A stretch of 59,210 nt of DNA from a virus (taxonomy: Duplodnaviria; Caudoviricetes): IMG/VR virus record IMGVR_UViG_3300030107_003333, positions 1 through 59,210 of that record; one strand, given 5' to 3'. Position numbers and translations under genes: made by a program. The notes below the pieces were generated by a model. The model did not search any database. It was not told the origin of the DNA and saw only the letters and a list, made by a program, of their open reading frames with translations. This document shows, piece by piece, positions 1 to 59,210 of this stretch (positions within the stretch are counted from its first letter, which is position 1; the number at the start of each line of letters is the position of its first letter).

Positions 1-85
1 CATTAGTAACTTCTTCTTCGGTTGTGGTATCGGGCACTTCTACCTCGATTGTGGTGGTGTATGTACGTACCACTTCTATTTCAAA
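1..85. repeat. Terminal direct repeat, left copy (circular assembly overlap)
   Basis: 1-85 matches 59126-59210 except T68 vs C59193. Confidence 0.97.
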
Positions 86-117
86 TGTTTTCATGATTAT
101 AAGTATTTTTTTTGCTT

Positions 118-480
118 TTATAGTTCAGCTTGTATGCTACACCCACAATCAGGATTTTCTTCTAAGTATTCGAGTATCTGCTTACCCAATTGTAAGTCTG
201 CATACTCGGATAAACCTTCTTTAGTAACCCCATACTTCTTTTGTATCTCATCATTGTACCCCATCTCATTATCGAACATCTTATTTATACGCTTGATTTG
301 GTCAGCACTTTCGGTTTCGATTTGCTTGACTTCCTCACGCACTTCATCAATTCTATCAGAATCTATCCAATAGTCTATATAGTCTTGATTTTCTATTGCC
401 CCGAACCTTTCAGGTGCGTCGCTTGGTTGTACTGCGAACATGAACTTGCCTTCAATGTCGCCTGTATAATATCTACCCAT
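118..480 (-). CDS. Acidic hypothetical early protein
   Basis: 120-aa ORF in tight - strand array, A-rich leader; MGRYYTGDIEGKFMFAVQ N-terminus. Confidence 0.8.
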   Translation of the reverse strand: MGRYYTGDIEGKFMFAVQPSDAPERFGAIENQDYIDYWIDSDRIDEVREEVKQIETESADQIKRINKMFDNEMGYNDEIQKKYGVTKEGLSEYADLQLGKQILEYLEENPDCGCSIQAEL

Positions 481-493
481 GTTTTCTATTTAT

Positions 494-1117
494 TTATTTT
501 GTTTCGTTGTGGTATAATTCGTATTCTTCTTCAATTTCATCGCTATCTATGTACTCTTGCAAGTAAGAGTGTATCATCCAATCATCACTTGGTTTGAATA
601 GTTTAGCATCGGTATAACCTCCACGTACATCACACCCACCATGTATTTGAAGGAGTAGGTACGTTTCCCCATCTAAGTCTAACCATGAACCTTGCAACAC
701 TTGGGATAGGTCGCTATTTCCGTTATATGTATTGAATTGGTGTTTGCTTTCCATATTGATTAGTTCTAAGAAGTCAGCACCTGCTTGACATACTCCCCAC
801 GATATATCGCCACCCCACTCTAAGCAATTAGTGTTTAGTTCGTTGAATTTATCGCATACATGATCCAATTCTAATTCGCTTAGGTAGTGAAAGATTGATA
901 CATCACGTATGTATTCGGTGTGTACTTTTCCGTCTTTATCTGTCCATTCAGACTTTTCAATTGTTGCCTCTTGTTCATTATCGAAATCCTCAATAGTCTT
1001 AACTTGGTTGCGTTGCCATCTACGACCATTTGCACCCCCACTATCTAAGAAGTGAGTGCCTGTGTTTTCCGTAAGCATAGCATACACTAGCTTTTGTGTT
1101 TCTGTAAATTGTTTCAT
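494..1117 (-). CDS. Acidic hypothetical protein
   Basis: 207-aa ORF; ENTGTHFLDSGG and HGGCDVRGGYT motifs look conserved; function unknown. Confidence 0.85.
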   Translation of the reverse strand: MKQFTETQKLVYAMLTENTGTHFLDSGGANGRRWQRNQVKTIEDFDNEQEATIEKSEWTDKDGKVHTEYIRDVSIFHYLSELELDHVCDKFNELNTNCLEWGGDISWGVCQAGADFLELINMESKHQFNTYNGNSDLSQVLQGSWLDLDGETYLLLQIHGGCDVRGGYTDAKLFKPSDDWMIHSYLQEYIDSDEIEEEYELYHNETK

Positions 1118-1129
1118 GTTTTATTGGTT

Positions 1130-1375
1130 TTATAAATTACCCTCTAATTTCAAAAGGGTTAAAAAGATGTGGTCGTTGGGTGTTTCAAGTGCCTCGCCTT
1201 TTTCCCATTCATTTTCATCATAGGTAGCTTTTAATTCTTCGTAATGTGTTTGCTCACTTTCGTAATAATGCGTTACTACTTTCGTAGCAAGTAATTTTAT
1301 TTGTTCTAATTCGCCACGTAGTTCTGTTATCAATCTACCTTGTGCCTCGATTGTTTTGAATAGTTCTTTACTCAT
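1130..1375 (-). CDS. Hypothetical early protein
   Basis: 81-aa ORF co-oriented and closely spaced with neighbours. Confidence 0.75.
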   Translation of the reverse strand: MSKELFKTIEAQGRLITELRGELEQIKLLATKVVTHYYESEQTHYEELKATYDENEWEKGEALETPNDHIFLTLLKLEGNL

Positions 1376-1387
1376 AGTTTATTGGTT

Positions 1388-1606
1388 TTACTCGTTATCT
1401 ATTCCGAGTGTTTCACATATCCAATCTTCCTCAAACCATAGAATATCGTTTAGTTGCGTTTCCGTCATTCCTTCGGGGTATAAATCCTGCATCATAAATT
1501 CAAATTCATCTTCTTTGTTGTTGTCAAGTATTAACTGCTTAGTGTCCTTTGCTCCTGACCAAGCGTCAAAATTTCTTAAACTTAGGTTGTCGTTTACTAC
1601 TTTCAT
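1388..1606 (-). CDS. Small very acidic protein
   Basis: 72 aa, D/E-rich, FDAWSGA...ETQLNDILWFE. Confidence 0.8.
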   Translation of the reverse strand: MKVVNDNLSLRNFDAWSGAKDTKQLILDNNKEDEFEFMMQDLYPEGMTETQLNDILWFEEDWICETLGIDNE

Positions 1607-1907
1607 GATATTAAATTTCTAATGTTAAAATTGCTTGTTTACAAAACGCCTCACTTATTAAATCTATTGCCTCCGAATCGTTAAGAAATGTAAAATAGAT
1701 ATATGCAAGTTCTAATTCTTCTATTGAAAAATCATTGAAATGGTTGTAATCGTTCATAGTTCCATGTTTATAATTTCAAACTCTGCGCCCATATCTGCAA
1801 GGGCTTGAGTCATTGCCGTGTCAATTGGTGATAGTGAGCCGTTTGGCTCGTGTGATGTTTTGATATTTTCCATTATTGAAAAGGTTTTATTTATAAAAAT
1901 TTACAAA

Positions 1908-2023
1908 CTAAGGATGAGCCCCGATAACGTGCACGCTTAACTTTTAGCATCTTACACGCTTCTAGCTCTCCTTAGTCCGTTGTTATCGTGTGGCCTCCAC
2001 TAGCCCGAGTATCTCGGCGGGCT
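1908..2023 (-). ncRNA. Candidate structured RNA / leader element
   Basis: GC-richer intergenic stretch; CTAAGGA(1908)/TCCTTAG(1975) plus GAGC/GCTC stem, CGATAAC(1922)/GTTATCG(1982) inverted pair, CCGAG-TAT-CTCGG hairpin at 2005-2017. Confidence 0.35.
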
Positions 2024-2039
2024 CGTATGTTGTCGGCGC

Positions 2040-2255
2040 TTATGCTCTCGCTCGGCGTCTTCGGTTGCGTTGCTCATCTGCTCGCTCGATTCGGTCAGAT
2101 ATCGCAACAACTTTGTTTTCAGTTATTGCTCTTGCTCTGCTTGATTTCTGCCCCTTTGTACTGCCGTAAGTCTTGTTAGAGTATTCCTTTCGGTATCTTC
2201 CATCCTGTACGGCTCGTTTGGGGTTGTGCTTGTTTATGCTTGTTAGGTATTTCAT
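2040..2255 (-). CDS. Small basic protein, first gene of leftward early operon
   Basis: 71 aa, R/K-rich, follows the large non-coding region. Confidence 0.6.
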   Translation of the reverse strand: MKYLTSINKHNPKRAVQDGRYRKEYSNKTYGSTKGQKSSRARAITENKVVAISDRIERADEQRNRRRRARA

Positions 2256-3200
2256 TTCCTTTGTTTGTTTCTTGGTGCTAAGATGGGGGTATCATTTCGA
2301 CAATACCAAATTAAAAGTGTTAACGAATGTTAAAAGGATTTTAACCCTTTACAATGGTGCGTGTACGCACGTGCGCACGTATAGGCAAAGGAGAACAGAC
2401 TAACAAACAAATAATGTTAACAGATGTTAAAAGAGGTTGAATTTGTCGAGGTTGCAATATCTCAACTTTTTAAGGGTGTACTACCAGCGAAGGGGGGTAA
2501 GTCCTCAAAACGCCTTAAAACGATTCGGTGTTAAGATATGTTAACAGATTTGGATATGTTAAATAGTAGTTGTATCACGCACGTACACACGTACGAGGAT
2601 TTAGGAAAGACTAGAGAAATAGATTAGGCAAGACTAAAAAAAAGTTTAGGTTGGACTAAATAATAAAACCCCGTAAGGGGGTAAGGTGGCGCAATATGGT
2701 AAGAGGGTGAGGGGATTGTTCCTTGCTCACATACAACACGTTACAAAACGAGCTTCAACCTGTGCTTAACTCAACACATGCTAAGTTATTGACATTCAAT
2801 GCCGTAGCAAAAAGCTAAAAAGTATGCGCAAAAGTGCGCAATACTTGGGGGAGGGGGTCTAAAAAAGTCGTTTCGGTTTATATAGTCTAGCGTCTGTATA
2901 TATATATAATCCCCATACTACGTATTTCTGGCATTTTTTTCAAATTGACTTCAGATCTGCTGAAATTCTCCGTATTTTACACTCAATAAAAAACCGCTAT
3001 GTTAGCTTATATGCGTTTAAACCTGTCATTTACAGCGTTTTAGAATCTGTCTCTTAAACTTTTACTTTACTCTTGACTTTTAAGAAAATAGTTTATACCT
3101 TTACGGCATCTGCTGTTCAGTAGAACACAAATAAGCATTATAGATGGTTTTTTTGTATGTACTGAAGAGTCTGTTATTAATTTAAACGCAAGAATAGTTG
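2256..3200. promoter_or_regulatory. Large non-coding control region between divergent arms (candidate origin/genome terminus)
   Basis: ~950 bp without convincing ORF; TGTTAA pairs, TTAGG-N3-GACTA repeats, CCCC-GTAA-GGGG hairpin at 2669-2680, G-runs and TATATATATA. Confidence 0.6.
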
Positions 3201-3204
3201 TATC

Positions 3205-3810
3205 TTGAGAGTAAGTAGGTTGAATATAGGTGGTTTAATTGAAAAGGATCCACCTAAGGAGCCCCCTAAGGGTTATAAGTATAACGAAGCTGGTAATCTA
3301 GTTCCTATTGATTTTGAAGAGTTCCATGAAGAGAACGATTTAGACATGGAGGATCTTATGAGAGGTGTTTCTCAAGCGGAGAGTGCTGGAGGGGAGCTTA
3401 TGTTAAACCCATATAGTTCTGCAACGGGGGAATATGGACAGCTTTATAACGAGATAAAAGATTTACAGTTTATGCAGGGGATAAGTAGGGATGAATTTTC
3501 TAGGGATAGAGATCTGCAAAAAAAAGTATTTAAGATGAGGGTTGAGGGGAACCTACCAAACATACCTTCATTAGAAAAGAACGCTTATGATCTTACTGAC
3601 GAGTATGCTCCTCAACTAGGGGACAAGTGGGACTTTACTTTAGATGAAGTAGCCGCTATAAGCAATTATTTAGGTAGGCAAGGTGCAAGAAACTACTTTG
3701 CATCTATAAGAGATAATACAGAATACATACCCTCAGGTACTGTTAATAAACCAGTAGAAGAGTACCTACAGATATATAGGTCGGGTAGAGATGCGAGTTA
3801 CGAAGAGTAA
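3205..3810 (+). CDS. Lysozyme-fold / lytic transglycosylase-like protein
   Basis: SQAESAGG...NPYSSATGEYGQL resembles SLT catalytic ES and NxxSSAxGxxQ motifs. Confidence 0.55.
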   Translation: MRVSRLNIGGLIEKDPPKEPPKGYKYNEAGNLVPIDFEEFHEENDLDMEDLMRGVSQAESAGGELMLNPYSSATGEYGQLYNEIKDLQFMQGISRDEFSRDRDLQKKVFKMRVEGNLPNIPSLEKNAYDLTDEYAPQLGDKWDFTLDEVAAISNYLGRQGARNYFASIRDNTEYIPSGTVNKPVEEYLQIYRSGRDASYEE

Positions 3811-3913
3811 GTTTGTAGCGAAAAAAATCCGAATGCTTGTACAAGAGGGTAAACCTATGAAACAAGCTGTCGCTATTGCCCTTGATATGTGGAGAAGAAG
3901 GAAAAACAAATAA
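3791..3913 (+). CDS. Small basic protein (not in ORF track)
   Basis: Hand translation: MRVTKSKFVAKKIRMLVQEGKPMKQAVAIALDMWRRRKNK; the KQAVAIAL motif recurs in small phage morphogenesis-region proteins. Confidence 0.65.
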   Translation: MRVTKSKFVAKKIRMLVQEGKPMKQAVAIALDMWRRRKNK

Positions 3914-3916
3914 CCT

Positions 3917-3924
3917 TATATTTG
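3917..3924 (+). promoter_or_regulatory. Bacteroidota sigma70 -7 element
   Basis: TATATTTG matches TAnnTTTG; 4 nt before ATG 3929. Confidence 0.75.
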
Positions 3925-3928
3925 TAGT

Positions 3929-5284
3929 ATGGTAACTCAGAAAACAGACCAGTTAGGCAGAACTTATTATACTGACATCTATGGAAATAAAACATCTCGT
4001 GCTGGGTCCATGGCTTCTCACGCTAGTTATGTGGATTCGGAAGGAAGGTTGAGAGATTCTGGGGACGAAGGCAAAAGGACTGGTACTGGGTTCTTTGGTA
4101 TAGATCAAGGTGGAGGTAAATGGGATGCTGGTACAGCTGAGTCAAGAGCTTTAGTTAGAGAAAGGGCTGGTATTGAGCAAGGCCAAGAAATGGAGGGTGA
4201 AGGATTTAAGGATTTAAGAAAAACTCACGCAAAAGCCCGACGAGCTGAAAGAAGGTTAAAAAGAATTAACGAAAGAGAGGCAAACAAAGCTAGAAGAAAA
4301 GGATATAAGTCAGGTCAAAAAAGCACCTACAAATCACTTGGTGGAGGGAGTAAAAGAAGAGCTAAGCTAGAAGAAAAAAAAGCAGCCATAGCTACAGGTG
4401 AGGGGGGTAAGATGACATCTGAAGATAGGCAAGTACAACAATACTTTGAGGATTTAAGGCAAGATAGAGAGGAAATAGCTGCAAAGAAAGTTATGGAGGT
4501 TGCGGCAGTTGTTGCCACAGCAGGAGCTTTGGGGGCTTTTAGCGGAGGGGCAGGCGCCGCAAGTGCTGCTGGAGGAACAGCTACTGCAGGAACAACAGCT
4601 ACTGCAGGAACAACAGCTGCTGGAGGAACGGCTGCTGCAGGAGGAACAGCTACTGCAGGAACAGCTACTGCAGGAACAGCTACTGCGGGTGCTGCTAAAG
4701 GAGGAGCTACAGCTGCCGCTGCTAAAGGAGGAGCTACTGCGGGTGCTGCTAAAGGTGGAGCTACTGCAGGTGCTGCTAAAGGTGGTGCAGGTGCTACAGC
4801 CGCTAAAAGTGGTGCAGCTTCAGGTGGTACTACTACAGGTCAGAAAATAGCTGAGGGATTAAAAAAGGGTAAAGAATATTACGACAAAGCAAAACCATAT
4901 ATAGAAACTGCTCAAACAATAGCAGGAGCATTTCAAACACAAGGAGGGGGAGGACAGCCTCAAGGTGGCCCTACAATTCCATCCGCAATGCCTCAACAAC
5001 AGGGGTCAATAGTACAAGCTTCTCCAGTTACCCCAATGATAGTTCAAGGTCAGTATGAACCACCCGCATCGTTAGCTGGTATGGGTTCTTCTGGTCCGAG
5101 TCAGCAGATGCAGGGCATTTCTACAGCTTTAGGGGTAGGCGCACAGGATCAGTATGATTTAACTACCTTTGTAAATCCATCAGACATGCAATCACTGTAT
5201 GCTGAAAAAGGGGGGAGAGTAAAAACAAAAACAGAATATCCAGAACAAATCCTCAAACAAGGAGGTAGAATAAAAAGAGCATAA
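3929..5284 (+). CDS. Low-complexity Gly/Ala/Thr-rich protein, possible virion cargo
   Basis: 451 aa; basic N-half, hydrophobic stretch, repeats, C-terminal AEKGGRV/KQGGRI. Confidence 0.8.
   Translation: MVTQKTDQLGRTYYTDIYGNKTSRAGSMASHASYVDSEGRLRDSGDEGKRTGTGFFGIDQGGGKWDAGTAESRALVRERAGIEQGQEMEGEGFKDLRKTHAKARRAERRLKRINEREANKARRKGYKSGQKSTYKSLGGGSKRRAKLEEKKAAIATGEGGKMTSEDRQVQQYFEDLRQDREEIAAKKVMEVAAVVATAGALGAFSGGAGAASAAGGTATAGTTATAGTTAAGGTAAAGGTATAGTATAGTATAGAAKGGATAAAAKGGATAGAAKGGATAGAAKGGAGATAAKSGAASGGTTTGQKIAEGLKKGKEYYDKAKPYIETAQTIAGAFQTQGGGGQPQGGPTIPSAMPQQQGSIVQASPVTPMIVQGQYEPPASLAGMGSSGPSQQMQGISTALGVGAQDQYDLTTFVNPSDMQSLYAEKGGRVKTKTEYPEQILKQGGRIKRA
4565..4825 (+). repeat. Coding tandem repeats (GTATA / GAAKGGATA units)
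   Basis: Repeated GGAACAGCTACTGCA and GCTGCTAAAGGWGGAGCTAC units. Confidence 0.9.
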
Positions 5285-5718
5285 TGGCAACCTTAAGTGT
5301 AAAAATAGAAGAGAACCTCGTTTTGAACGGTCAGCCGTTTCACGGGGACACAAACATGACATTTACCGTAAATGATGTTTATAGAAGAATCGTGTCATGT
5401 ACCAATACAGAACAAACTGTTTTATTATTTGGGGCTGCTGTAGCTGCTGGACAACTAAAAGATAATCAATTAAAGTATTTACGAGTTACAAACTTAGATT
5501 CTGCTGCATCAGGTGTTGCTGTTACTATAAGGGTTATAGCTGACGCAGAAGCTTACTTTATAAAGGTTCCAGCTCAGTCAAGTTGGATGATCGCTGATGA
5601 CGACATGGAAGCTAATGGTGATGGAACTACTTTTAGCGCTTTTGAAAATATATCCCAAATAACTATAACAGCTGCTTCAGGAACAGTTGATTGCGAAATC
5701 TATGCTGCTACAGCTTAA
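5284..5718 (+). CDS. Probable minor structural beta-sandwich protein
   Basis: Beta-rich, MATLSV start and YLRVTNLD motif similar to 24006/24404 proteins. Confidence 0.6.
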   Translation: MATLSVKIEENLVLNGQPFHGDTNMTFTVNDVYRRIVSCTNTEQTVLLFGAAVAAGQLKDNQLKYLRVTNLDSAASGVAVTIRVIADAEAYFIKVPAQSSWMIADDDMEANGDGTTFSAFENISQITITAASGTVDCEIYAATA

Positions 5719-5730
5719 TAATAAAAAACT

Positions 5731-6387
5731 ATGAAAAGTAAAAAAGAAAATATGCTATACGCCTTAGGTGGAATGATAAGAGAATACATGGGTGGTGGTA
5801 GGACTGGTGAGCCTCGTGAATACGCTAAGGCTAGAAACGTGGGTGGTGCTAGCGGTATGAGGGTTCGTAAGAATTATGAACATGGTGGTCTATGGCATGA
5901 TGCTGAAGGAAATGCTATTGACCGTCAAGGAAATCCTCTTCCAAGTGCAGCAACAGATTCATCAGCTGGTGCTCCGAAAAAAACAGACCCTAAAAAGTCA
6001 CGTAAGTACTCTGCATACGATACAGGAGATAGGGGCGAAGATTTCCCTCAAATAGATATTGAAACAAAAGAGATAGAAACAGGAAGGGATAGAGTTTCAG
6101 GAGAACCTATATTTGAAACTGAATATCAATTCTTTTTAGACGGAAAACCCGTAACCTCTCAAGACGCCGCTAAATCGTATGCAATGTCTATAGAGGGGGT
6201 TGATAAAGCTCCATCCTTTAATGATTTTGTTCAGGGTTATATGAATACATATGCTGGTGAAAGAATGGGGCCAAAACATGATATGCCTCAAACAAGATCA
6301 AGAGTAAAAGCTAAAGAGAAAGTAGATGTTGAAGGCTTAATGAAAGCTCTTAAACAATACGGAGAATACAACCAGTCAGATTCATAA
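5731..6387 (+). CDS. Hypothetical protein with repeated YxxGG motifs
   Basis: YALGG, YMGGG, YEHGG in the N-terminal third. Confidence 0.75.
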   Translation: MKSKKENMLYALGGMIREYMGGGRTGEPREYAKARNVGGASGMRVRKNYEHGGLWHDAEGNAIDRQGNPLPSAATDSSAGAPKKTDPKKSRKYSAYDTGDRGEDFPQIDIETKEIETGRDRVSGEPIFETEYQFFLDGKPVTSQDAAKSYAMSIEGVDKAPSFNDFVQGYMNTYAGERMGPKHDMPQTRSRVKAKEKVDVEGLMKALKQYGEYNQSDS

Positions 6388-6756
6388 TCTAGCTAATATT
6401 TCAATTTTAGTTTTCTCGCCTACGTTTACATTGGGTGTAAACTCAATTAAACATCCTTCCCCTGTTTTTACAGCTGTAATAGTGTATTGATCAACTATTA
6501 CATCGTTTTGAATCGCATTAATAATGTATTGCGTATCTCCCGACCTTAAGTTTATTGGGTTAAATATTGCTTTGGTGTCCCAAGGTTTTATAGCTTCTAA
6601 TGTAATTCCATCTACCACCATGTCCATTCCATACTGGAACACATCTTCTTCCCAGTTTAGTGGGGTTACGATAAAATCAACAGAGCATGCAGTTACTTGT
6701 GCGTTTACTGCAATAGTTGTAAGAGCAAAGCTTACGAGTAGGAATAAATTTTTCAT
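6382..6756 (-). CDS. Exported protein (Sec signal peptide), antisense to late operon
   Basis: MKNLFLLVSFALTTIAVNA|Q signal peptide with Bacteroidota-typical +1 Gln. Confidence 0.75.
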   Translation of the reverse strand: MKNLFLLVSFALTTIAVNAQVTACSVDFIVTPLNWEEDVFQYGMDMVVDGITLEAIKPWDTKAIFNPINLRSGDTQYIINAIQNDVIVDQYTITAVKTGEGCLIEFTPNVNVGEKTKIEILARL

Positions 6757-6789
6757 TGTGTATAAATTAATTGTTTAAAATTCAATTCG

Positions 6790-6797
6790 TATATTTG
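6790..6797 (+). promoter_or_regulatory. Bacteroidota -7 element
   Basis: TATATTTG upstream of 6953 gene. Confidence 0.6.
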
Positions 6798-6952
6798 AAT
6801 TGCTGATCTCAAGGTAAAATAAAAAAATTGACAATTCCAAATAAAATGTTAAAAAAATGTTAAAAACTTGAAAAAGTTTTATTTTAACACAAAGAAAAAA
6901 CGTAAGGATCACGCCAAAGAAGCGGAACTAATTAGGCTTAATAAAATCAAAA

Positions 6953-7471
6953 ATGAAACTAGAAGTAATAAGATTCAACAAAGGAGTGGATTCAACTAAT
7001 GGTATACTATTCGATATAACAAACAATGAAAGAAAATTTTTATGCTATACTCTCGAAGATGAGAGCCGTGAAGAAAAAGTTTACGGAGAAACTTGTATAC
7101 CTGAAGGAGAGTATTGTATACAGTTTAGAAATGAAGGCGGATACCACGCCAAGTACTCTAAAAGATTTGCTGATGTACATATGGGAATGCTTGAAGTGTG
7201 TGACGTCCCAAATTTTAAGTATATTCTTCTTCATTGTGGTAATACTGATGAGGACACTGCGGGATGTTTATTGCTGGGTGACACGCAAGAAAACAACAAT
7301 ATCAAAACAGGCGGCTTCATCGGTAGGTCGACCAAAGCGTACCTCAGGGTCTACCCGAAAATCGCCCAAGCGCTCAAAGAAGGCGAAGAAGTGACTATTG
7401 CTTATAGAGACTTTGCTGACTGTCTAATACTTGACCCGCTAGAATTAAACAAGCTGGCAGGAGAAGCTTAA
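6953..7471 (+). CDS. DUF5675-like protein (L,D-transpeptidase-like fold, candidate endolysin)
   Basis: CYTLED, CIPEGEY and ILLHCGNT..DTAGCLLLG (H...GC) motifs. Confidence 0.75.
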   Translation: MKLEVIRFNKGVDSTNGILFDITNNERKFLCYTLEDESREEKVYGETCIPEGEYCIQFRNEGGYHAKYSKRFADVHMGMLEVCDVPNFKYILLHCGNTDEDTAGCLLLGDTQENNNIKTGGFIGRSTKAYLRVYPKIAQALKEGEEVTIAYRDFADCLILDPLELNKLAGEA

Positions 7472-7481
7472 ACTTACACAT

Positions 7482-7841
7482 ATGTATACCTATAAAATAG
7501 ATGTTCTTAGAGTTATAGATGGGGACACCATTGACGCTAATATAGATCTAGGGTTTGACGTATCGGTAAAGAAACGTATTCGCTTTATGGGGATAAACAC
7601 TCCAGAATCCAGAACAAGAGATCTTGAAGAAAAGAAGCGTGGTTTAGCGGCTAAGGCTAGAGTGGCAGAGCTACTAGATACAGCTACAGAAGTTCAACTT
7701 ATATCTCATGGCGTAGGTAAGTTTGGTAGATGTTTAGGTGAGATAGATTTTGAGTGTCCAGATTCTCTGACTTTAAAAAACCTAAACAAACAGCTTATTG
7801 AAGAAGGGCATGCTGTAGAATACCATGGAGGTAAAAGATAA
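7482..7841 (+). CDS. Thermonuclease (SNase-like)
   Basis: RVIDGDT, RIRFMGINTPE, GKFGRCLG motifs. Confidence 0.9.
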   Translation: MYTYKIDVLRVIDGDTIDANIDLGFDVSVKKRIRFMGINTPESRTRDLEEKKRGLAAKARVAELLDTATEVQLISHGVGKFGRCLGEIDFECPDSLTLKNLNKQLIEEGHAVEYHGGKR

Positions 7842-8261
7842 CTACTCTAACTCTCTATAAAAAGACTGCACTAACAATCTTCCCTTTTGAGCTAAGGCAT
7901 ACCTGACTCTATAGTTGGTTTTTGTCTCATCTCTAAATATATGATCTTCTAAAGTTTGAGATGGAGTTAATTTATCGAAGTGTTTATATATGTACCCTTC
8001 ATTAAGAAGTGGATACACTATTCTCTCACTTAACTTTTTCCTAGAATATTGATATTCTTTTGAAGCATAGTCAAGTGTCCAGAACTCTAAGTCATAAGAC
8101 CATAACATAAACATCATTTCTTTTTCAAATATATCATGACGTTTACAAAAATTTAAAAGCTTAACTCTTAGATTTTTAAGAAAATTTCTTTTTACGTACC
8201 TTTGATTCAGTTTAGAAAAATCTCTAAACAGTTTCTTTTTTGACACTTTGCTTTTTGGCAT
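7842..8261 (-). CDS. Hypothetical, possible winged-helix DNA-binding protein
   Basis: Start more plausibly MPKSK at 8261 (avoids overlap); basic, LLNEGYI...RVRYAL.QKGR pattern. Confidence 0.6.
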   Translation of the reverse strand: MPKSKVSKKKLFRDFSKLNQRYVKRNFLKNLRVKLLNFCKRHDIFEKEMMFMLWSYDLEFWTLDYASKEYQYSRKKLSERIVYPLLNEGYIYKHFDKLTPSQTLEDHIFRDETKTNYRVRYALAQKGRLLVQSFYRELE

Positions 8262-8286
8262 TAAAATGAGATTGTTACGTAAAGAT

Positions 8287-8598
8287 ATGGAAGAACAAGC
8301 TTTTTTCTTAGAAATGCAGCGTCTATCTATGGAGATGGATGCTATTATTGATATGTATAATATGCGGGAAAAAGTTATATCTATATTTGTTTGCGGGCTA
8401 TTAGATGAAGACATAATAGGAAACGTAAGAATTAAAGCGATATATAGCTATTCTTTAGAGTCAAAAGAGGAATTAGACAGTGTAATTAATTTTGTAGATA
8501 ATACTTGGTACGATCCAAATGCAGACGGGCTTACAGAAAAGAGATACTATAGAGATATAGATGATTTGCTAGATGGTACTGGTATAGAGTTAGAATAA
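8287..8598 (+). CDS. Acidic hypothetical protein
   Basis: Probable start MEEQ at 8287; abuts next gene. Confidence 0.7.
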   Translation: MEEQAFFLEMQRLSMEMDAIIDMYNMREKVISIFVCGLLDEDIIGNVRIKAIYSYSLESKEELDSVINFVDNTWYDPNADGLTEKRYYRDIDDLLDGTGIELE

Positions 8599-8599
8599 A

Positions 8600-8836
8600 A
8601 TGGAAGGAATTATTAGAAAAATTATTATCGGACAAGATCCGAAGGATGCCATGGCTTATTATGTAGGTATGAGAGCAGGTGGCGGCAAAGTTTCAACTAT
8701 AATATTAGATGAAAGACATCTTGCTCATTACAGTAAAAAGAGATATCTTGTGTATATTAGCATAGATAATTCACAAGTTCTATGGAAAGCTATCGATGAT
8801 ATGCCATGCATAGTTGAATTTGATTGTAACTTTTAA
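8600..8836 (+). CDS. Hypothetical protein
   Basis: 78 aa, IIRKIIIG..PKDAMAYYVG motif; in operon. Confidence 0.8.
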   Translation: MEGIIRKIIIGQDPKDAMAYYVGMRAGGGKVSTIILDERHLAHYSKKRYLVYISIDNSQVLWKAIDDMPCIVEFDCNF

Positions 8837-8837
8837 A

Positions 8838-9131
8838 ATGGTAAGAACACAGTTATACACATCAGGTGGAGAATTTAATCTACCAGACGGTACAAATTAT
8901 ATAGGACCTTATCATGTGCATATAGATAATGGAGCGATGGTTGGCGGGTTTCATAAAACAGAAGCTCATGACCGCTTGACACCAGCCAATGCTTCTGCTA
9001 GATCAAAAGTTAGATCAATACAGCAAGAACTTTCTAATGAAGCTGCAGCAAATAGAAGAAATACTCGCAGACCAAGAACAGCATCTTACAGCCCTGCTTC
9101 TACTGCTTCTTCAGGATCTTCAGGATATTAA
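8838..9131 (+). CDS. Hypothetical protein (YxGxYH motif)
   Basis: LYTSGGEF...YIGPYHVH; start at MVRTQ. Confidence 0.7.
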   Translation: MVRTQLYTSGGEFNLPDGTNYIGPYHVHIDNGAMVGGFHKTEAHDRLTPANASARSKVRSIQQELSNEAAANRRNTRRPRTASYSPASTASSGSSGY

Positions 9132-9145
9132 ATTAATTAAAATAA

Positions 9146-9742
9146 ATGGAAACTTTACACTTGTTCGTTGTCGAGTTAGAAAAAAAGATCAACGACACTA
9201 TTAAAACCGATTCTGGTTTAGAGCTTTATGTAGATAATAGATTTAATGAATTTGAACATAGGGTTACTGAGGGGCCAGTAGTATGCTCCCCCCGTAAATA
9301 CAATACAGGAGTTAAAAAGGGTGATACTCTGTATTTTCATCATCTAGTTGTAATTAATGAGGGTCAAGCCTTAACTGGTTCTGATAATCATTATTTAATA
9401 AAATATGATGATAAGCACACCATAAACAATCAGGCTATTGCATATAAGTGTCAAGACACTGGAGAAATAAAACCTTTGGCAGGTTGGTCTCTATTAAAGC
9501 CAGTAGAACAGAAAGCTGAGGTTGTTTCTGATATTATAGAGGTAATCAACACAGAGGATGAAAAATTACCCACCAGAGCAGAAGTTGCTTTTGATGCACC
9601 TTGGTTAGAGGAGTTAGGTGTAAAAAAAGGGGACATCGTAGGGTTTAAAAAAAATAGAGACTACAGAATCAAAATAGACGGGTTTGAGTACTATCGAACT
9701 CGTGCAGAAGATTTAATGTATATAATTGAAGAAAATGTTTGA
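9146..9742 (+). CDS. GroES-like co-chaperonin, two tandem GroES-like units
   Basis: KTDSGLEL mobile-loop-like motif, GVKKGDTLYF, then IKPLAGWSLLKP and GVKKGDIVGF. Confidence 0.7.
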   Translation: METLHLFVVELEKKINDTIKTDSGLELYVDNRFNEFEHRVTEGPVVCSPRKYNTGVKKGDTLYFHHLVVINEGQALTGSDNHYLIKYDDKHTINNQAIAYKCQDTGEIKPLAGWSLLKPVEQKAEVVSDIIEVINTEDEKLPTRAEVAFDAPWLEELGVKKGDIVGFKKNRDYRIKIDGFEYYRTRAEDLMYIIEENV

Positions 9743-9995
9743 TAAAAAAGAACTGTGGTTGCATCTGGAGGATCATGAGTGTTTATTAGCCGACGGATTT
9801 AATAATGCCGTTATAGGTGTAACATTTGGAGTAGAGCCAAAAGCTGTATATAGTGTATCTAAATGTTTAGATATATTAGTAGAAGAAGGTATGAGCATGG
9901 AAGACGCTATCGAGCATTTTGAATACAACGTAGCTGGAAGCTATGTAGGAGAAAAAACACCTATATGGGTGTACGACTATCAAGAAGATGAGTAA
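9735..9995 (+). CDS. Conserved-looking phage hypothetical protein
   Basis: ADGFNNAVIG...EDAIEHFEYNVAGSYVGEKTP. Confidence 0.8.
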   Translation: MFDKKELWLHLEDHECLLADGFNNAVIGVTFGVEPKAVYSVSKCLDILVEEGMSMEDAIEHFEYNVAGSYVGEKTPIWVYDYQEDE

Positions 9996-10272
9996 GTTTA
10001 CTACTATATCTGCTTCTGAGCGCCTAATGAAAAGTATGGAAGCTGCTATAGACAATATGATAGAAGAGGTTAAAAAACCTGTTGATCCAGATATTAATGG
10101 TAGCGCTAGAAAAGCTGAACTTCAGTCTATTAAGCAGACTGCTACAGATTGTAAAGAGCTAATCATAGAAAGGCAGCGCTTAGAACAAATGGTTAAAGAT
10201 CTGAAAGCTAGTGGAGAAATAAACGAAGCTAAAGATTATACTGGAGGGTTCGCTGAAAGATTTTCTAAGTAA
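9988..10272 (+). CDS. Helical protein, candidate terminase small subunit
   Basis: 94 aa, helical/coiled-coil, upstream of terL; function by position only. Confidence 0.45.
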   Translation: MSKFTTISASERLMKSMEAAIDNMIEEVKKPVDPDINGSARKAELQSIKQTATDCKELIIERQRLEQMVKDLKASGEINEAKDYTGGFAERFSK

Positions 10273-10628
10273 TGGCTTATAAAGACGCTAAAGATCAAGC
10301 TGCAGCAGCAAAGCGTCACTACGAAGCCAACAAGCAAAAAGTTAAGGATCGTAGTAAAAAAAGAAATAGAAAACAAAGAAAAAGAAACAAAGAATACATA
10401 GCTTTTGTTAAAAGCTTGTTATCCTGTGTTGATTGTGGAGAGGACAATCCAGTTCTTTTAGAATTTGATCATGTTAGAGGAAAGAAGAAAGGTAATATAT
10501 CAGACATGGCTAATCAATCCTATTGTACAGAAACGATACAGAAAGAAATAGAGAAGTGTGAGCCACGCTGCGCTAACTGTCATAGAGCTATAACACATAA
10601 AAGAAGAAATATTCGTAACTTGCGGTAG
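10272..10628 (+). CDS. HNH endonuclease
   Basis: CVDC...EFDH...CANCH zinc/HNH pattern. Confidence 0.85.
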   Translation: MAYKDAKDQAAAAKRHYEANKQKVKDRSKKRNRKQRKRNKEYIAFVKSLLSCVDCGEDNPVLLEFDHVRGKKKGNISDMANQSYCTETIQKEIEKCEPRCANCHRAITHKRRNIRNLR

Positions 10629-10630
10629 CT

Positions 10631-10870
10631 ATGAAGGTAAAAAAAAGAAACTATAAAAAGGAATATAAAAAATTCCAATCTTCTAAAAAGCAGAAAAAAA
10701 GGAGAGCTGCTAGAAATAGACGTAGAAGAAGGCTTCTTAAAATGGGTTTGGTAAAAAAAGGAGATGGGAAAGACATACATCATAAAGGTGGTAAAGTAAC
10801 GGTAATGAAAGCCTCTAAGAATAGAGGGATGCGTGAAAAGTCTAGGCTAAAAGGATCTAAAAGAAAATAA
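10631..10870 (+). CDS. Highly basic, degenerate HNH-like protein
   Basis: RAARNRRRR...GDGKDIHH...SKNR. Confidence 0.6.
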   Translation: MKVKKRNYKKEYKKFQSSKKQKKRRAARNRRRRRLLKMGLVKKGDGKDIHHKGGKVTVMKASKNRGMREKSRLKGSKRK

Positions 10871-10871
10871 A

Positions 10872-11063
10872 TTGAATGAAATGGCTGAATATAAATGTGA
10901 ATGCTGTGAGCATGAAGTAGAGTGTACTGGAGTCGTAATTAGAATAATCGACGGTAAGGCTACTCACGATATTAAATGCCCTTGCGGAAAGTATATGAAG
11001 TTAGCAAATCCTAAAACAGGCATTGCTAGCTTTGGAAGTGATAGATATGGTAGGGTGCGTTGA
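10872..11063 (+). CDS. Zinc-ribbon protein (FmdB-like)
   Basis: YKCECC...KCPCG. Confidence 0.6.
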   Translation: MNEMAEYKCECCEHEVECTGVVIRIIDGKATHDIKCPCGKYMKLANPKTGIASFGSDRYGRVR

Positions 11064-13183
11064 GCGTTTTACTAAACATAGAAGAATATGACGAACCTGC
11101 TATCAAGATTTGTCCCAACGGTACGGAGGGTGAAATTATTGAACTCGGTGGGTTACTCATTTGCCTTCCAAAAAGGCCGAAGAAGAAAGACATTTTCGGA
11201 CATAAAGAATCAGACTCTATGCAAGTGTGGAGAAGGTTATCTATGCCGAAGGAATTGTCTCGTATTCGTTCTATGGATGAGTGGGCGGAAATGCCAAGGG
11301 AGTTCAGAGAGAGGTTTCGTCCATATATCGAGGAAGAGTTTAGGCGTAGGCGTGAGGGTTTTTGGTTTTATAACAACGGCACAGCTACATATATTACGGG
11401 GCGGCATTACATGATGCTTCAGTGGACCAAGTTAGATATTGGATACCCATACTTTCTTAACTTTCAGCGTGAAATCTTTCTACATATGGCTGCTTGCGAG
11501 GCTGATCCTCGCTGTATTGGTCAGCTTTATACTAAGTGCCGTCGTTCTGGGTACACCAATATATGTTCTTCTGTTCTTGTGGATGAAGCTACACAGGTTA
11601 AAGATAAGCTTATGGGGATACAGTCAAAGACAGGTAAGGACGCCCAAGAAAACATTTTTATGAAGAAGGTGGTTTATATGTTTAGAAACTACCCATTCTT
11701 CTTTAAACCTATACAAGACGGTACAACTAATCCACGTATGGAGCTAGCTTTTAGGGAGCCGTCAAAACGAATAACTAAAAACAATAAAACTTCTCAAACA
11801 GGAGAAGCACTTAATACTGTTATTAATTGGAAAAACACAACTAACAACGCATACGATGGTGAGAAGCTACACATATTGTATTTAGACGAAGCAGGAAAAT
11901 GGGAAAAACCAACAGACATAAGGGACGCATGGAGGATTCAGAGGACATGCTTAATAGTAGGAAGAAAAATTGTAGGAAAGGCCCTCGTAGGAAGCACAGT
12001 AAATCCAATGGACAAAGGTGGAAAAGAGTACAAGGAACTGTGGAGAGATTCAGATCCGACGGAGAGGAATGCGAATGGGAGGACTAGGACAGGTTTGTAT
12101 AGGCTGTTTATTCCAGCATATGAATCGCTAGAAGGTTTTTTTGATAAATACGGTAATCCAGTAATAGAAGACCCTTTAAAAGTTATAGATGGTTTAGATG
12201 GGGAAGATATTATTTTTGGAGCGAAAACATATTTAAAGAACGAAAGGCAAAGCTTAAAAGACGACCCTTCTGAATTAAATGAGGTAACAAGACAGTTTCC
12301 TTTTACAACTGACGAGGCTTTTAGAGATAGTATAGACGGTAGTTTGTTTAATATAGGTAGGATATATGAGCAAATACACCATAATGATGAGCTTTTTCCA
12401 AACCCTATAGTAATAGGTAATTTTGTGTGGAAGAATGGTGAAAAAGACACTGAAGTAGTTTTTAAGCCAGATGCAAAAGGTAGGTTTAAAATTGCTTGGA
12501 TGCCTCCGCCAGAGCTCAGAAATAAAAAGACATATGAAAGAGGTAAGCTTTTGCCAGCAAATGCAGAGCTAGGAGTAGGGGGAGTTGACTCCTATGATCT
12601 TGATGCTACTGTTGATGGTCGAGGATCTAAAGGAGCGCTACATCTTTATAATAAATTTCATATGGAGCACCCATCTAATATGTTTGTATTAGAGTATGCA
12701 TCCCGCCCGCCTCTAGCTAAAATATTTTATGAAGACGTTCTTATGGCTGCTGTGTTTTATGGATACTCTATTTTAATTGAAAACAATAAGTATGGTATTG
12801 CAAGGTACTTTGAATCAAGAGGTTATGATGGGTATTTAATGAATAGGCCGCCTCACCTTAATTCTTCTAGTTCTAGAGTTAATGTTAAAACTAAAGGAAT
12901 ACCTTCAAACTCTCAAGATATTATCCAAGCTCATGCTCATGCTATTGAAGCTTATATTCATAATCATGTAGGTATGCATAGAGAAACTGGTGATATTGGT
13001 AAGATGTATTTTAATGACACTTTAGAGGATTGGATTGGATTTAATATAAATAATAGAACTAAATTTGACCTTACTATAAGTTCTGGCTTAGCGCTCTTGG
13101 CTGCTCAAAAAAGTAAACCAAAAAAGAAGCAATCTAATTTTGCTGAAAAGAAATTCTTTAGGAGATATAAGCCCATATCTTAA
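11060..13183 (+). CDS. terL: Terminase large subunit
   Basis: KCRRSGYT Walker A-like, LYLDEAGK Walker B, GSTVN, GVDSYD RNaseH-fold Asp; directly before portal. Confidence 0.93.
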   Translation: MSVLLNIEEYDEPAIKICPNGTEGEIIELGGLLICLPKRPKKKDIFGHKESDSMQVWRRLSMPKELSRIRSMDEWAEMPREFRERFRPYIEEEFRRRREGFWFYNNGTATYITGRHYMMLQWTKLDIGYPYFLNFQREIFLHMAACEADPRCIGQLYTKCRRSGYTNICSSVLVDEATQVKDKLMGIQSKTGKDAQENIFMKKVVYMFRNYPFFFKPIQDGTTNPRMELAFREPSKRITKNNKTSQTGEALNTVINWKNTTNNAYDGEKLHILYLDEAGKWEKPTDIRDAWRIQRTCLIVGRKIVGKALVGSTVNPMDKGGKEYKELWRDSDPTERNANGRTRTGLYRLFIPAYESLEGFFDKYGNPVIEDPLKVIDGLDGEDIIFGAKTYLKNERQSLKDDPSELNEVTRQFPFTTDEAFRDSIDGSLFNIGRIYEQIHHNDELFPNPIVIGNFVWKNGEKDTEVVFKPDAKGRFKIAWMPPPELRNKKTYERGKLLPANAELGVGGVDSYDLDATVDGRGSKGALHLYNKFHMEHPSNMFVLEYASRPPLAKIFYEDVLMAAVFYGYSILIENNKYGIARYFESRGYDGYLMNRPPHLNSSSSRVNVKTKGIPSNSQDIIQAHAHAIEAYIHNHVGMHRETGDIGKMYFNDTLEDWIGFNINNRTKFDLTISSGLALLAAQKSKPKKKQSNFAEKKFFRRYKPIS

Positions 13184-13198
13184 AAACGTGTTATTTAG

Positions 13199-13206
13199 TA
13201 TATTTG
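13199..13206 (+). promoter_or_regulatory. Bacteroidota -7 element
   Basis: TATATTTG between terL and portal. Confidence 0.7.
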
Positions 13207-13224
13207 CACAAACACAATTCCCTG

Positions 13225-15690
13225 ATGTATAAAAGCGATAATAAAAGTTCAGGCAGCTTTCCAGACCCTTTAGCCCCTCAACATGTAAAAGAAAACAAAG
13301 CTTATGGACTGAAATACGCCAAAGCTATTGAATCTCAGTGGGGAAAAGTACAAGATGCAGGATCTTTATATAATAAAAGAAATAACATCTTTGAAAGAAA
13401 TAGGGATTATGCAAATGGAACTCAAGACACAAATCTATACAAGCAGATCTTAACAAACCTAGATCCTAATAGCGCTGATGGAAGCCTTGTAAATTTAGAT
13501 TATACTCCAGTTCCAATTCTCCCAAAGTTTGCTAGAATAGTAACGAATAAAATCCTTTCAAGAGAGCCGTACCCAAATTTAGAGGCAGTAGATCCTATAT
13601 CTTCTTCCGAAAAGAATAAGCAAAAACAAAGAATTAAAATTCAAGTTGAGCTTAAGGAGCAATTAATGCAGCTTAAAAAGGATACCAATGGGCTTGTTTT
13701 AGATCAAGATCCAGAGTCGTTGCCAGATACTTTAGAGGAAGCTGATATATTTCTAGACACTAATATTAAAACTGACGCTGAAATAGCTGCTCAGATAGGC
13801 ACAAATATGACTCTATCTTGGAATGATTTTAATGATGGTGTATATAGAAGGTGTGTAAATGACTTAGTTGCTTTAGGAATGTGTGTTGTTAGACGTACAA
13901 ATGATCCTAGCTATGGGATAAAGACAGATTATGTTGACCCATGTTCTTTTATACATAGTCAAACTGAAAACCCTAATTTTGATGATTTAGTTTATGCTGG
14001 ACATGTTAAAACCATAACTATTCAAGAATTAAAGCGTTTAGCTGGTGAATCTTTTACAGAAGAAGAATACAAAGAAATTGCTACTTCTGCAGCTAAATCT
14101 AAATCTCATGACACCTCTAAATTTTCAATGACTAAATATGACAATTCATTGAATAAAAATGTTTACGGGTATGATAATTATTCAGTAGAGTTATTGGACT
14201 TTGAGTTTATGTCTGTTGATTGTATGCATTTTGAAGAAAAAGAAAACAGATACGGTAACAGGAACTTCTTTTATGAAGGATTTAACTATAAAGAAAAAAC
14301 AGGTGGCGTTTTTGAGCGTAAGCCTCACAGGATGGATATAGTTACTGTCTACGGCGGTCTTTATATTTTAGGTACTAAGCATATATTTAACTACGGAATG
14401 AAAACAAATGTTCCGAGAAATATACATGATATAGGTAGAACACGTATGGGTTATTCTGTTGTTGCAACAAACTTCAGAAATATGATGCCTAAATCTATGG
14501 TTGATAGTTGTATTGGATTTGCCGATATGCTTCAGATAACCCACTTGAAAATTCAACAAGCTATAGCTAAAGCAAAGCCAGATGGGTTAATTATAGATAT
14601 TGAAGGCTTAGAGAATGTACAGCTTGGAAAGGGAGGTGAGCTTCAGCCATTAGAACTTCATGATATTTACGAACAAACTGGAGTGTTTTACTACAGGAGT
14701 AAAAACCCAGAAGGTGGTCATCAAAACCCGCCAATCAGAGAGATCGGAAATAGTATAAGAAACATTAACGAACTTATAGCTATATACAACCACTACTTAA
14801 GATTAATAAGAGATACAACAGGCATTAATGAGGCTATGGATGCTTCTACTCCTAAGGGAGATGCGTTAGTTGGTGTTCAGCAGCAAGCTATAGCAGCGGG
14901 CAATAACGCTATATATGACATCACTAATGCTGCTATGATTTTGTTCAAAAAGGTTTGTGAGGATGTTGTTAAGTGTTTGCAGATTATCCCGCCAGAGTCT
15001 GTCCTCATGGGGATATATCAAAATGCTATAGGTGAGTCTAACATGGAGGTTTTAACTTCTTTTAGCGATTTACCTATGTTTAATTTTGGTGTTTCTGTTC
15101 AGAAAGAAATGGAGGATTCTGAAAGGGCTTATCTTGAGCAAAATATCCAAATGGCTATTCAGCAACAGCAAATAGATTTAGAAGATGCTATAGCTATTAG
15201 AAACCTTAAAGATGTTAATCAAGCAGAAAGACTTCTTATTCTTCGACGTAAAAAGAGAATGGATATTGCGCAAGCTGTGGCTCGTCAAAACTCTCAACTG
15301 CAAGCTCAGCAAGCTCAGGAAGCAGCTCAAGCAGCCTCTCAAGCAAGACAGCAAGAGTTGCAAATGGAAGCTGAGTTAGAAGGACAAAAACTTCAGCTTA
15401 AATCTCAGTTAGAAGTACAAGTTGCTCAAGCTCGACATGAAATGCAAAAAGAAATAGAGATGATAAGAGCGCAGGCTACTTTAGGCTTTAAAACTGATGA
15501 CCAAGAATTTAAGGAAAAAATTGAAGTACTTAAAGAGGATAGGAAAGACTCTAGGGTTAAAAAACAATCTGCAGAACAGAGTAAGTTGATATCTCAAAGA
15601 AAAGGTCAACGTGGAGAAATAATTGAACCCATGCAGTTAGATGAACCTCAAGAATTAGATGAAACTGTTCAAAATATATTACAACAATAA
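13225..15690 (+). CDS. Portal protein
   Basis: ~820 aa after terL; PVPILPKF motif, Q-rich C-terminal coiled coil typical of podoviral portal barrels; ATG at 13225. Confidence 0.85.
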   Translation: MYKSDNKSSGSFPDPLAPQHVKENKAYGLKYAKAIESQWGKVQDAGSLYNKRNNIFERNRDYANGTQDTNLYKQILTNLDPNSADGSLVNLDYTPVPILPKFARIVTNKILSREPYPNLEAVDPISSSEKNKQKQRIKIQVELKEQLMQLKKDTNGLVLDQDPESLPDTLEEADIFLDTNIKTDAEIAAQIGTNMTLSWNDFNDGVYRRCVNDLVALGMCVVRRTNDPSYGIKTDYVDPCSFIHSQTENPNFDDLVYAGHVKTITIQELKRLAGESFTEEEYKEIATSAAKSKSHDTSKFSMTKYDNSLNKNVYGYDNYSVELLDFEFMSVDCMHFEEKENRYGNRNFFYEGFNYKEKTGGVFERKPHRMDIVTVYGGLYILGTKHIFNYGMKTNVPRNIHDIGRTRMGYSVVATNFRNMMPKSMVDSCIGFADMLQITHLKIQQAIAKAKPDGLIIDIEGLENVQLGKGGELQPLELHDIYEQTGVFYYRSKNPEGGHQNPPIREIGNSIRNINELIAIYNHYLRLIRDTTGINEAMDASTPKGDALVGVQQQAIAAGNNAIYDITNAAMILFKKVCEDVVKCLQIIPPESVLMGIYQNAIGESNMEVLTSFSDLPMFNFGVSVQKEMEDSERAYLEQNIQMAIQQQQIDLEDAIAIRNLKDVNQAERLLILRRKKRMDIAQAVARQNSQLQAQQAQEAAQAASQARQQELQMEAELEGQKLQLKSQLEVQVAQARHEMQKEIEMIRAQATLGFKTDDQEFKEKIEVLKEDRKDSRVKKQSAEQSKLISQRKGQRGEIIEPMQLDEPQELDETVQNILQQ

Positions 15691-16106
15691 TGGCTAGTAA
15701 AGTAAATTTAGACGTATCAGAAAGGTTAGATATAACGTGCCGTCAAGGAGACAGCTTTGAACTCACCTTAACTTTAAAAGATTCTTCTGGGACGGCACTT
15801 ACGCTGTCTACTGATAATTATTCGTTTCTTATGCAGGTATGGCCTTCTGATAAAAAATCTAAAAATCCTATATTAGGAAGTAAGAATTTAGGTAAAGCTG
15901 TTGATAATACGTTTGAGAACTTTACTATTGATGATAGCGGTAATGTTACTATTACTGCTACGCCTGCTACTATGAGGAACATAAAGGCAGGAAGATATGT
16001 TTATGATCTTCAGCAGATAAAACCAACAACTTCAGGGGTAGATACTCATACAACTATACTTAAAGGTACTTTTACTGTTAATTCTGACGTTTCTAAATCT
16101 CTTTAA
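15690..16106 (+). CDS. BppU-N-like fibre adaptor protein
   Basis: RQGDSF...GRYVYDLQ...ILKGTFTV Ig-like pattern; precedes fibre gene. Confidence 0.6.
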   Translation: MASKVNLDVSERLDITCRQGDSFELTLTLKDSSGTALTLSTDNYSFLMQVWPSDKKSKNPILGSKNLGKAVDNTFENFTIDDSGNVTITATPATMRNIKAGRYVYDLQQIKPTTSGVDTHTTILKGTFTVNSDVSKSL

Positions 16107-16115
16107 TTTTTACAT

Positions 16116-17579
16116 ATGAGTGTAGACGTTACAACAACATCTGGAAATAGTGTTACTGCTACATCGACTGGTGGTACATCAGTTAGTTTTTCTTCTAGCT
16201 CAACTTCTGTTGCAGTAACGACTCCAACCTCATCTAGTATTACAGTAACAAGCAAAGGACCTAAAGGAGATACTGGGGCTACAGGTGCTACAGGGTCAAC
16301 AGGGGCGACGGGCGCTACGGGAGCTACAGCAACGGCGGGAGACGGAATAGATATTGCTGGCGGAGAAGTAAGCACTGATTTAAAATCTAATGGGGGGTTA
16401 GTTATAGAGTCTACAGAATTAGCTGTTGATTTAGGAGCATCATCTATTACGGGTACTTTAGCTGTTGGAGACGGAGGTACAGGAGCTACAACCCTTACAG
16501 ATAACGCTATTCTTACTGGTACTGGAACTAGTGCTATTACAGCTGAAGCTAATGCTAGTTATGACGGGAACGACTTTACATTAGCAAGCTCAACTTCTGC
16601 TAAACCAGTTTTAACTCTTTCGAATAGCAATACCGATGCTGTTAGTTCGGAAATTGTTTTTCAAAAAACAGCAACAGGAGCAGACAATGATGATGTTGGT
16701 AAGATAGACTTTAAGGGTGATAATGATAACAATGAGGTTACATCATTTGCCACCATTCTTGCGGAAATAGCAGATGCTAGTGATTCAGATGAGGCTGGCA
16801 GGTTGTCAATGACTGTTATGGCTAGTGACGGTAGTTTTAATCACTCACTTCCTGCTCACCAAGGTAGAAATGCATTTACTGCAACTGGCCATGGAACTAA
16901 TGATATTGTTGATGTAACTCTTGGATACGGCACTGCTTCAACAACTACGGTAGCTGGTACTCTTACCATGGGTTCGACGGCAGCAATGACTAACGCTGGT
17001 TTACTTTCTGTAGGGAATCAAACAAATATTACTGGTACAGGCGCTTTAAATGGTGGGAGTATAACTTCTGGTTTTGGCAATATAGATATAGGTTCTAGTA
17101 CGTTTGACACTACGGGCGATGTGAGCACAGGAGTAATTACCCCCACAGCTATTAAACATACTATTAGTGGTAATAACGCTGGTGATTACGGAACTGGTGC
17201 TGAAATACTATATGGCATAAGTAATGATAGCGTTACTGCTGGAGCCATATATGTTTTAAGATCTGGTGTATGGACAACAATAGATGCTGATGTTTCAAGT
17301 ATGGTTAGTCAATTAGTTGGTGTTGCAACAATAGCAGCAGGAAATGGAGACTCTTCAGACGGCATGATTATAAAAGGGAGTGTAACATTAGCTTCTGCAT
17401 ATACAGCAGGATCTGATGCTGAAGGAGCAATAGTATATGCCTCTGCGACGGCTGGAGAAGCTACACTTACAGCTCCTTCTTCTTCTGCTCAATTTGTGAG
17501 AATACTTGGATATTCCTTTAATGTAAGTAGCAAAAAAATGTTCCTTAATCCAGACAGCACGTTTGTAAAAATAGCGTAA
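16116..17579 (+). CDS. Fibre protein with short collagen-like segment
   Basis: GPKGDTGATGATGSTGATGATGAT, LAVGDGGTGA fibre motif, T/S/G-rich. Confidence 0.75.
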   Translation: MSVDVTTTSGNSVTATSTGGTSVSFSSSSTSVAVTTPTSSSITVTSKGPKGDTGATGATGSTGATGATGATATAGDGIDIAGGEVSTDLKSNGGLVIESTELAVDLGASSITGTLAVGDGGTGATTLTDNAILTGTGTSAITAEANASYDGNDFTLASSTSAKPVLTLSNSNTDAVSSEIVFQKTATGADNDDVGKIDFKGDNDNNEVTSFATILAEIADASDSDEAGRLSMTVMASDGSFNHSLPAHQGRNAFTATGHGTNDIVDVTLGYGTASTTTVAGTLTMGSTAAMTNAGLLSVGNQTNITGTGALNGGSITSGFGNIDIGSSTFDTTGDVSTGVITPTAIKHTISGNNAGDYGTGAEILYGISNDSVTAGAIYVLRSGVWTTIDADVSSMVSQLVGVATIAAGNGDSSDGMIIKGSVTLASAYTAGSDAEGAIVYASATAGEATLTAPSSSAQFVRILGYSFNVSSKKMFLNPDSTFVKIA

Positions 17580-18142
17580 TGGGTTATATAGACGAAACAT
17601 TAGTATTTGAGTCTGATAAAGTGTATTACACAGACGATTTTGGCACAGAGCTTCAAGTAATGATGACTTGGGAAGATCCTATCATGAAAGCTTCCGCTGA
17701 TTACGTTTGTGAAGGAGGTGGAGATATATTAGAAATAGGATTTGGCATGGGTATATCTGCAGATTACATTCAAGCTAATTCTATATCGTCTCATACCATA
17801 GTAGAGAACCACCCTCAAATGATTGAAAAAGCTAAAGCTTGGGCTGCTGATAAACCTAACGTAACTATAGTAGAGGGAGATTGGTATACTGTAAAAGATT
17901 CTTTATCTACTTACGATGGAGTGTTTTATGATACTTGGGGGGATGACAATGCTTTGAAATTTGTAAGTGAAGCCCCTAATTTTACGAAATCGGGGACAAG
18001 AGTTACGTGGTGGAATAATTATACAGACACAGATGATGTTTTGTACATAAATGGAACTACGTATCAATCTATAAGTGTAAACCCAGATAGTAATATGTAT
18101 TTTCAATCTAATACATATCACCTTCCTAAAAAACAGTTTTAA
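17579..18142 (+). CDS. SAM-dependent methyltransferase, Rmt2/guanidinoacetate N-methyltransferase-like
   Basis: VMMTWEDPIM, ILEIGFGMGIS (motif I), HTIVENHP, YDGVFYDTW. Confidence 0.85.
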   Translation: MGYIDETLVFESDKVYYTDDFGTELQVMMTWEDPIMKASADYVCEGGGDILEIGFGMGISADYIQANSISSHTIVENHPQMIEKAKAWAADKPNVTIVEGDWYTVKDSLSTYDGVFYDTWGDDNALKFVSEAPNFTKSGTRVTWWNNYTDTDDVLYINGTTYQSISVNPDSNMYFQSNTYHLPKKQF

Positions 18143-18855
18143 TGCCAGTTGTAAATACTGATAGCGGTGACGGATGGATCTCTTCTAATGCGCAGTCTTC
18201 GTGGGCAGCTGCAAGAGACATTACGTCTGGGGGGACACCTGATACAAACGACCTCCAATTTAACGGCGCTACTACTGCTATTAAGAGCGGTAGTCGAGGA
18301 GGTGGTAGTAATTATTATGTAACACGCACGTTTATGTATTTTGACACCTCTGGTATTACAGGAACAGTAGCTAGTGCCACTATAAAAGTAAGAGGATATC
18401 AGCAAAATGGTGGCAGTGTTATCGCTGTAAAAAGCACAGCGTTTGGTGGTGATGGAGGAACTGCTTTGGCTTCTGGCGATATAGACGCTATTGTTGGGTG
18501 GACAACTGGGGCTTCTGCTGCTGGAAATGTTACGGATTACAGCTCTCAAATAACTAGTGGATGGAGTATTTCTGCTTATAATGATTTAGCTAGCACTAGT
18601 GATTTAAGGGCTGACATGAAAAATAATGATGCTGTTATAATTTGCTTTATGAATTACACTTACGATTATCTAAATGTAGAACCAAGCAATTACCATAGGA
18701 TTGGTTTTCAATTCACGAACAATGTAGCGTCGAGGCCATACATAGACTACACTTTGGCGGGTTATGGAAATGATGTTATTGGAGTATCTAGTGCTAACAT
18801 AGATGGAGTTATAGGGGTGGCAACAGCCAATATAGACAAAATAATAGGAGTTTAA
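18142..18855 (+). CDS. Probable virion beta-sandwich protein
   Basis: RTFMYFDTSGI...VASATIK pattern; C-terminal VIGVxxANI repeats. Confidence 0.6.
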   Translation: MPVVNTDSGDGWISSNAQSSWAAARDITSGGTPDTNDLQFNGATTAIKSGSRGGGSNYYVTRTFMYFDTSGITGTVASATIKVRGYQQNGGSVIAVKSTAFGGDGGTALASGDIDAIVGWTTGASAAGNVTDYSSQITSGWSISAYNDLASTSDLRADMKNNDAVIICFMNYTYDYLNVEPSNYHRIGFQFTNNVASRPYIDYTLAGYGNDVIGVSSANIDGVIGVATANIDKIIGV

Positions 18856-18861
18856 ATAAAC

Positions 18862-18869
18862 TATATTTG
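18862..18869 (+). promoter_or_regulatory. Bacteroidota -7 element
   Basis: TATATTTG 4 nt before ATG 18874. Confidence 0.75.
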
Positions 18870-18873
18870 CAAT

Positions 18874-21090
18874 ATGAAAAAGATATCACTTATTTTATTT
18901 TTAATAATACCTTCTATTTTGTTTGCTCAGCCAGACGATGCAAGCTGGTTAAATGTAACGATACAAACAGATAACTATGGGGGAGAATCATCGTGGGAGA
19001 TAATAAACTTCGACGGTAATACTGTAGCTACAAATCCGCCGCTTCAGAACAATACATTAACAAACACAATGGTTTTTCTGCCTGCTGGAGACTACAGTTT
19101 TATAATGTATGATTCGTTTGGTGATGGTATATGCTGTTCCTTTGGTCAAGGTTTTTTTGGTATTACGAACACTTGCGGTTTAGAAGAGTTTAATTATGAG
19201 TTTGATTCAGCTATAGATACTATACCTTTTACATTGACACCTTGTATGCCTCTACTACTTGGCTGTATGAACGAAGCTGCAGATAATTACAATCCATGGG
19301 CCAATCAAGATGATGGTAGCTGCGAGGTTGTAGAGTGCGATTCGCTTGAAACGCTTGTGTCTATGGATTTAACTCTTGATACTTGGCCTAGTGAAACTGG
19401 TTTTACTTTAGTTGATATAGCTACTGGTCAACCTTATCACCAAGTACTACCTTTAGAATTTGATTTTGGAGATCAGCTTGTTACATACACATATGACTTT
19501 TGTGTTGCTTTAGGGTTTGAGTTAATTTTAACAGACGAGTATGGAGACGGCCTTAACGGTTCTGCTTCAGGGGGGGAAGATGGAGCTTGTGTTATAACTG
19601 CTTGCGATAGTGTTATATGGGAATTAGAGGACTTAGCATTTACGGAATTTGATGATGGAAACACAATGTACTCTGGAGCTATTTTTACAGAGCCTTGCCC
19701 GCCCGTGCCGCCCGTTGTTGGGTGTATGGATGATGACTATGTAGACTACAACCCTCTTGCCGAAGTCCAAGATACTTGCATGACATTACACACATGGGGT
19801 TGCACAGACCCAGAAGCTATGAACTATGATAGCACTGCAACAATAAACGACTTAAACGGCCCTTGCAGCATACAGATTATCTTAGAAGATGACGCTGGTG
19901 ATGGCTGGGGTATGTCTGGGATAGGTGTAATTCAAGGAGATCAACAATGGTTATTTACTGTAGGCCCTAATCAGTTTTCACAATCTTGGGATATTATGCT
20001 GGATTCTGATGAGGAGGTTGATATATATTACTTTCAAGGTGGAGGGCAACAGTCATCTGCACAAGAACTAGCTTTTCAAACATTACACAACTCTGTATAT
20101 GCTATCAATCAAGCTGGAGACACTTTACTGTCTGAAGGATCTAATCCTTTCCTAAATAACGGCCAAGGGGCTTTGCAGCCATTTAGTGCACCAAATTGGC
20201 ACACGTATAGTTTTACCCCTTATTGTGGAGACAGTTGCATCCCCTATATATATGGGTGCACAGACTCAGCAGCCTGCAACTATGACGCAGAGGCTAATAC
20301 AAATTTTGACTGTAATTACCCTGTTCAATACTATGATTGTAATAATAGCTGCGTGAATGACTCTGACGGCGATGGTGTATGTGATGAGTTAGAAGTACTA
20401 GGTTGTCAAGATCCAACCGCATTTAATTACAACGCATTGGCTACTGATGCTGGAGAGTGCATACCAGTAATATTTGGCTGCACAGACCCAACACAATTTA
20501 ATTACGATCCAGAAGCTAATACAGAAAATCAAAGCTGTATTCCTTTTATATATGGTTGCATGGACCCATTAGCTTTGAATTATGACCCTAACGCTAACAC
20601 TGATAATGAATCTTGCATTGAAGTAATAGTTGATTGCATGGACCCTACTGCAGTGAATTACAATGAGTTAGCAAACACTCCTGACAACAGTACTTGTTTG
20701 TATGATGCTGGGTGTATTGGCGAGGCGGGTGATCCATATTATTTAAATGACTCATGCTATGCTTGGATTATAGATATTGATCCGTACTGTTGTGAAGTCG
20801 CTTGGGATGGAGCTTGTGTTGAATTGTATGATTATTGTCAAGCTGGATGGCCTACTGATATATACGATATACACGATATATATAATGTATATCCTAACCC
20901 AGTTGAGAATATTTTAAACATACAAACGTCTTTAGATGTAACTACAGAAATTTATAACTCTTTTGGACAGCTCGTAGTTTCAGCAACTAGAGAAAAGCGA
21001 ATTAACCTTCAACACCTTTCTAAAGGTTTGTATCATGTTGTTATAAAAAATAACGATAGGACTTCAATTAAAAAAATAATTAAATCATGA
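18874..21090 (+). CDS. Secreted Cys-rich repeat protein with T9SS type A C-terminal sorting domain
   Basis: Signal peptide MKKISLILFLIIPSILFA|Q; multiple GC(T/M)DxxAxNYxxxA repeats; CTD VYPNPV...IYNSFGQLV...LSKGLYHVVI...KKIIKS. Confidence 0.9.
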   Translation: MKKISLILFLIIPSILFAQPDDASWLNVTIQTDNYGGESSWEIINFDGNTVATNPPLQNNTLTNTMVFLPAGDYSFIMYDSFGDGICCSFGQGFFGITNTCGLEEFNYEFDSAIDTIPFTLTPCMPLLLGCMNEAADNYNPWANQDDGSCEVVECDSLETLVSMDLTLDTWPSETGFTLVDIATGQPYHQVLPLEFDFGDQLVTYTYDFCVALGFELILTDEYGDGLNGSASGGEDGACVITACDSVIWELEDLAFTEFDDGNTMYSGAIFTEPCPPVPPVVGCMDDDYVDYNPLAEVQDTCMTLHTWGCTDPEAMNYDSTATINDLNGPCSIQIILEDDAGDGWGMSGIGVIQGDQQWLFTVGPNQFSQSWDIMLDSDEEVDIYYFQGGGQQSSAQELAFQTLHNSVYAINQAGDTLLSEGSNPFLNNGQGALQPFSAPNWHTYSFTPYCGDSCIPYIYGCTDSAACNYDAEANTNFDCNYPVQYYDCNNSCVNDSDGDGVCDELEVLGCQDPTAFNYNALATDAGECIPVIFGCTDPTQFNYDPEANTENQSCIPFIYGCMDPLALNYDPNANTDNESCIEVIVDCMDPTAVNYNELANTPDNSTCLYDAGCIGEAGDPYYLNDSCYAWIIDIDPYCCEVAWDGACVELYDYCQAGWPTDIYDIHDIYNVYPNPVENILNIQTSLDVTTEIYNSFGQLVVSATREKRINLQHLSKGLYHVVIKNNDRTSIKKIIKS

Positions 21091-21284
21091 GTTATAAAAC
21101 AAATAAAACGACTAAGAAACGAATAGACAGCCTATTGAGTAAAAATGCTAGCTATCAAGCCGCTAATGTTTGCGTCACAAACAGTAAGACAAAGAGGCAA
21201 GAAATTAATAGATACTGTCGTGTTAACTTTGTAAATCCCATTAAGGATATAGATAAAAATTTTTATGATCAAATAATTTTATAA
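21087..21284 (+). CDS. Small basic hypothetical protein
   Basis: 65 aa, ATGA overlap with previous stop. Confidence 0.65.
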   Translation: MSYKTNKTTKKRIDSLLSKNASYQAANVCVTNSKTKRQEINRYCRVNFVNPIKDIDKNFYDQIIL

Positions 21285-21286
21285 TA

Positions 21287-21436
21287 ATGAAAATAGATTG
21301 GATAAACAGCTGGAATGCTGGCAACAAGAAAGAAGTATACGAGCTTTCATTTAGACTTGGTACTATTACTGTTTTAGAAATAAGTTTTGGTAAATCATTT
21401 AGATTTATGGTATTGAATTTCGGATTCGAAGTGTGA
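21287..21436 (+). CDS. Small hypothetical protein (not in ORF track)
   Basis: Hand translation: MKIDWINSWNAGNKKEVYELSFRLGTITVLEISFGKSFRFMVLNFGFEV; fills the gap exactly. Confidence 0.6.
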   Translation: MKIDWINSWNAGNKKEVYELSFRLGTITVLEISFGKSFRFMVLNFGFEV

Positions 21437-22506
21437 TGACAGAAAAAAAGGATTTAACTTCAGTTGTATATGCTCTAATAATGTTAGGGGTGTTTCTTCT
21501 TGCAACATTTACAGCTAATGGACAAACTGTAAAAAAGACGTTTAAGTTTGCTACATTCTATACGGCGTTTAGTGGAGGTAACTCCATAGCTGATGATAAC
21601 ATATACTCTGTGACTAATGGGTTGCAAACTGATGTATTAGAAACTCCTTTTGATTATTCATTTACAGCTGGTGTACGTAAAATTGCTAGATTCGGATACG
21701 AGAACCGAGCTAATGTATTCTATGACGGAACAGAGAAATCATACAGTGACGCAGCCACTATTGGTAAAGTAAAAGGATTTGAATTTTTATTTGAAGCCGA
21801 TTGGCGTAGACAGCAAGGTAGGAACTTTGTTGATCAGGATTATTTCTTGCGTTATGTAGCAAAAAACTGGATAGCTAAGGTTGAGTATCTACAAGATGGC
21901 TTTGCTGACGTAGAATATTTTGAAGGCTCTCAGAGATTAAGACTTAATGCAAATGACCACCTTAGTTTTAACATCGGAGTGGCTCAACGTATATCTGAGC
22001 CTTATGGATATAATCCTTTAGAAGAGTGGGTGTTGTCAAACAATAATATACATTACACAAGTCTCGCTATACAAGAAGGTTACACTATAGATGTGCAAGC
22101 AGGTGAATATTTTTCTCCAGACGGCGAGCTTGTAGCTAATAGTGTTGATGTATGGGAGCAGGTTGTTATACCTGAAGTTATTGATGATTATGTAGCTAAG
22201 AAAAGAAATGAGCTACCTAATGTATGGAACTATTCTGTAGTTGTTGGGTACGACTACTATAAATATTCCAAAGAATTTTGGATGCACAACTGGGTAAGTG
22301 TAATGCCTTATCACCTTAAGACAGATGACGAATATTCTTATTTCGAAACCACGGAAGGAGGCCAATGGTTGGATTACGGCGCAGGCCTTATCTTTGGTTG
22401 GAGATTAAATAAGAGTCTTGGTGTATTCTTAGAGGGTAAGTACAATAAGTACTGGAATCGAGAATGGCACGATTTCTCTGTCGGACTAAACTATGTAATA
22501 TTGTAA
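21433..22506 (+). CDS. Predicted outer-membrane beta-barrel protein
   Basis: Hydrophobic leader ending TANG|Q; aromatic-rich amphipathic strands (YGAGLIFGWRL, LGVFLEGKY, DFSVGLNY near C-terminus). Confidence 0.6.
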   Translation: MMTEKKDLTSVVYALIMLGVFLLATFTANGQTVKKTFKFATFYTAFSGGNSIADDNIYSVTNGLQTDVLETPFDYSFTAGVRKIARFGYENRANVFYDGTEKSYSDAATIGKVKGFEFLFEADWRRQQGRNFVDQDYFLRYVAKNWIAKVEYLQDGFADVEYFEGSQRLRLNANDHLSFNIGVAQRISEPYGYNPLEEWVLSNNNIHYTSLAIQEGYTIDVQAGEYFSPDGELVANSVDVWEQVVIPEVIDDYVAKKRNELPNVWNYSVVVGYDYYKYSKEFWMHNWVSVMPYHLKTDDEYSYFETTEGGQWLDYGAGLIFGWRLNKSLGVFLEGKYNKYWNREWHDFSVGLNYVIL

Positions 22507-22790
22507 TGGCACAACAAATTGGAGAAGATACTAAAGTAACATTTGACCTAAAGACAATAGGGTTGGGTGTAGCAGGGCTAGCAGCCCTAATAGGAATGTG
22601 GTTTACGCTACAAGCTGATATAGCAGAAGCAAAAGAGTTGCCAGAGCCATTGCCGTCAGAGGTCACACGTATGGAGTTTGATATGAAAGACCAATTAATC
22701 CGACAGACTATTATGACTACGCAAGAAGATGTATCAGAGCTTAAAGAAGACCTAGACCGCATCGAAGAAAAAATAGATAAACTTCAATAA
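22506..22790 (+). CDS. Single-pass membrane protein with C-terminal coiled coil
   Basis: Start MAQQ (TAATG overlap); IGLGVAGLAALIGMWF TM; VSELKEDLDRIEEKIDKL heptads. Confidence 0.75.
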   Translation: MAQQIGEDTKVTFDLKTIGLGVAGLAALIGMWFTLQADIAEAKELPEPLPSEVTRMEFDMKDQLIRQTIMTTQEDVSELKEDLDRIEEKIDKLQ

Positions 22791-23128
22791 TGAAACATTT
22801 AATTTACATATGTTTATTTGCAATGACATCTCTTGGTATGACTATACCAGATTCGGGGGTATGCGTCGTTGAGTTTAACGCAAGTTTTAACTCATCAAAT
22901 AGTGTTGATTGGATTGATGAGTTGAGTGATTGCAAAGGGAAGAGGGTTGATATACTTACTAATCCTGAATTACAAAAAGAACATAAAATTGTAGTAGTAC
23001 CTACTGTTATTGTATTTAACGATGGGGAAGAGGTGGAGAGATTTCAGGCGAATATTATGATGCAACTTGAGGCAACGAAAGATGAGGTTCAAGAAGCGGT
23101 AGACGAAATTATAATGAGTGCGTTTTAA
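22790..23128 (+). CDS. Exported thioredoxin-fold protein lacking CxxC
   Basis: Hydrophobic leader; VVEFNASFN in place of DFxAxWC; VVVPTVIVFNDGEEVERF thioredoxin C-half. Confidence 0.75.
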   Translation: MKHLIYICLFAMTSLGMTIPDSGVCVVEFNASFNSSNSVDWIDELSDCKGKRVDILTNPELQKEHKIVVVPTVIVFNDGEEVERFQANIMMQLEATKDEVQEAVDEIIMSAF

Positions 23129-23412
23129 TGCCTAAGGTAAAAAAAGATCCAAGATTAAAAAGGGCTGGTGTATCTGGATATAATAAACCAAAGCGTACTC
23201 CTAACCATCCAACAAAGTCGCATGTTGTTGTAGCTAAGGTTGGAGATATAATTAAGCTGATTAGATTTGGACAGCAGGGTGTAACTACTGCGGGTAAAAA
23301 GAAAGATGCAAGATCTAAAGCTAGGCGTAAGTCATTTAAGGCTCGTCATGCAAAAAATATAGCTAAGGGTAAAATGAGCGCTGCGTACTGGGCTAATAAA
23401 GTAAAGTGGTAA
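23128..23412 (+). CDS. Basic protein (DUF5754/DUF6321-like)
   Basis: LIRFGQQG...RRKSFKARH...SAAYWANKVKW. Confidence 0.7.
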   Translation: MPKVKKDPRLKRAGVSGYNKPKRTPNHPTKSHVVVAKVGDIIKLIRFGQQGVTTAGKKKDARSKARRKSFKARHAKNIAKGKMSAAYWANKVKW

Positions 23413-23603
23413 TGAAAACTATTAAGTATAAAAAAGGAGGTAAGTTAAAAATATCCAACAAAAAAGTTTCCGTGGACCCGCCTGAAGGTTATCACTGGAT
23501 GGAAGAAGCGGGTCGTTATTATTTAATGGCTGGTGATTACAAACCTCATGCAGGCGCAGTAAAAAAAGCTAATTTTAAAACAGCTTCACATCCTAAAGGA
23601 TAA
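23412..23603 (+). CDS. Small basic protein
   Basis: YKKGGKL, PPEGYHWM motifs. Confidence 0.7.
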   Translation: MKTIKYKKGGKLKISNKKVSVDPPEGYHWMEEAGRYYLMAGDYKPHAGAVKKANFKTASHPKG

Positions 23604-23749
23604 TGAAAGTAAATAAAAAATATTTAAAAGGTAGTAAGAACGCTAAACGTAGAGAACAGCTTATAAAAAAAATTGCTGCTATATATAAAAAAGGTAAACC
23701 ATACCCAAAGAACTTAGATGCTTTAATGAAAGAAAGAGACTCGCTATGA
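23603..23749 (+). CDS. Small basic protein (not in ORF track)
   Basis: Hand translation MKVNKKYLKGSKNAKRREQLIKKIAAIYKKGKPYPKNLDALMKERDSL; overlaps stop/start on both sides. Confidence 0.65.
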   Translation: MKVNKKYLKGSKNAKRREQLIKKIAAIYKKGKPYPKNLDALMKERDSL

Positions 23750-23973
23750 AAATGCTTAAAAAAGGAGGTAAAACTAAAGGCAAAGGCTATGCCAGTCTTG
23801 ACTCCGCACAAAAACAAGTGTATAAACGAGGCCTTGCTGCTTATATGAGTGCTGGAAGTAGACCTAAAGTGTCTCAACACGCATGGGCTATGGCTCGTGT
23901 TAAAAGTGCCTTTGGTAAAAGAGAGGCTGCTAAGATTAGAGCTGGTAAGGATAAAAAAACTAAAAAGAAATAA
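23746..23973 (+). CDS. Basic protein (DUF5824-like)
   Basis: QVYKRGLAAY..GSRP....AWAMARVKS. Confidence 0.7.
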   Translation: MKMLKKGGKTKGKGYASLDSAQKQVYKRGLAAYMSAGSRPKVSQHAWAMARVKSAFGKREAAKIRAGKDKKTKKK

Positions 23974-23977
23974 TCAC

Positions 23978-23985
23978 TATATTTG
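23978..23985 (+). promoter_or_regulatory. Bacteroidota -7 element
   Basis: TATATTTG upstream of head operon. Confidence 0.7.
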
Positions 23986-24005
23986 CAAGTAAATAACTAT
24001 TCAAA

Positions 24006-24404
24006 ATGGCAACAACAACCGCAACACTAACATTATCAAGCGCAGACCTAACAGGTGACGCTCTATCGTTGTCTACGACGGCAACACTAACTAAAGCTGG
24101 AACAGTAACTGGTTTAAGTCAAACTACTGGTATAGCAAGAAAAACTACATCTGCTAGTTCTCAATACACATTATTTGACGGAGATGCTTATGGAAATGGA
24201 TCTCATAAAGTTTATATCAAGAATACAAGTACGGTAGCTACAGAGTATGTAACTATAGAGATTAACTCTGAGCAAATGGGTAAACTATATGCTGGTGATT
24301 GGTGCTTCTTCCCTTGGGAAGCTAACGCAGACACTAACGACATTAAACTTCAGCCAAGCGTTTCTACAGCGTTCACTGTAGAGTATGCTTTATTTTACGA
24401 ATAA
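24006..24404 (+). CDS. Probable minor capsid/auxiliary protein
   Basis: Beta-rich; KVYIKN and LYAGDWCFFPW parallel the next gene. Confidence 0.6.
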   Translation: MATTTATLTLSSADLTGDALSLSTTATLTKAGTVTGLSQTTGIARKTTSASSQYTLFDGDAYGNGSHKVYIKNTSTVATEYVTIEINSEQMGKLYAGDWCFFPWEANADTNDIKLQPSVSTAFTVEYALFYE

Positions 24405-24811
24405 TGGCTACATTAAGTGTTAGTTTAAATATAGAGTCTGTTAATGTATTGAGCACAAATCTTGCTCTGTCTATATCTAAGGATATGACAGTAGATAGTG
24501 GTAACTTAATACGGGCTAAAGTAAAAGGTACGGCTGCCGACACTAATGACTTAGCTGTATATATTGCTAACCAATGTAGCGACAGAGCTTACTTATATAT
24601 AAAAAACCTAGACGTTGAGTTAGAGAATTACATCTACATACACAATGATACTGATACTGGAGAAGTTGCCAAAATAGGTGGTGGTGAATTTGCATTCATT
24701 CCACTTAATCCAGCGAAGAAGTACGAGGTGTATGGCACGAAAGTAGATCAACTTATTGAATACGGGGTATACGGAAATGATAATTCAGCTAACCAGTACG
24801 GTGGTAGCTAA
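24404..24811 (+). CDS. Probable minor capsid/auxiliary protein (paralogue of 24006)
   Basis: YLYIKNLD, IGGGEFAFIP, IEYGVY. Confidence 0.6.
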   Translation: MATLSVSLNIESVNVLSTNLALSISKDMTVDSGNLIRAKVKGTAADTNDLAVYIANQCSDRAYLYIKNLDVELENYIYIHNDTDTGEVAKIGGGEFAFIPLNPAKKYEVYGTKVDQLIEYGVYGNDNSANQYGGS

Positions 24812-24822
24812 TAAATAAAGAC

Positions 24823-25338
24823 ATGGCATTTGATATTATAACAATAGAACCAACAACGGTAGACGGAGCTCATGCAGCGGGTGATGTATTTTTTAATCTT
24901 ACATCTTTTCAGATTCCTGCAAGGGCATGTAAACTTTTAAGTATTCATATGGAGGTTGCTAACGGTGCTGGAGAGGATGATACTAAGCTTGGTATTTTGT
25001 TTTTCAAAAAAAATACACAAGTTACTTTAGGTACGTTAGATGCTACAGCTAATATTGCTCATGCAGACTTTACCTCTAATCAATATATCGGTCAGTCGTT
25101 TTTAACTCTATCAGATGCTGGAGGTTTAGACAATGATATTATAGATACTACTGCTTTGTATTATCCTTCTGGCTCATCACAAAAAGCAGCTAATTCTAGT
25201 GAAAATCTATTTATACCTTTGATACTTAAGGGTGATTCTGGAAGCACAGACTTATTTGCAGGTGGGGTTGTTCATGCAGGAGCACCAGACTTTGACGGAA
25301 CGGCTAACGTGAAGATCCACCTTCATGTAGAATACTAA
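24823..25338 (+). CDS. Probable structural protein
   Basis: 171 aa beta-rich, in head operon. Confidence 0.55.
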   Translation: MAFDIITIEPTTVDGAHAAGDVFFNLTSFQIPARACKLLSIHMEVANGAGEDDTKLGILFFKKNTQVTLGTLDATANIAHADFTSNQYIGQSFLTLSDAGGLDNDIIDTTALYYPSGSSQKAANSSENLFIPLILKGDSGSTDLFAGGVVHAGAPDFDGTANVKIHLHVEY

Positions 25339-25363
25339 ATTGAATATTAATAATTAAATAATA

Positions 25364-26476
25364 ATGGAAGAAAATAAAGAAACTGTCGGAGGGTTTGAAG
25401 TTTTCAACTCACCCGAAGATCTCGCTGCGTCTATGAACGCACCACAAGAAACTACAACAGAAGAGGCTCCTCAACAGGAGTCTCAGTCTATTCAAGAGGA
25501 TGTTCAGCCAGAACCAGCTGTAGAGGCTCAGCCAGAACCAGCAGTTGTTTCCGAAGAACAGCCTCCACAAGAAAATATTCAACAGGAAACTGTTGCCCCA
25601 CAAGAAAATACTATTGAGTATTCTGACTCAGATGTTGAAGGAGCTGTCTTTAATTACCTAAGCGAGAAGCTAGGTAGAGATATTACTTCTTTAGATGCTT
25701 TGTCAGAGCCTCAACAGAGCGCTCTAGATGAAAGAATCGAGGCTATTGCCAGATTCGTTGAAGACACAGGCAGGAGCCCACAAGAATGGTTTGCTTATCA
25801 GCAGCTTAACACATCTGAGATGGATGATGAAACTGCAATACGAGTAAACATGGCTGGTGAATATCCTGATCTCACACGAGACGAATTAGATCTTTTATTA
25901 AAGAGCAAATATAAGCTTGATCCCGACGTTCATACGGACGATGAGATAAAGCTGTCTCGCCTTCAAATAAAGATTGATGCTCGGAAAGCTAAAGAAAGAA
26001 TAGAAGGTCTTCGTAAATCTTACGAGGCTCCTGAAAAAGTTCAGTCTGCACCTGAAAGCGTTATAACTGATAAATGGGTGTCTGATATGAGTAAAGAGGT
26101 GGATGCTATGACAGGTCTAGAGTTTGACCTAGGTGGCGATAAAACTTTTGTCTTTGGATTAGATGACAATTATAAATCAGCACTTATCGAGAAAAATGCA
26201 AATCTTGATAAGTATTTTAATTCTTACATCCGTGAAGACGGGAGTTGGGATTATGATACGTTATCTTCTCACAGAGCTGTGGTTGATAATATTGACAAAA
26301 TCGTTTCTTCTGCATATAGGCAGGGGATGAGCGATGGTCAAAGAAACATAGTGAGTAATGCAGCTAACGTATCAACAGAAACACCTGCTCCAACACCGCA
26401 AAATGAAAATCCGTTGGCGGATCAGGTGAGAAATATTTTACGAGGAAATACCTCAAAACTTACTTTTAAAATCTAA
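25364..26476 (+). CDS. Scaffold-like protein preceding MCP
   Basis: Acidic disordered E/Q/P N-terminus, helical core, directly upstream of MCP. Confidence 0.6.
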   Translation: MEENKETVGGFEVFNSPEDLAASMNAPQETTTEEAPQQESQSIQEDVQPEPAVEAQPEPAVVSEEQPPQENIQQETVAPQENTIEYSDSDVEGAVFNYLSEKLGRDITSLDALSEPQQSALDERIEAIARFVEDTGRSPQEWFAYQQLNTSEMDDETAIRVNMAGEYPDLTRDELDLLLKSKYKLDPDVHTDDEIKLSRLQIKIDARKAKERIEGLRKSYEAPEKVQSAPESVITDKWVSDMSKEVDAMTGLEFDLGGDKTFVFGLDDNYKSALIEKNANLDKYFNSYIREDGSWDYDTLSSHRAVVDNIDKIVSSAYRQGMSDGQRNIVSNAANVSTETPAPTPQNENPLADQVRNILRGNTSKLTFKI

Positions 26477-26489
26477 AAACTAAGAAAAA

Positions 26490-27905
26490 ATGGCTACTAC
26501 TGCTGCTGCGGCTGCTGGTCTAGATGGCGCTACTGCGAATCTAAGAACCACGCCCGAAACATATACAACAGTAGGTACTCTATTAGATCAGAATAAGGAT
26601 TTCGTAATCCCTGAATTAGTAGAAACTTACGGTGATCAAGGAATCACAGGATTCCTTAAATTAACTGGGGCTATCCAATCTGGTGGAACTTCTGATGAAG
26701 TTCGTTACCACGAGGTAGGAAGACGCCACAGACTTGTAACTGGTATTACAGACGGTCTTGATGGAGACCAACAGAATATTAGCGTAACTGCTGACGGTAC
26801 TGACGGTACTGCTCTAGGTCCAAACGATGTCCTTATGGATAGCGCTGACGGACGTCGTTACGTTGTTATTCTTGCTGACGGAACACCTCTTACAACTGAT
26901 GATTATACAATTGCGTCTTTAGATGGTGCAACTGCTGGAGCTAATAACTCTACTTCACGTTCTTTTATCGTATTAGGTAACTTATACGGGCAAGGAACTG
27001 AGCAGCCAGCACACTTCCTAGACACTGACGTTGTTGTTCGTCAAAACCCATTCATGATTGTTAAGGATCGTTACCAAGTAAACGGATCTCAGGCTACAAA
27101 CATTGGATGGATTAATATCGGAAACGGTGAGTATCGTTGGTTTATGTACGGTGAACAAGAAGCACGTAAGCGCTTTGAAGACCGTCGTGAGATGATGATG
27201 CTTTTTGCTGAGACTGGAAATGATAGTGACTGGACTGATGCTACGTCTGCTGCGTTTAGTAATAGCGCAAACCAAGATATCGGTACAGGTTCAGAAGGCT
27301 ATGTTTCTGCTGTTGAATCAAGAGGTATCGTAGTTTCTAACGCTAACGCTAACCCACTTGATTCTTTTGCTGAGTTTGACGATATTATTGTTGAACTTGA
27401 TAAGAATGGTGCTACTTCTGAGTACGCTATGTACGTAAACAGAAAGCAAGATTTAGCTATCGATGATATGCTTGCTCACGGTGTTTCTACTGGAACTACT
27501 GCTGGTCTAGCTGGACAGTTCGGTGCGTTTAACAACGACGCTGATATGGCTGTTAAGCTTGGATTTAAGTCGTTCACTCGTGGTGGATACACTTTCCACA
27601 AGCATGACTGGAAGCTTCTAAACGATCCAACTCTTCTTGGTGCGTCTAACTACTTACAGGGAGCTATGGTTCCAATGTCTCAAGTTGCTGATGCTCGTAC
27701 AGGTGTGAAAGCTCCTGCTCTAGCTATGTACTACAAAGAGGCTAACGGTTACAACCGTGAAATGGAGCACTGGGTAACTGGAGGTGGTGTTTTAGGACAC
27801 ACTAACAATGGAGATGCTGGTCGTGACGTTGCTACGTTCCACTACCGTTCAGAGATCGCTCTTGTGACTCGTGCTGCTAACCAACACGTTCTTATTAAAG
27901 GATAA
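26490..27905 (+). CDS. Major capsid protein
   Basis: 471 aa, strongly biased codons (GCT/GGT/CGT), GSEG and LGFKSFTRGGYTF motifs as in flavobacterial podophage MCPs; operon ends in strong terminator. Confidence 0.85.
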   Translation: MATTAAAAAGLDGATANLRTTPETYTTVGTLLDQNKDFVIPELVETYGDQGITGFLKLTGAIQSGGTSDEVRYHEVGRRHRLVTGITDGLDGDQQNISVTADGTDGTALGPNDVLMDSADGRRYVVILADGTPLTTDDYTIASLDGATAGANNSTSRSFIVLGNLYGQGTEQPAHFLDTDVVVRQNPFMIVKDRYQVNGSQATNIGWINIGNGEYRWFMYGEQEARKRFEDRREMMMLFAETGNDSDWTDATSAAFSNSANQDIGTGSEGYVSAVESRGIVVSNANANPLDSFAEFDDIIVELDKNGATSEYAMYVNRKQDLAIDDMLAHGVSTGTTAGLAGQFGAFNNDADMAVKLGFKSFTRGGYTFHKHDWKLLNDPTLLGASNYLQGAMVPMSQVADARTGVKAPALAMYYKEANGYNREMEHWVTGGGVLGHTNNGDAGRDVATFHYRSEIALVTRAANQHVLIKG

Positions 27906-27931
27906 TATTAACATATAAAAAACTAGAAATT

Positions 27932-28318
27932 ATGGCTGAAAAATATTTATACTTTAGAACTGTAGCTGCTGCTGGAGATGACGATCAGGGTCAAGACTCT
28001 GTTTGTTACCCATTAAGCAAGTTTAGAGGATTCTCTATGGGTGCAGCTGGCGACATGGACGCTACTGCAGATGAGGATCTATTCACAATGGCATTTGAAT
28101 CAATTCAAAACGACACTGCTGGTGACGATGCGAATTTTGACATCATTGTTATGAATATCACTACAGACAACAACGCTAAAGCTGTTTGGAAAGGACTTGT
28201 TGAAGCATTTGCTCACAGCAAGGAAACTTTCCTTGTAGTTGGTGATGATGTTACTGGTGACTATCTACACTCTGATATTGAATCTGTTGGTGCAATCACA
28301 TTGGTTGACGCAGGATAA
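27932..28318 (+). CDS. Probable capsid-associated protein
   Basis: Acidic, co-transcribed with MCP, same codon bias. Confidence 0.6.
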   Translation: MAEKYLYFRTVAAAGDDDQGQDSVCYPLSKFRGFSMGAAGDMDATADEDLFTMAFESIQNDTAGDDANFDIIVMNITTDNNAKAVWKGLVEAFAHSKETFLVVGDDVTGDYLHSDIESVGAITLVDAG

Positions 28319-28340
28319 TATATCTTATATTGCAACAAAG

Positions 28341-28363
28341 AAAGGGGCTTCGGCCCCTTTTTT
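28341..28363 (+). terminator. Intrinsic terminator
   Basis: AAAGGGGC-TTCG-GCCCCTTT plus T-run. Confidence 0.92.
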
Positions 28364-28372
28364 ATTTCTTTG

Positions 28373-28380
28373 TATATTTG
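28373..28380 (+). promoter_or_regulatory. Bacteroidota -7 element
   Basis: TATATTTG right after terminator. Confidence 0.7.
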
Positions 28381-28396
28381 TACGTATTTTAGTAAA

Positions 28397-29683
28397 ATGA
28401 AAAAATTCTTCCTGTTTAACAGAGAGCCCTTGAATCCAAGTAGCTCTGATTCTTCTAATACAGGAGCTGGTTTAAGCGTATTTGCTATATCCAGCGATCA
28501 TTTAGCTTTTATGACTGCTTTAAAAGGGGCAGTAAACATAACATTTAATAATGCGTCTTTATATGATTATAGCGAGCTTTTTACTGGAGACGCTGTAAAG
28601 AAATCATCAGTAACAGTTTCTTGTAGAGAAGGGGAAGAAAATGCATTAATAGAAGCAATTTTAGGTTTTATTTCTTCTGTGTCTTCCGAAGATACAGTAA
28701 TGAGATTTGACGTTATTTCAGGTAGATCTACTTTTTCTCAGTTTTTGCCAGAATCTTCTAATTCTATTAAATCTAAAATATTTAGAAGTCCTATTGTTAT
28801 GGATAGCGGAAGGTTTAGTCAGGGTTCTGAAAAGAAGATTTACCAGAACACCATAGCTGATATTCACTTTGGGGAAAATTTACCTTTAGTAGATTATAAC
28901 CACGAAGGTTTGGGTGGGTATGCAGACGGTGATGAAATAACTAGTTGGGTTAATGCTGGTACTGGTGGGGCTACTTATAATATTAGCACTAATGTAGCTG
29001 ACCCTAGTGCTGAAGTTAGCTCTTCGTCAAGTGATATAAATACTAAGGCAGCGCATTTTAATGTAGGTGATTATTTTGACATTCCAGCTATAAGGGTTAG
29101 CAATGATTACACTTTATATTGCGTTTTAGGAATTTCAACACACATAATGGCGCTTTATGGTGATGATACTGGAGAGTGTCTCGGCTTTGGAGGTAAATAC
29201 CCTGAAAGCGCTGATTTAGATGAAAATAATGTTGAAAAACTAAATAGTTCTTTTTCTGTAAGGCATAGCGGAATGACAGGTGCAGTAGCTACTACAATGG
29301 CTAATAATACTGACAATGGAACTTCATATGGTGAGTTCCCAGAATATCAATATGTTGGAAACGATTCAACCAAATCAAATGCAGAGGTATTTATTATTAG
29401 AAGGGATGTGGAAAATAACATGTATCTACATGATAGAACTGGAAATATTATAGCGTTTATTGAAGGAAAGGGAGATAAAACAATGAATGCTACAGACCCT
29501 TACAGGACTGATGGCGACCTTTTGATAGAGGTGTTAGGCACTGTAAAAGACAATACCTCTGGTGGAGCAGGTAAATGGAATGGGTTTTTAGCAAGATTTG
29601 GCGTTATAAAGCATGATATAGGGTCTGATAGGTCTTCCCAGCTTGCAAAAGATCTTTTTAGTTTATATAAGACAAATACTTAA
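28397..29683 (+). CDS. Probable virion protein with lectin-like (LamG-type) C-terminal domain
   Basis: ADGDEITSWVN...WNGFLARFGVI..DI pattern; start MKKFF. Confidence 0.55.
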   Translation: MKKFFLFNREPLNPSSSDSSNTGAGLSVFAISSDHLAFMTALKGAVNITFNNASLYDYSELFTGDAVKKSSVTVSCREGEENALIEAILGFISSVSSEDTVMRFDVISGRSTFSQFLPESSNSIKSKIFRSPIVMDSGRFSQGSEKKIYQNTIADIHFGENLPLVDYNHEGLGGYADGDEITSWVNAGTGGATYNISTNVADPSAEVSSSSSDINTKAAHFNVGDYFDIPAIRVSNDYTLYCVLGISTHIMALYGDDTGECLGFGGKYPESADLDENNVEKLNSSFSVRHSGMTGAVATTMANNTDNGTSYGEFPEYQYVGNDSTKSNAEVFIIRRDVENNMYLHDRTGNIIAFIEGKGDKTMNATDPYRTDGDLLIEVLGTVKDNTSGGAGKWNGFLARFGVIKHDIGSDRSSQLAKDLFSLYKTNT

Positions 29684-29697
29684 TTTAATATAATATT

Positions 29698-30576
29698 ATG
29701 GAAAAAACAAAAACAAGAAGGGCTACTGAAAGTCCTAAAGCAACAAAGGTTGAAGAACCTGTTGTAGTTCAGGAAACAGTAATTGTAGAACCTCAGGTTA
29801 AAGAAGAGCCTAAATCTCATTCTAAACCTAAAAAAAGAACTATAAAAAGGCAAGAAAAAGAAGTTTTTCATTGTGAGTTTGAAATCATTAAAGGCGGGGG
29901 TATAGCATATATGCTACCTCAAAAAGGAGTAACTGTTTATGACTCTGATAAGGATACAATTAGAGAGATTAGGTATTGTCCTAATGAACCCTCTATTTAT
30001 GTAGATGAACAATCTGACAATGCCTTAAAACAATCCGTTACTTTTAGAGATGCTAAGTTGTTTGTATCAAAAGAACAGCCTAATCTTAGAAAGTTTATGG
30101 AAATGCATCCAGCAAATCAAGCAAATGGTGGAACTACCTTTAGAAAGGTCGATAAAAGAAAAGATGCAGAACTAGAACTTGAAAGGGAGTTTTTACTTAC
30201 TGATGCTGTTTCTATAGTTAGAGACAGAGATATTAATGACTTGCTTCCTTTGGCTATATACTTTGGTATTAATATAAACGCTCCTGTTTCAGATATTAGG
30301 TACAACCTTTTAAGGATTGCAAAATCTAAAACAAAAGAGTTTTTACAGTCTTTAGACTCGCCGCAGGTTTCGTGCAGGTCTACTATTCAACAAGCAAAAG
30401 ACTATCAAATATTAAATATGAAATCTAATGGGGTTTATTGGTTTGATTCAAATCAACTAATTATCTCAGTTCCAGTAGGTCAAGACCCTATAGATACTAT
30501 GGTTCGATTCTGCTTAACTGAAAAAGGAGCCTCCGCCCTTGCTTTGATAGAAGAAAGGTTAGATAAATTAGCTTAA
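29698..30576 (+). CDS. Hypothetical protein of head-tail region
   Basis: 292 aa; REIRYCPNEPSIYVDEQ. Confidence 0.8.
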   Translation: MEKTKTRRATESPKATKVEEPVVVQETVIVEPQVKEEPKSHSKPKKRTIKRQEKEVFHCEFEIIKGGGIAYMLPQKGVTVYDSDKDTIREIRYCPNEPSIYVDEQSDNALKQSVTFRDAKLFVSKEQPNLRKFMEMHPANQANGGTTFRKVDKRKDAELELEREFLLTDAVSIVRDRDINDLLPLAIYFGININAPVSDIRYNLLRIAKSKTKEFLQSLDSPQVSCRSTIQQAKDYQILNMKSNGVYWFDSNQLIISVPVGQDPIDTMVRFCLTEKGASALALIEERLDKLA

Positions 30577-30579
30577 CAG

Positions 30580-30604
30580 AAAGGCCCCAAAAGGGGCCTT
30601 TTTT
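30580..30604 (+). terminator. Intrinsic terminator
   Basis: AAGGCCCC-AAAA-GGGGCCTT plus T-run. Confidence 0.9.
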
Positions 30605-30611
30605 CTTTTTG

Positions 30612-30619
30612 TATATTTG
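30612..30619 (+). promoter_or_regulatory. Bacteroidota -7 element
   Basis: TATATTTG 4 nt before ATG 30624. Confidence 0.75.
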
Positions 30620-30623
30620 TAAT

Positions 30624-31391
30624 ATGATCAGCGTAATAGAGGTTTATAATACTGTAAGAGACCTTTGTAATAAAGACCAAAAAGGATTTGTTACACCAAG
30701 GGTTTTTAACACGTTTGCAGAAATCGCTCAGCAAAATGTTTTTAACGAAATGTTTAAGGAACTAAGCGTAACAAAACAACTTAGAAAAAGTAATTTTGAT
30801 GCTGCTGGTAAAGATTCAATGTACAGGGGTGTAAAAGAAGATATTTCACTTTTTGTTACTAAAGAGGCTATTGAAACAGATCAAGTAGGATCTAACTATA
30901 CGGAAGCAAATTTGTTTAACAAGCCAACGGATGTATTTAGGATTATCTCAATTCATGTTGCAGATGGAACAGGCTTTTTCCCAGTTGAACTAGTGCATGA
31001 TGCGGATAAAATGCCTCTTATTTTATCGAGTAACTTATCTGCCCCTACTACTGAATATCCTGTAGCTCTTATATCAAGAGATATAGAAGTATTTCCCTCT
31101 GATGTAAACGCTGTAGTTTTAACATATTATAGACAACCAGCTTCAAAGTATGCATCTAATGTTGGTGGATTTGCTTATGGCGATGTAGATACTACGTCTG
31201 GCCCTAGATTAGTTGCATCAACAGAATTAGACGATGGGTTTATAGTGCCTGACATTAATAGCTCTAGGCATTTTGAACTTCCAGAACATTACAAAAGTGA
31301 AATTATAGCAGAAATTGCAAGAATGATCGGAATAAGATTAAGAGATGAGATGATAATTGCAAACACTGTGCAAGAAATAAATATTAAATAA
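30624..31391 (+). CDS. Tail ring / head-tail adaptor protein
   Basis: NKDQKGFVTP..FN..A..AQ, LTYYRQP, FELPEHY pattern of podoviral ring proteins. Confidence 0.65.
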   Translation: MISVIEVYNTVRDLCNKDQKGFVTPRVFNTFAEIAQQNVFNEMFKELSVTKQLRKSNFDAAGKDSMYRGVKEDISLFVTKEAIETDQVGSNYTEANLFNKPTDVFRIISIHVADGTGFFPVELVHDADKMPLILSSNLSAPTTEYPVALISRDIEVFPSDVNAVVLTYYRQPASKYASNVGGFAYGDVDTTSGPRLVASTELDDGFIVPDINSSRHFELPEHYKSEIIAEIARMIGIRLRDEMIIANTVQEINIK

Positions 31392-32263
31392 TGGCATATC
31401 AAGACGTATCGTCATCGGGAATGAATTATGTTACCTTAACGGATATTATAGGTGACTTTAAAATTACTATGGATAGTGATGATTATGCCGCTAATGCATC
31501 GGATATTGCTATAAGAAATTTTGCTTTAAGAGGTATTAGGGAGTTTGGATTTGACGTAACCAGCAGAATCAAGTCTTTAAAACTGTCAATAGATACGTCA
31601 ACTAATACTGTTTCGCTACCTGACGATTATGTTGATTTAGTAAAAATAGGTATAGTGGATGATAACGGTATTATAAGAACTTTAGGTGAAAATAAACATA
31701 TAAATTATAGCAGGAAGTATGAAGTTGATGCTGCTGGTGATGCCACTAATGAAACTATTGATAGTCAAGAAGGGCCTTTAGATATAACGGCTAATCTTAT
31801 TTTAGACAGACAGAATGACAAAACAAGCACATCTAACGGTAATGCAGATAGCGGGGATTTAGATTATTATATTTTTGAAAACTATCTATATCAAGGGGGG
31901 TTAGGTAGATTATACGGTATTGGAGGGGGTAAAAGAGCAGGAGACTATAGAATTAATTTAGATCAAAACAGGATAGAGATAGATACGAACACTAGTACTG
32001 CGGAAGTTATAATAGAATATATAGCAGATGAAGCAAGGTCTACAAATCCAGTAATACATGTATATGCTGAGGAGGCTCTTCGTTGTTATGTGTATTATAA
32101 AATATGTGAAAGAAAATCAACAGTCCCAGCAAATGAAAAAGCAAGGGCTCGTTCAGAATATTATAACGAAAGAAGAAAAGCTAAAGCAAGACTAAGTAAT
32201 TTTAGCAAAACGGAAGCATTAAGAACTATACGTAAAAACTTTAAGTTAGCACCTAAGTATTAA
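31391..32263 (+). CDS. Tail ring / tubular protein
   Basis: RGIREFGFD, LPDDYVDLVKI, IIEYIAD, VHxxAEEAL-like motifs. Confidence 0.65.
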   Translation: MAYQDVSSSGMNYVTLTDIIGDFKITMDSDDYAANASDIAIRNFALRGIREFGFDVTSRIKSLKLSIDTSTNTVSLPDDYVDLVKIGIVDDNGIIRTLGENKHINYSRKYEVDAAGDATNETIDSQEGPLDITANLILDRQNDKTSTSNGNADSGDLDYYIFENYLYQGGLGRLYGIGGGKRAGDYRINLDQNRIEIDTNTSTAEVIIEYIADEARSTNPVIHVYAEEALRCYVYYKICERKSTVPANEKARARSEYYNERRKAKARLSNFSKTEALRTIRKNFKLAPKY

Positions 32264-35200
32264 TGATTAGTAAGGTAGTACCAAGAAAATTAGATCACTC
32301 TTCAGACTCGAAGGTTAGGCGTAAAGACGATATGTTTGATGCGCTTAATGTTTCTATATGGAGTGATGATAGAGGTGGAGCGTCAGGTAATGAAGGCGTT
32401 ATAAAGCCTGTAAAAAGTAATGTGTTGTTGGATGGCTCTGGAGCTTTTGACGACTCTTCTGACAAAGTAGTGCTCGGCAAGGTTATAGACAATAAATATG
32501 ATGTTATATACTTTTTTGTTTATTGTTCTAATGTTGCTGATTCTGGCGTGTATGCATACGACCCAACAAATTATCTTAGCGACTTTCATCCTGCAGAATC
32601 TGTATTTAAGGTATATGCTACTTCTGAATTTAATTTTCATCCAGAGAGTTTTGTAAAAGGGGATATTACTTACGTTCAGAAAAAAAGAGAATTTGGGGGT
32701 AGGGTGTATGAAGATACCCCTATGTTGTTTTTTACAGATAATAGAAACGAACCTAGAAAGCTTAATGTTTTAAGAGCTGTTTGGGACCCTACTGTTACCA
32801 CTTACACTGTAGGTAGTTCAGGCATTGTAGATTTTATTACAGCGTGTCCTAAAATGCCTACTATGCCAATTGAATTTGAGTTTGTTGAAGATCCAGATAC
32901 ACCATACAGCGAGTTCAAGAATGTAAATGGATTCCAATTTGCGTATCAGCTTGTTTATAAAGACGGGAATGTTAGCGCTATGTCGACTGTATCTGATATA
33001 GCTGTTCCTCCTTCTTATGTAAACCAAGGGGTTTTACCTGTACCATATCTAAACCTGCATAATATATGTAGATTAACAGTACCTCCACAAGCTATAACTT
33101 CAGAAGTTGAAAAAGTAAAGATACTGGCAAGAAGGGGTAATGATGGTAATTTCTTCGAGATTACGGAGATGGAGAATAGCCTTATTTATATAAATGGATT
33201 AATAGAAGGAATTATAATTTCAGGCGGGAATGTCGATGATATGATGGATCTATTCCAAGAGATAGATACATCTGAAGAATCGTCACAAATTACTCAAGAG
33301 AATCCTTTTGTGTATGATTTTAAAAACGATACGATAAATATTGCTATATCTCAAGATGATCAAATAAAACATTTCGATAATCTACCGAAAAGAGCAGAGT
33401 CTCAAAGTATTGTAGATAACAGACTCTTTTATGGGAACTATGTAGAAGGATTTGATCAGGTTGAGACTGAAGCTACAATTAATGCCGTACCTCTGCCGAG
33501 AACTCCAGATTTTACAAATTATGAGATAAAAATTGAACCAGCAACTTGTCTTAGCGCTAGCCTAACTTCAGACGGTATGTGGGAAAATCTCGACGATTTC
33601 GACAATGATGTAACTAATTCATGGAATAAAAATAGCGCTTTTGTTATTAATCCTTACGAAATGCCTGAAGATGGAATTGCTATTGGGGACGAAGTATCAA
33701 TTTCTTTCAGTTTAATACCTGACACAAATTGGCATATATATGATTCAACTAACAGTTATCACCAAACCAATCAACTAGGAGATTTTTTTGGACCCTCTGC
33801 AGGTACAGTTTTTGAAAGCGATTATGATTACACCCCTCTTGAGCTTGAGGGGCGTAGGGTTGACGGCTTCTTTCAGTATATAAGAGGGGATTTTGAGGAT
33901 CTAGTTTTTGATGTTCAGGCGGAAAGTAACTATGGCCTTGCTGAGCCTTGTTTGCCTGCTGTTTGCGATGACGGCGTACAAGACGCAGGGGCTAATAAAG
34001 TTTGGAAAAACTCTTACTCTGCTGAAGGGTCTATGGAATGCTTATACGGAACCAGCGCAGCTAACCCTTTAATAGTGCAGGGAGGTGAAATAAGCATTTC
34101 TATAAAAATAAAAGCTTTAGCTTCAAATAGCAAAGAGGCTGTTTCTCAATTTTTAGCTGATATCATTACTGGAGACCCAACGATATATTCAAATAATGCG
34201 TTTCAACTTTTGGAAGCAGAGATTAACTCTACTTACAGCTATGATTTAGGTTTACAGCATGAAGACAGCTTCAATCAAGGCGACCCATTTGGTAAGCTTA
34301 TAGTTATGGTAGGAGGCGATTCTCAAGAACTACAAACTAAAAATGCCCTTCAAAATCTAGCTGGAGCATTTATAATAAATAAAGCTACTGTAGAATTAGG
34401 ATTTTTTCTAGATGAAGCATATCATCAGCCCCTACCTGAAAGCTACACAGCTTCTGGTCACGGCAATTGGATAGGTGAAGGTTCTGGATGGGATGAAGAA
34501 ATTGGTAAGAGAAGGATAGGAATTTATGTAAAAAGAATTACTGATGTAGAGACTATGACTTGCCAAAGAAGGCTGTTATCTTCTAGCCCTTGGACAGTTC
34601 TTGACAATTCTGAAGTCATGACTTTTAACTCAGCTCAGAACTTACCTTATGGGCCTTTTGAACTTGTAGCTCAAGAATTTGACTCATATTTAAATAACGA
34701 GTTTCTAGGTGGTGACACAAGTGGGCCTACTGATGGATGTTTTAAGTGGTGGAGAGGTTATCTTGATTATTCTCAAGAGAATTATCCCTTCTTTGAAGAC
34801 GGTGTGAATGGCCCTCCTCAGTTTAGCGTTATGGACGGAGAAGGGGGGATTGGCGGCGGACCTACTTCAACACCTTTACCTATCTGGGTTTCTCCTTACG
34901 ATGATTGTCAAATAGTTACATCCCCTGAGGGGTCAACACAGTATCTTAACTGGTCATCTAATATCGCTATGATAAAAGGTGTAGGAAATTTAGGGAGCGC
35001 CCCTTTGGTAAGTTTTACTCCTAATGGAGTGTTAACCCCTAACTCTGCTTATATTCAACAAACGGGTGCTGGCGGAGGTGCAGCCAACGAGCATAAATTA
35101 GGAACTATAGTTTCCAATAATGTGATTCTTCATAAGCCAAACTTGAGTAATTCTAACCTTCCTAATCTAAGTGGCAATTCTGATGAGGTTATAGCGATGC

Positions 35201-38200
35201 CTATGTTTTATCGAACTGGACAAACTAGCAATCCTGCAGTGTTTTACGAATGGGAAGCCATTACAGTTGAAGGAGGTGATTTTCAACTAATTCCGAACAC
35301 TACAAACTATATATTTCCCTATAGCTGGATGGATAGAGCTCATTCTACGGCCAATATATTTAAGTTTTCGTTTTATAATGCAACGCTTTATGCAGAAGGT
35401 TCTAAATCTTATAAAAGTGCGGCAAATCATACTTTTGGAATTGTTTATTATGATTCTAGAGGTAGAGCTAGTAATGTTTCGCCTTTAGGGTCTGCTTTTT
35501 CCCCAGCTTATCATGAAAGAGCTGAAGGTTTTGAAGGTAAGGTGGAAATGCAGATTCAAATGAGTCATGATCCCCCTCCTGATGCAGAGACGTTCCAAAT
35601 AGTGTATTCTGGGAATACTTCTGTTACTAGGTTTATACAGTATGCTACTAGCGGGGCGTACATATCAACTAGAATGTACGAATCTGGTGGCGGCCATTTT
35701 TATGTAGGTTTAAATTACTTACAGGGGGGCGATATAGCGTATCACGAAAGTTTTGGGGCAAGAGCTTCTGAAGGTGGTGTTCCATATACTTACAGAGATG
35801 GAGATATGCTCAGGGTTATATCTTATTATAGTACAGGAAGTCTAGACTCTAGAGTTTGGCTTTCCGATATTTATGAATTTGAAGTTTCGTACACTCAGGA
35901 AATGCCTGACGATAGTATGAGTCCTCTATATGTAGCTGCAATAGACGGTGCAAGTACACATCCAGCAAAAAGAGGTACGTTTATTAAAGTTAAAGACAAT
36001 CCTAACGCACTTGGCTTTTCTTTTGCTGATATACAGTCAGGAAATAATCAACCAGATTCACAGACCCACAACTGGGGAAAAAGATGTATTGTAGAAATAT
36101 ACAACCCTGCTGACGCTGTAGCTGAAGATGATTTAATTTTTTACGAAACGGGCGATGTTTTTAGTATAACTCAACATGACAGTCTTTTAACTTTATCTGG
36201 TGGTGATGTATGGTGGAGACACGTACCCGTAAATATGGCTGAACATGACGGGGCAATGTTTACAAATCTTATTGATTTAGATTTTTCAGAATCAAACTTC
36301 AAAAACTACTCTTTAGAGACACAAGCATTTAGCGATTTTGTAAGAGGTTCAGATGTTCTTGATAAGGGAAAGCTTAAGATTATAGTACCTAACTCTCAAG
36401 AGGTTGTCCGTTCATCTTCTATTACGTACTCTGAAAAAAATAATCCAGCGTCAAAGCTGTTTACTCTTACGTCTTTTAATCCTGCAAAAATGCAATTTAA
36501 AGACATGCCTGCCGAATACGGTAACATAAACTACATGGTTAATCAACAAGACTCTATGTTTGTTATACAGTCTAGTAGGTGTAGTTCAGTTCCAGTAAAT
36601 CGAAACTTAATAACGACAGCTTCTAATGACGAGTCACTTATAGCTGCAACAAAAGTTCTTGGCACGGAAAGGTATTATGCTGGTGAATATGGGTGTGACA
36701 ATAATCCTGAATCTGTATGTGTTGTTGGGCCAAATATTTATTTTGCTAGCAAAAGCAGCAAGGAGGTTTATAAGTTTAATTCATCGACAGGAATAGATGT
36801 TATTTCTAATACAGGTATGAGGTCTTTCTTTAGGGATCTTTTTAATAGCGCTATTAATGATGAAGGTGTGGTTAAGGTTGTAGGAGGTTATGACCCAATA
36901 AAAGATGAATTTATATTAAGTGTATATAATCAACCTTCTATTGAATATACTGAAGATGCTGATGATCCAACAGGAGCAGCTAGTGGAGGTGTTGTATTCC
37001 AAGACACCACTACTATTAATTCTTTAGAGCAGCAGTTGTACAATGTTATTCAAGCTATAACTTCATTACAAACAACTGATGGAGAGACACTCTTCCCTCA
37101 AGGGATTTTACCTCCGCCTTTACAGCAGTTCTATCAAAACTTCTCAGGTACGAATGAATTGGATTACTTAAATGGTTTAGATGCTGATGGTAGCGGCATT
37201 ATGGAACCAGAAGAAGTAGTTTCGTCTAATGCAGTAACATATCCGCTTATGTTGCAGGTTTTTGAAACTATTGCACTTATAGAAAACAATGCTATTGTAG
37301 ATATTATTAACACAATAACTTCCGTTATCGACGACCCTTCTATAGACACTGCTCAAGAGATACAAAATTACATATCTAATTTACAGGTAGATAACGCTAC
37401 ACTAACTGAAAGTCTTTCAACCCTTCAGTCTAGTTATGATACTTTACAGTCTGATTATAATGTCTTGCAAACCGATTATGCAACGCTTCAGACTGACATA
37501 GCTTCTAATGAAGCCGATATAGAGCAACTTAATCAACAGATAGTAGATCAATTAGCTCAAATAGCTCAGCTACAAACTCAAGCTAATGAGGATGGTAATA
37601 CTATAACTGATTTAAACGCTCAACTTGCGGAATACGCTGCTCAAGCTGGACTTGATGCAGAGACAATAGCTCAGTTACAGAATCAAGTCAATATAGACGC
37701 TGAGACAATAGCTGAATTAGAAGCTGCTGCTCAAGTAGCTGAAGGGACTATAGCCGATTTAAATAATCAGCTATCAAGTGCAAACGCTCAAATAGCAGCT
37801 ATGCAAGAATCACTTGCAGTCCAAGCAGCGGAAATAACAGCTTTAACTCTAGCTAATGCAGAAGCAACAGCTCTTGTAGCGGGTTATGAACAAAACATAA
37901 GCGCTTTAGAGGGTCAAATATTAAATCTGGAAGACGCTTTAGCATCATCAGCATCTTCAATTGAATTATTAGAATCTCTTGTTGCACAACAAGCGACATT
38001 CTCTGCGGAGGCGGAGGAGTCAATAGACGAGCTTACTGCCGAAAATCTTGCTCTACAAACTCAGCTAGACTTAGAGGCTTCTGCTTTAAGAAGTGCTTTA
38101 GTTCAATTAGATATGCAGTTACTTCATGCTGGATACGGTACAGTAAATGTAGCTAATTCAAACATTCAAGCAAACGTAAATAATTTAGAATTTGATGGTG

Positions 38201-38892
38201 TTGCGGAAAGAATTAACACCGCCGTAAATAGAGTAAATACGGCTTTAAGTCACCTTGGAGACCTTCAGTTAGCCTTTTCAGATTCTGGTGATTCTACTAC
38301 TACCATAAATCCTAAAGGTGTAAAATTTGGGTATTTTTCAGAAGAAGGCTCTAGCGAGGTTAACAACCTTCAAGGAGAAAGAGTAAAACCATTTGCTTGG
38401 GGGAATCCAAATTTAGATAATGGAGCTCAAATAAAAGCTTTTGCAAATGCTGTCAACGACGTTAAAACATTAGCTAATATTTTTGCTGGAATGAATCCAG
38501 ATTCTTTTGCGGCTGCAGCAGGTGTTGGTACTGAACACTTTCAGTATGATTCGTCAGGAAACTTAATGAACCAAGAGGAAATTGCTGCTCGTGGGTATCT
38601 TGGTAGTTCTATAGTAGATATGCTGCAAAGTTATGTTAATACGAATGGTGGTGGTGAAATTACTTCATCAACTTTAGAGGAAATTTTAGCTAACGATGGT
38701 ATTAGCATGTCTCAGTTTGTAGACCTATTAGCTGGACTAAGTAATATTGCAGGAAACAATGATTTCCTAAAAGCAAGGTATGATGCTTCAGGAACAGGAG
38801 AGGTTAACCAGAGTGATTTCTTAACTTTTATAAGTCTTTTTGGTGAGGCTTATGATACAGATAACCAAGAAAAATACACGGTAAATATATAA
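32263..38892 (+). CDS. Tail stabilisation/nozzle-like protein (N-part) with coiled-coil extension
   Basis: DALNV, LFFTDNRNEPRKLN, NRLFYGNYVEG, GIVYYD..GR, YGCDNNPES, GGYDP..DEFILS motifs, then heptad-rich tail. Confidence 0.75.
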   Translation: MISKVVPRKLDHSSDSKVRRKDDMFDALNVSIWSDDRGGASGNEGVIKPVKSNVLLDGSGAFDDSSDKVVLGKVIDNKYDVIYFFVYCSNVADSGVYAYDPTNYLSDFHPAESVFKVYATSEFNFHPESFVKGDITYVQKKREFGGRVYEDTPMLFFTDNRNEPRKLNVLRAVWDPTVTTYTVGSSGIVDFITACPKMPTMPIEFEFVEDPDTPYSEFKNVNGFQFAYQLVYKDGNVSAMSTVSDIAVPPSYVNQGVLPVPYLNLHNICRLTVPPQAITSEVEKVKILARRGNDGNFFEITEMENSLIYINGLIEGIIISGGNVDDMMDLFQEIDTSEESSQITQENPFVYDFKNDTINIAISQDDQIKHFDNLPKRAESQSIVDNRLFYGNYVEGFDQVETEATINAVPLPRTPDFTNYEIKIEPATCLSASLTSDGMWENLDDFDNDVTNSWNKNSAFVINPYEMPEDGIAIGDEVSISFSLIPDTNWHIYDSTNSYHQTNQLGDFFGPSAGTVFESDYDYTPLELEGRRVDGFFQYIRGDFEDLVFDVQAESNYGLAEPCLPAVCDDGVQDAGANKVWKNSYSAEGSMECLYGTSAANPLIVQGGEISISIKIKALASNSKEAVSQFLADIITGDPTIYSNNAFQLLEAEINSTYSYDLGLQHEDSFNQGDPFGKLIVMVGGDSQELQTKNALQNLAGAFIINKATVELGFFLDEAYHQPLPESYTASGHGNWIGEGSGWDEEIGKRRIGIYVKRITDVETMTCQRRLLSSSPWTVLDNSEVMTFNSAQNLPYGPFELVAQEFDSYLNNEFLGGDTSGPTDGCFKWWRGYLDYSQENYPFFEDGVNGPPQFSVMDGEGGIGGGPTSTPLPIWVSPYDDCQIVTSPEGSTQYLNWSSNIAMIKGVGNLGSAPLVSFTPNGVLTPNSAYIQQTGAGGGAANEHKLGTIVSNNVILHKPNLSNSNLPNLSGNSDEVIAMPMFYRTGQTSNPAVFYEWEAITVEGGDFQLIPNTTNYIFPYSWMDRAHSTANIFKFSFYNATLYAEGSKSYKSAANHTFGIVYYDSRGRASNVSPLGSAFSPAYHERAEGFEGKVEMQIQMSHDPPPDAETFQIVYSGNTSVTRFIQYATSGAYISTRMYESGGGHFYVGLNYLQGGDIAYHESFGARASEGGVPYTYRDGDMLRVISYYSTGSLDSRVWLSDIYEFEVSYTQEMPDDSMSPLYVAAIDGASTHPAKRGTFIKVKDNPNALGFSFADIQSGNNQPDSQTHNWGKRCIVEIYNPADAVAEDDLIFYETGDVFSITQHDSLLTLSGGDVWWRHVPVNMAEHDGAMFTNLIDLDFSESNFKNYSLETQAFSDFVRGSDVLDKGKLKIIVPNSQEVVRSSSITYSEKNNPASKLFTLTSFNPAKMQFKDMPAEYGNINYMVNQQDSMFVIQSSRCSSVPVNRNLITTASNDESLIAATKVLGTERYYAGEYGCDNNPESVCVVGPNIYFASKSSKEVYKFNSSTGIDVISNTGMRSFFRDLFNSAINDEGVVKVVGGYDPIKDEFILSVYNQPSIEYTEDADDPTGAASGGVVFQDTTTINSLEQQLYNVIQAITSLQTTDGETLFPQGILPPPLQQFYQNFSGTNELDYLNGLDADGSGIMEPEEVVSSNAVTYPLMLQVFETIALIENNAIVDIINTITSVIDDPSIDTAQEIQNYISNLQVDNATLTESLSTLQSSYDTLQSDYNVLQTDYATLQTDIASNEADIEQLNQQIVDQLAQIAQLQTQANEDGNTITDLNAQLAEYAAQAGLDAETIAQLQNQVNIDAETIAELEAAAQVAEGTIADLNNQLSSANAQIAAMQESLAVQAAEITALTLANAEATALVAGYEQNISALEGQILNLEDALASSASSIELLESLVAQQATFSAEAEESIDELTAENLALQTQLDLEASALRSALVQLDMQLLHAGYGTVNVANSNIQANVNNLEFDGVAERINTAVNRVNTALSHLGDLQLAFSDSGDSTTTINPKGVKFGYFSEEGSSEVNNLQGERVKPFAWGNPNLDNGAQIKAFANAVNDVKTLANIFAGMNPDSFAAAAGVGTEHFQYDSSGNLMNQEEIAARGYLGSSIVDMLQSYVNTNGGGEITSSTLEEILANDGISMSQFVDLLAGLSNIAGNNDFLKARYDASGTGEVNQSDFLTFISLFGEAYDTDNQEKYTVNI

Positions 38893-38896
38893 CAAC

Positions 38897-39790
38897 ATGC
38901 AAAGAACAATAGCTTTTAGTAACAGTAAAAATGTTTGGACTACTAGATATAGTTTTGTTTCTGCTTGTATGGGCTGGATAAGAAATTTTATGGTGTCAGC
39001 ACCTAGAACTTCTATGAATAATCAAGTTTTATACAAACATGACGAAAGCTCATCTGACAATAATAGATTTTACGGAGTTCAAGCTGCCTCTACTATAGGC
39101 GTGACATTTAACGATAAGCCCTCTTCTAACAAACAATTCAAATCTTTTTCTATAGAGAGTGGAGACCCTTCTGTTATATCTGGTTTAAATACGTTTGTAG
39201 TTAATCGTAGTGGAACTCAAGCTGTAGATAAAAACACAACTATAAGTTCTTTAAGAGAAAAAGGCGGGATAGTATATGGGAATATTCCAGAAGAAGAAAG
39301 AAGAACTATGTCTAATATAGAATATATAGGTCAAGTTCAGTCTGTTGTAGGGCTGTATGATGATAGTGATGAAATATCTTTAGAGGAAGCTGAAGCTTTA
39401 GGGTATCCGCAAAATATTTCTGATCAATTACTATATGTAAAGTTAGATTCAGTAGAGTCTGTTCCTCTTAGTCATAAAGGGGCATTTCTTCTTAGAGAAC
39501 AAAATATAGAGAATTTTAGAAATATTCCAACTAGCCCATTGCAATTACCGACTCAACTTGGTCCACAATATGTTGACTTACCTATATATTATAATGGTGG
39601 ATTAATAGTAAGATCTGCAGGTATGAACCCTGTTGTAGGGGACAGATTATTTTTTGGCTATAATGGAGTTAATGGTGAAGCTCCTAAAGGTCAATATGCT
39701 GACGCTGTTATATCTTTAGGTAGTGGCGATTTTGAGGTGTATGCCTTAAATGTAGAATATTCACCTACAAGTTTAGATCATAATAAGTAA
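38897..39790 (+). CDS. Tail stabilisation-like protein (C-part)
   Basis: TIAFS....WTTRYSF, NRFYG, FNDKPS..KQFKSFSIE, EKGG, KGQYA motifs. Confidence 0.65.
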   Translation: MQRTIAFSNSKNVWTTRYSFVSACMGWIRNFMVSAPRTSMNNQVLYKHDESSSDNNRFYGVQAASTIGVTFNDKPSSNKQFKSFSIESGDPSVISGLNTFVVNRSGTQAVDKNTTISSLREKGGIVYGNIPEEERRTMSNIEYIGQVQSVVGLYDDSDEISLEEAEALGYPQNISDQLLYVKLDSVESVPLSHKGAFLLREQNIENFRNIPTSPLQLPTQLGPQYVDLPIYYNGGLIVRSAGMNPVVGDRLFFGYNGVNGEAPKGQYADAVISLGSGDFEVYALNVEYSPTSLDHNK

Positions 39791-39798
39791 TATTTTAG

Positions 39799-39806
39799 TA
39801 TTTTTG
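39799..39806 (+). promoter_or_regulatory. Bacteroidota -7 element
   Basis: TATTTTTG 4 nt before ATG 39811. Confidence 0.7.
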
Positions 39807-39810
39807 TAAA

Positions 39811-40761
39811 ATGAGCGATTTTGGAGACTGGGCCCAATCAGAAGGAGGCCAACAAACAATGGCAGGAGTTGCATCTCTTCTTGCAGGCCTTGCTCAGAAA
39901 AAAGCATCTAAAGATGCTTATACGGCTGGACAAGATGTTTTAGAAGCGGAAGGTGCAGAACAATCAGCAGAAGGCCAGAAGCTATATGAAGCTATGCTTA
40001 AAGAACTTCGTTCTGGAAAGTATGATGTTTCTCAAGCTCAAAGAGATTTAGCAACGGATACTAAAGAAGCTGCTGAACAATTTATAGTGGATACAAGGCG
40101 GAGAGGTCAAGAGCGTAGAGGCGATATAGTATCTGCTATTCAAAGCGGTGATCCAAGGCAAGTAGGGTTAGCTGAGACTTCTTCTAGGAATATTGAAGAC
40201 GACTTGAAAGGAGCTGAGCTTACAGCTCTGCAAACTAAGGTTGGTGCAGATAAAGCAATAGCTGATTTAGAACAAGCGGGATTAGATAGGCAAGCTGCGT
40301 TAAGCGAAATGGAAATGCTAAGAGGCGCTCAAGGCGCTGAAGCGGGCAGACAAATGGAGCTGCAAGCTATGTTGACTCAAGCGCAAGCAGGCCCTCAAGC
40401 CACACAAGAGGGTATAAATACAGCTCTTACAGCATTTAGTGCGTTATTTAATCCAGAATACGGAGAAAACGATGGTGGTTCAAACACTAACGAAGATGAC
40501 CCAAACAATGTCGAAAAAGGAGGTAAATTAGATTTTGCAAGGAAGGGTATGAAAACAAACGGAGAGTTTTCTCACGAAACTAATCCAAAGGCTATTATTG
40601 ACGAAGACACTGGTATAAAAGAAGGGGAGGTAACTGGAGGAGAGTTAGTGTTTAATCCTGATCAATCAGACAATATGGAGGCTTTAATTAACAAAGGTGA
40701 TGCTAAAGGGCTTCTTAAATATCTTAAGGATCTTCTTTCTGAACCGCAATTCCAAGCATAA
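39811..40761 (+). CDS. Probable ejection/internal virion protein
   Basis: A/Q-rich helical; C-terminal GEFSHETNP...EVTGGELVFNP; position after tail genes. Confidence 0.6.
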   Translation: MSDFGDWAQSEGGQQTMAGVASLLAGLAQKKASKDAYTAGQDVLEAEGAEQSAEGQKLYEAMLKELRSGKYDVSQAQRDLATDTKEAAEQFIVDTRRRGQERRGDIVSAIQSGDPRQVGLAETSSRNIEDDLKGAELTALQTKVGADKAIADLEQAGLDRQAALSEMEMLRGAQGAEAGRQMELQAMLTQAQAGPQATQEGINTALTAFSALFNPEYGENDGGSNTNEDDPNNVEKGGKLDFARKGMKTNGEFSHETNPKAIIDEDTGIKEGEVTGGELVFNPDQSDNMEALINKGDAKGLLKYLKDLLSEPQFQA

Positions 40762-42533
40762 TGGCTAGCGGAGGATTTACATTCACTCAGGGTATAGACC
40801 CTCAAGCACAGGTAGCGCAGGCAGCTCAACAGCAGCAAACAGCAACAACAACAGCTTCTGCTATATTAAATGCCTCTACTCTCATGGAGCAAAAGAGGCG
40901 TCAAGCTTATTTGAAGTATGAGAATGCTCGTCAGTATATGCGTAATGACTTGAATCAAATAGCTCAATTTGATGTTTCTTCTGCAGGAACAGGTCAAATG
41001 TCAGATGCTCTTTCTCAACTAGCAGATGATGCTCGTGAGCAAATAAAAGAAGCTAATAATACTATTGAAGCTCAAGAAATTATAGCTAATTTTAAAGAGC
41101 AGTATGATATGCTTGTAGCAAGAGAAACTTCTATATCTGAAAAGCGTCAGCTTTTTGAAAATGCATCTCACGCTACAGGGGCCGATATAGACGCTCTAAA
41201 CGCTGGGTTGGATGCAGATCAACAATACGTTATCCCTGAAGTTTCTGATGTGGCAAATTCTGAAAATAAATGGCACAATCCTTTTGAGGGTGGTATTCAG
41301 GTTGTTGATGGTAGGCTTATGGCTGTAGATCCTACAGATAACGTCCTAAAAGAAATAACCGACATAGAAGCTTTTTTAAACGATTCTATGTTTGATTTGC
41401 AAACAGAGCAAATTACTGTTGGTTCTATTAGTGATTGGGCTATGACACAAACAGTAGTCGATAAAATCAAACTTAAAGACGGTAGTTGGAATCGAAGTAG
41501 AGCTGAAAGCCTTTATAATGACGCTATTATGCAAGTGGGTAGAACTGGGGACAGAACAAGTAGCGGAGCTGTACATAGGCGTGAAGTATTAAATACTTTA
41601 GAGACTAGAGAACTTATATCCCCCTTCGATGAAGACGAAAGAAAAGCATTTATAAACGGAAATTTTGATTATTTCAACACCGAATCAAGTAAAGAGACTT
41701 TAGATGAAGTAATAGAAAAGGGTAGGGAAATATTTGTAAAAGAATCTAAGTTTGGTTTTGACTCTCCTGAAGATATAAAAACCAAAGAAGATGCCGCTTT
41801 AAAGACTCAGCAAGAATCTTTAGAGGGGTATAGTATGCGAGGGTTAACTGCTACATCTCAAGGACAGACTTTTGATCTATACTCTATACCTGAAACAATA
41901 GATGTAGAGGGTAGCGTTCATGTAGAGGGTGGTGAGTATAGCATATATGGGTTTAATGTTAACCCAACTGATGGGAGTATAGTAGCTAGAATTAAGAAAG
42001 AAGAAAAAGTTCTTATGTACGAGTATGTAGATGAAAACAATGTAGTTCAACTTGCTAACACTCTCGAACAAGCTCAAAGACTTGGACAACCTACTGGAGA
42101 AACTGAAGAGTTTACTAAAGGTGGTACACCAGAAACCATAACTATAGAACAAGATGGCAAAGGGTTATCTAGAGAGGTATTTAATAAGCTCTTTGCGGAA
42201 GACCCTATAGCACTTTCGTTATTAGGCCAAGAACTTGATGCTTATAATACACGTATATTAGATGAAGCTTTAGAACAACAGTATCAAGAGACTCCAGCCA
42301 ATGTAGATCCAGATGCACCTATTTATACTACGCAAGAAGACGATCTTTTGCAAGTGGGAGATATTTGGAACCGATTAACTGGTGAGACCAAGACAATTTT
42401 AGGAAGATTAGATATTGGACAAGATGAGCTTGAACAGCTTATAAGGGCTGAAAACATAACAACAGAAGAACAATTACTTGAAATGATAAATCAAACTTTA
42501 TCTGGAAGAAGCGGAGCAGGCGCATCTTTTTAA
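40761..42533 (+). CDS. Probable ejection/internal virion protein
   Basis: 590 aa, between small and giant internal proteins. Confidence 0.55.
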   Translation: MASGGFTFTQGIDPQAQVAQAAQQQQTATTTASAILNASTLMEQKRRQAYLKYENARQYMRNDLNQIAQFDVSSAGTGQMSDALSQLADDAREQIKEANNTIEAQEIIANFKEQYDMLVARETSISEKRQLFENASHATGADIDALNAGLDADQQYVIPEVSDVANSENKWHNPFEGGIQVVDGRLMAVDPTDNVLKEITDIEAFLNDSMFDLQTEQITVGSISDWAMTQTVVDKIKLKDGSWNRSRAESLYNDAIMQVGRTGDRTSSGAVHRREVLNTLETRELISPFDEDERKAFINGNFDYFNTESSKETLDEVIEKGREIFVKESKFGFDSPEDIKTKEDAALKTQQESLEGYSMRGLTATSQGQTFDLYSIPETIDVEGSVHVEGGEYSIYGFNVNPTDGSIVARIKKEEKVLMYEYVDENNVVQLANTLEQAQRLGQPTGETEEFTKGGTPETITIEQDGKGLSREVFNKLFAEDPIALSLLGQELDAYNTRILDEALEQQYQETPANVDPDAPIYTTQEDDLLQVGDIWNRLTGETKTILGRLDIGQDELEQLIRAENITTEEQLLEMINQTLSGRSGAGASF

Positions 42534-42547
42534 TAAAAACCTAAAGC

Positions 42548-45500
42548 ATGAACGGAGTTACTTTACAAAATCCATTTCAAACAAGCCAAGATCCTCAAGA
42601 TAAAAGGCAGTACGACTTTGATCAAAGTTTAGAAGCGTTGCTGGCTCAAAACCATTCTCCTGATAAAATTGTTAAGATTATGGGTTCGGCAGGGTTCGAT
42701 CCGTATGATGTGGCTAGCAGTATAAATAAAAGGTATGATGATCAGAGGAGGCAAATGTTTAACGATCATAAACAACTGCAAGATCAACTTAAAGCAGAAA
42801 AGGAAGCATATGACAACATCTTAAAAAAAAAAGATATTGCATTAGAACAAGATGGGGAGCAGTCTGTCTTTGGTTTGGATTTGAGTTTAAGTCCAGACGA
42901 TCAAGCTAAAGCTTACTATGACGGTTTATCTAACGATCAAAAATGGGATCAGTTTGGTATACTATCTAAATCTTTAGCTTTAGATAAAATTAAAACAGAT
43001 GTATTACCAACTTTAACTCCTCCAGAACCTGTTAACCCACCTTTAACATCTGAGCTTGCTGTTGATAATAACTTAGCGGCGCTTAATCTTATTGACAATA
43101 CTGCTCTTGAAGTTTATAGCGACTACACAGCGGCATCTAAATTAAAAACAGCTATAGCTAATAACGACACTAAAGAGATTATTAGCTTAATAAATTACTT
43201 TAACGCTCAAAAAAGACTTACTGAGTTTCCAACAGAAGAGGCATCATCTGTTTGGGATTATATGCAAAACTTAGGTTGGTCGGTTGTTTCTCCAGTTACG
43301 TCATATGTTTTGCCAGAAAGAGACCAAGATCCAGAACCTTTTAGTCAGGACTTTCTGAAAAATCTAGATTTTGAAGTAGATAAAATTTTAAAAGAATCTA
43401 GTAACGCTCAATCTAATGTTATGAATATGATTAATGATTTTAATTATAGAAATAATATTCCGATGCAATACAATCCATCAAGCGAAATGGATTACAATAT
43501 ATTTTTAAGAAACTCTGTAAACAGAAGCTTAACAAGGGCGGAGGAAGAAGAGGCTTCTCTGAATGAGTTTATATATTCTGAACTAACAGAAGATGAAAGA
43601 AAGGATCCAGTAAAAAGAAAAGAGGCTGAAGATTACTATTATGGGACTATACCTGATACATTTTTTGGAAATTTACTGGCGGCAGACAGAGCTAGAGGGA
43701 CTTGGGGAGAATGGTGGGATACATGGCAGAATAATTTTGGACTAGCTTTAAATCCAATAGTAGCAGAAACGTGGGGTGAAGATATGGGCGAGGTAATGAA
43801 AAACGAGCTTCTTGAAATAAAAAGGCAGCAGGACTTAAGAGAATACGATAAAAAAGTACAGCTGGCTAGAGATTTTGATATTACTCCAGAGCAGTTGAAG
43901 ATGCCTATTGATCAAAGGTTTTCTGAAACTATTAATGGTAATATTTCTATGGGGGACTTTTTTGCTACCACTACTGCTAATACAGCAGAAATCATGTCAG
44001 ACGCCCTTATTAGTTCTGCCGAGTTTATGATTCCTTATATAGGTCCAGCAGTAATGGGTCTTGATATATACAGTCAAACTTACGCTGACGTTGTAGCTAA
44101 CCAACCACATATAAGCCCTCAAGAAGCTATGATGACATCTGCTCCTAAAGCTGTTTTTGAGGTTCTTATAAATAAACTTATGTTTGCGAAAGGTATTGGT
44201 TCTGTTGGGGCTTTGAAAGATGTAGCGGCAAACCTTGGAGCTAAAGAAACAATTAAACAAGTTGGAAAACGAGCTGCCGTAGAGAGAGGATTACTTGGTA
44301 ATGCCTTTACCAAGTATTTACTTCCAGAAGCTATGGAGGAAGGAATCGTTTCTATAACCAATCAAACTATTGATGCTGTTGCCGATGTTGCACAGGGTAG
44401 AGCTGTAAGGGATCTTAATACATATGAAGTTTCTGATGCGTTTTGGGCTGGTATGGTTGGAGCCGTAGGCCCTGCTAGCGTAGCTACATTTACAAGTAAT
44501 CTAGGTCACACCAGAACAATGGATGACAGATTAAAAACTGTGGAAGGTATAAATGACTTAAAAAGTCAAATAAGTTCTGAAACAAATCCTGATATTAAAT
44601 CAAATAAAGTTGCTCTCCTTCATGATGAAATAAAAAAGATGAAAATACTTGCTACAGATGAAGCAGCGTATTACAGTGCTCTTAATCCTGAAGAGGTGAG
44701 GAGTATTATGTCTATAAACCAAGAACTTTCTCAAACAAGAGATATCTTAAAAAGAGGTAGATATTTTACCGATGAAGTCGTTGAGGAGAGCGATATTGAA
44801 GGGCTTGAAAATCGTATGCAGGATCTGTACAAAGAGAAAGCTAATATTGAGAATGAAGCTATAAGAAGGGCTGAAGCTGAAATGAGAGCTCAGGAAAGAT
44901 CCAATATAGTTAACAATGAAGATGCAGCTAAAAGAAACGAAACTCGTACTGGCACTAAAGCTGATATTGAGAAAGCTGCTGAAGAAGCATCTGAAAGAGA
45001 GAGAACTATTGATGATGATATAGAAGACGCTAGAAGAGGAGATGTAGAAGCTCAAGAAAAACTAAAAAAGTATGGTATAGAATGGGAATACACTCCTGTT
45101 TATAGGTTTATTTCAGAATCAGAAGTAGAAGCTTTAAAGAAAGGAAAAACCATCAAGGGTAAAAATCCTAAATTTGGAGCTGATGTAACTATAGATCCTG
45201 AAGGTGAGGGCGCTGGAGCAACTACTACAGAATATAGAGTCACTTTTAAAGAAGATGGATTCGATAACAAAAAGACAGGTTCGAGAGTCCGTATGAAGAA
45301 TAAACAGGACGGATGGGTGTCAGAAGGTTACTCTATGGATGATGTTGCTAAGATTGAAAAGAAAAGCGCTGATGGAACATGGGAGACAGTTTATGAAGCT
45401 GATGCACCAACAACAGACGCTATAGATAAACCGCAACAAAAAACTTCTTATAATACCATATTAGAATCGGAAGTATCAAAATCGGCATTAAAAAGCATCC

Positions 45501-48500
45501 TTCTATCAATTAGAAAATCTTACCCCAACTCCTATGCGGTAGACCTGCTAAGCGATGTTATAAAAGAAAAGCCTATAGATGACTTTAATTATGACTATTT
45601 GAATGACGAGAACTTAACGTATCAGTCTGTTATTGATATGTTAGTTTCAGAAGAGATATTTAACACGACACGAGAGGCTGTCGATAAACTTTCTATTATA
45701 GGAAAGGGAATCGTAATGAAAGATATTGCTGGTAAATCGGTAGATAAAGCCACTGCCCAAGAACAAACTGAAGTAAAACCTACTGAGACAGTTGAAAAAG
45801 ATTATGATACTGTAATTAAAGATTATATGAACTCAGTAGAGGATCTTGAATTATTTTATGAAGAGCTAATTGTAAGAGATTCTCCTAAGATGGAATCAAG
45901 ATCTCAAATGTCAGTTGTTATTAACGGATATGAAGACTTTATGGATTTGTGGGCTGCTATTACTGGTAATGGAAAGCTTCCATCTGCTATGCAGAACATA
46001 TACTTTATTAAAGATGATAAAAGATATAATGTAAACCCACCAAGCCCTAAACTTGATGAAGATGGTAATGTGATAGACATGCCTCTAAAAAAGACATTGC
46101 GTGATTATTTACTTCAAAAAGCAGCTGAAGAAGAACTAACAACACCAAAAGAAGATGTCTCAGAAGAAGATGTAGAATTACCAAAAGAGCTTACAGAAGA
46201 AATCGATCAAGGGATATTTGAAAAATACACTGGTGAAAATCCATTTCTTAAAGGTTTAAATTTAGCAGAAAGAGTTCGTAAAAAATATTTTAGATCACAA
46301 AAACTGTTACCTAAAACTGTATCTAGACTTCTTGAATTAGAGGGAGGAGCTTTAGCAGCTCACTTTAAAGATGTGGAGTCAAGCTTTAAGGATTTTTGGA
46401 AAATGTACGACGCTTATAAGGGGGATAAAGAAGCTCTCTTAGAAGACTATGACGCAGCTTTAAGAGGTGACGTTGAGGCGCTTGACAGACTCCCTGAAGA
46501 ATTTGCCATTCACTTAAAGAAAGTTAGGAATCAAATAGACGGGCTAAGCCAAGAAGCGATAGATGTCGGTGTGTGGGATTTATCTACAGAGGAGGGAAGA
46601 AAAACAGCTCGTACTGTAAAAGATAAACTCGGTAAATACTTAACAAGGTCTTTTGAAATCTTTGATAATGATAACTGGGCTAATGAAGTTAGCGATAAAG
46701 TAGTTGTAGCTGCTAAAAATTTAATTAGACAGCAGATCAAAGATGCGGCAAAATTAGAATACGAAAGCGATCCTGCTCTCAAGGAGAAATTTGAAACTTT
46801 TGAAGATTACCTTACTGACAGAGTTGATGGGTTGGTAAATGAACTCTTAACCAAAGAGACAGCTAAAGGTTATATAAAAGGGAAAGCATTACTAGGAAAG
46901 GGCTCAGACATAAGTAAAAAGCTTAAAGATATACCTGCTGAGATAAGAGCACTGATGGGTGAGTATGCAGACCCGATGAAGAATTACGCTAAAAGCATAT
47001 TAAAATTAGCGTCAGCAGTAGAGGGCACTAAAACTATGCAGAAGGTAAGAGAGGCTGGCTTAGGTAAATGGTTGTTCGAGAATCCTACAGGACAGTTTGT
47101 TTCTCAAATAGCTGCTGAAGGTAGCGAGACCATGAGGCCTCTCAATGGCTTGTATACCACACCAGAAATAGCAGAAGCTATTAAAGAAGTACCCCAAACA
47201 AAAAGCGCTTTAGTTGAGCTTTATATAAAACATGTTTCCTCTAGGGTTAAATGGGCTAAAACTATTGGGTCTGTAGCTACTCATATGAAAAACATCTTAG
47301 GTAACTTAGGTTTTATGTGGGCTAATGGTCATACAGATATTTCTCAAATGGGTATTGCTTTTAAGACTATAAAAAATGACATTCAAAACAGAGGTGATGA
47401 AGCGTTAAGAGAAAGGCTGAAAGAATATATTCAACTAGGACTTGTAAATCAAAACGTAGCAATAAGAGAAATAAACGATATGTTTAGCTCTGAAAATTTT
47501 GAGAATGCTATGATGGATAATCTAAACTCTCAAAGAACTTCTAAAAAAGCTAAGCAAGCTAAAGGTGTTGTTAAAGGTATAAAACGACAGCTTCTTGATA
47601 CTAAGTCTGTTATTTTGCCCGCAAAGTTTGAGCAAATGCTTGATGACTTATATCAAGCGGAAGATGACTTTTTTAAGATTGTTGCGTTTGAAATTGAGAG
47701 AAATAGATACGCAGATGCTTTATTTGGAAAGCCATATGAAAAACTAACTCCTGAAGAGAAGAAAGCTCTTAATGAATACATAGTAGATAAAATAGTTAAA
47801 CAAACTTACCCTTCTTATGATAGGGTTCCAACAGCAGTAAGAGCTCCTAGTCAGATATGGCTAGGCAACTTCGTTTCATTCGTTGCTGAATCATACAGAG
47901 TGAGTTACAATACGCTTTCTCTTTCAGCTCAAGAGATGGCGTCTGATAATCCAAAATTAAAAAAGATTGGTATGAAAAGACTTGCTGGGGCGCTTTCGTA
48001 TGTAAGCGCTAAGAGTGGGTTAGTAGCTGGGTTTGGAACATTGGCTGGAGTAGGGGCTATGGGTATAATGGGGGCGTTTACAGACGATGAAGAGGAAAAG
48101 AGAAAGAGAAAGGCGACAAAGAATTTTGTTGCTCCATGGTCTAAAGATTCTGATTTACTTTACTACAGAGTAGGAGACGGTAAGTTTTCTTACATTGACT
48201 TATCTGCTTCAGATCCTTATGGTCAAATAAGCAGGGTCGTAAACGCTACTGTAGGTAGCGGAGAAGGTGTAGAGTCAATGATAGACGGACTTGTAGTTGC
48301 TTTAAGTCCTTTCGTTGATCCAGACATAGGAACGAGGAGGCTTATGAACATCATCTACAATCAAGATGATTACGGAAAACAGATATACAATCCTGAAGAT
48401 CCTATGGTAGATCAAATAGCTGATATAACAGCAGCATTTTATGAGGTTATAGAGTTAGGAAGTGTGACTTCGATGAGAAAAATCTGGAATGCAGAAGGGT

Positions 48501-48838
48501 TTACAGACACATCTATAGAACTAGTTGGACAGATTAGTGGATTAAAGCCATATACAGTAGATGTAGCAGAAGCTTTTGGATATAAGATGGCGAGATATAA
48601 GGTTAGGATAGCTAATGCTCGTAAACTTAAATACGAGGATGTAAATGAAGCCAACAAAGCCCTACAAGGAATTTATCAAGAGATATATGAGGATGCAGAA
48701 GCTGCTCAGGCGTTAGGAGTAACCTTTAAAGATTTAAGAGAAGTAATGATGCAATGGGGTGGGTTAGGAAAACAAACCTCAAAAGACATATTATTAAACA
48801 GATATAGACCCTTAACAATAGAAAGAAGAAATGAGTAA
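42548..48838 (+). CDS. Giant ejection / polyvalent virion protein
   Basis: 2096 aa, helical, hydrophobic Gly/Ala segments, last large late gene. Confidence 0.65.
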   Translation: MNGVTLQNPFQTSQDPQDKRQYDFDQSLEALLAQNHSPDKIVKIMGSAGFDPYDVASSINKRYDDQRRQMFNDHKQLQDQLKAEKEAYDNILKKKDIALEQDGEQSVFGLDLSLSPDDQAKAYYDGLSNDQKWDQFGILSKSLALDKIKTDVLPTLTPPEPVNPPLTSELAVDNNLAALNLIDNTALEVYSDYTAASKLKTAIANNDTKEIISLINYFNAQKRLTEFPTEEASSVWDYMQNLGWSVVSPVTSYVLPERDQDPEPFSQDFLKNLDFEVDKILKESSNAQSNVMNMINDFNYRNNIPMQYNPSSEMDYNIFLRNSVNRSLTRAEEEEASLNEFIYSELTEDERKDPVKRKEAEDYYYGTIPDTFFGNLLAADRARGTWGEWWDTWQNNFGLALNPIVAETWGEDMGEVMKNELLEIKRQQDLREYDKKVQLARDFDITPEQLKMPIDQRFSETINGNISMGDFFATTTANTAEIMSDALISSAEFMIPYIGPAVMGLDIYSQTYADVVANQPHISPQEAMMTSAPKAVFEVLINKLMFAKGIGSVGALKDVAANLGAKETIKQVGKRAAVERGLLGNAFTKYLLPEAMEEGIVSITNQTIDAVADVAQGRAVRDLNTYEVSDAFWAGMVGAVGPASVATFTSNLGHTRTMDDRLKTVEGINDLKSQISSETNPDIKSNKVALLHDEIKKMKILATDEAAYYSALNPEEVRSIMSINQELSQTRDILKRGRYFTDEVVEESDIEGLENRMQDLYKEKANIENEAIRRAEAEMRAQERSNIVNNEDAAKRNETRTGTKADIEKAAEEASERERTIDDDIEDARRGDVEAQEKLKKYGIEWEYTPVYRFISESEVEALKKGKTIKGKNPKFGADVTIDPEGEGAGATTTEYRVTFKEDGFDNKKTGSRVRMKNKQDGWVSEGYSMDDVAKIEKKSADGTWETVYEADAPTTDAIDKPQQKTSYNTILESEVSKSALKSILLSIRKSYPNSYAVDLLSDVIKEKPIDDFNYDYLNDENLTYQSVIDMLVSEEIFNTTREAVDKLSIIGKGIVMKDIAGKSVDKATAQEQTEVKPTETVEKDYDTVIKDYMNSVEDLELFYEELIVRDSPKMESRSQMSVVINGYEDFMDLWAAITGNGKLPSAMQNIYFIKDDKRYNVNPPSPKLDEDGNVIDMPLKKTLRDYLLQKAAEEELTTPKEDVSEEDVELPKELTEEIDQGIFEKYTGENPFLKGLNLAERVRKKYFRSQKLLPKTVSRLLELEGGALAAHFKDVESSFKDFWKMYDAYKGDKEALLEDYDAALRGDVEALDRLPEEFAIHLKKVRNQIDGLSQEAIDVGVWDLSTEEGRKTARTVKDKLGKYLTRSFEIFDNDNWANEVSDKVVVAAKNLIRQQIKDAAKLEYESDPALKEKFETFEDYLTDRVDGLVNELLTKETAKGYIKGKALLGKGSDISKKLKDIPAEIRALMGEYADPMKNYAKSILKLASAVEGTKTMQKVREAGLGKWLFENPTGQFVSQIAAEGSETMRPLNGLYTTPEIAEAIKEVPQTKSALVELYIKHVSSRVKWAKTIGSVATHMKNILGNLGFMWANGHTDISQMGIAFKTIKNDIQNRGDEALRERLKEYIQLGLVNQNVAIREINDMFSSENFENAMMDNLNSQRTSKKAKQAKGVVKGIKRQLLDTKSVILPAKFEQMLDDLYQAEDDFFKIVAFEIERNRYADALFGKPYEKLTPEEKKALNEYIVDKIVKQTYPSYDRVPTAVRAPSQIWLGNFVSFVAESYRVSYNTLSLSAQEMASDNPKLKKIGMKRLAGALSYVSAKSGLVAGFGTLAGVGAMGIMGAFTDDEEEKRKRKATKNFVAPWSKDSDLLYYRVGDGKFSYIDLSASDPYGQISRVVNATVGSGEGVESMIDGLVVALSPFVDPDIGTRRLMNIIYNQDDYGKQIYNPEDPMVDQIADITAAFYEVIELGSVTSMRKIWNAEGFTDTSIELVGQISGLKPYTVDVAEAFGYKMARYKVRIANARKLKYEDVNEANKALQGIYQEIYEDAEAAQALGVTFKDLREVMMQWGGLGKQTSKDILLNRYRPLTIERRNE

Positions 48839-49268
48839 AAAGAAAATAAAAGACACCAAGCTTGGATCTTGGTTAGCAGAAAAAGCGCCGCAGGTGCTTG
48901 GCGTAGTAGGTGATTTATTGCCAGACAGCGGAGGCTTAGGTATAGTAAAAAACCTTATTGACACTGATGATAGTGTTGACTCTGAGGAGGCTCAACGTGT
49001 AATCGACGCAGAGGTTAGATTCCAAGAAAACGTCACAGAGCGTTGGAAAGCTGATATGGGTAGTGATGTTAAACTAGCTAAGTTAATACGCCCAGTGACG
49101 CTTATATGCCTTATGGGGATGTTTATGATAACTATGTTTATAGACAGCATGGATAACGTAGCATTTAACGTAAAAGATTCTTACGTTTCTTTGCTTGAAT
49201 TGCTAATGCTTACTGCCTTTGGCGCATACTTTGCTGGTAGAACTATAGAGAAAAAAGCAAGTAAATAA
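48831..49268 (+). CDS. Holin (3TM/GTA-type holin-like)
   Basis: ERWKADMGSD..L.K.IRP, two TM helices, AYFAGRTIEK. Confidence 0.75.
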   Translation: MSKKKIKDTKLGSWLAEKAPQVLGVVGDLLPDSGGLGIVKNLIDTDDSVDSEEAQRVIDAEVRFQENVTERWKADMGSDVKLAKLIRPVTLICLMGMFMITMFIDSMDNVAFNVKDSYVSLLELLMLTAFGAYFAGRTIEKKASK

Positions 49269-49273
49269 TTTGC

Positions 49274-49281
49274 TATATTTG
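49274..49281 (+). promoter_or_regulatory. Bacteroidota -7 element
   Basis: TATATTTG upstream of 49301 mini-ORF. Confidence 0.7.
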
Positions 49282-49300
49282 TGGGCTAAATTATCACCTC

Positions 49301-49453
49301 ATGCCTACAGAAAAAAACTACTATAAAGAGCAATTTAAAGCTCCGTCATTTCTTGATCAGAATAAGCTAAAAGAACAAGAACAAAAGATTGAGTCTGGAG
49401 AAATAAAATGCTCGACAGATAGTCATGAAGACTGCGAGGCTTGCGGTGCTTAA
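49301..49453 (+). CDS. 50-aa protein ending in RNR-alpha-like Cys tail (not in ORF track)
   Basis: Hand translation: MPTEKNYYKEQFKAPSFLDQNKLKEQEQKIESGEIKCSTDSHEDCEACGA. Confidence 0.75.
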   Translation: MPTEKNYYKEQFKAPSFLDQNKLKEQEQKIESGEIKCSTDSHEDCEACGA

Positions 49454-50076
49454 TAGCACTCAATAACTTCACTGTACACGCCGTTGTATAGTGTATTAAT
49501 TTTTCGAGATAATTGAGTTACCGTGCCTTCTTTTGTGCGGTGAGTTATTATATTGTATAATGTTTTATACTTAGGGTTATAATGCGATAACTCTTCATGG
49601 CAATCTTTATACTTTTCCTCTAAAGTCTTGTTCCTTAACTCTAAATATTCTACTTGCTGTTCTAACTTTTTTGTCTTTTTATGTAGAGTGCAAATAGTTT
49701 CTTGTAGAGATTGATTAATAGACTCGGCTCTTACAGCATCAGCTCTTTCTAAATCTTCAAGAAATCTTTTCTTGCATAGCAAATACTTTTCTTTCAGTAG
49801 TTTATCGCCTTTAAGAATAAACTTAAAATCTTTATTGTAATGTATTATAGTAGCATGATCTTTACCTATAAATTTACCTATTCTAGAGTAATTATAACCA
49901 CGCTCTCTCATTATATATGAGTACACTCTTCTAGCATCAACATTTTCTCTAACCCTATGTATAGACATCATATCAGACTCAAACACTTCGTCTACTATAG
50001 CTTGTAGGATATTACCATCTCTATCCTTATTATCGTCCAACATTTGAAACCCGTCGACTAATTTAGGTTCTTCCAT
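49450..50076 (-). CDS. DnaA domain IV-like HTH protein with coiled coil
   Basis: VDARR...IGKFIGKDHATIIH resembles the DnaA_C signature IG..FGxRDHTTVxH. Confidence 0.8.
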   Translation of the reverse strand: MEEPKLVDGFQMLDDNKDRDGNILQAIVDEVFESDMMSIHRVRENVDARRVYSYIMRERGYNYSRIGKFIGKDHATIIHYNKDFKFILKGDKLLKEKYLLCKKRFLEDLERADAVRAESINQSLQETICTLHKKTKKLEQQVEYLELRNKTLEEKYKDCHEELSHYNPKYKTLYNIITHRTKEGTVTQLSRKINTLYNGVYSEVIECY

Positions 50077-50100
50077 TATATTTAATTTTTAAAAGGATAG

Positions 50101-50679
50101 CTAAGATACCATAAAGGTCATCAATTTACCAGTTTTAGGATGATTATATTCTAAAAAAGATGCGGGAGCAGCAACCTTTTTGATATCCTCTTCATCCCAA
50201 GGTATGTAAACAAAAGAAGAAAGCTCTGATAAGTCATGAATCGTTACGCTTGTCACTACATCTTTCTTACCCCAAGAAGACCTAGTATAAAGTTTTTTGT
50301 ATGCTTGTTTATAACTATCTACATAATCAATAGATATATTTGATCTACACCAATCTAACCCCTCTTCTCTATCAAATCTAAAAAACCCTGTAGCTTCTTC
50401 TATTTCTACAGCTATCCATGTAGCGTCACCATGCATCCATCCTTTTTCCCCAACTGTGTTTTTAAATTCTAGACATATACTGTCTGGTAATTTCCTACCT
50501 TTAACATCCACACCAAAAGTTTCATTTGGACCGTGCCAAAAATCAACATGCCTGTACCTATCTGTCTTATAATCTGTTTTTACAGCGTCAGGATGAATGG
50601 CCAGCCACCTCTCTTCCGAAGTCTGACCATGATCCCAAGAGTCTTTAAGCTTATCCTCTCGTACTTTCAGTGTACTCAT
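50101..50679 (-). CDS. PD-(D/E)XK-fold protein
   Basis: HVDFW...VDVKG...LEFKN..G.KGW. Confidence 0.6.
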   Translation of the reverse strand: MSTLKVREDKLKDSWDHGQTSEERWLAIHPDAVKTDYKTDRYRHVDFWHGPNETFGVDVKGRKLPDSICLEFKNTVGEKGWMHGDATWIAVEIEEATGFFRFDREEGLDWCRSNISIDYVDSYKQAYKKLYTRSSWGKKDVVTSVTIHDLSELSSFVYIPWDEEDIKKVAAPASFLEYNHPKTGKLMTFMVS

Positions 50680-50872
50680 CTAGTGCAGTTTTAATAATAG
50701 ATAATTCTTCACGAACAACATTAGACACAGCTTCAGTTGAAGAGTTTATTATGTCTGATTCTAAGATGGGTTTACCGTCTTCGTCATGTAAGGATTCGTA
50801 AAGATCATCTATTGCCTCATGCACTCTATCACACGCTAAATGATAAAAAAAAGACAGTTTAGATTTCTCCAT
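50651..50872 (-). CDS. Hypothetical protein
   Basis: 73 aa overlapping both neighbours in operon. Confidence 0.7.
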   Translation of the reverse strand: MEKSKLSFFYHLACDRVHEAIDDLYESLHDEDGKPILESDIINSSTEAVSNVVREELSIIKTALDEYTESTRG

Positions 50873-51308
50873 CTTTAATTGATTGTATTATTTCTTTAAT
50901 GCAATGATCAACTTGACCTTTGTTCTTTGCTAAAAATACAATATAATCATCTTCCAATCCAACTAAATGATTTAAAAAAAGCTTCCAACGCATAGGAAAA
51001 TCGTGATGAGACGGTAAAAAGCCTTTAGTTTCTATAACCCAGTTGTGTTTTTTACCCATAAAATCTGGCTTGTAAGTAATCGGAAGAACAATTGCGTTTG
51101 TTTTATCCGACATCTCTTTTTTCTTTGCCGTCATTTTAAAGTACTTGTTTGGATATCTAAACTTAGGGAGTAGTTCAAAGCTGTGCTGTTCATAATCGAA
51201 AGCCAGCTTGTGTGCTTTTAATTGATCCGCACAATATTTTTCTATTGCGCTAGCGTATTTACCTAATTTCTTTTTATTGGACGACTTCTTCCTTTTGTTT
51301 CTCTTCAT
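50859..51308 (-). CDS. T7 endonuclease I-like resolvase
   Basis: SAIE...YE...YKPDF...IETKG. Confidence 0.75.
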   Translation of the reverse strand: MKRNKRKKSSNKKKLGKYASAIEKYCADQLKAHKLAFDYEQHSFELLPKFRYPNKYFKMTAKKKEMSDKTNAIVLPITYKPDFMGKKHNWVIETKGFLPSHHDFPMRWKLFLNHLVGLEDDYIVFLAKNKGQVDHCIKEIIQSIKDGEI

Positions 51309-53103
51309 TATTTAAGAAATTAAAGTTTAAGGGTATTGCCGTATCTGTATGAATATCAATAGGTTTGAATAGTTCACTTCTACCTATCCATGAGATAAAG
51401 CCTGTATGTCCGCTGTTCATCACTAATCTATATGGATCGTCTAACGGAGTAGGCTGTCCTCCTGTTTCTACCTCTCTAACTTTTCGAACATGTATCTCGC
51501 TCATTTTCCGTATGTTATGGTCTGGTGACTGAACCTTTCGATGAACTGTGATAAAGCAGTCTGCTCTGTTTACAAACTTTCCTCCGCCTTCTGTGTCTTC
51601 TGCGTATGGAGCTACAGGTAGTCCATCATCTCCTTTACGTCGTTGAGCTTCTGTTACGGCATGCATGTTTAACCACACAGCTATGTTTGTCGCTTTACTA
51701 AAGGTTAAAAATTCACTAGCGGCTTCGTAATGATAATCATGCGTACTTATTCCATTTTTACCCATATCTAATCTTAAGCTATTGTAAGGATCAATAAAAA
51801 CAGCATCAATGGGTTTTTGCTTCATAATTTTTTCAATAAAAATTAAAAGATCTGAATAGCTATACACCTGATTGTTATTGATGATAGTGAAGTGTTCTTC
51901 AACCCACTTGTAAGATTTTTTGCGCTGCATATAGGTCATATCTTCAACCCTTCTATTTACGCCAAATTGCATCAAAGTCATTTTTACCGATGCGGTTCTG
52001 TTTTCAGAAGAATATATAACCCACTTCCAGTCATGTCTAATGGTTGCATTAACAATCATATACAAAGCTGTCGTAGTTTTACCTACGTTAGAGTGACCGT
52101 TTATTATTAGGAACTCTTTTTTATATCTAAAGTATTCATCTAGGGCTGCATCTCCTGTGTCAAGGCCTATTTCTATCTTACCCTGAGCAAAATCATCAAT
52201 CCACCTAAAATCCTCATCATCAGATGAGATGAACGACATATCCCCATCGTTAATTAGTATTTCTCTTCGTGCAGCTTTTTCGTTTTCGATGATATCTCTG
52301 ATGGGCATGGTCTTCCCCTTTTCAATGCCGTCACGAATTGCTGTCTTAGCCGACTCTTCTGAGTCAATGTCTCTCTTGTTTATTTCTCTAAGAAGTATTC
52401 TAATAACCTCTTCTTCCTCCATCCTACCAGCGGATATATACCCACCACAAAGAGTAGACGCTTTGATAAGAGCGTTGTGTTTATCGCCATCGTGAGCATT
52501 ACGTATCATACGAGCCGCTAAGTTTAGCTTCATATAATCCGTGTAATCGTAAGCTTCGTTTGTAGTAGTCTGAGCTTCAGCCATTTCGCTGGTAAATGCC
52601 CCAAACTTTCTTGCGTTATCCTTTATAACTATTTCAGGATCATAGGACTCAAAGCAGGCTCTAGATTCATTAATACCAGACTCATCAAGTTCAAGTCCGT
52701 ATTGCTTTTGAAAATATTTTATTAAAGCTCTGAAGTGATCCCTATGCCTTTCGGGATTTGTTATTTGAACTAATGCTTTTATACCATCTCCAGATGGAGA
52801 CACCCAACATGCAGAAATATATTCGTCAGTACTAAGGGCTGTCTTAACTGTATCTACCTCAACGTGATCGAAGTCTAATACTATATGACCACTATGCTCA
52901 AATAATGCTTCGTCACTTCTTTTTGAAAACTCTCCGCTAAATAATACTACAGGGAGGGACAGCTTTTTATTCTTGTCGCCATTCCGTATTTCAGTTATAG
53001 TCGATGATGACTTCCCCTGCTGTATGCGTCGTAGGGCTGTTTTTAGCGTTATGTGATGAGGATTCTCCTTTTCGTATACATTCTTGAATATAGTTACTTT
53101 CAT
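51274..53103 (-). CDS. Primase-helicase (BT4734/VirE-N-like N-terminus + DnaB-like helicase)
   Basis: KLSLP..LFSG.F, LDFDH, SPSGDGIK, RACFESYDP; Walker A GHSNVGKTT, FIDPYN, KVR. Confidence 0.85.
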   Translation of the reverse strand: MKVTIFKNVYEKENPHHITLKTALRRIQQGKSSSTITEIRNGDKNKKLSLPVVLFSGEFSKRSDEALFEHSGHIVLDFDHVEVDTVKTALSTDEYISACWVSPSGDGIKALVQITNPERHRDHFRALIKYFQKQYGLELDESGINESRACFESYDPEIVIKDNARKFGAFTSEMAEAQTTTNEAYDYTDYMKLNLAARMIRNAHDGDKHNALIKASTLCGGYISAGRMEEEEVIRILLREINKRDIDSEESAKTAIRDGIEKGKTMPIRDIIENEKAARREILINDGDMSFISSDDEDFRWIDDFAQGKIEIGLDTGDAALDEYFRYKKEFLIINGHSNVGKTTTALYMIVNATIRHDWKWVIYSSENRTASVKMTLMQFGVNRRVEDMTYMQRKKSYKWVEEHFTIINNNQVYSYSDLLIFIEKIMKQKPIDAVFIDPYNSLRLDMGKNGISTHDYHYEAASEFLTFSKATNIAVWLNMHAVTEAQRRKGDDGLPVAPYAEDTEGGGKFVNRADCFITVHRKVQSPDHNIRKMSEIHVRKVREVETGGQPTPLDDPYRLVMNSGHTGFISWIGRSELFKPIDIHTDTAIPLNFNFLNNEEKQKEEVVQ

Positions 53104-53356
53104 TATCTTTTGCAATCATTAAAAGGATTAGGTATCCAGCTAAATCCATAACCGTATCCTCTGTTTCGTCATTTATACCTTTGTTCTCAATCCTCTTAAG
53201 TTTGTCGTCTATCCTTATTTTGATAGCCTCCACAGAAGAAAGATGGGAAAATATATTTGCTGGTATAAGAGCTGAATCCCCGTAAGCATCATTCTTTTTT
53301 ATAAGTAGCTTCTTAAGCTCAGCGCACTTGAATTGTATTTTCTCCTTTGTGTTCAT
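52991..53356 (-). CDS. Nucleotide-modification-associated domain 1 (DUF1599, MazG-like)
   Basis: KKNDAYGDS...RIDDKLKRI...EDTVMDLAGYLIL. Confidence 0.8.
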   Translation of the reverse strand: MNTKEKIQFKCAELKKLLIKKNDAYGDSALIPANIFSHLSSVEAIKIRIDDKLKRIENKGINDETEDTVMDLAGYLILLMIAKDNESNYIQECIRKGESSSHNAKNSPTTHTAGEVIIDYN

Positions 53357-53588
53357 CTAGCGTTATTTGTGATCGTGATAACTCCACACAATCTAATATC
53401 TCACGTATGATAATTTCTTTATTTTTCGCTTTTGGTGTAAAGTATTTATCACGTAAGCGGTTCATAGCTCTTTTATCGTAACGCATGATATCAGATGGCG
53501 TGTCAAATACTGTAACTATGTACTCAACACGCTCATGTACAACCTTCCGTTTCTTGAAGGCGACACGAGCGTGTAAGTATTTAATCAT
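53319..53588 (-). CDS. Basic hypothetical protein
   Basis: Probable start MIKYL; in operon. Confidence 0.6.
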   Translation of the reverse strand: MIKYLHARVAFKKRKVVHERVEYIVTVFDTPSDIMRYDKRAMNRLRDKYFTPKAKNKEIIIREILDCVELSRSQITLDEHKGENTIQVR

Positions 53589-53592
53589 AGGT

Positions 53593-53898
53593 TTAGAATG
53601 GCATGTCATCTGCTACTTCTTCAGTAGCTGCCTGCTTAGCTGCACGTTTTTCTTTAGCAGCAGCACTATTAGGATCAAAACAACGACAGCAAGGCTTACC
53701 GTTCTTTGACATAAACATAGTCAAATAGATGTTACCACCCTGACCTTGTTCGTTACGCTGTGTTGCGTATTTTTCAATCATTTCTTTAAGTTCATGATCT
53801 TTGAAACGCACGCTCCAACTCATTAACTCTCCCGCATCATTGTGACGGGGCTCTTCAGCGTAACCTACTAGGACGCTATCGTATTTAACTTCACTCAT
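53593..53898 (-). CDS. Single-stranded DNA-binding protein (putative)
   Basis: Acidic C-terminal tip DDMPF; next to recombination genes. Confidence 0.65.
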   Translation of the reverse strand: MSEVKYDSVLVGYAEEPRHNDAGELMSWSVRFKDHELKEMIEKYATQRNEQGQGGNIYLTMFMSKNGKPCCRCFDPNSAAAKEKRAAKQAATEEVADDMPF

Positions 53899-53940
53899 TT
53901 TATAATATAATTTAAGAGATTAATAAACGTAAACTGTATA

Positions 53941-53948
53941 CAAAGGTA
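53941..53948 (-). promoter_or_regulatory. Bacteroidota -7 element
   Basis: TACCTTTG on - strand upstream of SSB. Confidence 0.6.
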
Positions 53949-53994
53949 TAGACCTATAAACATTAAAACAACCTTAATTGTGTTTTTATTTTTT

Positions 53995-54756
53995 TTAGAC
54001 AGTAAATTCTGCATAGTGATTTTGTGTTGGTGCGCCCTCGACTAACCATTGTTTGATATTGCCGACAGCTTCATTAAACTTCATTTCTCCTTTGAATAGT
54101 GTTTCGTCAGAACACTTAACTAAGGCTGGATAAAATGGGTAAGCTTTTTCTTGAACTACCCAATAGTAATCTTTAATTCCAAAGACAGTTGTATATATGT
54201 ATGCTTGGATGTCATAACTCCAGCTGTTCACATCATAACGGAACTTACTCACGCTACGTGAACTTTTACTATCTGTTATAAAGCCATCTCCCAAGCAATC
54301 AAGAAACCCTTTAACAGGGACTCCATCAATTTCTTCATTAAATTCTACTTGGTATTCTCCTGATAGATAGCTACTTAACAATCCACAGGCTTCTAACCTG
54401 TCGATCATTTCGCTTGCTTTTTTCCAGTCTTCTTGCGTGACGAGCGTTTTTCCTTCATTCTTTTCAGCAATTTCTGTCTTCCACTCTCGGTAGCGTTTAG
54501 TATTCCTAGGATATTTGCCACCAATATCGGCGACAATATCGCCATCATCCAAACGATAAAATAAATCATCTAATTTTTCTGGTTCAAACAGCATCATGTC
54601 GTAAAGGCTACCAAATGTCAATGCATCTGACTCTTTCTTAAGTTGCCCCCTCATGTACATCTCCCAGAGACGCATGTCTCCTAGAGCGTACTTGATAGAG
54701 GAATAAGAAAGGTGACCTTTACCTACAGATTCTGTTAATTGTTTTCGTAATGTCAT
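53995..54756 (-). CDS. RecE/exonuclease VIII-like PD-(D/E)XK exonuclease (DUF3799-like)
   Basis: LSYSSIK, KGFLD...DSKSS, YDIQAYIY. Confidence 0.8.
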   Translation of the reverse strand: MTLRKQLTESVGKGHLSYSSIKYALGDMRLWEMYMRGQLKKESDALTFGSLYDMMLFEPEKLDDLFYRLDDGDIVADIGGKYPRNTKRYREWKTEIAEKNEGKTLVTQEDWKKASEMIDRLEACGLLSSYLSGEYQVEFNEEIDGVPVKGFLDCLGDGFITDSKSSRSVSKFRYDVNSWSYDIQAYIYTTVFGIKDYYWVVQEKAYPFYPALVKCSDETLFKGEMKFNEAVGNIKQWLVEGAPTQNHYAEFTV

Positions 54757-55142
54757 GCTTTTTTAGTTAATTTGTAATAAGCGTTTATTGCTTGGTTATA
54801 TTCTCCTGTAAGAATCTTTTTAAGAGATCTTAATGGTAGCTTACACCATTGCTTATATCCTTTATATCTAGTTTTCATAGAGGGTAGAGCAACGTATACT
54901 TTTTCCTCATCGTTGATATCTACTAGTACAATTCCAGATGTAGGTTCGTTGCTTAAATCAATTTTCCATTTCAGAAGTCGTTCTATATTTTTGAACTTTT
55001 TACGCTCTGAATTTTGTTTTTTATAGCAACCACAACCCCATGAACTGTCATGAACGCAACTTATGTAGTCGTTCGACCATAGGTATTCATAACCTCCTTT
55101 AGATTTTATGTACTCATACCACTCTAAACTAGAGGATATCAT
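54753..55142 (-). CDS. Hypothetical protein
   Basis: 129 aa with ATGA overlaps on both sides. Confidence 0.7.
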   Translation of the reverse strand: MISSSLEWYEYIKSKGGYEYLWSNDYISCVHDSSWGCGCYKKQNSERKKFKNIERLLKWKIDLSNEPTSGIVLVDINDEEKVYVALPSMKTRYKGYKQWCKLPLRSLKKILTGEYNQAINAYYKLTKKA

Positions 55143-55669
55143 CGCACAAACTTCTTAAGTCCAGCTACTTGCTTTTCAGTAAGCTGATCACCATACTTAG
55201 CTACAATAGCATCAAAAGCTTTTGCTTTATCTGTAGAAGATTTGATATAGCCAACAGCTTTATCCATAATATTTTCAACAGGAGCAGATGATGATAGTGA
55301 TGAATTACCTTCTTGCTTAGCAATAGCATCTTGGACCTCATTAGCTGATGCGATAGACGTATCTATACCAATACCCATCATTGCTAACGCTCTACCAACA
55401 GCAGATGTTTCACAATTTTCGACATAGCTTGTTTTGTTGATATGGCTAGCTGATTTTTCTTCGTGAGCATGGCCGACAGCTATAACACGTTGGTTTGGAT
55501 CAGCTATAATAGCTTTACATACACACATTTCTGAATCTAGTGCTGTAAATTCAGTTGATATTGTCCAGTTTTTGTACTCATCCTCCTGACGGAAGAACTT
55601 AATACGTTCATTTACCTCAACGTACTGTTTGCCACGTATGTTCGTGGTCTTGAATTTATAATTACTCAT
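55139..55669 (-). CDS. ssDNA annealing protein (Rad52/Sak-like)
   Basis: GKQYVEVNERI...ENCETSAVGRAL..GIG. Confidence 0.7.
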   Translation of the reverse strand: MSNYKFKTTNIRGKQYVEVNERIKFFRQEDEYKNWTISTEFTALDSEMCVCKAIIADPNQRVIAVGHAHEEKSASHINKTSYVENCETSAVGRALAMMGIGIDTSIASANEVQDAIAKQEGNSSLSSSAPVENIMDKAVGYIKSSTDKAKAFDAIVAKYGDQLTEKQVAGLKKFVR

Positions 55670-55687
55670 AATTTAATTTAATTGTTA

Positions 55688-55695
55688 CAAATTTA
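55688..55695 (-). promoter_or_regulatory. Bacteroidota -7 element
   Basis: TAAATTTG on - strand upstream of SSAP. Confidence 0.6.
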
Positions 55696-56051
55696 GTTAA
55701 TAAAGTGTTAAAAACCATAATTTTTCGCCTCTTTGTATAGCTCGTGCATAGATTTTTCAAACTGCTTAGGTGTTTGGTGTATGTCTCTGCATATAGCTAC
55801 AAATCTATTAACCAAATGCATAGCGTCTAGGTGTTCGCTTTTTAATTGAAGCGAAGTGTTAAGTATTTTTTCTTTTGTTTTACTCATGGTTTGTTGTTTT
55901 GATAAGTTAAATAAATGGCTGCGATTATATAGCACAGCGCTATCGGTATTAGTATATTCATATCTATTAAATTAAATGACAAGAAAGGAGGACTTGTGTT
56001 ACCTGTTTAGTTGTTAATAAAAAGTTTGCCCCCTCCCTTATCAAGATGTTG

Positions 56052-56145
56052 TGTGAGTAAGAGGGATCGAACCTCAATACATAACCAATAAAAGTAGTCA
56101 GATCTAGTAGGTACATCACAACCTAGCGATCTTCCAGACACTCAC
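56052..56145 (-). ncRNA. tRNA-like RNA (acceptor stem + T arm, non-canonical middle)
   Basis: GTGAGTG/TACTCAC 7-bp stem; GAGG-TTCGATC-CCTC T arm; no standard D/anticodon arms; no encoded CCA. Confidence 0.55.
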
Positions 56146-56619
56146 TATATTATATCCAATCTTTTTCTTCATTCATGTCATGCCAGTAGCCAATAGAACA
56201 GTTTTTTGAACAAAACTGCCCTTCTTTTTCTACACGATATGTGTCGCAATATTGACACAAGTATATTTCTTCATTCTCCATGATATTCTAACTTAAAGTT
56301 GTAATAATTAGCTGATGCTTTTAATAATATATCTACGTAATGTCTAGGATCTTGTCGCAAATCTTCTGCAAATCCCTCAACGTGAAAATACATTATAGCA
56401 TCTTGCACTTCTTCTTTTGTTACTTTATTCGGTAGGTTCATTTTTATCTTCTTTTAATTTATTTATTTCTATTTGTAAATTCTCAAACATTATACGCCAT
56501 GTCATAGCTGTTTTTAGCAAGGTGGTTTTAGTGTTTGCTTTTAATACAGATTTAATCTGTTCTTTTGTCCATCCCTCTAGTGGGTTAAATTCTTGTTCTT
56601 TCATTAAAATTTTAGTTGT

Positions 56620-57291
56620 TTAATAATATGCAATTCTCCATCCATAAACAGATTGAGCCCTGCCTTTTGTTTTATTTATCATGTGAGATATAGCTTGTCT
56701 GCCACATCCAATATATTCTTCAGCACTTTTTATAGAGGGAAACACTTTGTAAACACCATCTTTTTCTAATGCAACTGACTTACATCTAGATCTTTTCGGT
56801 TTAACATCAATAAGATGCCAACCATAAACAGATTTCCTTACACCTGCTTTAAGTTTTGATACGGAAGAATAATAACATCCTATAACTTTTGATGCCTCTG
56901 TAATCGTTTTGAAGAAATGTTCTTTACCATCTGGATCCACAAGGGTAATAGAGGCTCTATTATTCCCTTTCCACATAGCTTGCTTATAACTACCACCTTT
57001 GGCTTTATTAAGACATAACGGATCTTTAAGCATTTCTTCATCCACAATAAGAGCTTCTATTTCAGATAAATCTTCCCATCCCAAACCATCGCATAATATT
57101 TTAGCATCCCATCCTGTTTTAGCGCATTCTACTACTTGCGGGCAACCTTTACCGAGATTTTTGTTCACGTACCTACGCTTAAAAGTTCGTTTACTAATGC
57201 CGTAATAGTAGTGCCCACTTCCAAACTCAATACAATAAACAATGCCTTGACGTTCAGATAAGTCGTATGTATTTAATTTGTTTTCCATCAT
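56620..57291 (-). CDS. GIY-YIG-like homing endonuclease with two NUMOD1-like repeats
   Basis: GIVYCI...YYYGIS...RRY...E...N; F.TI.EA...IG and F.SI.SA...IG repeats each ending SVYGW. Confidence 0.75.
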   Translation of the reverse strand: MMENKLNTYDLSERQGIVYCIEFGSGHYYYGISKRTFKRRYVNKNLGKGCPQVVECAKTGWDAKILCDGLGWEDLSEIEALIVDEEMLKDPLCLNKAKGGSYKQAMWKGNNRASITLVDPDGKEHFFKTITEASKVIGCYYSSVSKLKAGVRKSVYGWHLIDVKPKRSRCKSVALEKDGVYKVFPSIKSAEEYIGCGRQAISHMINKTKGRAQSVYGWRIAYY

Positions 57292-57449
57292 TATGTTTTC
57301 TTTGTGCTTGTTACTTCAAGTCCATGTCGTTTTATATTTCTCCATAAAGTTTCTCGTGTGATCCCCAACGCTTTCGCAGCGTCAGATACATAGTCGTAAC
57401 GATCTAAAGCTTTTTGCATTTTAGCTATGCGCATCTCTTTAATTGTCAT
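57291..57449 (-). CDS. Fis-type HTH protein (not in ORF track)
   Basis: Hand translation includes KALDRYDYVSDAAKALGITRETLWRNIKRHGL. Confidence 0.75.
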   Translation of the reverse strand: MTIKEMRIAKMQKALDRYDYVSDAAKALGITRETLWRNIKRHGLEVTSTKKT

Positions 57450-57582
57450 TTGATTTTGTCTTTAATTTTTGTCCATGTATCGGGGTGTTCATCTATTAGT
57501 ATTCGCTTGAGCGTTTGTAGTTCACTCCAGTTATCTCTGATAACCTTAGCTTGATTCTGTATTGTTCTATCCTTGTCCGTCA

Positions 57583-57792
57583 TTATTCCCATGTCATTTT
57601 ATATAATATTCCGTTTGCTCTTGCTATATCTAATGCTTCCTCTTCTGTAAAGTATTTTCTATCGGGATTCTCGTCATGCATTTCCTCTGATATGTCATCC
57701 CAACAAGACCACATTAAAATATGTCCCCTTATGTCCTCAATGTACACCCAGTAGTCATCGCCTTCGTTGAATGGGTATTTTTTATTGCTCAT
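57583..57792 (-). CDS. Hypothetical early protein
   Basis: 69 aa; YPFNEGDDYW...WSCWD. Confidence 0.7.
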   Translation of the reverse strand: MSNKKYPFNEGDDYWVYIEDIRGHILMWSCWDDISEEMHDENPDRKYFTEEEALDIARANGILYKMTWE

Positions 57793-58114
57793 CGTTGTCT
57801 TCTTTAATAAATTCTACTACTCTATCGTACACTACTTCTATATCCATTGTCAATAATGATTCGTTGATAAAGTAATGCTGACCTTCTGAAGGCTGTTGTG
57901 TATCAAAGCACTTCTGTACTACGGGCATCAACCAATCCCAAGATGTGTGGTACTTTGAGTACTCAGTAATTCCTTCCATTACTTTCTCCTTACTATCTTC
58001 TGTTATGTAGAAGAATGGGGCATCACTCCAAGAGTGTATGTTACCTGCAATGGAGTCTAATGATATCTCATCAAACAACCCCATAAATTCTGCTATTAGT
58101 TTATTGTCTTTCAT
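57782..58114 (-). CDS. Phage ABA-sandwich-like protein
   Basis: NKLIAEFMG...YHTSWDWLMPVV.K. Confidence 0.65.
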   Translation of the reverse strand: MKDNKLIAEFMGLFDEISLDSIAGNIHSWSDAPFFYITEDSKEKVMEGITEYSKYHTSWDWLMPVVQKCFDTQQPSEGQHYFINESLLTMDIEVVYDRVVEFIKEDNDEQ

Positions 58115-58261
58115 TGTTTCTTATATAATTTAATTGCCTCACTCATCGAATAGTACATATATTTATGACCATTGATGTTTATTACACCATTTGGATATTT
58201 ATGTGCATAAACTCCATCTTTGACTTTAACACTTTTGATAGGTGTGCTAAATAAATCTACG

Positions 58262-58453
58262 TTATTCATTTGTTACTTCTTTATTAGTTGGATTGGTTTT
58301 TTCTAGTCCTAACTCGTGGTAAAAATCATACCCACACTCTTGTATTATCTCGTCATCTTTATCGAAGATGTCGTACACTACGCCTTCATCATCAAACTTT
58401 ATCTGTACGTATGTTCCGTATGTGTTTGGTACGTGTATCTTTTTGTATATCAT
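58262..58453 (-). CDS. Hypothetical early protein
   Basis: 63 aa, A-rich leader. Confidence 0.65.
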   Translation of the reverse strand: MIYKKIHVPNTYGTYVQIKFDDEGVVYDIFDKDDEIIQECGYDFYHELGLEKTNPTNKEVTNE

Positions 58454-58952
58454 TTTGTTTTGGTTTTATAAAATTCGTCTTGCCTTTTCTTAAAAGCCTC
58501 TTTAGTAAAGTGTTGTCTGCGGTTAGCACCTACAATTACTTTTGCTAGTTCATGCATACTGAATGATGCGAAGTACCCTGTCTGTGTTTTTGGTTTACGT
58601 TGTTTGTCCTTCATATTTATTAAAATTACTTACTATTATCTCGCACATAGTTCTCAAAGTACGATCTGGCATGTCGTCAAAGTGTGTAAGCAAGTCCTCT
58701 TGCACTCGCTCTCTTAGTTCTCGTAGTTGATGTATTGTCATGACTAAAATTGATCTTTTATTAGTTGTACTTTCTCTGCGTCTGTTAATTCATCGCTATC
58801 TAGTATGTTGATTAGGTAGCACTCAAATTCTTCTGTGTTCATGATGTATATTTTATTGGTTTATTATTAGTGTTACTATTATCGTAGAGATAATATATCC
58901 CATTAGAGCAGAGAATGTTACAACCCCTGCGACTATTAGTCCTGCTTTTCTA

Positions 58953-59210
58953 TTACTCATTTTCTTGTCCATAAGGTGCTTCATTAAATGATTTTAATTC
59001 TTCGTGGTATACTTCTTTGATTTTGTGGTCTATCAAATCGGTATCGCACTGCTGAAGTTCTTGGTAAGCTATGCTATCCCATATTTCCTCATAAAGGAGG
59101 TCATTATTTCCTCCTGCGTATAAAGCATTAGTAACTTCTTCTTCGGTTGTGGTATCGGGCACTTCTACCTCGATTGTGGTGGTGTATGTACGCACCACTT
59201 CTATTTCAAA
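58953..59210 (-). CDS. Acidic protein spanning the circular junction (true start ATG at 94)
   Basis: MKTFEIEVVRTYTTT... begins at 94 and reads through the terminal repeat into 59125-58953. Confidence 0.8.
   Translation of the reverse strand, partial: FEIEVVRTYTTTIEVEVPDTTTEEEVTNALYAGGNNDLLYEEIWDSIAYQELQQCDTDLIDHKIKEVYHEELKSFNEAPYGQENE
59126..59210. repeat. Terminal direct repeat, right copy
   Basis: Matches 1-85 with one mismatch. Confidence 0.97.

Follow-up and report, generated by a model that had tools for sequence, protein, structure and literature searches.

Two-component spanins of the lambda Rz/Rz1 type pair an N-in/C-out inner-membrane coiled-coil protein with a small outer-membrane lipoprotein, and further phage outer-membrane proteins, including Cor and Llp, alter the cell surface. 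Phage-encoded β-barrels are also found in the host outer membrane: lambda Lom, an 8-stranded Ail/Lom protein, blocks LamB (cited in preprint 10.64898/2026.10.24.761521), and the same preprint describes 1,603 outer-membrane proteins (OMPs) of huge phages, for which receptor masking and superinfection exclusion are proposed; its main text, supplementary tables aside, contains 0 occurrences each of T9SS and spanins. Cognate gene pairs of T9SS substrate and shuttle have been described in F. johnsoniae, where type B C-terminal sorting domains (CTDs) go with PorP/SprF-like barrels, the shuttle sets the final location of its substrate, and all type A CTDs are recognised by PorV (PMC12618676). T9SS type A cargo genes that vary among otherwise near-identical phage variants have been found in ‘Cryophage’ (Bellas et al. 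2020, PMC7468147), whose authors propose that the host T9SS is hijacked, with competition or superinfection effects as possible purposes.

The locus described here lies in the window, the whole stretch of 59,210 nucleotides analysed, which is the near-complete (96%) 59-kb genome of an uncultured marine phage, and encodes a T9SS cargo, a predicted outer-membrane barrel, a membrane coiled-coil (TM-coil) protein and an exported thioredoxin (Trx)-fold protein (Table 1). With lambda Rz/Rz1 the cassette shares the TM-coil architecture, a gene for an outer-membrane partner and, in relatives, lysis-gene neighbours, but that partner is a 356-aa barrel, Trx and cargo are extra partners, the cassette stands outside the lysis cassette in the window, and no sequence relationship to two-component spanins was found. 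Like Lom and the huge-phage OMPs, it includes a phage-encoded β-barrel of the host outer membrane, although one of ~14 strands with no Pfam family and with three constant partners, and its phages include genomes of ~60 kb besides huge ones. As in the F. johnsoniae pairs, a CTD protein gene sits beside an outer-membrane barrel gene; the CTD is, however, of type A, the barrel has no sequence match to PorP/SprF or PorV, and the pair is phage-borne. ‘Cryophage’ likewise carries a variable type A sorting-domain cargo, but its cargos are an endoglucanase, a GH39 and a PA14 protein, and the portions of that account drawn on here (PMC7468147) mention no barrel, TM-coil, Trx or lysis linkage, whereas the cassette cargo is non-enzymatic and has three constant partners. 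The first-pass annotation knew of no characterised equivalent, which needs qualifying, as phage T9SS cargo and phage outer-membrane barrels are both in print; for a four-part, lysis-linked cassette no match was found in the literature searched. New here are the travel of the cassette as a unit, its lysis linkage in relatives, and a non-enzymatic cargo with a swapped N-terminus. Borne by uncultured marine phages of Bacteroidota, its four genes appear to supply every layer of the host envelope with one protein, and the cassette probably reshapes or breaches the host outer membrane late in infection.

Distant relatives of the window phage are flavobacterial podoviruses: 86 of 87 records with portal relatives are phages of Flavobacterium, Cellulophaga, Tenacibaculum or Maribacter, the remaining one being an unassigned member of the Caudoviricetes, which fits a T9SS-bearing host. 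All six of the tightly packed open reading frames (ORFs) first reported were confirmed on the + strand between 18874 and 23128, where neighbours abut or overlap, and four products are envelope-targeted as claimed; the four envelope genes hold together as a unit, but the ORFs at 21087 and 21287 are inconstant members.

Table 1. Features of the cassette and of the putative lysis genes in the window.
Feature	Coordinates	Strand	Basis or remark
Promoter-like motif AAATAAACTATATTTG	18854..18869	+	One of four AAATAA-N2-5-TATATTTG copies; putative function
Cargo, 738 aa, acidic, Cys-rich; Sec signal, type A CTD	18874..21090	+	PF18962, TIGR04183, AF2
Basic ORF, 65 aa, no export signal	21087..21284	+	tblastn: 19/80 loci
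ORF, 49 aa, no export signal, conserved termini	21287..21436	+	Found in 45/80 loci
Predicted outer-membrane β-barrel, 356 aa	21436..22506	+	AF2, Foldseek, signal peptide
TM-coil membrane protein, 94 aa, one TM helix	22506..22790	+	Hydrophobic segment; alignment of relatives
Exported thioredoxin-fold protein, 112 aa, without CxxC	22790..23128	+	Profile against PDB thioredoxins
Holin-like protein, 145 aa, two C-terminal TM segments	48831..49268	+	phrog_3427 ‘holin’, E=4.7e-23
DUF5675 protein, candidate endolysin of the window phage	6953..7471	+	PF18925, E=1.4e-25

The cargo (37 Cys; 114 D+E against 11 K+R) opens with the signal segment MKKISLILFLIIPSILFA, followed by Q. Its sorting domain (residues 672-737) scores above the curated cut-offs for Pfam PF18962 Por_Secre_tail (residues 672-736, E=3.5e-14, 53.3 bits; cut-off 27 bits) and TIGR04183 (46.8 bits; cut-off 23), and the modelled domain superposes on the solved T9SS CTD of NucA (8glk_D, TMt 0.75) and also on that of RgpB, bearing out the original type A assignment. 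The AF2 model (pLDDT 72.6) shows three β-sandwich domains, and no enzyme fold was found in it; among structures it comes closest to C2, FN3 and SGBP-type arrays (C2/CBM/SGBP-like), and CxDxxAxNY Cys repeats are present in the sequence. Among the homologues listed, a signal-like segment opens those whose N-terminus is intact, and all end in a CTD-like tail; of the 77 best tblastn matches, 73 extend to the end of the CTD, and the other four are of the L073 type, whose ORF likewise has such a tail. The N-terminus, by comparison, is unalignable in 42 of 77 loci, among them 11 close relatives (barrels 87-91% identical) in which it has been replaced but the C-terminal half retained; a variable head on a constant anchor is typical of surface and receptor-facing proteins.

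The barrel gene, initially started at 21433, probably begins at the ATG at 21436, and its product is predicted to be a barrel, as first proposed, by an AF2 model (pLDDT 77.7, pTM 0.74) of ~14 strands with a helical insert at residues 189-263, and by Foldseek against the PDB, where the top matches are all outer-membrane barrels (NanC, KdgM, BamA, FapF, OmpG and a PorV-like chain). Its signal peptide ends in ...TANG ahead of Q, several strands show alternating hydrophobicity, and the nearest named Atlas clusters, among the matches listed, are all barrels. Searches of Pfam, PHROG and NCBIfam gave no family match, and 32 of 32 family members have no match in Pfam. The suggestion of a PorV-type shuttle is not sustained, no specific kinship to PorV or PorP/SprF being detected; the PorV-like chain, considered as a relative, is a generic match (E=2e-3, TM 0.32).

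For the TM-coil gene, the start once placed at 22464 (108 aa) is moved to the ATG at 22506, because all 16 relatives aligned have a length of 94 aa and no indels (mean column identity 78%) and many lack the upstream extension. After a short N-terminus, a TM helix (~residues 17-37) leads through a Pro-rich linker into an amphipathic heptad helix at the C-terminus, and from this layout an N-in/C-out topology with a coiled coil is predicted; PHROG matches are weak (E about 1e-3). The gene overlaps that of the barrel by 1 nt and is translationally coupled to it. The last cassette product matches solved thioredoxins by profile (E=1.2e-7), in agreement with the exported, CxxC-less fold described at the outset, the alignment having a gap at the WCGPC position; the Pfam Thioredoxin score (19.5 bits) falls under the cut-off of 23.5. 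It resembles the thioredoxin superfamily at fold level and in keeping the cis-Pro box (IVVVPT, invariant in the family together with FNA), but differs in its signal peptide, an invariant C-terminal Phe and the deletion of CxxC in the homologues seen. Each of the 57 distinct homologues listed (67 loci) starts with a signal-like segment and none has CxxC, so a role as redox folding catalyst is not possible, which goes against the folding aid first envisaged; by its sequence the protein is not a redox enzyme.

Barrel relatives occur on 464 IMG/VR contigs, 80 of which underlie the co-occurrence counts. The linkage foreseen in the first-pass annotation is strong: cargo accompanies the barrel in 77 of the 80 loci, TM-coil in 70 and Trx in 67, in a generally fixed order and in phages whose backbones range from about 60 kb to 165 kb, and the three loci without cargo have no flank on one side. 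Cargo lies mostly upstream of the other three genes, but L039 and L073 have it downstream and L065 has it on either side; cargo and barrel start and stop codons overlap in many relatives, and L063, L070 and L071, each with 9.9 kb or more of sequence downstream, keep cargo and barrel but have no TM-coil or Trx genes. Barrel, TM-coil and Trx remain 63-69% identical where terminase identity falls to about 21%, and the cargo–barrel linkage survives relocation within one backbone, the cassette lying after the holin in relatives with the same backbone. The cassette moves as a unit. As in the window, it follows the portal gene in 43 of 80 loci, within a variable zone, which in the window, L016 and L024-L025 also holds collagen-like and carbohydrate-binding-like genes.

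What stood up of the original interpretation, a system remodelling the infected cell surface, is co-occurrence, the barrel, the CTD and the non-virion nature of the proteins; the PorV-type shuttle and a redox role for the folding aid did not. The leading reading, held tentatively and at rather less than an even chance, is a late-made surface-display module in which the cargo would be held on a cognate phage barrel; it is favoured by the targeting signals, the non-enzymatic cargo, its variable head, the cargo–barrel pairing, genomic context and precedents. The universal core would be the cargo, with constant stalk and CTD and a swap-prone N-terminal head, plus its barrel. Late in infection Sec would take the cargo across the inner membrane, folding and disulfide formation would follow in the periplasm, the host T9SS would translocate the cargo via its type A CTD, and the phage barrel would hold it at the cell surface, with the inner-membrane-anchored TM-coil and the redox-dead periplasmic Trx as putative conserved assembly or coupling helpers. 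The infected cell and its lysis debris may thus be coated with a phage-chosen binding protein that masks receptors or alters the surface, excluding other phages or protecting progeny from re-adsorption; lysis genes as neighbours would then reflect exit-stage timing. Several points count against surface display: host PorV recognises all type A CTDs, so a phage barrel is not required for secretion; the barrel shows no detectable PorV or PorP/SprF kinship; the conserved TM-coil and Trx proteins are given no real job; and a comparison of the cargo with the tail proteins of the phage itself gave no similarity.

A lysis function would, by contrast, predict the neighbourhood seen in relatives, where lysis-type genes lie within 4 kb of the cassette in each of the 29 non-portal loci whose flanks are long enough (within 1 kb in 24), in roughly nine arrangement types as grouped in this analysis, a pattern that also weighs against surface display. 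These holins and endolysins belong to several mutually unrelated families. A phrog_3427 holin gene lies directly upstream of the cassette in 10 loci, abutting the cargo gene or overlapping it (L019, L030-L032, L038, L041, L048, L062, L065, L069; by ~4 nt in L038, L041, L048, L062, L065 and L069) and lies 110-707 nt upstream in L057-L059; other neighbours are a PG-binding plus amidase endolysin (L066, L068, L072, L074), a phrog_199 holin-like gene (L072, L074), a phrog_822 amidase (E=2.5e-51; L056, L064), a 71-aa two-TM protein with a phrog_33083-like endolysin (L073, L077-L079) and a DUF5675 homologue 1.3-1.8 kb downstream (L062, L069). The 165.6-kb L074 record, 98% complete, has a small holin-like gene on one side of the cassette and an endolysin gene on the other. 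Since the cassette abuts lysis genes of several families, the outer-membrane lysis device raised earlier only as an alternative gains much more support than first given, and a spanin-like breaching device is a close rival, although rated below surface display and, on balance, rather unlikely. TM-coil would be the i-spanin, the barrel would replace the o-spanin lipoprotein as anchor and Trx would be a periplasmic adaptor, in a complex disrupting the outer membrane after holin and endolysin action; the cargo would be its surface-side partner, or help to weaken or open that membrane by way of the T9SS.

The i-spanin architecture and translational coupling of TM-coil and the conservation of the trio against a divergent terminase are consistent with such a device, as is the inventory of the 96%-complete window, where, setting aside a handful of short hydrophobic ORFs that are for the most part probably spurious, the cassette and the holin account for the exported or membrane proteins; neither a lipobox ORF nor another spanin candidate was found in it. 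Spanins are annotated in only two cultured flavophages, according to the part of PMC8776804 drawn on here. The largest and most constant partner is, however, a variable non-enzymatic T9SS surface protein, useless to a spanin, and three loci keep cargo and barrel without TM-coil and Trx; the o-spanin features of a lipobox and an embedded gene are absent, and the periplasmic part of TM-coil is merely ~57 residues. Late-operon ends, where lysis genes sit, are moreover common sites of accessory-gene insertion. In the window and the 43 post-portal loci the holin is a long way off and the cassette has its own promoter-like motif: the window holin gene is 26 kb away (homologues adjoin an endolysin or M15 peptidase in two phage records), and the DUF5675 gene, whose product has been proposed in a 2026 preprint to have a C82-peptidase-like lysin fold, is not adjacent either.

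That cargo evolves differently from the other three proteins (median identity across relatives 47%, against 81%, 77% and 72% for barrel, TM-coil and Trx), with a swapped N-terminus among close relatives, a varying position and two unrelated small ORFs before the barrel in the window, is what would be expected of two units travelling together, a barrel/TM-coil/Trx lysis or envelope unit and an independent T9SS ‘moron’; this is improbable given cargo in all loci but the three truncated ones, linkage that outlasts relocation and transfer to ~60-165 kb backbones, the start–stop overlaps, and a cargo C-terminal half conserved along with the barrel. Slightly less probable still is a host-fitness module, in which the barrel would work as porin or uptake channel, while the cargo would be a secreted or surface protein that binds nutrients, particles or algal surfaces, or serves grazing avoidance, boosting the infected cell instead of taking part in exclusion or lysis. 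The generic barrel fold with porin-like top matches (NanC, KdgM, OmpG), the C2, CBM and SGBP-like neighbours of the cargo and the nutrient-related contexts of some huge-phage OMPs (preprint 10.64898/2026.10.24.761521) point that way, but both cassette contexts are late operons, structural or lysis, neither early nor metabolic, and profile searches gave no match to transporter, TonB-box or enzyme families; no integrase was found among 10 replication-side proteins scanned, which makes long-term host benefit unlikely. Ordinary virion or assembly proteins, suggested by the position between portal and head genes inside the structural block of the window, are very improbable, since export signals (three cleavable signal peptides, one TM anchor, one T9SS CTD and one membrane barrel) do not belong to cytoplasm-assembled virion parts, the cassette follows the holin in same-backbone relatives, and no PHROG structural family matches it.

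Of the two small ORFs, the 65-aa one, found on the opposite strand and kilobases off in L019 and L057-L059, is an inconstant, mobile passenger; the 49-aa one has a CPCPxC..C insert in many relatives and is located after the barrel in L063, L070 and L071. The proposal that the cassette has its own promoter stands in part: a recurring promoter-like motif lies upstream, but scans for TAnnTTTG, which is taken here to be the loose Bacteroidota -7 consensus (76 vs 71.6), and for generic sigma-70 (36 vs 32.7) gave background levels in the window. TATATTTG at 18862-18869, 4 nt from the cargo ATG, occurs 14 times in the window against 5.6 expected (0 of 100 shuffles reach 14), and TA..TTTG is retained at this distance in 8 of 42 distinct relatives. 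The extended AAATAA-N2-5-TATATTTG form, derived post hoc, has four copies in the window (3908, 18854, 23968, 49263) against 0.02 expected, each with a stop codon before it and a + strand gene block after it. No terminator was found at the cassette end (23128), where the Trx stop codon overlaps the start of the next gene, and the first promoter-like motif past the cassette is at 23968.

Relatives of the barrel gene are carried by 464 IMG/VR contigs, and a library clustered at 50% identity contains 327 representatives. When proteins are clustered at 90% identity, 3,593 clusters match the barrel; of these, 120 were listed, and none of the 120 is named or assigned to a Pfam family. The best 80 loci by barrel match were examined (handles L001–L080), so the locus counts describe closer relatives. 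At a presence threshold of tblastn E≤1e-4, the barrel is accompanied by the cargo gene in 77/80 loci, by the gene for the membrane coiled-coil protein (TM-coil) in 70/80 and by that for the thioredoxin-fold protein (Trx) in 67/80, bearing out the co-occurrence of envelope genes proposed in a first-pass annotation of the sequence. The cargo-less loci L055, L071 and L080 have the flank missing on one side, and seven of the ten loci without TM-coil stop no farther than 360 nt from the barrel; L063, L070 and L071, with at least 9.9 kb downstream, are genuinely without TM-coil and Trx genes. Together, the presence counts and these three loci define a constant core of cargo and barrel, to which TM-coil and Trx are nearly always attached.

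The two small open reading frames (ORFs) between cargo and barrel are not constant members, with 19/80 loci carrying the 65-aa and 45/80 the 49-aa ORF. The former, basic and 85–89% identical in some relatives, lies on the opposite strand adjoining replication genes in L019 and L057–L059, and so behaves as a small mobile gene. The latter has conserved ends, lacks an export signal, carries a CPCPxC...C insert (a possible zinc knuckle) in many relatives, and is the sole small gene still adjoining the barrel in the three loci devoid of TM-coil and Trx.

In relatives sharing the phage backbone, where replication genes are 67–89% and the holin 81–93% identical to those of the window, the cargo-through-Trx cassette lies directly after the holin, at the equivalent of the window's empty junction (49268–49450), and the small basic genes of 23128–23973 remain with the head genes; this relocation fixes the cassette boundaries, in agreement with the extent first assigned to it. 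The cassette is also found together with a terminase only ∼21% identical (L056, L062, L064, L069), on a 113.6-kb contig (L063), and in a 165.6-kb record, 98% complete, without the phrog_3427 holin (L074); it is abundant, spanning phage backbones of about 60 to 165 kb. A portal lies upstream, as in the window, in 43/80 loci, and both the size and the gene content of the interval between portal and cassette vary from one relative to the next, as in a possible plasticity zone.

Features of the window, with the cassette genes and their surroundings
Feature	Position (nt)	Strand	Remark
AAATAA-N2-5-TATATTTG	3908-3924		
DUF5675 protein	6953-7471		candidate endolysin
Staphylococcal-nuclease homologue	7482-7841		
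GroES-like co-chaperonin	9146-9742		
HNH endonuclease	10272-10628		upstream of terminase
Large terminase	11060-13183		
Portal	13204-15690		
Collagen-repeat fibre-like protein	16116-17579		upstream of cassette
Small methyltransferase	17579-18142		upstream of cassette
DNRLRE/CBM96-like protein	18142-18855		upstream of cassette
AAATAA-N2-5-TATATTTG	18854-18869		
Cargo	18874-21090	+	
65-aa ORF	21087-21284	+	
49-aa ORF	21287-21436	+	
Barrel	21436-22506	+	
124-aa antisense ORF	22388-22762	-	rejected as a gene
TM-coil	22506-22790	+	
Trx	22790-23128	+	
Very basic 94-aa protein	23128-23412		phrog_7595, E=2.7e-39
Three further small basic ORFs	after 23412, to 23973		
AAATAA-N2-5-TATATTTG	23968-23985		
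Head and virion proteins	∼24 kb onwards		
Strong GC hairpin and T-run	about 28335-28380		behind gene end, then immediately TTGTATATTTG
Strong GC hairpin and T-run	about 30575-30620		behind gene end, then immediately TTGTATATTTG
Holin-like gene	48831-49268		
AAATAA-N2-5-TATATTTG	49263-49281		
ORF of ∼50 aa, Cys-rich C-terminus	49302-49454		just past holin; own promoter-like motif
I-HmuI/NUMOD-type homing endonuclease	56620-57291		
Replication block		-	

The cargo protein (37 Cys; 114 acidic versus 11 basic residues) opens with a sequence that reads as a signal peptide, MKKISLILFLIIPSILFA|Q, with a hydrophobic 19-mer at residues 1–19, and the same Sec-type signal can be read in the printed relatives whose N-terminus is intact. 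The type A C-terminal domain (CTD) assigned to it at first pass holds, with 53.3 bits to PF18962 (cut-off 27) and 46.8 bits to TIGR04183 (cut-off 23), and in Foldseek this domain matches the NucA CTD (8glk_D; TMt 0.75, 30% identity, probability 1.00) as well as the RgpB CTD (7pq4). By sequence and fold the cargo is a putative type A substrate of a type IX secretion system (T9SS), with T9SS-dependent export predicted. Its model (pLDDT 72.6; pTM 0.28, a value to be expected of a beads-on-a-string protein) comprises three beta-sandwiches, Cys-bounded CxDxxAxNY repeats, a small helical domain and the CTD, with C2, FN3 and SGBP-type arrays as Foldseek neighbours at very low TM-scores; Foldseek found no enzyme fold in the model, and a role as lytic enzyme was rejected on that ground. 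The N-terminal part is unalignable in 42/77 loci (four of the 42 being cut by the locus end), among which 11 are close relatives, with barrels 87–91% identical, where the head has been replaced and residues ∼280 or 453 to 729 are kept. Comparison of the cargo with the tail proteins of the same phage showed no similarity. Many cargo relatives have a precomputed assignment to Pfam family PF26780.1, which a Pfam scan of the window's cargo at E≤0.1 did not return. In L065 (5093–15083) the barrel, TM-coil and Trx genes stand between two genes of cargo type, encoding 1,501 aa and 774 aa; the cassette there also contains two g24006-like genes, and a holin-like gene overlaps the end of the second cargo.

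The barrel ORF carries a signal peptide, and its AF2 model (32-sequence alignment; pLDDT 77.7, pTM 0.74) has ∼14 strands by DSSP and a helical insert (residues 189–263), with a dyad pattern of alternating hydrophobicity in strands 74–83, 115–127, 177–188, 314–324 and 343–354. All of the top 50 Foldseek PDB matches are membrane barrels, including NanC, KdgM, BamA, FapF and OmpG; the TM-scores are low (0.3–0.5), and the likeness is therefore one of fold class, not of family. Together, these features uphold the beta-barrel of the first-pass annotation as a predicted outer-membrane barrel, assigned by fold only. The role as anchor or shuttle suggested there finds no support in sequence kinship with PorV-type shuttles: no match to PF11751 or FadL-like PorV Pfam models was found at E≤0.1 in 32/32 family members. 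In the Foldseek ranking, a chain of 367 residues from the T9SS complex 8gl6 comes tenth (E=2e-3, TMq 0.32), among the barrels named, and this match is generic barrel likeness. No barrel match was found in NCBIfam, among PDB sequences by profile (E≤10), or to Ail/Lom (PF06316) and Phage_OMP (PF24653) at E≤0.1, both models being presumed present in the Pfam copy; Phage_OMP is a neighbour, at 0.94, in language-model search only.

The true start of TM-coil is at 22506, giving 94 aa, and 16 relatives align without any indel. Its sequence reads as an i-spanin architecture, with an N-terminal transmembrane (TM) segment and a periplasmic coiled coil; it has no match to spanin families, its profile gives only chance coiled-coil matches in the PDB (E>1), and an Atlas search returned no named neighbour above 0.88, with DUF2730 at 0.83 as a lead only. 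The antisense ORF overlapping it has ‘homologues’ in many loci and was rejected as a by-product of the highly conserved plus-strand coding sequence.

For Trx, the profile retrieves 199 thioredoxin-like PDB sequences at E≤1 (best E=1.2e-7), with an alignment gap over WCGPC, and the single sequence scores 19.5 bits against PF00085, under the Pfam cut-off of 23.5; the thioredoxin fold without CxxC proposed at first pass is confirmed by the profile match. Neither the window's Trx nor any of the 57 distinct homologues printed, drawn from 67 loci, has a CxxC motif, and for want of it the suggested part as a folding aid fails as regards disulfide catalysis. These homologues share a signal-like N-terminal segment of SPI type, many without Cys, and an invariant C-terminal Phe. 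Complex prediction with barrel 31–357, Trx 18–112 and TM-coil 34–94 scored 0.01 against a mark of 0.32, uninformative either way. In tblastn against 50,697 phage records, from which the window's record or near relatives are possibly excluded, cargo gave one short match, Trx weak matches to Streptomyces-phage thioredoxins, and barrel and TM-coil none.

A late-acting surface-display module is tentatively preferred as the function of the cassette. The cargo, exported through Sec and the T9SS, would present a variable head on a constant stalk, with its cognate barrel encoded alongside; the anatomy favours such a pair, given the stalk-and-head cargo, its predicted export, the adjacent barrel, and the survival of the pair without the small proteins. 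Two very conserved small proteins are left without a clear job by surface display.

A spanin-like device, which we regard as possible and somewhat doubtful, draws on the genomic neighbourhood. A lysis-type gene lies ≤4 kb from the cassette in 29/80 loci (≤1 kb in 24 of these), many loci being near-duplicates and the 29 representing roughly nine arrangement types by our own grouping; with 8/80 loci set aside (seven with <700 nt of upstream flank, one with 30 nt downstream), every judgeable non-portal locus is beside lysis genes. These neighbours are unrelated to each other, including the phrog_3427 holin-like gene, which in many cases overlaps that for the cargo; a PG-binding and amidase endolysin accompanied by a holin-like gene of four TM segments (L074); a phrog_822 amidase (E=2.5e-51; L056, L064); a 71-aa two-TM protein with a phrog_33083-like endolysin (L073 group); and DUF5675 (L062, L069), which one preprint proposes to be a C82-like lysin. 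The holin label is the PHROG name, backed by homologues adjoining an endolysin or M15 peptidase in two phage records. The window's own cassette is not in a lysis cassette, its holin being 26 kb away. The i-spanin architecture of TM-coil and the lack of a spanin candidate elsewhere in the window speak for such a device, in which the T9SS protein, large and variable, nevertheless has no clear task, and no lipobox ORF of the o-spanin kind was found in the cassette or the whole window. In its fullest form, itself rather unlikely, the redox-dead thioredoxin fold would link the inner-membrane coiled-coil protein to the phage-made beta-barrel, with the T9SS-exported partner acting on the outer face or via the T9SS translocon: a novel class of spanin analogue supplying the missing outer-membrane lysis step across a sizeable group of marine phages that infect Bacteroidota.

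Two co-travelling units are an improbable explanation of the cassette, and a host-fitness module is more improbable still. It is highly implausible that the cassette encodes virion parts.

To our knowledge, outer-membrane passage of Bacteroidota phages is largely unknown. The four proteins are predicted, from sequence and models, to be destined for the inner membrane, periplasm, outer membrane and cell surface. If surface display is correct, phages would be redecorating the cell they infect by way of the host T9SS and an anchor that they themselves supply, and the swap-prone cargo ‘head’ may track host or competitor specificity; a lysis device would define a new mechanism, and the spanin analogue would be the first lysis device to be anchored by a barrel and to draw on a secretion system of the host. 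Either reading offers a concrete four-gene target for work in genetically tractable flavobacteria. The arrangement of cargo and barrel follows a logic similar to that of the substrate–shuttle gene pairs of F. johnsoniae, as set out in PMC12618676, and the cargo logic resembles that of the variable T9SS cargos that Cryophage encodes (PMC7468147); Lom provides a precedent of exclusion by a phage outer-membrane protein, according to a preprint (10.64898/2026.10.24.761521). Spanins are annotated in just two of the cultured flavophages surveyed in PMC8776804, and the report on P. gingivalis phages (PMC10367356) does not mention the T9SS. A literature search outside supplementary tables found no description of this four-part, lysis-linked cassette.

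The window is an entire IMG/VR virus record of 59,210 bases, 96% complete (CheckV). The sequencing runs listed for it are all of marine DNA, with no RNA run among them. Relatives of its portal number only 87 among the 50,697 phage records, all at <60% identity, and infect Flavobacterium (68), Cellulophaga (15), Tenacibaculum (2) and Maribacter (1), with one unassigned Caudoviricetes; these being phages of Flavobacteriaceae, the host is probably a marine member of that family. No integrase was seen among 10 replication-side proteins scanned. A scan of genome contigs yielded only three from MAGs, under the labels Parvibaculum, Nitrosopelagicus and Rickettsiales, which are probably mis-binned viral contigs, and provided no cellular homologue or host clue. 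The stretch 23128–23412 is the only part of 18000–24000 with a cultured-phage match, its DNA being 68–74% identical to Roseobacter, Celeribacter and Lentibacter phages and cyanophage KBS-S-2A.

The sequence TATATTTG, found 14 times in the window versus 5.6 expected, ends 4 nt 5' of the cargo ATG. Its extended form, AAATAA-N2-5-TATATTTG, a motif derived post hoc, has four copies versus 0.02 expected; each copy stands between a stop codon and a plus-strand gene block, and the motif is on this ground probably the phage's own promoter type. Motif end and ATG are only 4 nt apart at 3929 and 18874, which suggests that mRNAs starting near these positions are near-leaderless. Within the structural block, the hairpin-TTGTATATTTG sites look like terminator–promoter junctions, and translation probably does not begin at the TTG codons listed as starts at 28370 and 30609. 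A coding stretch resembling the ∼50-aa ORF just past the holin lies between the holin and cargo genes in L057 and L059.

Follow-up and report, generated by a model that had tools for sequence, protein, structure and literature searches.

Does a tailed phage encode, as a free-standing protein, the redox tail of ribonucleotide reductase (RNR), and what would it do with it? The question is raised by a short gene in the virus record analysed here (the window: the whole stretch of 59,210 bases, a complete or nearly complete record with a CheckV completeness of 96%). PHROG matches to a large terminase, portal, holin, primase-helicase and nucleases mark the window as a tailed phage, and no DNA polymerase is recognisable among them. 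The terminase shares 42-48% identity with those of an uncultured phage and of podophages of Flavobacterium and Cellulophaga. An earlier note on this DNA had described a 50-aa ORF with a C-terminus like that of class I RNR alpha subunits, and we recovered this ORF as described there (coordinates in Table 1). The product is MPTEKNYYKEQFKAPSFLDQNKLKEQEQKIESGEIKCSTDSHEDCEACGA, and its C-terminal end is KCSTDSHEDCEACGA-stop. The Cys layout, C37-x7-C45-x2-C48-G-A-stop, places the CxxC pair (C45-x2-C48) within the last six residues.

Table 1 Features of the window around the mini-protein gene and elsewhere (positions are nucleotides of the window)
Feature	Position	Strand	Remarks
GroES-like gene	9146-9742	+	198 aa; phage GroES-like co-chaperonin family phrog_13932, E 5e-51
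Thioredoxin-fold-like ORF	22790-23128	+	structural block
Giant virion-block ORF	32263-38892	+	2209 aa; the only one of the two giant ORFs with a PHROG match (virion structural protein)
Giant virion-block ORF	42548-48838	+	2096 aa
Holin gene	48831-49268	+	phrog_3427, E 4.7e-23; one or more hydrophobic segments; 32-nt gap to the mini-gene
Candidate promoter motif TATATTTG	49274-49281	+	19 nt before the mini-gene ATG
Mini-protein gene	49301-49453	+	50 aa plus stop; ATG 49301, TAA 49451-49453; unannotated phage family
Conserved N-terminal half, residues 16-32, SFLDQNKLKEQEQKIES	49346-49396	+	predicted helix; alignments A1 and A2
Tail module, residues 35-50, IKCSTDSHEDCEACGA	49403-49450	+	copy of the NrdA C-terminal redox tail, C37-x7-C45-x2-C48
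DnaA_C-like HTH gene	49450-50076	-	PF08299, E 6.7e-9; convergent, stop overlaps the mini-gene stop; opens the - strand replication block
Terminator-like hairpin and T-run	49470-49503	+	hairpin 49470-49493; closes the + strand late block

Homologues of the mini-protein were found at every scale of search. A word-index search of a 5.8-billion-protein set returned 16 short homologues, and an exhaustive HMM search of 1.84 billion proteins returned 57 cluster representatives of 34-161 aa at E<=1e-3, nearly all with the match at their own C-terminus. By pattern scan, IMG/VR contigs contain 170 relatives, and all locus counts over 80 given below refer to the best 80 of these 170. The frames are stand-alone and short (45-103 codons, stop to stop) in 80/80 loci and yield 50 distinct mini-proteins of 42-81 aa; a typical family member has 40-60 residues. 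The RNR catalytic barrel, PF02867, is absent from the mini-protein chain. One representative (P0017, 145 aa, from a contig of 685 b) joins a whole mini-protein to an unrelated-looking N-terminus, and we treated it as a read-through or chimera rather than a true longer homologue. The nearest ESM Atlas clusters are unnamed proteins of 38-49 aa; the nearest named cluster (score 0.81), which we take as a lead only, contains PF02867 in 14% of its members and is mostly from Bacteroidota.

Selection on the gene was estimated from 67 distinct nucleotide versions of its core. Over the last 34 codons, the median dN/dS was 0.057 with a mean dS of 1.15 (419 informative pairs), and one Phe, one Leu, one Gly, three Cys and one Glu were invariant in 67/67 cores. 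The mini-gene is under strong purifying selection, and the mini-protein family is widespread in marine viral metagenomes. Conservation of the ORF, on which the earlier note had made its own reading depend, is thus borne out by both the homologues and the dN/dS.

Existing resources do not name this family. No Pfam, PHROG, NCBIfam or PADLOC family matches the mini-protein, and Pfam gave 0 families at E<=1. Neither blastn of the region nor tblastn with two family members gave a true match among 50,697 GenBank phage records, a set from which records close to the window were possibly left out; a single match at E=6 was discarded as spurious. Among the papers found by full-text search, none described a stand-alone RNR alpha tail or a phage mimic of one. 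Since it is absent from Pfam, PHROGs, NCBIfam, PADLOC and the literature found, the family is invisible to current annotation.

We compared the family with NrdA proteins to examine the last residues. The consensus of the last 16 residues of the family is h-x-C-[SN]-h-[DE]-x-P-E-D-C-E-x-C-[GS]-[GSA]-stop. Among 177,635 distinct PDB sequences, the sole match of the family profile was yeast Rnr1, as three construct sequences, with residues 873-888 (the very end of the protein) aligned to profile positions 35-50 at E 0.042. When 185,579 prokaryotic species, represented by one genome each, were scanned with a back-translated pattern, 2 loci were confirmed. Both are the last residues of NrdA genes (800 and 806 aa), one in a Bacteroidia MAG, where it adjoins an NrdB gene, and one in Hymenobacter. 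Applied to all six frames of 301 Bacteroidota genomes, the family profile found 10 matches at E<=0.01, nine of them the exact ends of independently located NrdA genes and the tenth in a 32-codon frame; no stand-alone tail copy was found in these genomes. Over the last 16 residues, identity peaks at 15/16 (family member P0036 against the NrdA of locus L001), and the window tail is identical to the same NrdA tail at 11/16 positions. Of 16,852 frames of at least 30 codons, only 80 mini-ORFs and 25 NrdA frames carry the strict end motif, although this set of ~1.02 Mb was fetched for mini-genes and NrdA and is therefore biased and no neutral sample.

The likeness spans only ~16 residues, and the 1.84-billion-protein search returned no NrdA at E<=1e-3. 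It is nonetheless real and specific, as first suspected from the window alone, and it runs from C-terminal end to C-terminal end. Judged by its residues, the tail of the mini-protein closely copies the C-terminus found in eukaryote-type class Ia RNR alpha. One of the 17 sequences of alignment A1 (P0016) has lost the first Cys, which is likewise missing from Flavobacteriaceae NrdA, which points to the CxxC as the working pair of the tail.

The N-terminal half of the mini-protein has a conservation of its own. F17 and L18 are invariant within it, as are G33 and E34 just after it, and the family motif reads [FW]-x(2,4)-F-L-D-[QK]-x-K-L-K-x-Q-E-x-K-I-x-S-G-E. This motif is absent from the linkers of the NrdA C-termini that we compared. 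AlphaFold2, given a 33-sequence alignment, predicts one helix at residues 20-32 (pLDDT 70-77; model mean 65). Residues 41-50 of the tail have a mean pLDDT of 54 and only a 3-residue helical turn (42-44), a low confidence that does not equal disorder. The sequence is hydrophilic and acidic throughout, with no membrane segment, signal peptide or lipobox, and no thioredoxin fold was detected, either as a Pfam match or in the one-helix model.

Several other identities were considered for the chain and set aside. A zinc-ribbon or rubredoxin-like knuckle was dropped in view of three Cys with one CxxC and a low-confidence tail, as against four ligands in two folded CxxC-type knuckles. For a RiPP precursor of the SCIFF type, no radical SAM enzyme or other maturase was seen among the neighbours scanned, which are a holin, an HTH protein, nucleases, a primase-helicase, endolysins and virion proteins; for a spanin or antiholin, the membrane segment, signal peptide or lipobox is lacking. 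The F-x-x-x-x-F-L-D motif was also considered as a mimic of the C-terminal peptide of NrdB (FKLDEDF in L001), but the spacing differs and the motif is internal; the family profile matched no NrdB end in the 301 Bacteroidota genomes. Some relatives carry extra Cys-rich N-termini (C-x-C...C-x-C, with 4-8 more Cys; L038:5950-6126, L048:510-683, L051:2703-2876, P0029 and P0030). These stretches hint at a metal site or further redox centres.

NrdA tails of Bacteroidota fall into distinct types. We collected 52 NrdA C-termini, representing 51 genes, and took their owners from the source names of identical proteins. Three-Cys tails with 6-7 residues between the first two Cys make up 26/52 rows, a shorter three-Cys form 6/52, and tails with the CxxC pair only 20/52. 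The three-Cys tail was found in Hymenobacter, Chitinophagales and Chitinophagaceae MAGs, Cryomorphaceae/Flavobacteriales MAGs, Kapabacteria and unclassified Bacteroidota. Flavobacteriaceae NrdA (Flavobacterium, Tenacibaculum, Zeaxanthinibacter and Aegicerativicinus) has the two-Cys tail, in which a short helix (...EEYKAM...) precedes PEDCEMCGS, and only its last ~9 residues are common to the mini-protein. The comparison with Flavobacteriales NrdA that had been suggested for this ORF is therefore divided in outcome: Cryomorphaceae-like MAGs share the three-Cys tail, whereas the Flavobacteriaceae tail differs from it.

The tail classes are also visible within the individual sets. Flavobacteriaceae C-termini (L118-L142) are two-Cys, with the conserved short helix M-[ST]-x-E-E-[YFM]-[KR]-A-[ML] before the tail, and those from other orders (L083-L112) are three-Cys, as in eukaryotic R1. 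The tail type of Pedobacter and Ferruginibacter is shorter, and Bacteroidota tails thus form lineage-specific classes.

Rare variants of the tail recur in both groups of proteins. Mini-protein P0060 has an unusual Gly-for-Pro form (CSIENG.DC) that is also carried by NrdA from a Cryomorphaceae-labelled MAG (L090) and from Flavobacteriales MAGs (L102). A form shorter by one residue (CSID.PDC) is shared by NrdA L111 and mini-protein P0066, and NrdA and mini-proteins alike include members that have Leu or Ile instead of Glu ahead of the last Cys pair. The N-terminal halves of P0060 and P0066 are homologous to those of the rest of the mini-protein family. Because these two keep the family N-terminal half, the pattern looks like a single gene family with a tail that follows NrdA tails, as opposed to repeated fresh captures, and the parallels between variants would make the mini-tail host-matched. 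Whole NrdA genes borne by phages of Flavobacteriaceae (phiST and Larrie) end in a tail of the Flavobacteriaceae type, so tails track host lineage. The overlap of ~9 residues with Flavobacteriaceae tails, together with the absence of the family from cultured phage records, suggests that the hosts of the carrier phages are marine Bacteroidota outside Flavobacteriaceae.

Do these phages have an RNR of their own that the mini-protein could serve? The statement that the window holds no RNR gene stands: neither PF02867, PF13597 nor PF00268 has a match in the window record. We extended the search to 34 carrier records (the window and the 33 longest contigs among the best 80 relatives) and found NrdB in 0/34 and NrdD in 0/34. 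RNR alpha occurs in 1/34, as a fragment at a contig end, and PF02867 is absent in 14/15 other carrier records at >=90% completeness. The fragment (L113, G309:C1:1-348) comprises 115 C-terminal residues cut by the contig start, in a record that has no NrdB; it ends in ...NCAVCEA, a tail type unlike that of the mini-protein. No catalytic thioredoxin or glutaredoxin was detected in the 34 records. On this gene content, the carrier phages would depend wholly on host RNR.

A weak thioredoxin-fold match was seen in the structural block. The ORF concerned (Table 1; also L114-L117) is 112-122 aa long, scores 17-22 bits against a cut-off of 23.5 and recurs, below threshold, in 13/34 carrier records. 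It has an N-terminal segment resembling a signal peptide and no CxxC, and we rejected it as a partner redoxin on those grounds.

The position of the mini-gene is informative about when it might be expressed. The commonest neighbours are a holin of the window type and a Peptidase_M15_3 endolysin: one or the other directly adjoins the mini-gene in 43/80 loci, usually on its upstream side, and lies within three ORFs in 48/80, the synteny being missing in the remaining 32/80. Of 64 same-strand upstream neighbours, 57 end <=10 nt from the mini-gene start and 29 overlap it, with a median gap of 1 nt. In alternative loci, the mini-gene lies between virion proteins of >1300 aa and small proteins with an N-terminal R-K-[YF]-x-x-G-G. 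Given these lysis and virion neighbours, the mini-gene is normally part of late operons. Several consecutive virion-module proteins of 80 to >1300 aa that flank the mini-gene (at L005, L009, L013, L018, L063 and L077) begin M-x(1,8)-R-[KR]-[YF]-x-x-G-G, often followed by P-H-P-H; the R-[KR]-[YF]-x-x-G-G start may be a common targeting or processing signal. Two representatives, P0065 and P0021, are apparent fusions of the tail module with the C-terminal part of an M15-type endolysin. As single cluster representatives, they may, like the short-contig P0017, be frameshifts, truncated calls or chimeras.

The earlier note had also given the mini-gene its own promoter, and this claim is weakly supported. 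The octamer TATATTTG, which we take to resemble the Bacteroidota -7 box, is present upstream of the gene. However, its class (TAnnTTTG) is not enriched in the window, with 76 found against 71.6 expected, and we dropped the idea that it marks promoters generally. At this place, TATCTTCG and TATATTCG (TTCG) stand in the two closest relatives, although ~30 nt of upstream sequence are conserved, and the octamer is no feature of the family. The mini-gene may still have a promoter of its own at this site. The exact octamer also lies 4 nt before two other gene starts on the + strand (3917->3929 and 18862->18874); at 23978->24006, as at 49274->49301, the distance is 19-20 nt.

In class I RNR, the Cys pair on a disordered tail of the alpha subunit passes electrons to the active-site disulfide and receives new ones from thioredoxin or glutaredoxin, as set out in three papers (PMC9669993, PMC11903788 and PMC4078304). 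We propose that the mini-protein acts as a host-matched copy of this NrdA tail, supplied in trans to the thioredoxin-NrdA relay in order to help it, and we give this proposal an even chance of being right. The mini-protein would be a free tail of class Ia, eukaryote-like NrdA joined to a short conserved helix, made in trans and probably at high level from late lysis/virion operons. The free copy would engage the partners of the native tail, NrdA and thioredoxin; these are the most plausible partners because lineage-specific tail variants are copied and the CxxC is invariant. As an extra, diffusible dithiol carrier, it would reduce the NrdA active site while the native tail is away recharging, and the conserved N-terminal helix would provide docking energy that a free peptide lacks. 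Host dNTP output would thereby be raised or sustained for phage DNA synthesis. What the sequences show is a conserved stand-alone gene in late operons of phages without RNR, with a tail that mimics NrdA and shares its variants; that the product binds NrdA or thioredoxin, cycles its thiols and acts as a helper is inferred.

The direction of the effect is where the nearest competing explanation departs. The mini-protein might instead occupy the active-site entrance or the tail-docking surface of NrdA, or soak up thioredoxin, so that re-reduction is hindered and host RNR or thioredoxin-dependent processes are throttled. The mimicry evidence (the PDB match, the 301 genomes and the 15/16 identity) serves this explanation equally well, and late, presumably high-level expression suits a stoichiometric competitor. 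Phage mimics are blockers more often than helpers, and yeast Sml1, which interferes with the Rnr1 tail, offers a model; the several nucleases of the window phage could yield nucleotides from host DNA. Small disordered inhibitors of RNR are known in eukaryotes, Sml1 among them (PMC11941123). A phage without RNR has no evident gain from less dNTP synthesis, however, and the strict conservation of CxxC suggests that chemistry is needed beyond shape. A simple CxxC peptide is also a poor trap, because thioredoxin resolves mixed disulfides. We consider blocking unlikely and favour the supply of an extra tail that helps, because the carrier phages appear wholly dependent on host RNR and because a second reductant stimulates mouse RNR. 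That mouse study reports up to 3-fold higher activity when the second reductant worked on the active site itself, alongside the tail route, and its authors argue that the oxidised tail must depart for recharging (PMC4078304).

Several observations weigh against a helping role all the same. Tethering keeps the native tail locally far more concentrated than a free copy would be, so the gain from the latter is not obvious, and the likeness is limited to ~16 residues. The linkage to holin and endolysin genes (43/80 adjacent, median gap 1 nt) implies late expression, whereas nucleotide-supply genes of phages are usually early. The absence of RNR may simply be a trait of the phage lineage. The nearest cultured relatives infect Flavobacteriaceae, and the NrdA tail of that family has just ~9 residues in common with the mini-protein.

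The same genomic position invites a function in lysis or in the virion, with the helix binding a holin, an endolysin or an internal virion protein and the NrdA-like tail serving as a handle recognised by thioredoxin or NrdA; the mini-protein would then regulate lysis timing by redox state or be packaged and ejected as an effector. The adjacency and spacing counts given above, the alternative placement beside large virion proteins and the apparent endolysin-tail fusions all fit such a function. Yet the mini-protein lacks a membrane segment, signal peptide and lipobox, accessory genes often sit at the ends of late operons, the synteny fails in 32/80 loci, and the fusions come from single cluster representatives that may be frameshifted or truncated calls. 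We know of nothing that ties NrdA tails to lysis, and we regard a lysis or virion function as decidedly improbable. A more specific version, in which a tail mimic in the lysis cassette reads or perturbs the thioredoxin-RNR relay and so couples lysis timing or holin/endolysin activity to dNTP synthesis, is a long shot; to our knowledge, phage lysis control offers no parallel for a redox clock input taken from an enzyme tail. If the resemblance to NrdA reflected only a common metal site, the mini-protein could be a Zn- or Fe-binding peptide outside any redox relay, in keeping with its three invariant Cys, its invariant or near-invariant acidic residues and the Cys-rich N-termini of some relatives. 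Against it stand the count of only three Cys with a single CxxC, a first Cys that is dispensable in P0016, the low confidence of the tail model despite 33 aligned sequences and the copying of NrdA at non-Cys positions, and we hold it to be highly improbable. If the gene were what is left of a captured, decaying nrdA 3' end, it would be clear why the likeness is confined to the last ~16 NrdA residues, but a remnant or chance ORF would not stay intact in 80/80 loci or show a dN/dS of 0.057 with saturated synonymous sites, and NrdA has no counterpart of the conserved N-terminal half. This last explanation is refuted by the intact ORFs and the dN/dS, and its probability is practically nil.

If the mini-protein does supply host NrdA with an additional tail, it would be the first natural enzyme redox tail provided in trans by a virus and a minimal auxiliary metabolic gene, with ~130 bases in place of an RNR operon of ~3.5 kb. 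It would represent a new viral route into the DNA-precursor supply of the host and a natural probe of the re-reduction half-cycle of RNR. A recent cryo-EM study (PMC11903788) describes this half-cycle, in eukaryote-type (NrdAe) enzymes, as diverse and unresolved. Eukaryotic R1 has the same tail type, so the way in which helix and tail engage the enzyme could inform the design of RNR inhibitors or activators.

Compared with known systems (NrdA itself, whole phage RNRs and Sml1-type regulators), the mini-protein is, by sequence, a member of none. With the NrdA/Rnr1 tail it shares the extreme C-terminal motif C-[SN]-h-[DE]-x-P-[ED]-x-C-[EL]-x-C-[GS]-[GSA]-stop, a hydrophobic residue two before the first Cys and the same kinds of variants. 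The NrdA tail is described as flexible (PMC9669993), and the low pLDDT of the mini-protein tail would be compatible with flexibility there too. Unlike NrdA, the mini-protein is phage-encoded, lacks the RNR catalytic domain and has its own conserved helix (F-L-D...L-K...K-I-x-S-G-E). Whole class Ia RNRs of phages, such as Cellulophaga phage phiST and Tenacibaculum phage Larrie, are likewise aimed at dNTP supply, but they comprise full alpha (and beta) genes with NrdA tails of the host-family type, whereas the mini-gene keeps only the last ~16 NrdA residues within a protein of 42-60 aa.

Spd1, Hug1 and Dif1 are small disordered regulators of RNR, related in kind to Sml1. Sml1 is described as an R1-binding inhibitor (PMC11941123). 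Like these four, the mini-protein is small, may be largely disordered, and would act on the large RNR subunit at the tail-dependent regeneration step. It matches 0 Pfam families at E<=1 and 0 NCBIfam families, and we found no sign of membership in the Sml1/Spd1/Hug1 families. Sml1 does not copy the tail and is cellular, not viral; it inhibits, whereas the mini-protein may act in either direction. Cyanophage CP12 is another small, disordered, phage-borne protein; it has redox-active Cys pairs and probably redirects host metabolism toward DNA-precursor synthesis. CP12 reproduces a whole host regulator of Calvin-cycle enzymes, in another target pathway, whereas the mini-protein resembles a fragment of the enzyme that it would serve.
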